64,000 bases of DNA from Paraspadella gotoi (Eukaryota; Animalia; Chaetognatha). The stretch is taken from positions 15,563,103-15,627,102 of the forward strand of contig CM119268.1 of the NCBI GenBank assembly GCA_051294375.1. Reading direction: 5' to 3'. The notes under the pieces are model-generated. The model was not told where the DNA came from. It made no database searches and saw only the letters and a program-made list of their open reading frames with translations. The position numbers were made by a program, and so were the translations under genes. Shown here piece after piece: positions 1-64,000 of the stretch. Every line of letters begins with the position of its first letter. Within the stretch, counting starts at the first letter, position 1.

Positions 1-323
1 AGAGAGAGAGAGAGAGAGAGAGAGAAATAAAAAACACTAAGAAAAAACGAATAAAAAAGTTTTGATATCAAATTATTCATGCATCAATAAAATATGAAAA
101 ATTTTGTTTTTAAATTTTAAACAAGAACCTAATATGAAAAACGGAAAAAAATTAAAAACGATCGAGTTCTTGGCAAAAAGACTGTGAAAAAAGGAATAAA
201 AAACACGGATATGAAAAGAAGGAATAAAAGTAAAATATAGAATGAAAAAAAATAGAAAAAACCAAAAAAGAAAGAAGGAATGATAGATAGATACAAGAAA
301 TATTTTATTTTCCAGATAGATTG

Positions 324-371
324 AAAGAAAGAAAGAAAGTGAAAATGAAGAAAGAAAGAAAGAAAGAAAAA

Positions 372-439
<68 letters not shown>

Positions 440-440
440 G
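324..440 (+). repeat. (AAAG)n microsatellite in intron
   Basis: Tandem aaag units are directly visible; (AG)n is also present at 1-25. Confidence 0.95.
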
Positions 441-522
441 GGGGGAAAAAGAAGAAAAAAAGTAAAAAATAGACCTAAAATAAAAATAAAAGGAAGAAAG
501 AAAGAAATATTTTATTTTCCAG

Positions 523-1380
523 GCGGTGGTGGAGATCTGTGTCACTCGAGTCTCTTCCTTCCTTCGCGATTCTTCCGACATCGACGTTTCTTCCGCTGCC
601 ATCGTCTCTCTCTTGTCCGCCTGTTTACGCCACGATCTCGGCGGCGGCGAAAGCGGAGGAGGTGGCGTCGGAACCGGCGCCACCAAATCACCTCACGCCA
701 ACATTGCTTCCGACGTCATCGCCTGTGTTTTCGTCAATCCCTATGCCAAGGACGCCATCGCTCGGGTAAGTTTTCGTTATTTTAATTGAGATTTTAAAAT
801 ATCGATATTAACTTATATTATAACTTATATCCTCTCAGGTCATCCCTTTGGCCGTCGAGTTCCTCCGCGCCGACAATCCCGACCTGCGATCCAACATGGT
901 GTCCTACCTCACCCTGGCTGCGGTCGATCATGCCCCGCTACTGTCGCTGTCCCTGTCTCAGATCGTGGACGCTGTCTGCCGGTCGCACGACGGACGCAGC
1001 GGAAGCCGAGGAAGCGGAGAAGATTCACTCCTCAAACTCATGCCGCGCCTCTACGAACACAACCCCGTCGCCGTCCACGCCGCTGTGCCGAGGCTGGCTC
1101 CGCTTTTCGACGCGCTCGGAGCCGAAAATCAGGTCACAATTGGGAGAAAAAGGACGCCCAATTATTTTTTTTGATAATAAATTAGACATTGTCTTAATTT
1201 TCTTTTTTTTTTCGTTGTGTTTGAAATTTAAAGAAAAAGTTTGAATTGTATTTTTAACAACGATTTTGTTTATTTATATAAAACGGACATGATTCGACTA
1301 AGTTTATAAGTCTTCAGCGTTTGACAGATTTGTGAATAATAAATTAATAATAAATATTAATAAATTATTATTATTATTAA

Positions 1381-1429
<49 letters not shown>

Positions 1430-4400
1430 AATTTTCTGAACTGATTAAGGAAGGAATGACTACTTCGATTCATTTTTTTTTAAAACAATACCCATCTTAG
1501 GTCCTTTTGGCTCAGCTTCTCCTCATTGTCGCCCGCGACGCTCCGGAAGCATTGGCGCCGCAAACTGAGACGCTTCTCGCTGCGCTTGCATCTCTGGCGT
1601 CGTTAACGGCGTCGTCCGGGAACGATGTAGCGGCGACCCCCTCAGTAGCTTTTGACCTTCTATTGGAGGCGCTGACTGAGGTTGCCAAACTGAACGCGCG
1701 CTTTCTCGCAACCAATTTTAAACTCGTGGAGGCTGCGGTGTTCAATGCAAACCCCGCTGCAATGAAGCGGTTCGCAGTCGTTTTGGCAGAAATCGGTAAA
1801 TACGCACTCATAGCGGTAAAAAGATTGTTGTATGAAATTGAAAGAGTCATTCAAGAATTGTTTTAAATTCTTTTTTAGGCAAAGTTGGTGAGGCGGAAGC
1901 AGCGTTATCCTTACCGCTTTTACAGCTGATGCTGCCTAAAACGAAAGGAGAAGCGTTGATCGGAATACTCGAGGCGTTTTTCGTCATTTGCCTTCACTAC
2001 CCAGAGTTCCTTCAGTCAGTCATTAAGGACGCCATTAAGTGAGCACATTTAATTCATTGGTCTTAGTTTATTTTCAACTTGAAATTGTTATCGTAAAAAA
2101 AATCAATGCTTGCTCAAGATACGGCGAAGCGCCCTCTCACGTCCCTTCAACCGCACGGAAAATAGTCACACAGCTTCGCCAGCTCTTTGCGTCGTCTCCA
2201 TCATCGTCGCTTCAGCTAGTCGCCTTCTCCCCATCTGAAAATGGAGGCGGCACTTACTTCGCTTCATGTACAGTTATTTTTTAACCGCCATTGTCATCCA
2301 CGAGACTTCTCCAATTACTGTATATTTCCCGTTCAGGTTCATCCCACGCGTCTTCACCTTTCGCCTCAAAGACGGCGTCGGCGGCGGCACTCAATTCCCG
2401 CGCTACCAGCGTTACGAGTGCCACGTTACTTATGCAGAACTCGGGAAACGCCGCGGGAACGCCACCCATGGCCATTGCAGGGCCTCAACCGCCATCGTTA
2501 CTTTGTGGAGCTTCTGGGCACGTTGGCGGAACAGAGTCGGCGATTGCGCCTCCTGCTACTCTCCCCGTCCAACTTCCGACGCACAATCCTTTTCTTCATC
2601 TCTCCCGTCATCAGAGTCGAGAGTCGGCCTCGTCATCCTTCTCAAACGAACTCGACGTCCAAGCGGCGTCGGTGCGTCGTTCAAATCACCTCGTCAACTC
2701 CCTCCACGCCGTCCATGGGTGCTCACACGCACCTCAAGTATGCACTTGCGTCGTCGCCCCACCTATGCGACCGCCGTCCTCAAGTGCAGTGACGGCCGCG
2801 CCCGCGGCGTCTAATCACAACGTTAAACGTCTATCGGGTTTCTTACCCAACGGCACGTCACCTGCCATTCCTCGACCACACTCGCGCTATTCCAATTTGA
2901 ACGGTACTGCTGCTCCGACCCCGGCTGCCTTCGTTTCAGCACCCGTGGGATCCACGAGCGTGACAACGGCACTCGAAGATGCCCTCTCTGCTCATCGCGA
3001 GAATCAACTTCGCCTCTCCACGTAAGCTTTAAACAATTCAAATGTTGCTGGAATTATTAAGGTTAAAACAATCTTTTCTTGGCGTTTAAAGGTATCTAAA
3101 TCGACGGGATGTTCCGGGTCCAGACGCTGATGGAACTCCATCCTCAGATTCTGTGAGTGATGCCGTGGGCGGAGAGACTCCTTCTCCGCAGAAGAGATTG
3201 TCTTTCGGGCAAGAAGCTAAACTCTCGCTTACCCGACAGGTGAAGACGGTCGAATAATTTGTTCAAAATGATCAAAAAATATTCTAGCAATCATCCTTAT
3301 CTTCCTTCCTTTTGCTTCCCATTGTGGATCCAGCCCGTCCCATCGAGTCGAGCCATCCGCACCCCTTCGCTCTCTCCGTCCGAATCGAGTCTCCCTGAAG
3401 CCAACACGGCGCAACACCGCCTTTCTCAAGTAGAGAAGCTTGGCGTCGGTGCGTTAAACAAGATCGGATCTCATCACAGTGGCATCGATCACACCTTACA
3501 AACTCACGGCCATCATCACACTCTGCCTGGGATCTCACACAATCATGAGGGGTTTCCAGGGAAAGAGGTATGTCAAGTTAGTGTGTATTACTTCATTGTT
3601 TTGTTTTTTTGTGAGAGTATGAGTCTGATTATGTGCATGAGAATTTTTTCAAACTATATCTCGTATTTACGTATTTAGATGAGATAGTGATATTATATGA
3701 CAATGATATGATTTTTTAAATTTGAAATGTTGTTAAAAAAATCTGAAAAAAATTATTTGAGCCAGGGATGTCTTGGTTATCTGATTTCAAAAAATCGTAT
3801 GTGGCGTTTAACTTTTTTTCAGCGCCATACGCTACACCCTCCTCGTACGGAGATGATGGGCATCACCACTAAAAATGGATCAAAAACTTCCCGTGGAACG
3901 CTTGACGCCCAACAACACGGCCAACGACATCATTATAACCAACACGTAACCTCTATGGGAACAACAGGAGTGTACCGTCCTCATACTGCCGCCCCAACTA
4001 TCGGACGCGGTGGGGCCGGCGGGGCATCATCTTCGTCGCTGCCTAAAACCATGGTTAGGATTTCGTCGTCCGACTGTTCAACAGCCGGGATGGTCAATGA
4101 CGATTCTGGATTAGAGACACGGGTAAGATTTTTTTTTCCTGCGTTTAGATAAAATTTATAAAATAAAACTACACTATTGACAAAATCAACTACTAAAAAA
4201 CGTTTAGATCTCAACATCTTATGAAGATCCAGAGACTCGCCCACAATCTCCGACTCGAAAATCTTCAAATGTGCCGTCAATGTCAACTTCACCAAATACT
4301 CAGGCATCTGCCGAAACTGACGATACTCCAGGTCTGTGACGATTGGATTAAACCAAACAAAACTTAACTAAACATTAAAAAGTATTTTTTTTAAATTAGA

Positions 4401-5961
4401 TGTTGTCCAGCAATTTTGCTCGAAGCACCTGGACAAGATAAAAAATTACATCGAAGAACTGACGCGCCGGGTTCCCATTCCTGTCAAGTGCTCCATCGAG
4501 GAGTCAAAGCATCGCAAGTTTGCCAAGCTCCATTTCATGTGCTTTGGGAAAGGAGAGCTCTGCCTCTTTAATCGAAACTACCTGACAATGAAAACGACGC
4601 GGTCAAGAGAGTGGACGCACATAATGTTCCTTGCTCTTCAGGTTTTCATCTTGCTTGTTATGTCACAATAAACATTAGTTCTACTACGTATCAAGTAATA
4701 ACGGGAGTTAATACCCTTGTCAGGCTCGGTCTCCTTCTGCGTTGAGTCAAAACGAACCCCCAGTTTCGGCTTTAAAGGCCTGTTGGGATTGCCTCAAGGT
4801 AATAATTGTATTATTATTAACAACATTATCACTATTTTTTTATTGTGGTATTAATAGTCAAGCGTATCTCTGTTACCCGGCAGTCGGATAGTCGAGACAC
4901 CTTTGCGCAGATCGTCACCTCCTCCTTCCCACAACTCAAGGAACAGGAGGCACTTCTTCAGGAGTTGAGGTTGTCGCGATACTTCGACTCCTTTGAATAT
5001 AAGACTGACTTCTGGGGTTGCTGGTCATGTAACAATCCAGAAAGAATAGCCAAGCTCTTACGGGAAGATGGCCAACCGGCTATGGAGGGCCAACTAAAGG
5101 AGAAGAAAAGCAAGTACGTGTCAATGACAGGGTTAATAATAAGGGTAAGTCTTAACTTTTACTAAGCTAAACACTTTCTTTAGATGGTTCATTTTCCGTC
5201 GATGGAAGATGCGCTACTTCACCCTATCTGGCGGAATGATCTCCTTTTCAACTAAAAAGGCCATGGAGGATGCTTCAGTCTATCACCATTCGGGCGTCAC
5301 AGCAACCATCTACCGCCATTCCACCTCCTCTGACGGCAGCGGCGGGGTTTCATCTTCTGCAGGTGCAATTGTTCCGCCACCTCCGCCCCCGCCAATCTAC
5401 TACGCTCCTGGCGCTGCCGCAGAGGTTGTGCAAGAGGCCATTCCCGTTCGGAATATTTCCTCAGTAAAGGCGCTAAAGAAGAAAGGTCGTCCTTCTATCC
5501 CTAAGTCTTTTGAGATATTTGCCAACAACAAGAGCTATGTGCTAAAGGCCAAAGACAGCCAATCTGCGGAAGAGTGGATTCAATGCCTTCAGATAGCCGT
5601 GGCCCAGACTCAGCGACAAAACGGAGAAACTGCGTTATCGGGTTCAGGTGGTGGCGGGACTATTGGCACGGCTGCCTCTGCGTCAACTTCGGGGCGCCCA
5701 GGAGGAACGCCTCTTGTTGGTAATAGCAGTGCAGTGCCTGGTATCTTGGCTGGCGCCCTGCCCTCCGGACACACACCAGAACCGCCCCCACCACCATCGT
5801 CGGCTCGCCATTTGCGCCAAATGAGATTCGACGCCGCCAAAACATTGAAAGGCAGCACCGGCGGAACTATCAATGGCGATGATTCCGACGCGCGAAAACT
5901 AGTCAACACATCGATAATAAAGACCAAGATGACGACAATGACTCTTAACGATAACCGATGA
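523..5961 (+). CDS. VEPH1: Ventricular zone-expressed PH domain protein / Melted homolog (about 14 visible exons, 5' end upstream of window)
   Basis: Spliced exons give AVVEICVTRVSS..., PHANIASDVIAC, IPLAVEFLRADNPDLRSNMVSYLTLAA, DVVQQFCSKHLDKIKNYIEEL..RVPIPVKCSIE, LLQELRLSRYFDSFEY...WGCWSCNNPE and a C-terminal PH domain (MEGQLKEKK..RWKMRYFTLSG...KSFEIF...SYVLKAKDSQSAEEWIQCLQIAVA). These match my recollection of VEPH1/melted. Introns are GT-AG; stop TGA at 5959-5961. Confidence 0.93.
1364..1428 (+). repeat. (ATT)n microsatellite in intron
   Basis: Directly visible tandem att. Confidence 0.95.
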
Positions 5962-7229
5962 CAGAGTAGAATTAGAAAAAAATAGGATCGGAATTCGTAG
6001 ATGGTATAATTTTAATTTAAAATTCATAATCCCTGTCTCTCAAACTTTACATTCTATTTCAAAACCAAACCAAAATGGAATGCGAATGACACGCACAACT
6101 ATTTCGTTAGTGTCGAGTGATATTTCGTTATTTTTTCTTTTTTTTTTTTATAATTCTTTTCTTGGTAAACTATAACCAGACATTATGTTATTACTGTTCA
6201 ATTAATTGTTTCTGTTTTACTGTCGTTATGGTGAGATTTTTCCCGGTGAAGGAGTTTTTATCCTTCATCATTGTAAATGTGACCTTAAGTCGGCATGATT
6301 AATGTTTTTTTAATTATTTGACATGAAAGACTTGCAGTATATCATTCCATCGGTATACTGATTTTAGTTCGCACATATCGAAATGACAGTAAAATGCTCA
6401 ATTCGCGATGAGGTGATTTTAAATGCCAGTTGAGATTAGTGCGGCCCAGAATAATAAACACATTTTCAAAATTTGCCAATGAATTTAAAAAAATTTATTC
6501 AATTTTGTAATTTTAAAAAGAATAAAAACCACAATTTAAGAAAAAACATTGGTGGGTTATTCAAAAATTGTTAAGATTCAGGTGAATAATGTGTTAATTT
6601 TTTAGTATTACAATTGTAGTGTTGATTACATTTTTACTACTTTCATCAGACTAAACGTGAAATTTTTTTCAACGATAGAAAAAGATTAATGTAGTATTAA
6701 AAAATAAAGTTATTAATTATAGAAGATTCCTGACGAAAAAACTGTGATGATGCGTCCCCCCTCTGAGCCAATGGTATTGGATGAACGATGGTGGACTTGA
6801 GGCGGTGTGAATAACTGAATATACCGCCACAGTACCCCAGAAAATCTCGGATTTGATAGTGATGGTTGGCGTTGCGAGGTCGACAAAGCCTTTTGGAAAA
6901 ATCTCTTAATTATCTCTATTTTACGCTTTCTCCTTTTTGTCTTTTTTCCCACTCGACTCTTCATTTCGGGTTTGACTTTCTCATTTTCCTTCCTTTGCCT
7001 ACTTCCCTCATTAACGTGCTAAAAACATTAGCAAATCAAAGTTAGGGGAAAAGGAATAATTTGCAAAATTAGAGAGATAATGGGATAGCAAAAAAAAAAA
7101 AAAAACTATGATCGCACACTTTTGTAAAAACTTGTATCATAAATTCATAATAATTTTTATTTAAAAAAAAACGGTAAGTTGCACAGCCAAACCTATAAAA
7201 GCGTAGTAGTTTTTATATATGAAAACAGC

Positions 7230-7330
7230 GTGACGGACGACAGACCGGACGACGGACTACGTCACAAAGAAGCAACCCTAAAAGCATTATGAGAGCCTGA
7301 CCCGGCTTCGCCGGTCAAGCTCGATAAAAA
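7230..7330. mobile_element. Fragment of Helitron/Helentron-like element (GGAC-type repeats followed by a GC-rich hairpin)
   Basis: gacggacgacagaccggacgacggac is followed by the imperfect hairpin gagcctgacccggc-ttc-gccggtcaagctc. Confidence 0.4.
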
Positions 7331-7419
7331 GGAAAAACAAAAGAAATCTTTTTGATCAGTACGATGATATACTGATTGGCAAAAATATTTCGTATTGAAA
7401 TACGTACTCATACGTATTC

Positions 7420-8019
7420 ATACGTAGTGAAAATTACATACGAAAATTCTAAATGTCAATTATGAACAACATACCATCAGTGAACATTAATTTAAAAAAA
7501 AAATTATGTTCTTCAATTTTTCGCAGTAGGCTATATTTATATATAGTACTATCCTTATAAAATCTAAAAATTTTAAAATAGGCTTTTCTTAATTTTAATT
7601 ACAGATTTAAATTCCTCGTCAAAAGTTGATAAAAGAAATTATAAATCATTTTTAAAAATTTTATCATTAAGTGGGTTAAAAATTAAAAAAACTATATTTA
7701 GTATATAAAATTTTAATTTTCAGCTTAAAATATAGGTTTTTTATATATTTGATCAAATTAATGAAATAATTTTTAAAAAATAGTTATATTTCATTATATC
7801 AACTTTTCATGACGAATCCAAATCTGTAAAAAAATCCTACAAAAATCTATTTTGAAATTTTAACATTTATTGGATTAATAGTAGTATAAATACGGTCTAC
7901 TGCATAAATTGAATTTATTAAAATTTTTTTATACATAAATGTTCATTAGTATAATGTTGTTCGTTCCTCACTTTTATAATTTTAATTAAAGTTAAATTTA
8001 GAATTTTTACTACGCTTTA
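7420..8019. mobile_element. hAT-type MITE family A, copy 1 (inverted relative to 31007-31609)
   Basis: About 600 bp similar to the reverse complement of 31007-31609. The right end actacgcttta is followed by gtactca, which also occurs at 7404-7410 (degenerate TSD); the left TIR is eroded. Confidence 0.8.
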
Positions 8020-8080
8020 GTACTCAATTCAACTCTCTGATGTACATAATGTCTCATAAGTGAGAAATAACAAGTTATGA

Positions 8081-8450
8081 NNNNNNNNNNNNNNNNNNNN
8101 NNNNNNNNNNNNNNNNNNNNNNNNNNNNNNNNNNNNNNNNNNNNNNNNNNNNNNNNNNNNNNNNNNNNNNNNNNNNNNNNNNNNNNNNNNNNNNNNNNNN
8201 NNNNNNNNNNNNNNNNNNNNNNNNNNNNNNNNNNNNNNNNNNNNNNNNNNNNNNNNNNNNNNNNNNNNNNNNNNNNNNNNNNNNNNNNNNNNNNNNNNNN
8301 NNNNNNNNNNNNNNNNNNNNNNNNNNNNNNNNNNNNNNNNNNNNNNNNNNNNNNNNNNNNNNNNNNNNNNNNNNNNNNNNNNNNNNNNNNNNNNNNNNNN
8401 NNNNNNNNNNNNNNNNNNNNNNNNNNNNNNNNNNNNNNNNNNNNNNNNNN
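8081..8450. other. Assembly gap (N run); smaller gaps near 9209, 33659 and 34037
   Basis: N characters. Confidence 1.
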
Positions 8451-9088
8451 NAAGTTACGCCTTATGATTCGAAAACTATTCGCGCCGTTCAAACTCAACG
8501 ATCACCCTTCCGCCCGTTCCCGATCTTTCAATAAATCTTTCAAAGCTTCATAATTACTATCCTGTTGTTATCCCGATCGGTTTTTTCCGCTCCTCAGGAA
8601 TGAAAATAAACCGGAGAAGTTTCGCGTTTTGAGGTCGGCCCCTTGCCCCTTCTGCGTGTGCTGGTTGTGAGCACACTGTACACGCTCATGCGCGAACGCG
8701 CTCTCTGCACCCACGGATGTCGATGAACAATTGATTATTTTTTTAATTTTCTTTCTACAACTAAAGTCTATCTGGCAAGTCTTTGTGAATACGACGGGCT
8801 AAATTTAACAGCATTTAACAGAAGTTAAATGAAAGAATAAAAGCTCGTTCTTCTCGATATATTGCTTCTGTCAAAGTATAAAAAAGAGAACCATAAATTA
8901 GTCATGAGCTACCTCCAAAGTTATTGTTGTTCGGTCTTCGCTGAAAGAACAACGCGAACGAGAACAAACACAGTCTACACATCAACGTTTTAACTTTAGG
9001 ATAATAATTTTATTGTGACTATCATAAAAACAAAAAAAACTACGCTTTCTTTTGTATCGATTAATTTCGAATGTCCATTAAAAAAACG

Positions 9089-12000
9089 ATGTGTCAACGA
9101 ACATGGATAACGATCATCCATTTATATTTTTGTTTCTTAATATGCGACGGAAACGTAAGTGTAAAATATTTTTATTTTGGTTTATTTTCATTTTTATATT
9201 GATTGTACNNNNNNNNNNCCAATTTCATATTAATCTTAATAGTTTCTCTTTAAATTAAGATAACTTATTTGTCTAATTTCATCTTTTTCAAATAAGAACA
9301 TGCAAATCGTAAACAAATGAACAACGAACACAAAAAATTTAATATTATTAGTGCGCTATATATGTAATACTATATATCTTTATAAAAAGTACAAATTTTT
9401 TAGTTCCTCGTCTAAAGTGGTTAACAAAATATTAATTTCTTCTCATCTCAGTTGTTCAGCGGATGTGAGATTATCATACGTAGCGGGGAAGACAATGCAA
9501 CGGGGACGGTGACGACTCCCGGGTTCGAAGATGGGGCCTACGCACCCAACACCCAATGCCTTTTCAAGTTTATTGGTAGACCTCGGGAGAGAGTGAAGAT
9601 AGATTTTCTCAAGTTCATGGTTAGGGGAGTTATGCCAGGTAAATTTTCGGAAGTTGGTTTTGTATTGTGGCTAGTAAAGTTGTATTCAGTATTGTAACTG
9701 AGGGCCCAAAAATTATAAAAAAAGGTTAGGTTCCCAACAGATGACTTTCCCATTGTATAAACAAAATGTTGGATAAAGAAGAAATAATATAATATTCATT
9801 CAAGTAGTTTAAAATTATGTTCATGATATAGAGGTGCCTCCAAGGGGGGCCCCATAGACCTTGCCCCAGTATGTATCCCTCTCAGAACATACGATTCTAC
9901 ATGGTAGTCTTATCCGTATTGTTAAAAAAATCATATATAACTTTGGTCCCCCCTCAAAAACTTATCCATTCCCACCCCTTTCTGTTCAGACTCTTAGATA
10001 TTATGATTTTTCATTAATGACTTTCTTACAGGAATAATGTGTGATATCTAGTAAACTAGGACAGATTATGGTTTAATCTTGTGTTGTATAGATTCTCCCG
10101 CTATTTCCAGAAGACAACACTGACCACCCCCTCCCAAAAAATGAGTTATTAGATATATTAATTAAACAATTTAAAAAATTAATATATGTATAATTAAATA
10201 ATATAAAGCAAATAGAAAAACATTCATAATATATAAAAATATAAGGTAGTGTAACAAGTAATTTTACAAGATAAAATAGATAAAATTTCCGCTCAGCGTA
10301 ATTACATTATGTATTGCATTCCGTATTTAAAAAAACAAAAATAGCATATATAGCATATGATTATGATGGTTCTTCTTATATAGAATGCATCAACGATTAT
10401 GTGGACATCTGGATTGAGGTTCCATCAGAAGAAACGCCCCTTATCGAATCTCCTTTGTTTGGACGATACTGCGGCGTCGATCATCTCGCGGGTAAGATTC
10501 AATTCGGGAACAAACGGAAATTAAAATATACCAAATTGTCTTTCGATTTAATACAATTAAGAGCGCGAAAACTGCTTGATACTAGTATCAAATATTTTTT
10601 TCATTTTATATTATTAGGACCAAAGACAACCGTTTCTTTGACCAACATATACGTCTTAGCTTTCTTAAGTGACGACGAATACGAGTCCAAAGGTTATAAA
10701 TATGAAAATAACACATAACACATAACAAAATTAACAATTATTAATTGATTAATCTCTCTTATTAGGTTTAAAAATTCAGTACGAATTCCTCGATGGTGCC
10801 GTCTATCGCATGGGTCGTCCGGCGCCCCCCAACGTTTGTGGGTGGACAATAGAAAGACGTGGGAAACGCGACAAAAAGGGAACGATACTAACACCAAGCT
10901 ATCCTGGCCTTTACCCCAGCAACTTATTCTGTTTCTACAAATTTAAAGGTCCATTCGTTTATCTACTGTGTTTAAAAAAAAAATAATAATGTTCCGTCTG
11001 CCGTTATTTCGTACTGATTCAAAGATTCATTCAAATGGCAGTGGCTAATGTTATACGCTCGTCGACGTTCTCTAAGTTCTTACCAGACGAAGCTCACACA
11101 ACCGTACATTTCAAAATCAGGACGATCTGGGGATCGAATCCGGGTTGACTTCGAAGAATTCGATCTCTATGGGGACAACGAGGTGATTAGAAAACCAAAG
11201 CACTGCCCGTACGATTATGTCCGAATCTACGATGGTTTCACTAACGAGGCACCCACCATCGGTACCTACTGTTGGAAGAGCCAACCGTTCTCTGTCTTCT
11301 CCAGTGGACATCATTTGCTCATAGAGTTTGTTTCCAAGGTGCATTCCTGTTTCGACTCTTTTTCTTTTCTTGCCCGAATTTGATTTGCCGTTCATTGCTT
11401 CTATTTTTAGGTGGGACACGACATGATTAATTTTGGTTTCAAAGCTTCGTACTTAATAAGTAACAAACTTGTCAAATTGAACTTCATTGAAAAATCGCCC
11501 GTCACACAACATATATTGGGAACAGAATGTGATCAAAGGATCATGAGTGGAGGAGAATCAAGGTACGATTTGCTTTAGGAAACATTTCTAAGATTTACCT
11601 GGCTTCAAATTTTTCATTTTCACTTCAAAGAGGAATGATTGTGTCGCCCAACTATCCTTCTAACTATCCTCTGGAATTGACGTGTCAATATTTCATCGAC
11701 GGGATGGACAATCGCGAGGATTTGGAGGTAGCTCTCTTGCGCTTCCAAGATCTTAACATACCGACATCCGACTCCAAATGCTCCAATGGATCGGTCTCCG
11801 TTTTTGTCAAAGAAAAGGTAATGCTGCTGACGAGTTATTGTTGTAAAGCATGATTGTAGAAACAGTAAATAAGCCAGAAATAATAGAAAATCGTCAAAAA
11901 CGGATGCAACACGTAGAAAATTGTCTTTTAAATATCTCACTCAATTTATAGAGTCATACGCAACAATTGGCCCCGAATGAGATTTCTCAGATTTCTCAAG

Positions 12001-14375
12001 TTTTGGTATGTGATGAGATCTTTCAAGATATAAGTCTTAAGCACAAATATGTTTATTAGTAATACTGCTTTTAAATATGAAACTACGAGTGAGACGCATG
12101 TAAATAGTAGTTGTACTAGCTGTAGTAAAATGTTTAAATCATCGTTTGTGAATGTTTTTATTTTGCCACATAAACGTCATCGAATATCCGCCTGATTATG
12201 CTGCTTTAAAGTGCTCTTGGAATATAATTTTTGCAACGTGTCAAGTATAGTTTGCTTCAGTTTGAAATTTAGTTGTGTTCAGCTTTAAGAGCTCGTCCTA
12301 TACTGTGGACCCTTGAGGGAACCCCCTCGTTCCATAAAACAGACTTGGAGGGAAATGAAAATCGCCTCTTACCTTACATCAATTCAGGATCCAAGTTTGA
12401 CTGACGGTGACCCGGATTACACATTTTGCGGACCCCGTAAACCAGCCGACGTTATTTTTGGCGCGGCGCCCAGGACCCTGCTGGTGTTTGACTCTCATGG
12501 CGCCAAAAAGGCCAAAGGATTTAAAGTAAGTTTGAATTTGATGACTTGTCTCTCATAGTATTCCAATAGATCAGAAACAGCGAAAAGCTTGTCAAGAATG
12601 GGAAAATGTTCTTTTTTTGTCCAGGCAAAATACGAGTTCATTAAACGGTACGGAGTCTCTGGTACAGCAACCCCCGATTCTTCTTGCGTCTTTCGCTACA
12701 ATAGCGGACCATCCGGTCAACAGGCGAATGGAACTTTTAACTCTCCTCGAAATCCCGGCCTTTATCCTGACAACCTGGAGTGCGTCTATCACTTCCTCAA
12801 AACGCCCGGGGAGCGAATTTTTCTTGCGTTCACATCTTTTCAGAGTGAGTCTTATTTTTAATTGATCCACGTATCCAGAATGAACAACGAGACAAGTAAA
12901 ACGTTCGGAGAAACTGTCTTGATAAACTCATGGGCTTTACTTATTTATTTAGTTCCATTATGGAATTTTTGATGTAATTTAAAATATTAGTCGAGACGAA
13001 CGAAGAGAAACGGAAAAAAGCCGGGCGTTGTATCGACGACACGCTCGAAGTCCGCAATGTCTACCAGGGAGGCGCCGAATCAGTGGTCGGACTATTTTGC
13101 GCCGGGATGACGCCCGGACCCGCGGCGTCCGACGCAAGAGCAACACAGCTCAAACGTAAAAAAGCTAAATATTGGTTTTTAACAACAGCCAACAATAGAC
13201 TCAATTGCCCCTACAGTTATTTTTCGTTCGAATGACGTCAAGGACGACGACGGCGATGGCAGCTCAACTGGCACGGGGTTCACTGGAAGCTACTCCTTCA
13301 TCCCCTCACAACAGCCATCACAAGAATGCGGTGCCGAACATTACAACCAATACGGAGGCGCTTTGATAATGAGAGCTTATAAGCCAGGAGCTTATTGTAA
13401 GTTGCACAAATCTAGGATAACATTTATATATTTACATTTACAGATATATTTCGACCATACTGAGTGTAACAAATTGTTTCAAAAAGATACAAATACACAT
13501 ACAAATCAATCCAAACCACTTATTCCTCATCTGGCTACCGGTTGACAGGCTTATGGCGTCTAAAAACGTCTCGCGGCCGAATACTTTTGACCTTCAATTC
13601 GTATGCCATCGAGGGAGGTGGGGCTTCAGGGTGCCAGAAAGCCGTTCTTCGCGTTTACAAAGATGCATCGCCTTCTCCAAACTCGTTTCCGGAACAAATC
13701 TGCGGCGCCGACGGAAAGGGTAAATTTCGAGAGCCAACGCATTTGAACCAAAATCCTTAAATACTCTCATCTTATCCTTTTGAAACGAACGCAACCTCTT
13801 CAGTGCAAGAATTAATATCGGATGGTTCTACAATGAACGTAGAGTTCGTGTCTTTTCTCGACGCCGAGGGAAAGAAAGGATTCGTGATCGGTTGGGCCGA
13901 ATCTTACGTCGGAGGAGGGTGTCCTCGTAACACCCATTACGAGTGTAGAATTTCTGGTCGCTGTATTCCGCGCCGTTTAGGTGAGTTGCAAATCAATGCT
14001 CGGTGGAAAGAGTTTACAATTAGTAAATAATCTTCCAAGTTTATACTATACAGATGAATCGTTCAAGTCTAGAGGAGTTTTCGGCTAAAAATAAAAATAT
14101 TTTGATTGAAAATACAACAAAAAGGTCCAAAACTGACGACTAATCGATAATTCGTAACAAATTCAGTGTGTGACAAGGTCGCCCATTGCGGAGCCAGTGA
14201 TCTTGGTGTCGACGTCTCGGACGAAACGGAGAATTGTCCACACGAATGGCCGCTGGTAGAACCCGTAGGCTCTGTCAGCCTTTCAGCCACCGAGGGAAAT
14301 GCTGCCCCTGGAAACAGAGCATCCAGAAATCTTTTCATTTTACTTTCAGTGATAGTTACTATCAAATTCTTATAA
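9089..14375 (+). CDS. Cell-surface protein: signal peptide + 5 CUB + LDLa + hydrophobic C-terminus (LEV-10/SOL-1-like architecture), 15 exons
   Basis: Exon 1 (9089-9154) reads MCQRTWITIIHLYFCFLICDGN and joins in phase 0 to LFSGCEII. There are five CUB repeats (GTVTTPGF..C, GTILTPSYPGLYPSNLFC, GMIVSPNYPSNYPLELTC, GTFNSPRNPGLYPDNLEC, GGALIM..YCLWRL). The LDLa reads CPRNTHYECRISGRCIPRRLVCDKVAHCG..DVSDETENC, and the protein ends LFILLSVIVTIKFL*. Confidence 0.88.
9771..10155 (+). repeat. Interspersed intronic repeat family B, copy 1
   Basis: Clearly similar to 45623-46000 (ccagtatgtatccct.tcagaacatac, taactttggtcccc, tatttccagaagacaacactgac). Confidence 0.85.
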
Positions 14376-15480
14376 ATTGACATTCAATGAAATGATTTGT
14401 TACTTTTTAATTATGTCTATAACTGTCCACACTGGATCTCACATTAATACTCATCATATGATAAACTCACGTTTCAATTTGGTAGAAAACAAAAATTTTT
14501 ATTAAATATTACTATAAAGTTTTAACTAGTGAAACTTTACAGTATTAGAAACCGTTATTTTAGAAAGGCCAGGAATGAATAATTTCATAGTCTTTGCCGT
14601 TATTTAATCATTAATTTTCATCATAGTTTGGTTTATGGGACTTGAGAATAATCAATTCCGAAAAATAGAATATCAATATGCTGCATAAGCTTCATATATG
14701 TTAATAATAGAGACGATTCCCTCATTCTATAAATGTTCACTTTATTCTGTGGTTGTTCATTATATAACTGTTTTCAGTTAAATTTATAATTCTATTTTGG
14801 TTTTAGCTATTTTGTTATTGGTTTATTCCAGTCTTTAGCTTCGTACTTTGGTAGGAGCTTAACGGTATGTATGACTATCAATAATTTCTAATAAATACAA
14901 ATTAAAAGGTGATACGTTAAAAAAAATACTAAATAAATAGCTACTTTTTTTCTACGATCTGATAAGTATAATGATAATTGAAATTGAAATGCAAAAAGAA
15001 AAGTAGAAATTCTCAATTTTAATAGTCCGTTTTCAAAACAGAGATCTTTAAAATTGCATGAACGAAGTTAATCTTAAGACTAGAAAACTATAAATACACG
15101 ACCCATCATGATCATCTTATTTTCAAAATTCAGCTTTCTCGTATTGAAGGATGAGTTAGGCAAGCGGTCCAGTTAGGACTGCCTAAAACTTCAAACACTA
15201 CAAATCATTTACAATTCTGTAATGGCAATGGTTGTTTTGAAATTGTAACGGCTATTATGCTGAACTAATCAATTGAGGTGGGGGGTAGTCTGCGCTGTGA
15301 TCGTATCGTGATCGGGAATGATTCTGCACTCGAAATATTTTAAGCAAATGGTAACGACATAAGAAAAATTGGATGAAGGATGAGATGAACGCGAAAATGG
15401 GAAAGTGAAGAATGCTAATGAAAATCTTGTATGAAGAGTGTTCCGCATTTTTATAAAGTTTGTACTTTGATATTGCACGC

Positions 15481-18018
<2,538 letters not shown>

Positions 18019-18784
18019 ATTGTTATACCAGTGAAGGGACTTGGTAAAAAATTTATCTGAAATAATAACAAAAATAACGTAGCGCATTTGGAAACCGTTA
18101 ATTTGAGAGAAGTAATCGTCTGTGACGAGAATATATACTAAATGGATCGACGATTGCCAGGCAAATCACGACGCCGTCGTAACTCGAACAAAATATCTTG
18201 CCACTGGAGGATGTCGAAGCTTCCAATCGTCGACCGCGTGGAGGACGTCGCAGTTCTGTAAAATGGGCGTCGACGTCGTGGAGGTGTGTTGGCAAAAGCC
18301 GCATGGAGTTTATTAGCAGAGATGTTAGATGGCGGGACGACGGACCAGATCAAGAGGACTACATCTAAAAAAAAAAGAACAGTCGACTTTTGGGAGAATT
18401 TCTGTTTAACCATAATTTGGTCTGATGAAATATTAATAACTTTTAACATATTTAAGCTTTAAAACGATGACATTTTCGAATAAAATTTTGACAATAGCAA
18501 CAAATTTTTACATATTTTTTATTTGTGAATATTATTTAAGCATTATTTTACAATAATTGTATTGAAAAAACGAGTTTTGAATTGTTTCGGCAACGGTAAA
18601 ATGATTTGTAATTTTTACAATAAAAACACGGACATATCTCTTTTTTTCAACTCTCAAAAAGTCACGAAACTGAAAGGATACTTGTATTTAGTATAGATAT
18701 ACGTAGACATTATATACGTAGTAATATGAGTATTTTCATTTTTATTTTATTCATTAATCTCTCGGAGTGACAGCATTACCTGCC

Positions 18785-20356
18785 AAACAAGTTTGAGCGA
18801 AACAATGCCGGATCAGCCTACGGATCATTGTCAGGTAGAACGACTAGAATCAGATAATTAATTAATTAAAAAATTAATTATTTAATTAATTAATTAATTA
18901 AATAATTATTAATTAAGCAATTAATTAATCAATATTAATTTTTTTATTCGCGTAGAAAAATAAATTCCGTTTTTTACACTTTGTCTCGTTCCTCACACAA
19001 AATAATCTCGATCGAAAATAATTAATAATGTAATGCAGCTTGAATTTATATTTTAATATAAAAAGAAAAAAACACAATCAAGATATAAATATTTGTTTTT
19101 TTTCCAATTAACCTCAAAAGTCCGACTGAATAGGATCTGTATTCCCACTAGAAATCAGATAACGTAGACATTATATACGTAGTAATATTAGTTATTTTCA
19201 TTTTAATTTTTATTCATTTAATCTCTCGGAGTGAGTCAGCATTACCTGCCAAACAAGTTTGAGCAAATCAATGCCGGATCAGCCTACGATCATTGGCGAT
19301 AAGCAGCTGATCAGATAATAATTGTATAAAAAATTTAATGTATTTAATATTAATTAATTAATAATTAAGTGCAATTAATTAATTCATATTAATTTATTTT
19401 ATTCGCGGTAAAAATCGTTTTACACTTTGGTCTCGTCCCTCAAATCACACAATAGATCTCCGATCAAAATAATTAATAATTATATCAGCTGTAATTTATA
19501 TTAATATAAAGAGAAAAAAAACACAATCAAATAGTAAAATATACTTTTTGTTTTTTTTCCATTTTAACTCATTTCCGCTGGACGTTGTCCACCCGAAACT
19601 GATTCCGGCTCAATCACAACACTTTTCCTATCCACAAACTCATTCTCAATCCTTCCATCTAATATAAATCAAATAAGAAAAAAAATTCAAGTAAATGTAA
19701 CTTGTTTTTAACATTTTAACTCATTCCACTAGGACGATACCATGCGAAACTTGATTTGCTCATCACTGCTATGCAGTACGTTCTCTATCTCCACGCGGTG
19801 CTAGCGGGATATCCATCCTTTCGGATGGCAAAAGAGACGGGAGGCTCAAGCGATCAAGGAGAAGGAAAAGCCGAAAGGCGAATCCGATCTGTTTTCTGTG
19901 AGTACGAGTGGGTCAGGAACAGCCGACCTGGTCACTCTCCCCCCTCTTCCTCACCTTCCCAATCCCCTCCCTCCCCTCTCCTCTCTCCTCTCTGTCCCCA
20001 GAATTATGATAGTTCTTTCGCCCACGCCTAATTAACAATATTTGGCTGCAGCCTCTCAAGGCAAGTCTCTAAGTCTAGCCATCTTAGACAGCTTTGAGAG
20101 TGAGGTATCCCTCGTTGGACGAAGCCTTTCAAGCTCAAGTCAACTCAGTCACATTTTCCTACCGCACATACAAAATTTCAAGTTAACTTCCCATACACTC
20201 AGTGGAGTAATTGGCTTCAAAGCTAACGGGGGACGGACGGAGCGGACATTTTTTTTTTGTTTTTATCCGATATTCTGAGAGATGTAGGTGACTTTACCGA
20301 CAAGATTTTGGGATGGGACCGACGGACCGACAAAGTGCAGCAGATCCGGCTAAAAA
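18785..20356 (-). mobile_element. Helentron-associated (DINE-1/HINE-like) non-autonomous element, with duplicated 3' end
   Basis: Subterminal inverted repeat gccggatc/gatccggc, GTCC/GGAC microsatellite near one end, and a terminus ...ctcaaacttgttt on the minus strand (19251 and 18785). It is homologous to 49861-50577 in opposite orientation. Confidence 0.7.
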
Positions 20357-20403
20357 CCAAAGGATAAATTTCAGGAAAAAATATATTATGAATACATAGC
20401 CAT

Positions 20404-21781
20404 TAAGGCGATTAAAATTTCTAAATTTAACTTTAATTAAAATTCTAAAAGTGAAGAACGAACAACATTAATACTAATGAACATATATATATAAAAAAAA
20501 TTATAATAAATTTTACAATTTACGCAGTAGGGCCATATTTATACTAATACTAATCCAATAAATGTTAAAATTTCAAAACAGTTTTTTTTTAATTTTTTTT
20601 TGCAGATTTGGATTCGTCATAAAAAGTTGATAAAAAGAATATAACCCTTTTGAAAAATCCCTTCATTAAGTGGGTCAAAAATTAGAAAAACTATATTTTA
20701 AGCTGAAAATTTACTTTTTATATATTAAATATAGTTTTTTTAATTTTCTTTAAACCACTTAATTAGGGACCAACCCAAGAGATAATAATAAAATTTCGAC
20801 TAATTAGCAAAGTATTTTTAGTTGTTCTTGACTAAATAATTTAAGCAATCATTTCTATAAAAAAATTTACATTTATACGTCTTTGATCTATTACATTAAA
20901 TATTACTGTCCTTTTTTTACCATTATATAAATTTGTTTTTGGAAATCTAATAAATTTTTTTGTGGATTCTGAATATGAGCATAAAAAGTTAAACAAGAAA
21001 ATATAATTACAGCTTTTAAAAATTTTTATTTTGCTATGTGCAAATAGTAAAAACAACTGATAAAATTATCGAAAGATGATGCATCATCTTTCGATTTTAC
21101 GGTTTTTCTTATTTTTGACTCACTTATCATGAAAATATTTAAAAAAGAAGTATACTTTGTGTAGACAACTTTTTATGAGCTATCTGAATCTGGTCTTAAA
21201 ATTTAAAAATTCTGAAAAAAATTTTTGGCCTATCCTATTTATAAATAAATATTAAAAGATTAATTATTTGGGTATAGAGCCACATAAGAAATGTTTTGTC
21301 CATTGGAAGTATACTTCAAAATGTATAAATTTTCGTTTGAGCATGTAATCATTCTAAATTTTTGAGTCACCCCATTGAGTGGGGCTTAGCTGGTAGCGCT
21401 AAGGGTGTTCAATCAATTTGAGTAGTGATTGGTGGAAACCTATTTTTTTAGGCCCACCCGTTTTGTGTTAGATGTTCTTTGCGATCCAAAAAACTTTTGG
21501 CATATGACTCACCCTAGTGGGGCTACCCCAAACTTAATGAAAGAATTTTTAAAAATAATTAATATCAACTTTTGACGAGGAATTCAAATCTGCAATCAAA
21601 ATTAAAAAAAGCCTATTTTGAAATTTTTCGATTTTATAAGGATAGTACTATATATAAATATAGCCTACTGCGAAAATTAAAAAACATAAAATGATTTTTT
21701 TTTACAAATTAATGTTTACTGATGGTATGTTGTTCATAATTTACTTTTAGAATTTCCATACATAACTTTCACCATGCCTTA
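20404..21781. mobile_element. hAT-type MITE family A, copy 2, interrupted by a nested insertion
   Basis: Starts taaggcg and ends gcctta; collinear with 31007-31609 apart from 20764-21530. TSD atagccat at 20396-20403; the right copy is displaced to about 25123-25130 by a later insertion. Confidence 0.85.
20764..21530. mobile_element. hAT-like non-autonomous element nested in MITE A copy 2
   Basis: Begins taggg and ends cccca; flanked by cacttaat/aacttaat (8 bp, one mismatch). An internal segment recurs near 36070-36175. Confidence 0.65.
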
Positions 21782-22964
21782 ATAGTAGAGTTACCCAAAT
21801 TTTCAATTACACCAGATGAAGGGTCACGACTCATTTTATTAGGTTCTTTTTTGTCTGTAGAAGACATTGGGACTGATAAACCTGAAAAAACTTGACTGGA
21901 AAGGAACTCTCCAGAGTTTCCAAGTGATCGAGTACTTTTGCGGTTTTTCTTTGATCGTAATCTTATATGTGAAATTAATTTAAAGGATTTTGTTAATAAA
22001 ATAATGATTAAATCAATATTTGATTTGATTTTGAAATATATTTTTGATGTAGACTTTATATTTTTTATTAAACCTTTTATTTTTAATAAATTTTATTAAT
22101 AATATAATATTATATAATATAAAAATATAAAGATGATCATTAGTTTTTTGATAAAATACTTACTAAAAGTTATTCCTAAATTTTGTGAAGAATAAATATT
22201 AAAAAAATAATATTTAGCAGTAATTACTGAAAATAAAATCAAAATACACAATATTAAATTTTAAAAACTAAAAAAAAAATGATTAAAATTTATAATTATA
22301 TTCTTCATAACTTTTTAGAATTTTTGAGCTCTTTATGGCTTAAATATGAAATTTCACGACTCATTTTAATAGGTTCTTTTTTTGTCTTTAAAAGACATTA
22401 AAACTGTCTAAACCCTAAAAACTTGATCGGAAAGGAACTCTCCAAAGCTTCCAAGTAATAGTCAATCCTTATTTTTGCCAAAAATTGAAGCTTGAGAAAT
22501 GGAATTTAAAATATTTATTTTAAAGTTATTAGATGTTAGTTATTAGATAAAGTTATCAGTAACTTTTTAGCTGGGTGCGAGTATTTGGGGAGCAATTTCA
22601 AATCATTATTCTCTAAGTTGGTGGGTAGGTTTGTCGTTCTGTCAGTCTATCTGACTTAAATTTTAAATGTTCATAACTCGTTTTATGCTACATAATTTTA
22701 AATAATATTTGGTAGGAATTTTGGATAATATGTATTATGAAATGTTATAGGTGTGCTGGCAGGTGATTATATAAAAATTCAATCATATGACTAACTTTTA
22801 ACTATAAAATATAAAATAGTCAATATTTTGAAAAGTGGTGATGTACTATTAAATGCATACAAGGTTAATATAGTCAAAACTTTGTGTTAAATCTTTTTTT
22901 CATTATATTTTTTTTATTTAATGGAAAAATGAATAGCAATAACAACAATTTTATCAACAATAAA

Positions 22965-23012
22965 GGTCGGATATATTTTGACTCTTGCTTTTTCGAGTCT
23001 TCATCAGCGGTT
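22965..23012 (-). ncRNA. Degenerate minimal type I hammerhead ribozyme
   Basis: The minus strand reads aaccg CTGATGA a GACTC gaaaaagcaa GAGTC aAAA TATA TC cga. The core, stem II, palindromic stem III and UC site are present, but GAAA is mutated to AAAA. Confidence 0.6.
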
Positions 23013-23529
23013 TGACTCAACAGATTTTGGTTTCACAAACATTGAGTTGGTGAGAGAGAGAGAGAGAGAAAGAAAGTTTCCAACAAAGAATTAAGAAAAG
23101 GATAGATGGGAGGACAAGAGAAGGTGAGGATAGGGAAGGAGAGAGAGTGAATAAATTTGAAACTGGTAAGAGAGAGAGGAAAAAATCACTACATTTGGCA
23201 ATTTTGAGCTCTTTTCTTTACTTATTTTCCCTTACTCTTATCTTATCCATTCCTAACCACTTATTTTTCTATTTCATTTTTACTTACATCTCATTATCTA
23301 ACTTAGTTTAAAATTAAGTTTGCATAATTTAAATCTATCTTTGTTGTATATTGCTTAATATAATGATTTTTCCCTCTCACTTTCTCTCTATCTCTTTTAC
23401 TAGTTTCAAATTTATTCACTCTCTCTCCTTCCCTATTCTCACCTCAACCTATCCTCATTTCTGACCACTATCTTTTCTTCAATTCTTTGTTGGAAGGGAA
23501 TCTTTGTGAAACCGAAATATGTTGAGTCA

Positions 23530-23570
23530 AACCACTGAAGAAGACTCATAAAAGCTAGAGTCGAAACCTT
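23530..23570 (+). ncRNA. Degenerate minimal hammerhead ribozyme (stem III/cleavage site deleted)
   Basis: CTGAAGA (23535-41) a GACTC ataaaagcta GAGTC GAAA (23563-66); the tatatccga segment of the sister copy is missing. Confidence 0.55.
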
Positions 23571-25276
23571 TATTTATTAATAAAATCGTTGTTAATGCTG
23601 AATAAAACTTGTTTTCTTTTATATCAAACCTTTATAAATAAGTGAACCACAAATTAAATGCTCATTGTACATAATTTGCTTCATATGTTTCTATTGTACT
23701 TTGGAAATTCTTATAAAATACGACATAAGACTAAACCTGCCAGTTTTTTTTTCATTTACTCATAATTATTACTTTTTTTATATTAAGATTCAATCAAACT
23801 AGTTCATACAGTTTTTTCCTCAATTTTTTCCCTTTTTTGTGTTTGACTTAAGAAAGAAGGTTTTGATTGATTTGTTCTGAACTAATCAATCATTCTGTTT
23901 AAACTATAGCATAATAAACTTAAACTGTAGTTAATAAGTTTTATTATAAGTTTAACACTAGTTTAGACTTGCAATAAATAAAAAATGACGCATCAGCTAG
24001 ACCATGCAGCAAGCCTTTTACCATATCCTAATTTACTTTCTTACAAACAACACCACTCTCATTCAGGGTCATCACTAAATTCTCCACCAAAGAGTCAAAA
24101 TATCTAAACAGAAGGAAGAAAAGTTTTTTACCTAACTATTTCCAGGATAAATTTTTACATATACTTCTTATTTATCTTGGCATTTATAAATCTATACTAA
24201 TGCCATACTAATTAAATATAATATTTTCCCTTAGTTTATTATGTTTGATACATATTCACAAAAAATTACTTGATCAATAATATATGCAATCTAGCTATCT
24301 AATAAAAGGCAGACCAAGTAGATTCAAAATTTTTACTTTAATTTTTATGAAATACTGTTTTAGATTTGAATCTGTTTTAAAAACAATAAAAGTTTACAAT
24401 TTCTTGGAGAAAACAATTTACTCATGGCACAAAAGTAGTAATTGGCCATTTTCCAAACACTTTTGATATTTACTAAAAGCAAAGACTCAGCAGATTCTGA
24501 AAATATTGATAATTTTAATCTAAATTTGACAGTTCTCTTGTAATAAAGGCGAAAATTTAAGCCATAAAGAGCTCAAAAATTCTAAAAAGTTATGAAGAAT
24601 ATAATTATAAATTTTAATCATTTTTTTTTTTTTTTTTTAGTTTTTAAAGTTTAATATTGTGTATTTTGATTTTATTTTTAGTAAGTACTGCTAAATATTA
24701 TTTTTTTAATATTTATTCTTCACAAAATTTAGGAATAACTTTAGTAAGTATTTTATCAAAAAACTAATGATCATCTTTATATTTTTATATTATTTAATAT
24801 TATATTATTAATAAAATTTATTAAAAATAAAAGGTTTAATAAAAATATAAAGTCTACATCAAAAATATATTTCAAAATCAAATCAAGTATTGATTTAATC
24901 ATTATTTATTTAAAAAATCCTTTAAATTAATTTCACATATAAGATTACGATCAAAGAAAAACCGCAAAAGTACTCGATCACTTGGAAACTCTGGAGAGTT
25001 CCTTTCCGGTCAAGTTTTTTCAGGTTTATCAGTCCCAATGTCTCTCTACAGACAAAAAAGAACCTAATAAAATGAGTCGTGACCCTTCATCTGGTGTAAT
25101 TAAAAATTTGGGTACTTACTTAATAGCCATACATAGCCATATGAATACATACATAGTCTTAGGACATCAAACGTGATGAGTGGGATATCAAACAGGTTAT
25201 GAGTTATGACGCGAGATTCCTCTCAGAGTTATTGGTATGAAGCTTTTTTGGGTCAATTACGGCGGAATGAGGCGAT

Positions 25277-28200
25277 TTATATGGAACGGTAGGAGGCCAT
25301 GAAGCTGTCCGGATTAAAGTTTGAGGATTTATTGCTGTTAGTGTTTCGACTGCGGGATCGATAGCGTGAAAACTATTTTGACTGACGCAAAGGTGAAGCT
25401 CGTTTTTAGAAGCGTATTTGTCGTCAAGCTTGTCGTTTTGATTTTCATTTTGATCATTTTCTTCAGTTGGTCGACGAAGCCGTTGAACAAACTATTCATT
25501 TCAAATAAATAATTGCAATAATGTTTCGCATAAATTCTATTCTATCTACATCACATTGTTAAAGTCAATTTATTTACGAACACATAAAAACGTCGGGGAT
25601 GTCTTTCGCGTTTTTGACAGAAAAATGAGAATTGCAAATTTTCTCTAACCTGAGTGGCAAACGTGTTGGAAGTGCTGCAACCGAAAGTTACTACTGTGTT
25701 CCAATTGGCATAGGATTGGCGCCTCTGCGCGTCTCTACGAATATCCCACCAATGACTTAAATGGCGTTTCACGGCCTAGTATTTAACGTGAAAAACAGTG
25801 ATTGACCGAAAGTGACTGAAATGGATTTATGCGACTTTACCTTCGAGAAAAAAAATTTACAAGATACTATTTACTATTCAAATGAATAAAGGGTTAAATA
25901 TGCAACCGATCCGAGCCTACTTACCTAGCTTTTTCAGTATTTTGAATTCGGGTGATTCACTCATATAGTTAAATAAAATTTAAAAAAAATTCCTAATCTT
26001 AGTAAGGAAAGTCTCAATTTTTCATATAATGTTGTAATGGTGAATGATTGATTCGGAAATTTCCTTTGTAAGGAAGAAGTAAAAACCAAAATATGAGATC
26101 GATGAATGACATCTTCAATTTCATCCTTGAGTCATTACGTTTAAATCCCCCGAAATTTTTGGTTTTCTTATGCATCCCTTCGTTTCGACAGTCTTTGTTT
26201 ACCTCATCTACTATTATCATTAATTCCTCCATTCGACAATCAGCTAATTCATTGACGTTTCAATTCTTTCACCTCTTTAGCTTCCTTGGTGACGAAGCAG
26301 AAGAAGAGAGAGACGAAAAAACCTTGAAGCGATTCTAATGCCGAATTGAAAATCCTGTAAGGTCAGGGTCGGAAAGAAAAAAGCTAAAGGTTCGCGACTG
26401 CAGGGATTGATTTTTGATTCTCAAAGTTGGGAAGCTGCATTTATCTATTGGCCACTAAACAGTGGTTAAATGTAATTTTGTGGGCTCCATCACAAGAGTA
26501 CCAATTTCGCACAACGGCATAACACTCACTTAAACGCGATCTCCCAATATTTGTCGTTTTTGGGGTGCGTCATGAAAATGACGTAGCTGAGACCGAAGAG
26601 GTGAAAGAGGAAGAAAACGGCCTTGAATGCTTTGCGATATTGCCTGCGGATCGAAGAAATGATTCATGACTTTTTAACGTCGCCTCCGCTGACACCCATT
26701 CTCGTTGTCATCGCCGAGTAGAAATCAGTCGGTATTTTTTATTAATTCGTTTTGTTAGTAAATGACCGAAAAATTCTGAAATTGTAATTTTAAATAATTT
26801 AATAATAATTTAATTTTTAACTTATTTCCTTTTTATTTAAAGGAACGCTTGATTTTTTTTCTTTCATCATCATTAGTGTTTTTTAAAAGAAATAACTTAT
26901 TTGTTGCTCATTGGCGTTGGCGTTCGTACTTCATAAAATAATGAGAAACACTCGTCGTGAACCGAAATGAAATCGGGACTTTCCTGCTTTCCCTTTTTTT
27001 CCCGCTTCATAAAAGTTGCCAACTTAAAAACAATATTGATATTTCACTTTACATTTTAACATTCTTTTTTGTTTTGTTCTAATAGTTCGTCTTAAACATT
27101 TCATCATTGACCTGTTCTGCGGGACGTTTTGATTTCTCAGTTTGGTGAAAAGCACGCAGAGGATTGAGAAAAGCAGAACAGAATTGACGAGGAGAACGAG
27201 GAGAATGGGAACGATGTAGAGGAGTTGGAAGACGCTGCGCTCCGTACAGAGAATCTCGGCGTTGGAGAGGCTTATGGCGTACCAGGCGCCGACAGGGATT
27301 ACGGGCAAACCCCATCCGACCACAGCCAGGACGGAGAAACTGTTAGAAGATGTTCACGAAGCTAAGTGGATTATTGTATTGATTAACCTTTACGTCAAAC
27401 CTGACATTGTCGACCCCGAAGGCGGAGACGACCATCAAGTAGAGATATATTCCTTCCACGAGCATCCAAAAAAATGGAGCTGTCATGAAATACTCGTAGA
27501 GAGAGTTGAGAGTCTTGCAGATTATCAACGATGGCCTTGGGAGTTTGGAGACGGGGTTTAAGATAAGTATCATAAGGAGAGGGCAATGAAAAATGTCCAA
27601 GGTGAATAAATTCAATATACAAAAAAATTGTTTGAAAAAATACAACAAAATATGATTTATTTTGCAGAGAAGTTAAGACGAAAACTACAATGTAGCCTCG
27701 ATAGCCTCGATTTGCCGCAACGATTGTAATTGTATCAACTTTATCACTTTGTATGAATTACTTTTCGAGAAAGATTAGGCAGTCAAAAGACGTGCGGAAA
27801 AAAGTTAGTTTTCATGATGAATGGGATTTCTTTTCTCCATTATTCACTAACTCATTCACAAGACTCAGCTCCCGGAAACGTGAATTGATAAATCGTTAAA
27901 AATAGAGCGGGGAAAAAACCAGTGGCTACCCCAATGCATGTAAATCACGTGTATTTAATATATCTCTGATGATTAAATATTTTTTATCCATTTCTTCCCG
28001 TCTAATATATATAGATCATTATAAAAATATTACAAAATATTACTACATAATACTATATAAAATAAAAATATTAGTCGAAAAAAAAACACAGGAAAAATTA
28101 ACTTAGAATACTGAACTAATTATTCTGAATTAAAATTTTTATATTCAAGTTCAAAATTAAAATAAAAATAAAAAAAGAAGAAGAAATTAATAATCAGAAA

Positions 28201-31200
28201 TTAGCGAGTTCAAATTTTAATTTCAATTTTTCACCAACGGCTTTATCTCTACATAACATTAATGATATCTTTTTTCTTAAAGTTAACAACCGCCCCACGA
28301 CCCAAAGTTTCCATCCAGAGCTTACCCCTCGTTGAACCCGAAAAAGTTCCTGATGATGATTTGCAAGAAGGTGAAGTAGAGGATTCTCATTAGAATGGCA
28401 AGGATTAAGTGGGCGTGGATCTTGTTGCGCGTGCAACGAAGAGACCGGAAGTAGGAGAAGATGAACAACGCTGGACGGAGAGAGAGAGAGAGAGAGAGCG
28501 AGAGGGAGTCAGAAAAACTATTTGGTGACACCTGCGTCTCTTTTTCGGGGAGATTTTCAAGTGGTTAAAAACCTAAATTGCGTGAAAATTTTTTTCTCCC
28601 TTTCTCAATTGAAAAAAACAATTTTCAAAGCTGAGAAAATTCACAGTTGGGTTCTTTTCCAATGATTAATAACACTTAAGGTACATGTCGCTCCCTGGTG
28701 AAAATTAATTACGGTATTCTTGACGAAAAAATTTGCGCTTAGGTAGTCATGAAATCGTACAACCAATATAAAAATTATCCATTCATTAAATAAATAAGCT
28801 ATCTTGCTCCTGACTTTGGGCAGGCTTTGGTGGTTTAAAGCCGCCATCACTCTTACCAGATAATGACATAGCAGGACCCTGCAAGGTTTTAATCAAGACT
28901 CAATCACAGTCTTGTTTATTTATATCTATATAAACATTTTACAACCAATATAAAAATTATCCATTCATTTAATAAATAAGCTATCTTGCCTCTGACTTTG
29001 GTGGTTTAAGGCCTCATTCACTCTTACAAGATAACAACATAGCAGGACATTGCAAGCTTTCAATCAAGACTCTCACAGAGTACCTGGCTTCTCTATCAAT
29101 GAAGTGGTAAAATATTCATTTGTATGAAAAGACCACTCCCTTGAGTGGAATTTATAATAATATTTTGCTTGCACCCTTTCACCAAGCAGTGAGTGACCTC
29201 TTACCTAAGCAGCAAGAGACCCCCGATAAAGAATTTCCGAAGAAGTAAATTTGATCAGAAAAGTCGATTCGTGACGAAATCGTATCCTCGACGCCTGCCA
29301 AAAAGGAAACAAAGATGATAAAGATGAAGATGACAAAAGAGCAAGGATGTCAAAAGATAATGCTGACAAAAAGAACATCAAAGATGATAAAGGTGAATTG
29401 AAAACCAATGGCGCCAAAAGATGACCAAAAACAAAAGAGGATAATTAGAAAAGATGACAAAAAAACCAAAGATGATGGAAGATAAAGATGGCAAAGGAGA
29501 AACCAAAAATGTTAAAAGACAAAGATGACTTAAAGAAACCAAGTTAAAGGCGAGAAAAGAGAAAGATGCAAAACCTACGCAAAAGCAGAAATAAAAAAAT
29601 GAGGGGAATCAGTAATTAGTAAAGAGAAGATAATAAAGGATGAGGAAATAAAGAAAGAAAAAAGGAAGAAAAAAGAGACACAATGGCGAAAAAAAGAAAA
29701 TGAAGCGTTTGATTAACTATCTTTCTCTCTCTCTCTCTCTCTCTTTTTCGCCTGTTTTCACCCCTCCCTATATTTTTTTTGGTTTCTCTCTCTCTCTCGG
29801 TCTCTTCCTCTCACCGTGATGGCAGTTGATGTAAGACGCGTTCGAATCCCAAGTTCCGTTTTCAAAACAAAGACGAGTGACATTCTTAAAAGGAAACAAA
29901 CGATGCAAACAAATAATTAAAGCCAAAAGTTGACGTCCATCGACTTTGAGTTGTATTCATGGAGTAGAACACAAACATCGCTTAAAACTCAAAAACGGTC
30001 GCGACAATATCTGTTAGAAACGAATTCAAAAAGTACTAGGAAGTTTGAATCATTAAGTTATAATTCGCCCAAAAAAATGGGGAAAGAAGGTGATTTTCTC
30101 CGTTTAAGAAAAAATGTATTAGGAAAAAATGAGACGTAAAAGCGTCCTATCAGAAGAAGCATTACGTATTGAACAAATTTACGTGTTCTTAAGTATATAG
30201 TTAAGTAAATATTAAAGGTAAGAAATCCGTTGTTGTATTGTCGAGGAAATTAAAGGCGGAGTTAAGAGCGTCCAGAACCTATTTGCATTTCTTGTTATCT
30301 CAGTCGTCAGCGTCGTAAGTCGTTTCCTTGGAGATTAAGAGAAAAGTGACTCTTTCAGAGTTAAAAGAAAGGGTCACCGGTTTTTTTTTCTATTGTCAGG
30401 TTTCGAACCCATTCAACTAGTAAAACCCTTACCCGACCTCACCTTTTCCGCAACAAACCGGAAATGGTCTTCGTCGACAAGATTCCTCGTCGCCAGGTTC
30501 GCCCAGAGTCGTTCGCAAGTGATACTGGCGCGGTGCCCGGCCAGAGTGGCCGGCCAAACTACGCAAAGGGGGTCCTAAGTATGAGAAAAGAAAAGAATAA
30601 GTAGCCCCATGCCAAAGCAAGCCACAGGAGTTGAAACGCTCCTTGTAATCCAAGTAAATGGCTCCCTACGTATATTGTCGAAACTTTTCTGTTTGCGTGA
30701 TAATCGTCCTCGTCATTCTCATACTGGCTAACCTGGCTAACCCCCGGGTCCCTTGGTCGATGTCACCCCCTTTTTATTTTCTCTTGTTTGCTCGTAAACT
30801 ACGGTGCCCGACCCTTCGCTCGTTACGCCTTTTCCTTTGCCCGTCACTTATTTCTTTTAGGGAGAGACGTGGGAAAAAAGATAGGAAAATATTATCTTTT
30901 AAAAGAGAAGAAAAAGAAATATGAAAAATGTTTGGATAAAAAGAAAGAATAATTTAAAAGTTATTTGTGTCATTTTCTTGTGGTGTTTTTTTGAGTAACT
31001 CTCTAATAAGGCGTAGTAAAAATTATAAATTAAACTTTCATTAAAATTCTAAAAGTAAGGAACGAACAAAATTATACTAATAAATATTTATGTATAAAAA
31101 AATTTTATAATAAATTTTAAAATTTATGCAGTAGGCCATATTTATACTAGTACTAATCAAATAAAAGTTAAAATTTCAAAACAGTTTTTTAAAAGTTTTT

Positions 31201-33274
31201 TTGCAGATTTGGATTTGTCATAAAAAGTCGATAAAAAGAAATATAACTCTTTTTGAAAAATTCCTTCATTAAGTGGGTCAAAAATTAGAAAATGCTATAT
31301 TTTAAGCTGAAAATTAATTTTTATATATTAAAATATAGTTTTTTTAATTTTTAACCCACTTAATGAAATAATTTTTAAAAATAATTAATATTTTCTTTTA
31401 TAAACTTTTGACGAGGAATTGAAATCTGCAATCAAAAATTAAGAAAAGCATATTTTGAAATTTTTTGATTTTTGATTATATACAAATATAGCCTACTGCA
31501 AAAATTAAAAAACATAAAATTAATTTTTTTTACAAATTAATGTTCACTGATGGTATGTTGTTCATAATTTACTTTTAGAATTTCTGTACATAACTTTCAC
31601 TACGCCTTACTCTCTAATGTGGACGTATTTCTAGATGATCACCGGACTGCACAAGTATGAAACCTTTTTCCAAGTACTATTAACTAAAATTACTGGAGTT
31701 ATTGACATTCAAAACTTAAGTGTGACAGACAGAAAGACAGAAAGACAGACCGACCTCTTAACTGAGCGACACCAACGTCTCCACTCTTGAGACGCAACTT
31801 AAATAGGCATTTAATCGAGGAAAGGGAAAACAGACGAGAAGAAAGTGGAAAGAACGATTTGGCATGTTTAGAGAATATGTCGGGGATAGATGAGAAAGTA
31901 AGAAAAAATAAAGAAAGAAAATAAAAGAAATAAAGAAAAAAAAAGAAAGAAAAAAGAAAAAAAGAAAGAAAAAAAGAAAGAAAGAATGACGAGAAACAGA
32001 GAGAGAGAAAGAGGGCGAGAGTGAGAAGACAGAAATAAGCTCAGGTGCGAGTTCTCTTCCCATATAAAAACCGATTTACGAGGAAGAGACATGGGCAATA
32101 GAGTGGAGCACTCAAGAACAAAAAAATTACTTGAATGATCGAACAAGGATATTTAGGTGTGAGATAGTATGATAAACTAGTACAAAAAATATTTTGTTCT
32201 CGGGAACAGTATAGTAAAATATAATATATTTGTAATAATATTCTTATAAAATAATAAATTTTTAAAATAATTTCTTTAAAACTTTTAATAAAGATTCAGA
32301 TTCTTCATAAAAAGTTGAATCAAAAATATAAAACATGTTATCAAAAATTCTGTCATCTTCAGCTTTTAAAACGGGAAACAAGGTGAAAATTCATGACTTT
32401 TTTATTCTCTGTAGTATAAACTTATATATGTTAAGACGTTTTAATCATTTTTTGTTATCCAAACATTAAAATATCATATAACATATTTTATCAAATCTTT
32501 TTAATTTTTTATGGCGAATCCAAATCTGTTTTTAAAAATAAAATAAAATTATTTTGAAATTTAACGATTTTACAAGGATATTACTACATAAATAATTGAA
32601 TTTACTATACTGTTATGCTAAAAAGATTTTTAAAAGGATTTAAAATTCATTAATTACATATCAATAGGCAGCAAAAAAATAATGTTCAATCACTCAATCT
32701 TTTCATCGCTCCACCCTAATGGGCAATCAGTCTCCTCATTTCGATTTTGGGTTCGGAGGCGGTAAATTATTACTGTTTTTGTTCCATTTAATAATGGAAT
32801 AAATATATAATTAATTGTATTTTAATATTTCTCATATTTTTAGTTGCGCCGCGAGTACTAAGTGATGTTTCGGGTAATATTTGGTTGTTTTATTTGAGGC
32901 TTGACGTTCGTTACACATATATTTCATAGTTATGTGGTCACGTGATCACCCGGAAATACATGTGATAAGATAGCCATTTGGACTCAACACATTGCAATTA
33001 ACGTTCTTGTTCTTTCATTCTAAAACCTCATGTACCAGCTTTGACAGTTTTCCTGTCTTTTCTTCTCATATAATCATATATAATCATATAGTTCTAAACG
33101 TACTTAGCCGTCGTTTATTCGTCGGGACAAATCTATCACGACTCTTGATCGAAAATGACGACAATAAATATCGATCGGCCGTTAAGAATGAAAAAAAAAA
33201 ACCAAACATTAAAAACAACTACTGATTACATTTACAGCTGAAGATTCAGCAGAAAAGTAGAACAAAGTCGAAAA

Positions 33275-33331
<57 letters not shown>

Positions 33332-33608
33332 TTAATAATAATAATAATATAATAATAACAAGAAAAGCACTAAGCTCGATCCATTATCCTCTTTCGATCC
33401 GGATTGACCTCTTACCTGATAATCCGGGCAAAACCACGAAGCCTCAACCTCGGTCGTCCAGGGGGGATCGGGCACTTCGTGGGGCGGGCAAGGGTCACCG
33501 GGCAGGGAAGACCAGTTGAGCCAGGCCTTGGCAGGGTGGGAGTAAGCTTGGCGGCTCAACTCCGTTTCGTCAGTGACGTTTGTGGGCATATCGAGCTTGT
33601 AAGATATC
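25277..33608 (-). CDS. Class B (secretin family) GPCR, CRF/DH44-receptor-like; 10 exons traced, start exon not established
   Basis: Hormone-binding domain WFCPDYQDPLCVVWPATLAG..ITC..NVTRLCFENGTWDSNASYINC; ALFIFSYFRSLRCTRNKIH; FFWMLVEGIYL; VGWGLP; RQYRKAFKA; FNSALESLQGFFVSLFFCF. All junctions are in phase; stop TAA at 25277-25279. Confidence 0.9.
28759..29075 (+). repeat. Two tandem copies of a ~180-bp unit, with an inverted relative near 50640-50780
   Basis: acaaccaatataaaaattatccattcatt...aataagctatcttgc...aatcaagactc occurs twice; the reverse complement gcaagatagcttatttatttaaaggataattttta is at about 50730. Confidence 0.8.
31007..31609. mobile_element. hAT-type MITE family A, intact copy (603 bp)
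   Basis: Perfect 11-bp TIR taaggcgtagt/actacgcctta and 8-bp TSD ctctctaa (30999-31006, 31610-31617); the body is quasi-palindromic. Confidence 0.92.
32205..32614. mobile_element. Degenerate MITE-like inverted repeat element
   Basis: Inverted pair aacagtatagtaaa / tttactatactgtt; shares cataaaaagttga and gaatccaaatctg motifs with family A. Confidence 0.45.
33277..33358 (+). repeat. (AAT)n microsatellite
   Basis: Directly visible. Confidence 0.95.
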
Positions 33609-33669
33609 TGCAGGAAACGGGGCGAGTTGGGGAGTAAAGGGTTAGAGAGAGAGAGAGANNNNNNNNNNN

Positions 33670-33702
<33 letters not shown>

Positions 33703-36700
33703 TTAAAAATTGAAAAAAAAGTTGACTTTTTTCAAAAGTCTTTTAAAAAATTCAACGACCCGATTTTCGTCCACAAGCAGATTAAAAAAAAATGTCAAAA
33801 AGCACAAAAAACATCGAAAAAACTCCAAAAACTTCACTAGTGAGTGAGTGACGTTTAACGAAAGACTGAACGACGTTTTCTGATCGTATGTTGCAAGTGC
33901 GCTCATACGTGTGACAGTTTGGCACGCACGAAAAAAAAAGTATTTTGGAACTAATCATCTTGACAGAGGACGATAACCCAGTAGGAGTCGTGTGAAGGAA
34001 CTTTTAAGATTCTTCGCAAAACAAAGTCGGCCATAGNNNNNNNNNNTTTTTTCGGAGGAATAAAAAAGAAAATGAAAAGAAAATAAAAAAAGTCGTGTTG
34101 CGAAATATTTGGCATGGAAACAAACTCTCACTTCGTTCCTGATTTAATCAATGAAACTCTATTTCCGATTTTGATTAATTATAATTAATAATCGTTGATA
34201 TTAATTTGTATTAACTTTTCTCTTTTTCATACAGATCACGTGATATAATAATCGATTAGCTTGTGTCGGGTTTTTTTGTTATATTATTATCAAGATCCTT
34301 ACCATTATCATTTTCATTTGATTCGTGATGCCTTTGGTCGTCTTTAGCTTTTGCCGCAGAACTTCATCAGAAATTAATCAGAACTCCAGTTTCCACTGAA
34401 CTTACCAAAGCTGTGCCATGCTGAATCGAGGTGACCTCTACAATAAATTCAGCTCATCAGTCGGATTCGAATCACGTACTTAACAATTCCGTCTTTTCGG
34501 TTGAACCAATCGAAATATATCAAGCTTCGAGGATTAATTTTAAACTTTTTTTCGCTCATAAATATTTTAATACTTTCGGCATGGCGCGCATATCAATTGC
34601 TTCCCTATCCATTTCGTTTAATTTTTTTAGGGAGCGGAGACATAGAAACAAGATACGATTTACTCTATATTATTAAAACAATACAATTTGAATTCACTTG
34701 TTATCATAATGTTATTTTAATAAAATCTCTCTGGGAACAATTTACGCGAATTTGTAGAATTTTAAATTGAAAATAATACTGAAAAAATACACTTAAGTAG
34801 AATTTGTTTTTTCTTTGCCATTTTTATTCTTGAAAATTACGTTGATAACGATATCAAAGACAACAACGTTGACTGCGATGTTGACACCGGCAGTCATAGC
34901 TTAAATAGGATATAAGAAAAATTCAGTTTAAAATGAATTAATGATAATTTTTTTATGTGACTTTTCAACTCGACTTTATGGGCTGAAAAGAAATTTTGAA
35001 TTTTAAGACGGCTAATTTAACAAACGGCATTTTAATAAGAATATTTAAAACTCAAGGTATTTTAAATCTTCATGCCACGTTAGATTCCCCGAAGTCGGAA
35101 GACCCTAGTCATTCAAACAACTTAGCAAGCAACCGCCACATTCAGTTCACAAAATTATTACCAAAATTATGACATTTGACGAGGATGACGAATGCAATTG
35201 AATTACTTTTAACAATGGCGTTTTAAAGAAACGTTGATTGCCACGTTTGTCCGCAAAAAGTCTCTTTTTTTTTCCAGCGCAGCCTTCGCGGGAAAAAAAA
35301 ATGCGACGCGTGATTGCGACGCGTTAAAAAAAAAAAAGAGATAGAAAAGAAGAAAGAGAAGAAAAGGGAAAAAGGGAGAAACGGCGCGCGGAAGAGTCGC
35401 CTTCGACGCTCAAAAGAATAAAATGGAGGAAAAAATTTTTTTGTCGAATTTGATTTTTGATTTGGGAAATTCGAGATTACGGAAGCCGTATTATTCGGTA
35501 TAGAGCGGCTTTGATTCGGAACATTAAATAATTCTCACGATTTAATAAAAAGAACTGAAGGAGATGAAATGCATGGAAGATGGTACTAAAAATCCTGGGC
35601 GGACTCGTTAATCGACGTGGTTCTCTTGGGGCTCAATCGTCTCGAGATGGAAAAGAATTAGCACTGATGCCGTGGTTTTCCAGACCTTTTTCTGCGCGAT
35701 GAAAGTGAAAAGAGATAAAAAGCTATATATAATATACACAAAGGCGGAGAAAGATGAAAACTAATAGTTCTGTCATATAAATAATGTATCCCTGGGAGAT
35801 AACGAATTTGAGAGAAAAATTTTAGATTTTAAGTATAGTTAATATAATAACATAGATGCATTACTATAAATTACTATTACTATAAATCATAAAAAAAATA
35901 TTTTTCAAATTTTTAATTTTTAAAAACGGATTCTGGTAGAGCTTGAAAAAATAAATAAAAAATAATATTACAAGATTTCCAAATATAGATGTTTTATCGG
36001 TGAAAATTAGTAAAAGCTATAATAATTATGGTATGATGATGATGATGATGATGATGGTTTTTAAGAGTTTTTCCCTTATTTATCCTAGTTACCATCGAAA
36101 TATTGAAAAACGAATAATACTTTGTGTAGACAACTTTTTATGGGCTATCTGAATCCGTTCTTAAAAAATAAAATTTTCCCCCAAAATAGATTAATTCTGT
36201 AATATAAATGAATTTTGTATTACAGAACTCCTAATGATAAAAAAGTGATAAATTTTGGCCCGCATTTTAATACATGATAAGATGATTCCTCACAGGATTT
36301 ATAATTAGAGGGGAATGATAAATTGGACATTCAGGACGGTAAAAGGTTCATGCATCGTCAACCACCAGATGAGCTCTTATTCTCCACTTTGTAATTACTG
36401 AGTGGATTACCTCCGCTTCTCAATTGCACGGGCGCCAGACGGATAATCCCTTTTTTCTCATAATTTTCAATCGGGTTCTTTTTCTATTCATTGGTAGACG
36501 GTTAGTTTTTCAGCAAAGTTTTTCACCATAATAATGTAGTTTTCTTTTTTTAACAACACTCTCTCTAGATTAAGGGTTCTCTTCGACACCAAATATTTCC
36601 TTAAGAAATTTGTTATACGGATGATCACTGAAATACCTTTTTTTTAATGAGCTTACGAGAGAGAAACTTAAATAATCCATCTGGTATCTGGCCACGACTG

Positions 36701-37184
36701 TTTGTACTCTTTTTCACTACTCCATAGTAATATAACTTTCTTAACATAGCTCCAGAGTTCGCTCACCGACGGGCAATACTCCAAAAACAAAGTAACAATC
36801 CTCCCTCCCCCGCGGTCATTCATGCGCGAAGCGGCGTCGTAGTTCCATTGCAGTCATGTAACGTTCTTAATTTACATCCGGCTCTTCCTCTGGTAATCCG
36901 TACTTCGTAGTTCCACCAAGGTGCAGTTTCCGTTTTCGGCTTTGCAAGAAAAAGGTTTCAGGCGCCAAAAACGCTCTCGTGAGAGACAGAGAGGATAAGA
37001 ACGACAGAGAAGGAGAGAAACAGCTGGTACTGAACAGCCCTGCGTTACGTCGTTACCGATATTCTCGTTGGTAAAGCCGGGGACCCCGGGAAGCTCGGCA
37101 CTATTTTCCCCGTAAAAAAAAAAAATTCCATCTGTCTCGAGACACCAAGAGAGAAACCGTGCGCGTCGCTGAATCAGCACTAAG

Positions 37185-40100
37185 ATGAACGTAATGAACG
37201 GACTGGACGACGTCAACCCCTTTGCAGACCCGGCCGTATTGCAAGCGTCGGGGGGACAGCGATACTCATCAAACGACGGTGAGAGGTTTTTGGCATTTTT
37301 CAACTTGATGCAATGCGATTGACGTGATAAGCGTTTCTTTCATTTTCGATCGTTGTTTGATTTGATATGACATGATCGGCTTTTTTCGAAGTCGAATTCT
37401 TATTTCGAGTTCGTTTTAAGAAAAAATAGTTTAGATTACTATTAGTATTATGAATGGGATTTTACAGATATATTATTAATAAAAAAATATTAAATAAATA
37501 TTAATTAAATAAATATTAAATAAATAAATAAATTAAAAGTAATTGCTCAGCTCCTTTCCCTCGGCTTTTCCGCAGGTGCTCCATCGGCCTTGGATGATTA
37601 CAACCCATTCGATCACACTATGGGTGAGTTACGAACTATACACTCATAATTAGGTCGAATTTCGATATCTATCTCTCTTTTATTATTTTTCAAGGTCCAG
37701 CCGCGACGCTTCCGTCCAGCGGATCGCTCGGCGCGGCGCGCCCACTTCCTGGCGACGTTGGTGGCGGCGTCTTCGGTGGTTCCACTGGGGCGTTGCCCAG
37801 CGGGAACGGAATGACTTCGGGAATGGGCAGCGGGAGGGGCTACGGGTCATTCACCAACATCAACACCGCTTCCACTTCTTCGCCTTCCGCGCAGGTTCGT
37901 TATTTGCTTTTTGATTTTAATAACTTTTTTTTTTCATCCTCTACTTTCATTTGCCACGCCCATAACGTCTTTCTATTCATTCTTCACTGAAATTCACAAT
38001 TTCAACAACACCTCTTTCACGCAGACCCCGCCCCCTTATTCCGCCTCCGGCGCCAGTTACGTCGGAGCCGGCGCCACCACAGACGACCTCAAGAGGCGAC
38101 AGGCGGAACTGGACCAAAAGGCTAACGAGCTGCAGCGGAGAGAAGAAGAGCTGCAGCGGCAGCAGCTGCTGCAAACTCAAGCGGGAAGAAGGTTAAAAAA
38201 ATAAGAGATCAAATCTTTTTATCAATTTAAAAGTAGCCTGTACTTGTTATTTTATTTATAGTGTAAAATATGTATATGTTGTACTCGCGTTGGCGCTTCT
38301 TTTCTTCCAGAGAGGAAAACTGGCCCCCCTTGCCCTCATGGTCGCCGATGAAGCCATGCTTCTACCAGGACATCGGCGTCGAGATTCCCGTCGAGTTCCA
38401 ACGGATCGTGACGATGGCCTACAGACTCTGGATGTATCACGTCCTCGTTCTTCTACTCAACTTTTTCGGTTAGTAGGGAGGAGGGAAGTAGCTTCACGGC
38501 ATAATTTCAAAATTAGGTCTTAAAATTCCTCGCGACCGTATAACAAAATGACCAACTGGGTTCAAAGTTTCAAACCCGAGGCAGCGAAACCGTCTTCACC
38601 ACAAATCTCAGATTTTATCCCGTGATCAACTTTTTCCCTCACTTCGGAAACATAATAAACAAATCGAATAGATTTTAACCTAATTTAAAAATCAAACGAT
38701 TGACCAAAAACAAAAATAATCCCACGACCCTAACCCCCTCTTCCCCCACATCCTTGTCCTTCTCAAGCTTCCCTCGCCTACTTCGTCGGCGACGGCTACG
38801 ACGGTAGCGGAGTCTTCGGCCTCTCGGTCCTCTTCCTCATCCTCTTCACTCCCTGCTCTTTTGTCTGCTGGTTTCGCCCTCTTTATAAGGTTGGCCCTTA
38901 CCCCCTCCAAAAGCCGAAACGTACCTTTTTTTTATTTGTCATAACGTTTCTACCCCAAGGCCTTTCGGACGGACTCTTCGATCAATTTCATGATCTTCTT
39001 CTTCGTTTTTGGCGTTCAAGCGGTGGCGTCTTGCCTGCAAACGATCGGTAGGCCTTGTAACATTATAAATGTTATGGAGCTCAATCATGCGGTTTGCTTA
39101 GTTTATTTAAATTTCGTGTTATTTTGATACTTCCGCGGTTTTTTTTTTCTGTCACGTGATCATTAATTTTTATTGCATACTGTCTTTCCTCCACTCCTTG
39201 ACATTAAATTATGATTATTAAGAAATTTCTATTATTTTTCAATTAGGCCTCGATTATTTCGGGACGGTCGGATTTATTAATTCGATTCGAATGCTTAGCG
39301 GAGGCAACATTGGTTCAGGTATTCTACAGCATTTTTATTTTAAGACACGGTAACCCCAACAATCTCCTGCTTTTCCCCTTCTCCACCCCTACCTCTAGGG
39401 GTGGTGATGATCCTTGTCGCCATCTGCTTCGCCGTCCAAGCGACCGGGGACGTAATCCTCTTCATTCGCGTCCACCGCCTCTATAGAACCAACTCTACCG
39501 CCTCCGTGCAGAAGGTGGGAATGCCTAGGACTCTTTGGAGACTGTAGCGTGTAGAATGTTGACGCGACGTCATAGAAAGTCGACATAGTGTGGCATGCAA
39601 TGAATTTGGGGCTCAAATGATTGCTGAGAATTTATTCGGTCTTTGTATACCAGATAAAAAAAAATGAAACTTTGCAGAATTAATAATTTATTCATGATGA
39701 AATAGCACAGAAATTAGAAGACTTTTGTCTTCCTGTAAGGTGCAAACATGAAATGAAAAAAAAATTGTGTCTATTAGGTTCACATAAGTTGGTTCACAGA
39801 ATTCTCTTCCCTCTCACTATTTTTGATCATATAAGTTTCTTCTTCTAAATTTCTATTGTCAGTTGGAAACTTCTGCCCCTTGTGGTGAAACTTTTTGTAG
39901 TAGAAAAATTAGCAATAATGTTGTCCCATATTGGATCAAGGCTTCCAGCATTTCTATTTATGACTTTATTATTTTTAAACTTTCTAAACATAATCTTCTC
40001 ATAAGTGAACAAAAATCTCTAAACATAATTTTATACTACCCCTCAGGGGGCAGAAGTAGTCAAGCCTTAAGACAAAGACGAAACAGGTTTCCAACTGACA

Positions 40101-40680
40101 ATAATTTTTTTTTCATTTCATGTTTGCACCTTAGAGGAAGGCAGAAGTCTTCGAAGTACTGTACTATTTCATCATGAATAAATTATTAATTCTACTAAGT
40201 TTCAATTTTTTTCTTCTGGTATGCAAAGACCAAATAAATTCTCAGCTATCATTTGAATCTAATCCTGCCAAAAACCTGACTCTGAAAATCTATTTAAATT
40301 TGGGGCTATTAACTTAATGGTTTAGTCTGTTGGCTTATACACGGATGAAAAGCAGAATGTTAACAAAATGACAGATTTGTTGAAAAAAAAATATGATAAA
40401 GCATAGTGTTGACATCGAAGGCAAGGTAAAATCTTGACGAAAAATGAATGTGTCGATTGCAGAGATTGTCCGATGATTTTTGTAGTAGAGCAGAAATGAA
40501 TATTGAAGAGGCCTAACTGCTCAAAGTAATAACAAAAAAACTGTGATAAATAATAAAACGTATTCTTTTTATACGTAGGCAAAAGAAGAATTCGCCGCTG
40601 AAGTAATGAAGAATAAAGAGGCGCAGAACTTCGCCGCCAACGCGGCCATGAGCGCCGCCTCAAGCACCTTGGCGCCGTGA
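37185..40680 (+). CDS. SCAMP: Secretory carrier-associated membrane protein, 10 exons
   Basis: [16 protein letters not shown], coiled coil [91 protein letters not shown]; stop TGA at 40678-40680. The start could be 37185 or 37194. Confidence 0.95.
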
Positions 40681-42110
40681 TGGCGTGGCCAACAACGAAA
40701 CATCAATGCGGCTTTCATTTCTGACTGTTGGTAGCGCAGAGGCGTCACCAGTGGCGAAAAAGTAAATTCTCGGGTAGTCAGTTAAACACGCGTCTTCGCA
40801 ACTGTCGATGCTGTTGCTCTTTTTTATTTATTTTCCGTTGCGTTGTCTTCAAGACAGATTCATTACCGCAGTATTAAAAACAATTTTGAAAATGTTTCGT
40901 TGAAAAAAATTTCATTTAGTTGACGTCGTTCTTTCATATTACTCGATCCCTCCCCATGCTTTTAACGTGTTTGACCGTTTTATTTATCGGCTGAATAGAG
41001 AATTACACTATGAATGTTGTAAATTTTCGAGGTTAAGACGGCGCGTTGACTTTTTTTTTAGTGCTGACTTTTCTCCATTTGTTTGCCTACTGATATTTAT
41101 CTTAACTAATTTATTTATTTCAATTTCGGGTTTTATCCATTTATGCTCACTCAAAAATAGACGTTCTTTTACGTGATACGAGTTTGAGTTGCTATTTCCG
41201 TGGTTTACAATTTATATTAGTAATTTAGTAACTAGGTATGTATTTTTATTTCGTCAGCTAGAGAATAACTGCTAGAAGAAATATTTGAATATCAAAGCAA
41301 AGGGACAATTTCGTAAAAAGTACAATTTCATAAAAAGGTCAAGTCAATCTGTATTTTAATATCAAAGAGAAAAAAACTTTCATCACCCATAAATATATAA
41401 TAAATATAAAATAACCTAAGAAAAGAATCAAGAATCGTTGTTTCGAAGTGTTGGAGCCAACTTAAAAGTTAGATCATCCGATTCTTCGAAGTTTTCTCAG
41501 AAAACCTCCTCTCTAGTCTCGCTCGATCTCTTTCTCTCTTTTTTTTTTCTCCCCCATTTATTTTCTATTTTCCGCTCTTCTCGACTTTTGTTCGAGTCGG
41601 AGTTCGTGTTGGCACGAAAGACTCCTTTCACAATTCCCAGAATTGAAAGGATTTCCCTCTTATTGAGACCAATGGCAAATCCGGAATGATTACTCATTGT
41701 CTCGCGATCCTTGATCGGGGAACATTTCCGATAAACACTTTTTATACGTCACCACAAAAGTATAAATATTCCACCCCTCGCAGACTATATTATAATTTTA
41801 ACAAAAAAAGAAAAAGGAAGTGGTTACAAATGACTTCCATCGAAAAACGAAAAAAATATTAACCGAAAAAAAAAGGCGATGACGTCGACATTTTTTTGTC
41901 GCTCGCTTCATATAATACCTCTCAGGATTTGCCTGGATAAATAGGGGACTTTCGAACAACGGTGCAACATTTCAATAGTATTAATACGTACGTAAATAGT
42001 AAAATACGCATTTGTTTATCGCAAATCGACAGCGTATTCGACGTTCTTTCAAATAGTATGAATTGAAAAAAAAAAAGAAGTTATTTTACTTCGTCTACTC
42101 CATCGATGCC

Positions 42111-45100
42111 ATGTCGGTCTCGAGTGATTCCACGTCGGATTCCGACTTTCGTTACTTGGATTTCGAATTGTCGATCGTGTTGCCGATTCTGAGTATCGAC
42201 GCAGACTACGTGACGGATCCTTTCAAACGGAGGGCGCCTCCGCTGCAGAAAATTCGACGAAGAGATGGAGGGTCTGGGTGTTTTGAGACGATGAGGCGCT
42301 ATCAGGTAAGGCTATGGTGGACTAAAATCCACCAACCGTTCATCAGCGGCCATTTGTGCCGGAGGCAAGTCATTCGCCTCCCAACCCAAAGGTCCGGGGT
42401 TCTAGCCCGGTGGCCGCCTAGCAGTTAAGAGGGACGGGGCGCTTAACCCACCTGTAACATGGTGTTATAGCCTGATCCGAAGCTCAGGGACTGCTTATAT
42501 TGAACGGTTCTGTCACTAACACAACAATTATAACTGTCTCTTAATTGGTGAGGCCGACACAAGTGAAACGATGTAGGAGATGCAAAAATATTAAAAGCAG
42601 CCCAAAAATTAGGACTCCATGCGGATATCTCTGCTCCACGAGACGTTCCAAGGTCTCGGCAAAAACTTTGACGAGCGCGATCAACAACACTGCAAGATTC
42701 TAATGCAGCGTATCAACGAACCTCGACGAGGAAAGCTCTACTGGACGATCAAGTGCTCCGTCGACATGAAGCAGATCGATCGCCTGAGCCGGAGCATGCC
42801 CCGCGACCGGACGGCATATTTCTTCGTCCACGACACCACCTTCGGTTTGATCCGCGGAACGTCGAAAGGCGCCGTTCTGGCTTATATATCACTCAGCTAC
42901 GCCAAGCATCGGGTCAGTTAAATTTGCTGTTACCTTAAGAGGGAGTGGGGACAAAATGTAAATGGAAGCGGGAAGTGCTCATGGGATAAAAATGAGAACT
43001 CGCGGCGCAACTTAAAAGTGAATACCGCCCCCCAAAAGCGAAGTTTATTGCCAAACGAGTAGGACAATAAACTTTTTGTGTAATTGGATTACTTGTATGC
43101 TAGTTACAAAATACATCATTATGATGGTAAAAACATCTGGGTGAAATTCGATACTGTACGTAACGCTTGATACAAAATGTAATACTGAATGAACATCGTA
43201 TTTTTTAGATTGTACAATTGAGACTCTTTCGTGCATTATGAACGTTGGAGATAAGGGGACCTATCAAGCTTAAAAGAATTTAAAACATTTTTGAGACTAC
43301 AAAAATTTGATATAGGTATATGTCGTCTCAGTACTTTAATTAATACAAATTCAATTATTATCAATATTATATATTTTATCAGGAAAAAAATTCGAATTGA
43401 TTTTAAAAATTCACCGTGATCAAGCCGGGGGACTTTTGTGGATACTTACAACGTTTCGAGTTTGAGAGTTTCGGGAATGTGGTCACTTTGAGCGACAGCT
43501 TGAGGTTAATTGAACTTTTTCTGTAAAATTCCTGGTAAGACATCCATTAATAATTGACCTAGTTTAAAAATTAGGCCGTCAAACATCTCCGTCACGTTCC
43601 CTTCGCCCCCTGCGTCGTCAACCCTTCGGAGGAAGTTGTTCGCCGTCCAATTCCGGTGCCTGCCGAGGTTGCTAGCGTCGGCGTCTTCCAATCCTTTAAT
43701 GAAACCCAAAAAGAGACTATTTATTCGGTCGTTACCATGGTGATGGACAAGGATCCGAAACCGAAACTGGCTATGGTGCAGGTAAGCGAAGGTTAGTTGT
43801 AATAAACAAACCAAAAAAAACAAAAAAAAACATCAATTGGCGGAATATGAAGAAAAAAATATCCCTCTTCAAACTTATCTCCAAGGGTCCGCCAGGTACT
43901 GGAAAGACCCACATGACCACGGGCATCCTGCAGCTGCTCGTGGCGGCCGGCATTCACAGAGAGGGCGCAATCCTCGTCTGCGCTCCTTCCAACGCCGCGG
44001 TCGACCAACTGCTTCTGAGAATCATGGACGAACCTTGGACGATGGCGTTGAGTTTGGTTCGGGTCGGAAGAGAAGAGAAGATGATGGAGGAAGTTAAGGT
44101 TGGTTTTAATATAGTTTAAGTTTAAACAATGACTTCACACAAGTTTTATAAATATTTGTTAGCGTGCACGATTACGCGGACCAGGAAAAAAGGTTTTTGG
44201 AGAACAAGATGTTGCTCGGAAAAACTACTGGTTTCAGCCGTCTTATTGACCTTCGGGTAGAGGATGGGGGCTTAAATAATCCTTGCCGCATATCCGTTTC
44301 CGCAGGAATTTCGCCCGACTGGCGAAACTCGTGGAGAAGTTCTGCAACAGATCGTCGACGCAGATATTCTATTCACGACTCTCAACAGCTCGGGCTCCTT
44401 CATAGTGAGATCGGCGAAGGAGTTGGGAAAGACCTATAGCTGCCTCATCGTGGATGAGGTGTGCCAAAGCGTCGAGCCCGACTTTCTCATCCCGATCGTC
44501 AACTACGAATTCTCTCGAGTCGTCGCCGTCGGCGATCATCTGCAGCTGCCGCCGACGGTGTTGTCGAGAGAAGCGAAGAGCCTTTATTATCAAAGGTACG
44601 ATCGATGGATCAATCAGTCGAATCAATAACTAGGTTTGCCGTCTTTTCTCCTCCTAAATAGGTCCTTCGTCGAGAGGTATCAAGACTACTTTTTCTCCCA
44701 CGGCCTCGAAGACGAGCTCATGATGCTGAACGTGCAGTACAGGATGCATCCTGCTATCTGCAGCTTTCCAAACGAGCACGTTTATGAGGGAAGGATTCAA
44801 ACGGACACCTCCGTCTTTAACCGGTAACCGGCGAGGATTTGCGCTATGTGGGCGAGGACTAATATCCGTATGGTGGACGAACTACTACAACAGTATCCTA
44901 TTAGGCTATTTGGCCCCTCGGCAGCAATAAAACGGGCTTGGAACCAGGCTTGAGGCTTTTCAAGGCCCCCAAGGCGGTTTACGGCCGTCCTCAAGTTTTT
45001 CGCAGGGTAGACAGCATTAGGGATCGATCCCGGTACCTAATGGTCATGATGGCTTTTCTTCATGAGCCACCGGTTCAAAAGTTTAAACTGAGAGAGTCAT

Positions 45101-47508
45101 GTTTTATAGCCGGGATGAACTCGGCGCCATGACGAAATGCATTGTTACGAAAATAGTTTAATGAAACATATCGTATGTACAAAATTTTACCTAGTGCATA
45201 CGGTAAAAAAGTTGACCAAATTCTGCATAAATATTTTTGAATAAACTCTTATTTATACATACATCACCAATATTCCCCACAGTTACAAAGGCTCCGTGAC
45301 CCCGTTTCCTCTCCGACCCTACGTGGTCTTTAACCTAAAGGGGACAGCCGAGGAGCGAGAGAACGAGAACGGAAAGCATCCCTTTTCCTGCTTCAATACG
45401 AGAGAGGCCGTGTTCGTGGTGCACCTTTTCATACAGATCATTCAAGCCGTGCCGGATCGGTCCATCGGGATCGTGACCCCTTATAGGGCGCAGAAGGCCA
45501 TAATCAAGGTGAGTTTCACTAAAGTTAACGAGATATTTTAGTATTAGATATAGATATTTTAGATATATAGATAGATATTTAGATAGATATATTAGATATT
45601 AGAAATAGAATAATTAAAAATTAGGATAAAGGAAAAAATTTATTTTCATTAAAGTATTTTAAAATTATATTCATGACATAAAGGTGCCCCTATAGACCTT
45701 TTCCCAGTATGTATCCCTATCAGAACATACAATTCTACTTTGTAGTCTTATCCCTATTAGTTTTTTTAAAAAATCATATATAACTTTGGTCCCCCATCAA
45801 AAAATTATCCATTCCCACCCCTTTCTGTTCAGCCTATTAGATATTATGATTTTTCATTAATGACTTTCTAACAGGAATGATGTGTGATATCTATTAGAAA
45901 ACTAGGACAGATTGTAATCTAACCTTGTGTTGTGTAGATGCTCCCTCTATTTCCAGAAGACAACACTGACTTCCCATTCCCAAAATGAGTTATTAGATGT
46001 AATGATAAGTAAAAAAATTTTAAGAAAGCAATATATATATATTTAAAGAATATAGATTAAATGGTAAATTTTTCATAAAATATAAAAATAAAAAATAGTA
46101 AAACAAGTAATTTGAAAATTTTCATATTAAAGTAAATTTGTTTTGGTTCGTGGATTGTGAGATGAACATGTGAATTAAAGGTTGCTACAGAACTTATAGG
46201 AAAAAATAATAGGAAAAAAATTAATAAAAGAAAAGAAGAAAGAAGGAGAGAAAGAAAGAAAAATGGAAAGAAACTCGGAAAAAGAAAGGGGGAAAAATTT
46301 AAGAATGAATAAAAGAATGAGAGACTGACGGTGATGAAAAAAAAAATCGCCAAAACAAGACGAAAGATAGTACAATGTACAAATACATGTACATTATACA
46401 ATGTACATGTATTTTACAATTATACAATGTACATGTATTTTGAATTTCTTCCTCCAGGCTCTCCTCAAGACTCTTCGCGTCAACGACGACGGGTTCATCG
46501 TTAAAAAAGATGGAATCTTTGGTCGCATCGATCCCAAGCGTCTATTCGACAAGAACAAGTGAGATGATGATGATGATAACGATGATCAATAATGATTATG
46601 ATGTTTTTTTTTTTTTGGATTATCTAATGCGGGCAATTAAAAAACTAAAAATAAACTCGACTCGTTCTATCGACAGAAACATCGTCTGCAAATCTTCACC
46701 GCGGCCGTCGATCGGCTCAAAACTATTAAGGGTAAAAAGAAGGGCAAACAAAAATGTTGGCTGAATGATTTCGTGACCGTCAAAACCGTCGACTCTTATC
46801 AGGTGAGAAAAAAAAAGTAAACAAAAAATCAAACAATGTCAATGATTCAATATTTTCTCTCTCTCTGTCTCTCTCTCTCTGTCTCTGTCTCAAGGGTGGC
46901 GAGAAAGACGTGGTCGTTTTCAGTTGCGTTCGCGCGTCACCCGAAGATCTCGAAAACGAAGACTTCGATATCGGATTCGTCCGCAACCGACAGAGGATGA
47001 ACGTCGCCCTCACACGGGTGAGACAAAAATATATACATTTAAGAAAAATTAAAAAAATAAAATTAAATAAATGAAAATTCACAAATGAATAAAAGTGAAA
47101 AAATGTATTTGTACATTTATTATTTTGCTTCTTTTTATTTATTTACTTTTATTTATTTAGAGAGTCTGCGTTTACATATAATCATAAACAAAAGCCATCC
47201 AATAGCATCCCATCATTTTCACTACTAGCGCCCGTGAGGCTCTCTGCGTCGTCGGCGCCTTCGACACGCTTGAGAGCGCCGATGAGAACTGGAACGCCCT
47301 CGGAGAAGACGCCCGTCAGCGCCGCAAGTTCGTGGACGGAGTTGGTAGAGTGGCGGAGACGATAGAGGGCATGAAGGAGGAGGTGGTGGAACGGATTAAA
47401 GCGGCGGTGAGAAAGGAGGGAGAGTTGATTGTGAAATGCGACGACGATGATGATGAAGACGACGACGACGTTGAAGATGATGATGATGATGATGACTATA
47501 GCGATTAG
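42111..47508 (+). CDS. Senataxin/UPF1-like SF1B helicase (short, about 13 exons; several junctions off by 1 nt, possible errors or pseudogene)
   Basis: FNETQKETI, VQGPPGTGKT, ILVCAPSNAAVDQL, LIVDEVCQSVE, VGDHLQLPPTV, LNVQYRMHPAICSFPN, IGIVTPYRAQ, VKTVDSYQGGEKDVVVFSCVRA, RMNVALTR/AREALCVVG; acidic tail. Confidence 0.85.
42346..42418 (+). mobile_element. tRNA-derived sequence (probable SINE head) in helicase intron 1
   Basis: 73 nt with acceptor-like pairing gcggcca/tggccgc, a B-box-like ggggttctagccc and tcgcctccca resembling tRNA-Gly(CCC); the anticodon stem does not pair. Confidence 0.5.
45623..46000 (+). repeat. Interspersed intronic repeat family B, copy 2
   Basis: Similar to 9771-10155. 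Confidence 0.85.
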
Positions 47509-48555
47509 TTGTTATTTACTGTTTACTTACGTAGTTCTAAGGACTAAAAAAGTTAACGCTTTTTATTGTTCCATGATATTCCAGTTGTTTCATGATGTTA
47601 TTCATGATGTTCCGCAATGTGAACCCAAGTCGGCTTTCATTTATTTTTTTGATTTTTAAATGATATAAAGCGTTTATAGTTTAGTGAATAAAAAATATTT
47701 TTATTGTGTACAGTGTACGCATTAGATTAGAATGATTTTTTTTGATAGTAACAATGATTTTTTTTAGTTTTGACTAATTCCGTAATAAATTGTTGACACT
47801 TGTCTTCTTAACTGCCGTTGATGCCTTTGTTTTTATTATAATTACTGATGTTTAACCGATTAGTTTTTTTTTTCTTTTGGGTTTAAAGCGATAGCTCTAT
47901 ACAATTCACCACTCACCAGCAATTAATTTCTTATTCTCGAACTTTTGGTTTCAAGATGTCAATTAAATAGCGAACTAATTTAATTGCTAAAGAACAAAAA
48001 CACTTATTCAGCGTTTAATACTCGTATGATTATTTTCTTTTCCTTATTAACATTTTTTAAGCTTATATTTCTAAACTTATATAAGTTTATATTACTTATA
48101 TAGTTATGTCCACTAACCGACAGAAAAAGAAAAAAGATAAAAGCATAAATATAACAAGGTAAATCAACCAAAGTAAGAATACTAAAGTATATTTAAAAAC
48201 CTAAAATTCATGTACAAAAAAATAAAACGCGTAATTAACTTGAAAACTTATTTTTAGTTAAAAAATTAAAAAAACATACCAACAAAAATCTCAACCCACA
48301 AACATTTTAATTCGCAACTAAAAATAAATTTTTTTCGTGAAATATGTACGTAACAAAAATCTTAACACAATTCTCAATAACAGTAACTACGAAAAACTTA
48401 ACAATGATTTTTTATGCTATAATTTTGATTTTCCGAATAAAATATTCCGATGCTATATTTTTTAACTGCCTTGTCATTCGTCAAACGGTATGAAAGGCAA
48501 TTTGAAAATTTTTAAGTAAAATTTCTCATGGACAATCGGATGGTAAGCAGTCCAA

Positions 48556-51500
48556 TCACGGACAGGCAGAGATGTCGACGTTGCTGATTTTGATGGAGGA
48601 GGAACTCAAGCTCCAGACGACGTTGTCCTCGTCCTTGTCGTAGTCTTTCACCATCACATCCTTGACGCAACCCCGGAAGTTGCTGTCCCCCATCGGCTGT
48701 AGGGGCCAACGATCGCGTTCGTTGTCTGAAGTTAAAAGAGGAGATAGGACATGAGAGAGAGACAGAGACAGAGACAGATAGATAGAGAGAGAACGAACCA
48801 GGGATTCCTCCAATGTAAAATTTGATTTCGCCCTCGTGCTTTTGTTGAGCATCGGAGTTGAAGGCAGTTTTGCCTTCGATCTCGTCGACCTGAAGATAGT
48901 ACGGAAATAAATAAATAAATACCACGGATAGTAAAGGTATTGTTAAGATTTGGATTCAAAGTTTAGATCAACACTCACAATGAGCATAAGGACAGTACGG
49001 ACGATCCTCGCGTCCACAGAGTGCCATTTGTTGTTACAGACTTCGAAGCCATCTTTGAATTTCTGAAAAAATCGCCCCCCCCAAAAAAAAAGCAAATTAT
49101 AACGAGCGACCCATTGAACTCAACTGCGGACTCTGAACTCACGTTGAAGTTTGACTGGAAGGTGACCATGGAATCCCTCGTCCCTGATCGCGTCTGCAGC
49201 CGCAAAATGAGCTCTCCCTGATGCAGTTCGAGCATCAGGCACGGAAGTTGGGGATCGTCTGTAGATTAAAGCGTTTTGGTACAATTATGGAATACGACTA
49301 CGAGCTTGGGAAATAAATAAGTCTCAAAAGTTTTGACGACTTATTCTTTTACCAAGATGGTATGTGAGGTAATAAATCTTTTTTTTCACAGTAAAGCTAC
49401 GGATTTACTATTTCATTTCGACATATCTTGATATGATTACTTCTAATTCGCCCATAAACATTTTTCACACACTTTAATTTACAAATAATAACCTACTGTA
49501 GATTGGACAATGGGCATTAAAACAAAACTATTTCACCCAAATTTAGGCTTTTAAGCGCGCATCAGCCATTTCACCTACAATATAATTTCCAAAGTCTTAC
49601 TCTTACCAGGACTTCCCAAGGCTAAGAGGACGCCTTCTCGACTCGTCGTCTTGAACTTGAGCTTGATTTGCATCCAATCGTCGATGACGAACTGGTCGTA
49701 GAGTCTCGCGTATCCTAAAACCAAAGTTTAGTTCACCATGTAACAACCGTATTCCATAAATATTGAAAGAATGGATAATTTTTAAATCGGTTGTCCTATT
49801 TCATAATAATCAGTGAAGAGTACGATATATTATTGCCGGAACAACTACTTGAGAGAGTGGTTTTTAGTTTTTAGTCTATAATTCACTTTGTCGGTCCGTC
49901 GGTCCGCCCCCTAAATCTTGTCGAGCATTCAATTATATCATGTCAGAACATCAAATTATGATAAATTATGCAAAAAAAACGATGTCCGTCCGTCCGTCTG
50001 TCTGTCCGTCCCACCTTAGCAAAAAACACCAATTACTCGTGATTGGATGGATGGATTGGAATGAAATTTTGTTTGTAGGTAAGGAAGTGTGTATTTGAGC
50101 TGGATATGAAGTTTCGATGGAATCGTCCGAGTGGAAATGAGTTTAAATAGAAAAAACAAAAAAATATATTTCACTATTTGAACACCAATTACTCATGAGT
50201 GGATGGGGCGATTGACTTAAAATTTTGTATTTGGGTGGAAAAGTGTGTGATTAAACTGGAAATCAAGTTTCGATAGAATCGTTTGAGTGAAAATGAGTTG
50301 AAATGGAAAAAACAAAGAACAAATGCTTCTTTTTCTTTTTATTTTAAATATAAATGCAAGATGTATTAATTAATCAAATAATTAATTAGTTAATTAATCA
50401 ATTAGTCAATTAATTAATCAATAATTAATTAATCAGTTAATTAATCAAAACAAACATTTTTGATCAAATTAATTGCATAATTAATTAAATAATTAACTTG
50501 AATAAATTAATTAATTAATTAATTAATTACCGATAATGATCGTGGGCAGATCCGACATTGTTTGCTCAAACTTGTTTTTTAACATTATACCACTTCATTG
50601 TCGGAAAGCCAGGTACTTTTTTAGTTAATAAGTAGATTGTCAGAGAGTCCTGATTGAAAGCTTGCAGGGCCACGCCAAGTAAGAGAGATAGAGGCCTGAG
50701 CAATGTACAAAGCATGTCCAAAGTCAAGGGCAAGATAGCTTATTTATTTAAAGGATAATTTTTATTTTGTTTGTACAAAATTTTTTAACATTTTACAGCG
50801 TTGATTAAAAAATGCCATAATCTAACAAAACTTTTCCACGCACCCTGTCCCGAAAAGTGCGCTCCTTTGATGAGGCCGCCCTCCCTCGGAGTGTTACAGG
50901 GCTTCGCGTGTCGATTCTCTCCCAACGGATTCTCCTCCATCTTGGAAAGTTTTTCATTGATGCGGAAGTCTTTTACGCAGCCTTGTAGCGGGTAGAGGAT
51001 CTGAAAGATTAAAATGAATTAACAGATAGAAAAAGTTTTTTGACGGTAGTTTTTTTAATAAACTGAATGGATGGAGTTAAACGTTTAGAGTGGAGTCCAA
51101 AAATTTCACTCTCTTATCTGATTTTTGGACAATATTTTAAATCGGATTAAACTTTCAATAATTTATCGAATTACTAGTAGAATAAACAATTTAAATAGGT
51201 AGGGATATTGGTTTATAAATACGAAACGGAAATTAAATGTGATTGGTTTATATAAAATTAAATAAAAGATGAAGTATTTTTGAAAAATTATCTTCACTAG
51301 ATAGATTTGACGGATGCCAACTAAAAAGGTAAGTTTAAATAAGGATTTCTTTTTCCGGGTCTTTTCCACGTCCCATATCCTCGCCGCGGTTTGCATCGCG
51401 GGAGAAAAGGACCGAATTCATTTTTACGGCCAATATTGGGCTATTTCCGTAGCTATTATACGGTGTAGTACATCCTAAATAATTAACGGCTAATATTCTT

Positions 51501-54500
51501 TTTCTATGGTGGGGAAGGGGCCGGAAGATTATGCGTGTATATAAAGAGAGAGGACGATTCTCGCTAATGATTCGTCAGATGTTCGACGTTAAAAATTCGC
51601 GAGACTTCCGTTTTATAAAGGGAAAAAAGTAGGGATTGCGCGTGAATTTTGTTGAATAAAAAATAGCATACCGCGTAATACTGCGTATCGACCTGAAACG
51701 AAAAATCAACGGCTTTTGTTTTAGTTTAAGTTCATCAGACGGCAGGAAATCAATTTGCATTTTGCTGTCAAGCATTGAATCGCATTTGCGGAAACGCCAC
51801 AAGACACCTCGTACAAAGGAAAATAAAAAAAATAAAAAAACTAACGAGTTTGAAAGGCATGGATGTTCTCGGTCCGCCGATCTTAAGTTTCGGACTCCAG
51901 TCCACTGCTTCCGACGATTTCTTCATTTTTCCCTCCTGAGAAAACAAAAAATTAAGTGAGAAGAGAGAAACGAGGAAAGAGAGAGATAGAAAATAGAAAG
52001 ACAAAGAAACTCACCATCACTTCCCCGCCGTCAACTTGAAGGCTGATGGACTTTCCGTCTTTCACCACTTTCACCTAAGAATAAAAAGAAAGAAGATTGT
52101 TTAAGAAAAAAGAGTCTCCTCTTGATTTCAATCTCTTTTTATGAAAAATGAAATATTATTTTCTGTAGTTTTAATCATTCTCTAACGGCGGAACAGGTCT
52201 TTTTTTTCTTCACAAATAGCCTAATCTCAATGCCAAACTACCCATCACATCTTCACCTCGTGAAAATTTCCGTCGGAAAACTCCAGCCCGTCTGTCATTA
52301 GCCCCTTCTGACTCGGCTGACCCGGCTTGTCCTTTGGCTTCTTGAAGTTGAGCACGACGTTTCCGTCCATCAAGTAGGCCGTCAAGTAGACGTCCTTGTT
52401 GTACACGCTGGGCTCCATGTAGAATAGGATTCCTAGGAGAATAACAATTACGTATATGGAATTAAATAGAGCGGAACAACTTTTTTTGTTAGATCCTTAT
52501 CTCAATTTGATATTTTCTTAGAACACTTAATATTCAAACAATTCTTCTGGACCCTCCGTTCACATATGTGAGAAATAGTCACGTGACCGGCCCCGTCGAC
52601 GACATCCGTATCCTAACCGTTCTTGTAGAAGCTCCTAAACTTGAAGGAGATGGTGAACCTCCTCTTAAAGTCCTCGGCCATATCCTGACCCACAACTTGG
52701 AAAGGGTTGACGACAGCGCGGGAGAGACGATGGTCCCCGAATCGAAGGGCGTTCTCTTCCTGCATCAACTCGGTCGTCACCGCGCAGTCGCCCTTTGGAT
52801 GTCGAGAAAAGTAAAGGGGGAAGTGGGCGTGGACGGAATGCCGTATTAAGTTTTTAGTTTTTATTATTACAGCCGCAAAGCAATCCGCCAACAACGTTAG
52901 TTAAATTAAACAAACCACAGTGTGAATGTACATGAACAAAACAAAATTAAGCGTCTTTAAATCTTATTTCTTTCGGCCGAAATTAAAAAGTTTCGAGTTT
53001 TAAAAATCAAACATAAGTTCGCCGCTCGGAAGCGACGAGGGTGGAACCTCATAACAAACACGGTGGTCGCGGTGAACCTTCACACGAAAACAAAAGGGAG
53101 CGCGCGCGCATAACAGAAAACGGTGAGTGCTTCTTTTATCTTTGTTGACAAAATGATTAAAAGTAAGTTGATTACCTCGTGCTGTTTAACAAGGGAGAGG
53201 CCGATAATTCCGGACTTTTTTTAGAATTCGTAAAAAGTGGATATTTTGTTGTTGCGGTTTTTTTTTAGTTTTTAAACAAAACGATAAAAATACGAAGCGA
53301 CAATCATTGCAGAATTATTCTTATATCAATATTACGAAAGGAAAGCTTATTAAAAAATAGTGCGACCAATAGAGATTTGAATGCATCAAAACTTTTGGCA
53401 AATCAATTGATGATTTGAATTGATTTTTTTGTTTTTTTTTGCAGCAAATCTTTATTTAACTAAGAATCACAGAAATAAAAATTTACAATGATTCACTTAA
53501 TATAAATTATGTTTTTTTCTGGCATAATTTAGTAAGCAAACGCTCTAACCAACATGTTCCACAACCCTTGACTTACCTCTGGCGGCGGTCTCGGCAAATA
53601 GCGCCGCCCGATGTCGGCGTTCTCAAAATCGGCCGGCGCGCCGAAAGGATAAGGGACCGGGTTGGAGGCGACGCCGATCTTAACGTTCTCCACGTAACCG
53701 AGAACGGATTTAGAATGGGGCAGGGGAACCACGCCGTCGCCTAAGAGAAGGTAAGAGGGTGTTTGGGAGTTTGGGACTTTAAAGTAATTTTATGGATTAT
53801 GATATCTAACCGAGAAAAAAACTCCAAAATCTAAAATAATGGGAAAAAAGAAGTGAGCCAAAGGGGTTACGATTGGGTGAGGTCAAAAATCTTAGAGTGA
53901 AGCGATTCCAGTAAAGACCCCTGTAAATAGTTGATGCGTGTACATTCATAAAATATAATGCATATGATCCCCTCACTCTTAAAAGGTTCCGGATATCCTC
54001 CGATGAAGAGCCGAGTAACGTCGATGCTTCCGTCGGCTCCCGGCAGCGTCACCGAGTTGGCGTTGTCCCCGTCAACGTTCATCGTCAGACTCCGCGTCCC
54101 CGCGTCGTAGCGAATCTCCACCGATTTTCTCGCGCGCGTGTTGTGATCTTTTAGCGAGGTCATGACCACCTCGGGAGAAGTGCGAGTTCGGAACCGGGCT
54201 TGGACTTTGCCTTTGGTAGGGGGGGGAACATAGGGGGGGGTCGTAGGAGAAAGACAAAGAGAAAAAAAGGCGTATTATAAAAATTAGAAATACTTCGTTG
54301 GCGGGGCACAAGGTCAACAGAATTCGGATTAAAAAAACGAAAAACGAAAAACAAATAAAAAAAAATGAGAAACGACAACGTACTGTACAATGTACAATGT
54401 ACAATGTACAATTTTAACGTACTGTCGACGAGGCCGACGCTGAAGTAGCCCGTATTGCCGTTCCGCCCGAGCAGCAGCAGTCCGTCGCTGCCCTCGGGGG

Positions 54501-57500
54501 TGTCGATGGCGGCGAAGTCGAAGGCGACGACGAAGTCTCGATCGAGGGACAACTTGTTCGTCGTGAGGAGGATGTGACCGTCGCCGGAGAAGGTGGACAC
54601 TGTGTACTGGTCGGGGTTGAATCCTTGAGGAGTGGGTTCAAAGGGGGGCGAGGGGAATATTTCATTCAACGTTTTTTTTTCTACATAATTTGATTCCATT
54701 TTATTTTATTTATTAAATTCATTCAATTATAAATCATATTTTTTTATTTCATATAATTATTTATTTTTTAATTTCATATAATTACTTTTAATTTTTTGAA
54801 AATTGTTATAGTTTTATAAAAGAGGAAACCTTCTTTCGGATTGGTGCCCATGGGTCCAGCTGGTCCCTCCGTCAAATCAATGTCGACGTCATTTATTTTG
54901 ATACCCTAAGAAATACGTAATGAAATTCAGGATCGTACGCGCAATCGTTCATGCTGAAAAAATAGTCAATTTTCACTTTTTTCTTGTTACCTTCATCGCG
55001 CCCAAAAAGCGTTTGTCTTCGCTTGGATCGAGCAAAATGCCCATACTAAGAGAGATAAAGAAACAAAAGAGTTATTAGAATAAAAAGTTAAAAAACAACA
55101 ACAACCACCCAAAAACCACCATCACAACAACAAAAACATCAACATTAACAACAACAACAACAAGACTCACTCCTCCAAATCCTCCTGAGTGAAGTTGAAG
55201 CCTCCAAAGGTGAGGACGGGATTGTCGAGAAGTGAGACGATGGCGTCGGAAGGCCGCGTTAGCGTGGCCACCACGCGACCGTCGACGGAGAGTTTGAGCG
55301 ACGTTTGACTCGCGTCGCGCTGCGGAGAAAGAGAGGGCAGGGTTGTTGTCGTTATCCAAAGAATGCATAACGCGAAACGGAAAAAGATAAAAAAAGAAAA
55401 AGAATAAAAAGGGGTTTTTACCGCGAGCATCAAGTCGACCCAGTCGGCGATGTTGACGCGCTCTTCGATCTCCACCACTTCGTCGCCGGCCTGACCGTCT
55501 CGAGTCTTGTAGGCCAAGTGGAGCTTCGTGTCTTTGATGTAGAGGGCCATGTATTCGCGGGGCTGCATAGGAAAGAGTAATAGGGCGATTTGAAAAAAAA
55601 AGGAATTGGAGATATTTTTTTTGTTTTGAAATTGGTACAACCAATATAAAAGTAATATTCGAAAGATCAGAGATTTTCTAGAATATTTTAACCCAGACAT
55701 TGCCCATAACCCAGTGGATAATGTCAACGACTTAATTATCCCCGTCCAACTCACGTTGGTCTCCCTGTCGGCGATCATGAGCACCGGTGCATCGTTCCAG
55801 TACGCCCAGAACGCCATGTCCAGCTTGAGCATGTCTTTGTCCGTCGCGTCGGCGAAGACGTCGTTGCCGGTCAAGAGTTTCATCTGAGTTCCGTCGAACT
55901 GGAACGTCTTGACGAAGCGCTGCAGGGGAAGGAGGGAGAGTGAGGTGCAGTTAAAGATATTAAAAATTAAAACAATAAAATAAAAAAATATATATATCAG
56001 AAGGCAATGCGCGTAATCGCGATAATCACAAGTTTAAACATGAACCCGGCTCCTAAGAACCGAAGCCCTTTACTACGCCACTAAATTTATAAACGGGTCA
56101 AACTGGGCTACGTCATAATATCTCACCGGCCTCTTTTGCTCCCCTTCCCCGAGGTAGGCTCGTCCGAGATCCGCCCGATGATAATTCTTTTCCTTCGTGT
56201 CCAAAAACAAGACTTTGTCGCTGACGACAATGTCCTTGACGGCGCCGACGAGGAAGAGGTCACTCGCCGTCTTGTCGCCAACGGCAACGTTGTCCGAGAC
56301 GCCTCCTGATATAGAAAAATTTCAAGAAACTCAATTTTGATTGATGGATGCATTGATTGATTGAATACTTATATCGTAATTTCCTTTGGAAAATATTGTT
56401 ATCACGGTAAGCCTTGAAAACTTTTCGGTCGGCCTGTCTGTTAGTTTTATCCAACCTCAGTCTTTCTAAGTTTTTCATTATGCTGCTTTTTTGGAAAGCT
56501 CCTTATATCATTATAAAAGTTTCTTTTTCGCAAACCGCGACTAGGTTTGCAAAAAATTTAAATTTTTGATTTTGGTTCGTTAAAAAAAGAGACAACCATA
56601 TACCTATGTATAGTTTGTCGACGTTGATGTCGATCGGGTCAGAAAATTCCCCGATCTGTTTCTTTCCCGCGATGCTCTTTGTGTCCACAAAGACTTCGAA
56701 TCTAAAAGGCGGGAAAAGTCATTCGCTATAAACGAAATGTCGGAATTTGCGAAATGCTGTCGACGCTGAAGTCGCCGAAAGAGGAAAAGACATTCAACGA
56801 AAGAGGAAGGTGGGGCAAGCGAGGTCGGGAGAGTGAGGTGAGTTCGATAAAACAAGATCGAATGTGCGATCAACTGATATTTGAGAGAAAACGTAAATGG
56901 AAACGATTCGGGGGGGGGAACGTATTTGATAATCGGGTTGTGTAATTTGTAAATATATGTAAATATATTGTAAAGTTCTACATTCTCTCTAACGAGGTCA
57001 TCTCACGGAATTGCAGTGATCTATCTCGTTCGTATCGAATGATTGGGAAAAAAAAGGCATTTTTTAACGTATTAATTCGTTTTTATTACAATTATATTAC
57101 TGTTACGTTTTTTTTTTTCACTCATCCGATGATGGCTTTGAGAAGTTCTACAGCTAAAAATGAAATTCAAGACATTTAAGATTTTGTGGAGTTTCTGGAT
57201 CGCACGATACAAAAATGGTATTTCATAAATTAAAGAATTAATTACGCAGGCGTCGGGACGACGATGTCGTTTTGTTTTGATTACATGTGAAAGGACAATT
57301 TTTTATAGACAGCACAAGATGAAAACAACAATGCAAATTTGACAAAACGCCTAAGGCTGCAATAAACAAAATCACGATCGCGATGAGAAAATTTCGAAAA
57401 AATATATAAAAAATTATACAAACTCACAACAACGGATCACCAGGTTGCACATTCCTGTCCATCAAATATTAAAGAAGATGAAAATCCAACCAAAAATAAT

Positions 57501-58448
57501 TCGGATTTAGAACCAAACGCCCATAATAAAGGAAGTAGAAATAAATTACGTTAAAACTCACGGCGAAAACACAGTTGGAAAAGCCTCCTCATACTCACAG
57601 GTTGTTCGGAGTCCTGGCTAAGGTAACAACCACCCAGTTCCCAGTGTTGTACTTGGTGTCTCCAGCCTCACTAGAATCAAAGACGGTCGTTTTTCCGTTG
57701 TGACCCAATTTCGCCACCAAGTTGCCATCTTCGAGGCTAAAGGACCAGAACTCGGTATCCTTTATTAAAATAGAAAGGAAAAAAGGCCGTGAAAAAATCG
57801 AGTTAAGTAGAGAGGCTGAAACAAGCAATGAACAAACAATTGAAAACAAAAACCATATAAACAAAACAAATAAACACGAAAACAAATAAACCAATAAAGA
57901 AAAACAATTAAACAACGATTACTAACGTATTTTCCGGTGGCCAATAGCAACATGGTATCTTTTTTCTTCGTGTTGAACATGAATGAGATGGAATCTCGGG
58001 ACAAGTTGAATCGTGGGATGTCGCGTTCAACCCACCCGTCGCCGAGGAAAGAGACGGCGCGATGGTGCTGCGTGGTAAGTTAATTAGTGGTTGGTAGGAG
58101 AGAACCACAAATTTGTTAAGAGAATTAGATTACGTCCCATTTTTTCAAAAAAAATTAGAGAATTGACACTACTTAGGTTTTGAATTATTATAACATTTTG
58201 ATATTATTATTACAGCATACATGTTAAACTCTTGGCTTAAAACTTACTTCCTCCATACGGCACCCGATGTCGGCGCCGTAGTATACGAAGTTCTTCGGCA
58301 GAACGTAAGTCTCTCCGTAGGCGTTGCTCAGATCGCTGATGCATCCGAGGAGGCGGGGCAAGCCCTTGGTCTCATCGGGGAGATTGAGGTACATGGGGAA
58401 ACCTTGGGGGTGGAAGGGATGGAAAGTAAAGATAGAAAAAGGGGAGAA

Positions 58449-58514
<66 letters not shown>

Positions 58515-61500
58515 GAGACTTTAAAAAAACTTCTCACCTCCAATGAAGACGGTTCCGTTATCGACCGTCTGCAATCGGCCGCATTCCATCTCCAACTCTT
58601 CGACGAGTCTCGTCTGATGATGCACCTTCAGCTGGCACCTGGTGCTCTTGGATCGAGCCAGGTGCTCGAACGTGATTTTGAATTTCTGACGTCGGAGTGC
58701 ATAAGATGTACGCAACAGTTTTAATTTTTATTCACACTATCGGATGTGAAAGTCAATTTGGAACCGACCTCGTTGGTGTTGTATCTTTGTTTTGTGGCAG
58801 CGGAGTTCATGACGAAGTTGCCATTTTCGTCCTCGAACTGTTGACGGAGAACGACTTTGCCGTCTTCGAAGGCGATCATCGTGAAGGGCACCTGACGACG
58901 AGCGGTTTGGGGCAGAGGTGGAGTGAAAAAAGATGCAAGTTTAAAAATTTAAAAAGTTTTAAATGATTTCTTAATACTGCAGTATGCAAATGAGATTGAA
59001 GGACTTAATCTTAATTTGAATTGATATTGATATTTGATTGTCTTTCGTCTGACCTGCGACGAGTCATCGTGCAGATCCTCGTCTCCGTAGAAGAGGAGGA
59101 CGGAGTTGATCCATCTGGTGGAAACTCCGAGTTGGAAAGACTTGAACCGATCGATCTTTTTCTCTGGAGGCGAAGATGATACGTAAATGCTCATTTATCG
59201 ATATAAAAAATACGAAAACTATACGAGAAATGTTGAAATTAGGAAAAAAAAAGGATATATTTAAAAACCTAAACTAGATATTTGAAGTAAAATTTTAATA
59301 AATGCCAATTGATTTACTAACTCGGTCTCAACTTGGCGTATCCAGTTCCATCCAGTTCCATTTCTAATTCCGATACTTTCTTTCGCAGACTCTTCATTCG
59401 GAGACCCCCGTCGTCGAAACCTGAAGATGAAGTTTATTAATAGTATATTTAGTAATTGCGATTGTTTAGACTGATAGAGTTAATGTTTTTTTTCAATAAG
59501 AATAATGACTATGAATATATTTAGCAATTGCGCTTGATTGGAATATTTGTTTGTTTTTTTGTTTTGTTTTTGTTTTCATAAAAGTATAGAAATTATTTTG
59601 ATATTAATGTTTGACATTCCTATTCATTTCATCTCCCTTCCTTTCTTTCTTTCCTCTTCCAAGTCCGAATGTCCTCACCCGAATTGCCCATCCAAAACAC
59701 GGCGGGGTTGTCCATGGGGTAAGAGAGATTCTTGGAGAAGTCATAAAGGCCAACGGGTTTGTGGTTGAAGAGGAGATCGGCGACGGCCCCGTTGAATCCG
59801 TCTTTGGGTCTGATGCAATTGGGAAGCTGATGGAAGAGATAAGAAAAGATTCCATAGTTTGGGTAGTTCCTTATTATTGGTGGGTTAACCGGCCTGGCCC
59901 AATTAAATGCAATAAGGTTATAGGGCTAATACGCTAATAGGGCTCGAACCACGGAAATTTCGGTCGCAAAACAAAACAAACAAAACAAAAAAACAAACAA
60001 AACAAAACAAACAAAACAAACAAAAACAAAACAAAAATTATAAGCACTCACGTATCGCTGATAAGCGTCCGGCACGCCCCCAACGAAGAAGTGGGATTTC
60101 TTGTGAAGGTCCAGTTTGGAATAACGGAGGTCGGCCTCGTCGCTGAGACGTCGACGCGACTCGGCGACGAACTTGGGCTCCTCCAGACTCTCGGCTCTGA
60201 GGGTGGCGTGGATGCCGTCGCGGATGGCCGTAACCTTTGGGGGGGTTTGGGATCGAGGAGAGGATCGAGAGGATCGAGGAGAGGGTCGAGCGAGAGGATC
60301 GAGGAGAGAGGATCGAGGAGAGGATCGAGGAGAGGATCGAGGAGAGGGTCGAGAGGATCGAGGAGAGGGTCGGGGGATGACAATCAATGAGATCGAGGAA
60401 GAATTGATGGGTCGAGAAAATCTAGATGCATTTTCATTTTCAAACGACAATCAAGATATACTGTTAACGGAAAACGTTTAGATACATAATATAAAAATAT
60501 ATATGCATTTTTTTGCTGATTTTTATTAACTCACCTTGTACCATCTGGGAACCTCCTCCGCGGCGGAGTCGGCCTCGCGCTTCGGCGCCGCCCGCAGCGG
60601 CTTGTCGAGGGTGACGCTCTTGCATCCGGCGCCGACGTCCCAGGAGAAGCGAAGGAGACGGTTGTCGATCATGTCCACGGCGAGGAAGTCGCCTCCCTTG
60701 TGGCGAGAGGGTGAGGGTGGGGGGGGAAGAGAGAGATATGTCAGTCCCGACTTATTTTTATAACAGACAGTAAACATGATTTGTCGCTGTCCGTGGATCA
60801 ACCCATTGATTGATTGATTGATTGACCCGTTCAGATCGATTTTTATAAAATCCACAATTGCGGAAATTTGTTTCGATCTTGAAGATTGAGTGGGACGACG
60901 GTCATGTTTAGGTATATTTGGGACACAACATTGATTTTGTTTATCATAATCAATAACTACATCCTACACGATTATCGGCACAAAGTTAGTAATTTCTTTA
61001 GGATCTTGTTCACTACATTTAATTGACAAAAAATCCTTTACCTTTCGAACTTGCTGCGTTGTCAATCGAAACAAAGTAAAGGTATAATGAGATAATTTGT
61101 GAGTCAAAAGTTATATTGATACTGCTGTATTAATCGGGATTAGTCAAGGAACAATAGGGAAGTGTCATGATTCGCATTTACCCAACATTGATTGAAAATA
61201 ATTTATAAAATTTAAAAAAAAACCATCGAAACGTGGGTTTTTGCGGAATGATTTTGAAAACATAGTCTAAATTTGTATTTTGCAAAGACGCTTAAAAATT
61301 TGAAGGGAAAATATCCGTCACGTTGAAAATGTTTGAAACGCCGTGACGACAATTTCCGCTCCAAACTTTCACCATCTGACCATTCGATTGGAGATAAACA
61401 ATCATGAACAACATGTTTTTCCGATGAACAGAGAACACGAGAATAGAATAGGTACCATGTTGGAAAAAATGAGACGATGATTGAAAAACTTAAAAAAATA

Positions 61501-63660
61501 AAGAAATATTCAATACTAAAGGAAAAAAAAGGTTTAAAGGTTCTTACAAGAAACATACTCAAATTCCCCAAAAAATATAAATCATTTTTTTAAATTATTA
61601 TATTTTTTCATTCTTAAAGCTTCAAAAGTTCTCCAAAAATGTCGGCGTCTTTTTTTAAACATGGTAGAAAAGTGAAACATTTAAATCCCGCTAAAATTTC
61701 CGTGCGAGTTTGCGGGATCGAACGTAGCTCATCACCGCAGACCCAAAGAACATGGAACGAATAACCGGCTTACACATTGTTTATACCGGTGCATATTGAG
61801 CCGGGATGTTGACTTTGCTTTACCTTCGCCGCTTGTCTTTTTGTTTTGAAATTTCGCAAATGTTTTCTACGATTTTTCCTTCGCAACTTTTTCAAATGTT
61901 GGCGGCGCTTCCGTCGCGCAGAATATTCCTTTTTTTTTGGTTTATTTCATTCGTAAAACGATTTTTATTTTCGATTAAGAAAAGATAATGTAATTAATTC
62001 AATAGAGGTATAAAGACTAAGCGAAATAAACTCTCCGTGTCAATTATGAAAATAAAAACTATTAGTAATTTAGTAACTATTCAAAGACAGTTAATGACTG
62101 ATTACGATTTAGACTCAAATAAGAGAAGAGTGATGATCCTCACCTTAGGTTCGCCCATGTAAAAAATGAGCTGATCTCCGGTGGGATCGAAGACTTTGAT
62201 GTAAAACTCGATCGAGTTGGAGAGACCGGGAGAAACTCGGGGGACGAAGGAGCGATAAGATTTGGCCGAGGTGTCGAACGTCTTCGAATTGTCGATCTGG
62301 AGATGAAGGATCAATTAGATATTTATTTATTAAATTCAAGAGATCGATCGATCGATTGAACACTTTTGACTTTACGCACCAGATTGGCGACGCCGTGGGC
62401 GATCTTGAGTTGCTCCCTCAGCTTGTCGATGTTGTACTGCAGCTTGGTCTTCATGGCTTCGATTCTGAGGAAGGTCGAGTTCAAGTCGCGCAGCTTTGGT
62501 TCGATGGAATCGAGATTGTCCCTCGCGTCGTCAACTGAGGAATCAGAAAGAGATTTGAAAATATAACGGCCAGGCCAATCAGACCCATCTGACGCACCTC
62601 CTTAATGCTTAAAATAATTAGATATCTTCTAATTATTACACATACGTTCGTGAACTAATGATTGTCTTGAAAATTCGATAAATAATCTAAATTCAAATCT
62701 AAAATTCTGATCAGATTGAGCAACGCGAATCTCCATCGACATTTACGTAAACTCGAAAAGAATTACTGAAACAATACTGTCTGGAGAATAACCTTACCTT
62801 GTTTCCTGGCCTTGGAGATATCGTCCTTGGAGGCACCCTCCAACAGCTTGTCCACTTCAACGCGCATCTTCGCAGTCTCGTTCTCGTAGTAGTTGACACG
62901 GTCGGCGGCGGCTTTCGTTTTGTCGGCGGCTGCGTCGATCTCTTTGGAGCTTTTCCGGACTTTTCCGGTCAGCCCCGAGTCGTCTGGTAGATGAATTTCA
63001 TGAGTTAATGACTTACACATAATAACAAATAAGGTTTAAAATATGGAAATTAATCTCTTTTAAAATCATTGATCCAAATAATCAATAAGGTTTGTGTTGT
63101 TTGTACAAATTTTGATCAAGCAACCCATCGGACAAAAATTTATTAAAGTAGATTAAATCTCCGAGATTTCGAATTTGGGTCTTGAGAATTTCTGGGAAAT
63201 GAGTTGACACGGTTAGTTTACCGCGCGTCGAATGAGCCTCAGTGGTCATCGTCATCGTGGTGGTCATCGCCGTCGTTGCGGCGTCTTCTTCGCCGTAAGC
63301 CCACAAGAATCTCTTTATTCGCCGTGGGTCTTAGGACGAATTTTACGAAGGGTGGCATAAAATGACAGGCAGCGGAAAAAGGCGACAGTTGAACGGAAAA
63401 CAGGGAGCGCGAACGACAAGACAGTTTATAATTCTATCTAAGTGCTACTATTAAATCAAGCTCTTAATATGACCCTAAGCCAGAAGCCCGCATCTTTTTC
63501 CACTTCTCCAACTCACCCGGATCAGTTGGATCTCCGTAGACTTTTGTACATCTCGTTGATTTGATCGCTGAGCTTCTTCTCGTTCTCCTCCGCCGTCGGA
63601 AGGTCGAGCTGCTCAATCTTGTCAGTTCGTTTTGCGCGATTTGATGTGGCTCATTCACGT
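48556..63660 (-). CDS. Laminin alpha chain, C-terminal part (coiled coil + LG domains), probably alpha1/2 (wing blister/LAM-3) type; continues beyond window
   Basis: About 26 exons: coiled coil (..MKTKLQYNIDKLREQLKIAHGVANLIDNSKTF), then LG repeats ending FRGCVKDV...VDISACP*. The LG1 segment DFLAVDM..FSWDVGAG resembles alpha1/2 (from recollection). Confidence 0.9.
49861..50577 (+). mobile_element. Helentron-associated (DINE-1/HINE-like) element in laminin intron
   Basis: cactttgtcggtccgtcggtcc, a (GTCY)n tract at 49984-50010 and the terminus gatccgacattgtttgctcaaacttgttt; homologous to 19251-20356. Confidence 0.7.
58453..58512 (+). repeat. (GA)n microsatellite at laminin intron
   Basis: Directly visible. 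Confidence 0.95.
60249..60372 (+). repeat. Minisatellite of ~12-bp ggatcgaggaga units just upstream of a laminin splice acceptor
   Basis: About ten imperfect tandem units. Confidence 0.9.
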
Positions 63661-64000
63661 CTGTGAGCGAAAAGGAAGTAAAAGAGGGGTTGTGAGAATG
63701 ACATGAAAAAGTGAAACGTTGCTGTTGAAAGGTTCAAGCTCCATTCGATTGATGATTCGGATGAAGTCATTCGCTGTCATTCTTAGTCTGAAGTTGGTAC
63801 GTGTGCAGCCAATATCATTTTATCATCATTAGTCAACTTACGAACGGATAGTCGATTAGTTACTGATTGTTACGCGAAGAAAATAATTACACAAGTGACT
63901 GATGAGATTAACAAGAACATACTTCATACCAAGTTCCGAAAAGTTTGTCATTAAATGTTTTCCCCCTTTATTTTCCGCAGATTTTCAAATTGTCTCAACC

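Follow-up and report, generated by a model that had tools for sequence, protein, structure and literature searches.

The window analysed comprises 64,000 nucleotides of Paraspadella gotoi contig CM119268.1 (positions 15,563,103 to 15,627,102), and all coordinates are counted from its first letter. A laminin alpha gene was modelled on the minus strand, on which all features described here lie, as 35 exons running from 62983 to 48556, with GT-AG at all modelled introns, one open frame and one stop codon (48558-48556). The spliced frame in the window encodes 1,552 residues, in which the end of a coiled coil is followed by seven successive LG-type units, and this exon model agrees with an earlier sequence-only reading that had proposed in-phase splicing of the seven units. 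The unit spans of that reading were close to the model, with several borders moving by 1-17 nt, but its exon set for unit 3 had overlooked a 27-nt exon (57428..57454, phase 2-2, AG/GT flanks, open frame) that was revealed by two joints of a spliced contig. Three coiled-coil exons lie inside the window and the N-terminal short arm (LN, LE and L4/LF) lies beyond it. The last two of these exons (62983-62798 and 62534-62380) are laminin domain II-like; the Pfam Laminin_II matches, on one exon, had E values of 0.043 and 0.0091 and did not reach the curated cut-off of 33 bits. In the upstream coiled-coil exon (63517..63660) the assembly is 3 bases short through two small indels, with a local frame shift; the spliced contig adds 1 base after 63621 and 2 bases after 63543, and its depth at both positions is the same as over the LG joints.

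The spliced message was followed in an 11,216-nt contig from X1, the only public run in which the sequence was found, which was treated as spliced RNA because of its joints alone (its RNA status is a guess); such a contig does not equal a single molecule. As the contig runs unbroken through units 3, 4 and 5 and into unit 6, the extra exons (55919-53577) are co-included with their neighbours in one spliced contig. The joining of units 3-5 bears out the expected co-inclusion of these exons with those at 59421-56126 and speaks against the possibility that the two pairs of units are mutually exclusive. Between 58402 and 52618, GT-AG joints were obtained for 13 of 14 introns, including 56127-55919 and 53577-52792; the fourteenth was dropped at a repeat, and the contig offsets covering it equal the model at five of five points. 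A second spliced contig of 978 nt spans 51000-48304, the region of unit 7, and together the two put the length of the message at 12 kb or more. Vertebrate laminin alpha chains are LAMA1-5, and there are two bilaterian alpha types (alpha-1/2 and alpha-3/5); the 7,643 nt of contig that precede LG1 are an exact fit to neither. Both differences between contig and assembly within the extra block are silent, and GC3 is 0.76 and 0.77 in units 4 and 5 (0.67-0.76 in the other units).

The assignment of the gene to the laminin alpha family, already made in the earlier reading, is supported, the chain having a C-terminal tandem of LG domains and an IGLWNF-type motif in LG1. Unit 1 (LG1; four exons, about 59679..62296) contains VGLYDF (59754-59737), the single match in 1,552 residues to IGLWNF, the conserved LG1 motif that docks on the coiled coil (PMC2755686). 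Unit 2 (LG2; five exons, 58248..59420) has retained its C-terminal cysteine pair. Unit 3 (LG3; 56127..58067) is a five-exon block of 606 nt and phase 0-0, cysteine-free and with an ADLGR end (56174-56160). The two extra units follow: unit 4 (five exons, 54830..55919), cysteine-free and with a net charge of -14, and unit 5 (three exons, 53577..54623), likewise cysteine-free and probably of LG3 type, with an ADIGR end (53618-53604). A short proline-rich linker comes after the ADIGR end. Cysteines were found at the start of unit 6 (LG4; 50896..52792), as a linker cysteine ahead of the domain, and inside unit 7 (LG5; 48556..50895), as an extra cysteine at 49038. This is the pattern of laminin alpha, in which the LG3-4 linker cysteine is bonded to LG5 (PMC3544787), and by analogy a disulfide would connect the linker cysteine of unit 6 with unit 7. 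Unit 6 also holds a 21-nt micro-exon (51672..51692, phase 0-0, AG/GT flanks); two contigs stop exactly at the adjoining exon borders and none contains the exon, which is probably alternatively spliced.

LG identity was assessed in a leave-one-out test in which the HMM for scoring each unit was built from the remaining six, and the score was compared with the best of 300 shuffles. All seven units beat their best shuffle, six with 15-42 bits against 2-12 (34.5 bits for unit 2) and unit 1 marginally (7.0 against 5.5 bits). The Pfam Laminin_G search suggested earlier was run on exon fragments and gave matches in five of the seven units (E 9e-5 to 0.12), with Laminin_G_2 E values of 0.012, 0.0029 and 0.12 for units 3, 6 and 7; the gathering score was passed only by units 4 (Laminin_G_2 23.2 bits; cut-off 22.9) and 5 (23.4 bits), and the fragments of units 1 and 2 had no LG match. 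The motifs quoted in the sequence-only reading are present, and its 'G.(V/I/M).D' end occurs in five units and is absent from the other two. Canonical C-terminal LG disulfide cysteines are kept in units 2, 6 and 7 and missing in units 1, 3, 4 and 5. No relevant match was obtained in NCBIfam and no laminin match in eight of ten PDB searches; for the longest exon of unit 5 the match was to alpha-1 LG4-5 (E 0.01), not to an LG3. An AlphaFold prediction for an unbroken 249-residue frame over unit 4 that includes two introns was set aside (mean pLDDT 42). The message encodes seven LG domains on a laminin alpha chain. Five are given for all laminin alpha chains (PMC6450144, PMC3544787) and are described as common to them in a split of three plus two, whereas the seven units found here share a single frame and are present in spliced contigs. 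No report of a laminin with more than five LG domains turned up among the papers listed by targeted literature searches, a key survey lying outside their coverage.

Searches for relatives of unit 5 gave no match among 48 candidates in a word-based protein search with its exon and six matches in a representative search. One of the six was the metagenome relative P0001, which shows 67-72% identity to the first unit-5 exon and matches none of the other six units comparably; its Atlas model is poor (pLDDT 0.46), with LG clusters only under the Atlas naming bar. The other five were rejected as repeat proteins of other families according to Pfam. A first metagenome scan found no match in 536 stretches and a second found matches in four of 396, and these four loci were rejected as chance, since each offered a single short match without any chain of exons. 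In searches meant to place the host, Sec61 alpha showed 94-95% identity to a mite, a mosquito and amphioxus, which a quick tree did not separate, and a helicase search gave one hit.

An old and diverged duplication of LG2-LG3 had been proposed as the origin of the extra units. Age and divergence are supported by an identity between units of 17-25%, and the DNA of the unit 2-3 block shows no informative likeness to that of the unit 4-5 block. The likeness of units 3 and 5 is real though weak (pairwise z 8.6), and the claimed likeness of units 2 and 4 came down to a few residues (z 0.6 local, 2.3 global). In trees of the seven units, units 3 and 5 were placed together with all three alignments (bootstrap 39-61) and units 2 and 4 with one of three (bootstrap 32); AU tests rejected none of five duplication histories. 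Unit 4 scores highest with unit 5 (z 7.6 local, 6.5 global) and reaches 5.3 and 0.7 with units 6 and 3. Pairwise z scores cannot resolve ancestry, however, because the highest local value (11.2) falls on units 2 and 7, which are not regarded as recent copies. The ADxGR end of units 3 and 5 weakly matches the alpha-2 LG3 end in PDB 2WJS (E 1.3, ranked below an unrelated enzyme), and by sequence both units look like old LG3 paralogues. The arginine of this end corresponds by the construct numbering of PMC2755686 to Arg-2705, which bridges to Asp-2340 of LG2. Units 2 and 4 have Asp-Gly-Thr at a matching strand near their start, which units 3 and 5 do not, and unit 4 is without the cysteines retained in unit 2. 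Asp-2340 of alpha-2 presumably lies in this strand-A motif. Copying of the LG2-LG3 tandem is supported for unit 5 as a probable LG3-type paralogue and is not sustained by z scores, trees or AU tests for unit 4 as an LG2 copy. Descent of unit 4 from LG2, with divergence after a single LG2-LG3 duplication, is the most likely history and comes close to an even chance; an origin in LG3 triplication, which fits almost equally well, is somewhat less probable, one in an LG3-LG4 duplication distinctly unlikely, and any other history more unlikely still.

In the strongest rival account, which we consider improbable as a whole, the same seven-domain chain arose by triplication of LG3 (1-2-3-3'-3''-4-5), with a frame-neutral five-exon block copied twice and unit 4 diverging fastest. 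The phase 0-0 block of unit 3 and the matching intron position at which unit 4 begins (strand-A Phe at codon 8 versus 7) favour copying of LG3, unit 5 is the best partner of unit 4, and triplication reached the highest likelihood in one of three alignments. That units 3, 4 and 5 are all cysteine-free is a weak marker, because unit 1 has also lost the canonical cysteine. Against triplication, two events are required, the ADxGR end is missing from unit 4, units 3 and 4 score low with each other, and the intron between units 4 and 5 is of phase 1, not 0. A different rival concerns splicing: the extra exons could be a regulated cassette by which the gene switches between five and seven LG domains. 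Skipping the block would keep the frame, since its eight exons comprise 1,185 nt of phase 0-0, and rare variants get dropped from contigs. Yet the contig crosses both block borders unbroken, none of the 13 joints listed skips exons 55919-53577, and the same contig does break at the 21-nt micro-exon, leaving the cassette little credence. A duplication of LG3-LG4 (1-2-3-4'-3'-4-5) is rated marginally lower again. Unit 4 would then be a diverged LG4 offering a second dystroglycan-type site, in line with its score with unit 6, their grouping in one of three trees (bootstrap 20) and its acidic residues at the positions in the D-E and J-K loops to which calcium binding is ascribed (PMC6450144); but unit 4 has neither the linker cysteine nor the long N-terminal segment seen in unit 6, LG4 glycan binding uses basic patches whereas unit 4 has a net charge of -14, and units 3-4 as an exon block lack phase symmetry. 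An artefact from the merging of haplotypes, from an adjacent LG gene or from dead exons, to which the small indel errors nearby (63543, 63621) might point, is largely refuted by the spliced contig tying the extra block to both flanks, the lack of DNA likeness between the blocks, the intact frame, the normal GC3 and the conservation of an exon in P0001, and the earlier caveat that the extra exons belong to another gene or haplotype largely falls with it.

The reading that we hold to be probable is a seven-LG laminin alpha in which an old tandem duplication around LG3 gave rise to two extra LG domains that serve as a spacer between the LG1-3 head and LG4-5. Units 1-3 would complete the usual triangle against the coiled coil as the predicted integrin-binding head, and units 6-7 would form a disulfide-tied LG4-5 pair as the predicted sugar-binding tip. 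Units 4-5 take the position of the long flexible hinge found in other alpha chains, and the last LG3-type arginine is separated from the LG4 linker cysteine by only 11 residues, compared with about 40 in mouse alpha-2 (Arg-2705 to the construct end at 2746, PMC2755686). Because the pair occupies the usual hinge position, it would set the reach and angle of LG4-5. Unit 4 would add a putative calcium site; it has acidic residues at both likely calcium-loop positions and may bind calcium. A second integrin site in units 4-5 is unlikely, since the known site, which the extra pair cannot rebuild, depends on the end of the coiled coil and on the tail of the gamma chain at LG1-LG2 (PMC5343747). A bolder proposal, to which we give perhaps one chance in a few, is a lineage-wide break of the five-LG rule, in which the duplicated LG2-LG3 pair acts as a second functional arm, with unit 4 binding calcium as well as a new partner, either a glycan or a protein, and the micro-exon tuning LG4. 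If true, this would be a natural experiment in which a receptor module was added to the laminin foot. The transcribed seven-domain chain already indicates that the LG count of a laminin can change, after LG3, outside the integrin triangle and at the hinge. It offers natural tests of whether hinge length or flexibility between the integrin and dystroglycan ends matters and of the way an LG domain folds when its disulfide is missing, and in divergent invertebrate laminins the number of LG domains may be underestimated by domain searches and five-LG templates.

Compared with known systems, the chain resembles laminin alpha chains in the apparent coiled coil leading straight into LG1, the IGLWNF-like LG1 motif, the LG3-type end, the linker cysteine before LG4, the extra LG5 cysteine, the C-terminal Cys-Pro and the length of the message. 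It differs from them in having seven LG domains instead of five (PMC6450144, PMC3544787) and in four of its seven units being without the canonical C-terminal disulfide. With mouse laminin alpha-2 LG1-3 (2WJS) it shares the Arg-2705 equivalent in the ADxGR end of both units 3 and 5 and, in units 2 and 4, an aspartate that is a candidate for the bridging partner; unlike 2WJS, units 3-5 are cysteine-free and known from sequence alone, and the sequence match, a short one, is weak. In agrin and neurexin, binding is adjusted by small spliced inserts within LG loops (PMC6450144, Table 1), and by analogy the 21-nt exon might do the same. LG tandems of other lengths are found in alpha-neurexin (six LG) and in agrin and perlecan (three LG), but these proteins have no laminin coiled coil ahead of the tandem. 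Their tandems contain EGF spacers, which are absent from the LG tandem described here.

The exon borders of the laminin alpha gene were placed by coordinate after a three-frame reading of the minus strand from 64000 to 48200. In an initial 34-exon model every exon was flanked by AG and GT, and together they formed one frame with a single stop at 48556. Addition of a 27-nt exon (57454-57428) from a spliced contig yielded the final model of 35 exons and 1,552 residues. Downstream of the coiled coil, seven units of 195-215 residues each were found (units 1 to 7: 62296-59680, 59420-58248, 58067-56127, 55919-54830, 54623-53577, 52792-50896 and 50895-48556). In each, a first-strand start of the aromatic-x-Gly type is accompanied by a Gly-Gly strand and, late in the unit, by a Gly-x-hydrophobic strand. 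The sequence-only reading had proposed seven successive laminin globular (LG) domains, which is borne out by the single open frame and by a leave-one-out HMM in which each unit, scored against the other six, exceeded the best of 300 shuffles (unit 1 barely). Pfam searches covered individual exons and naturally open frames. Laminin G was matched in units 3, 4, 5, 6 and 7 (E 0.012, 1.1e-4, 9.2e-5, 0.0029 and 0.12, respectively), only units 4 and 5 exceeding the gathering score, and these fragments gave no match in units 1 and 2.

Splicing was followed in X1, one public run from one study that is presumed to be RNA; its contigs are not molecules, and rare isoforms would escape. X1 contains 34% of the sampled words from 52600-58430, approximately the exon share. 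An 11,216-nt contig omits introns at GT-AG ends. Across the introns of 58402-52618, 13 of 14 are listed as contig joints, including those between units 2-3, 3-4, 4-5 and 5-6, while one is lost at a repeat; contig offsets equal the model at all five points compared. The extra exons of units 4 and 5 (55919-53577) are therefore joined to both flanks in one contig. Over the wider stretch 15 of 40 joints are listed, those of exons 1-11 not being among them; bases are added at 63543 and at 63621 by a contig whose depth (15.7) is the same, and another contig, 978 nt long, runs from 51000 to past the stop codon. Because units 2-6 are joined and none of the listed joints bypasses the extra block, the outcomes weighed against the initial proposal (only five LG domains, mutually exclusive pairs, or exons of another gene or haplotype) were not encountered. 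Since the extra block is 1,185 nt long and both begins and ends in phase 0, its skipping could give a minor five-LG isoform. The seven-LG architecture is very probably real and transcribed.

Further features were observed along the gene and in the window. At 63660-63517 (minus strand) two small deletions in the assembly, which may instead reflect an allele, frameshift a coiled-coil exon for which the contig carries three extra bases; gene models built on the assembly may be frameshifted here. Unit 6 (LG4) contains an in-frame 21-nt micro-exon (51692-51672, minus strand), around which the contigs break, one stopping precisely at 51846 and the following one beginning precisely at 51000. As judged from these contig ends, the bases near them fit a branch with the micro-exon skipped, included or intron-retained. 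An intronic repeat at 49870-50580, which includes a two-copy unit of 156 bp and whose depth in X1 reaches tens of thousands, is probably a high-copy mobile element. The plus strand also carries a gene with a C-terminal PH domain (800-5960; Pfam E 2.9e-9), which may be melted/VEPH1, a multi-CUB-domain gene (10750-13540; Pfam CUB in three frames), a SCAMP gene (37170-39550; Pfam) and a helicase of superfamily I that has AAA_11 relatives and an acidic tail at its end (42000-47505; sequence searches including Pfam). The minus strand carries a seven-exon Sec61 alpha (15484-18017; 94-95% identity to arthropod and amphioxus proteins) and a secretin-family GPCR (25550-28560; Pfam 7tm_2). The DNA comes from an animal, probably an invertebrate bilaterian.

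Several units could be related to known domains. A weak Pfam Laminin_II match lies upstream of unit 1, which holds the model's sole match to the IGLWNF motif described for LG1 (sections of PMC2755686). LG1 (62296-59679, minus strand) is without the canonical cysteine and has two cysteines elsewhere (model residues 189 and 283) that may form a replacement disulfide; in unit 2, a second pair of cysteines is present. Units 6 and 7 carry a linker cysteine plus one additional cysteine, the pattern that LG4-5 should show (sections of PMC3544787). An ADxGR end is common to units 3 and 5, which three of three trees paired with low support. A profile of their last exons gave a weak match (E 1.3) to 2WJS at its LG3 end; the matched arginine is Arg-2705 by construct numbering and is salt-bridged to Asp-2340 of LG2 (sections of PMC2755686). 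A counter-sign to LG3 identity is that another unit-5 exon best matched alpha-1 LG4-5.

The origin of unit 4 was addressed by comparisons among the seven units. Derivation from LG2 is tentatively favored: one duplication would be enough, units 2 and 4 both start with Asp-Gly-Thr, and this pair ranked top in exclusive shared residues in one of three alignments (13), third and fifth elsewhere. A somewhat less probable derivation from LG3 would fit the lack of cysteines in units 3-5, the phase 0-0 block of unit 3 with a matching intron position at the start of unit 4, and the best score of unit 4, which is against unit 5. Five histories were compared by AU tests, and none was rejected; the 5,000 replicates used are below the number advised for the program. 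The proposed LG2-LG3 duplication is one plausible history among these. The event itself is old as judged from sequence, since DNA comparison of the unit 2-3 and 4-5 blocks gave no informative likeness and identity between units is 14-25%. GC3 in the extra exons matches that of the other exons, no stops interrupt them, and both contig differences inside them are silent. A relative has a unit-5 orthologue: the metagenome protein P0001, from a contig too short for a domain count, shares 67-72% identity with the first exon of unit 5 up to the same exon end, and no comparable match to other units was found.

In laminin-111 the LG1-3 triangle is seated on the coiled-coil end; its ring is completed where LG3 meets LG1, and the gamma tail rests on LG1 and LG2 (sections of PMC5343747). 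A second LG pair farther along the chain would not be expected to form a second integrin site, because it has neither coiled coil nor LG1. The extra pair occupies the usual place of the flexible LG3-4 hinge; 11 residues separate the unit-5 arginine from the unit-6 cysteine, a short hinge, and 18 separate units 3 and 4. Most simply, the pair would be a spacer of two domains and would determine how far LG4-5 extends. In unit 4, both calcium-loop positions are occupied by acidic residues (read from the alignment; positions as in sections of PMC6450144). The strongly acidic net charge of this unit (-14) argues against binding of heparin or dystroglycan, and an added receptor surface on the extra pair is speculation.

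The basement-membrane toolkit is described as little altered across invertebrates (sections of PMC3308698). A literature search by title, with the main survey of the field and supplements outside its scope, listed no report of a laminin alpha with more than five LG domains; the few titles retrieved for a higher domain count concern other topics. Provisionally, and as judged from the titles listed, a seven-LG laminin alpha has not been described before. Whereas laminin alpha chains have five LG domains (sections of PMC6450144 and PMC3544787), this gene encodes seven, and its chain represents a novel form of an already known protein.
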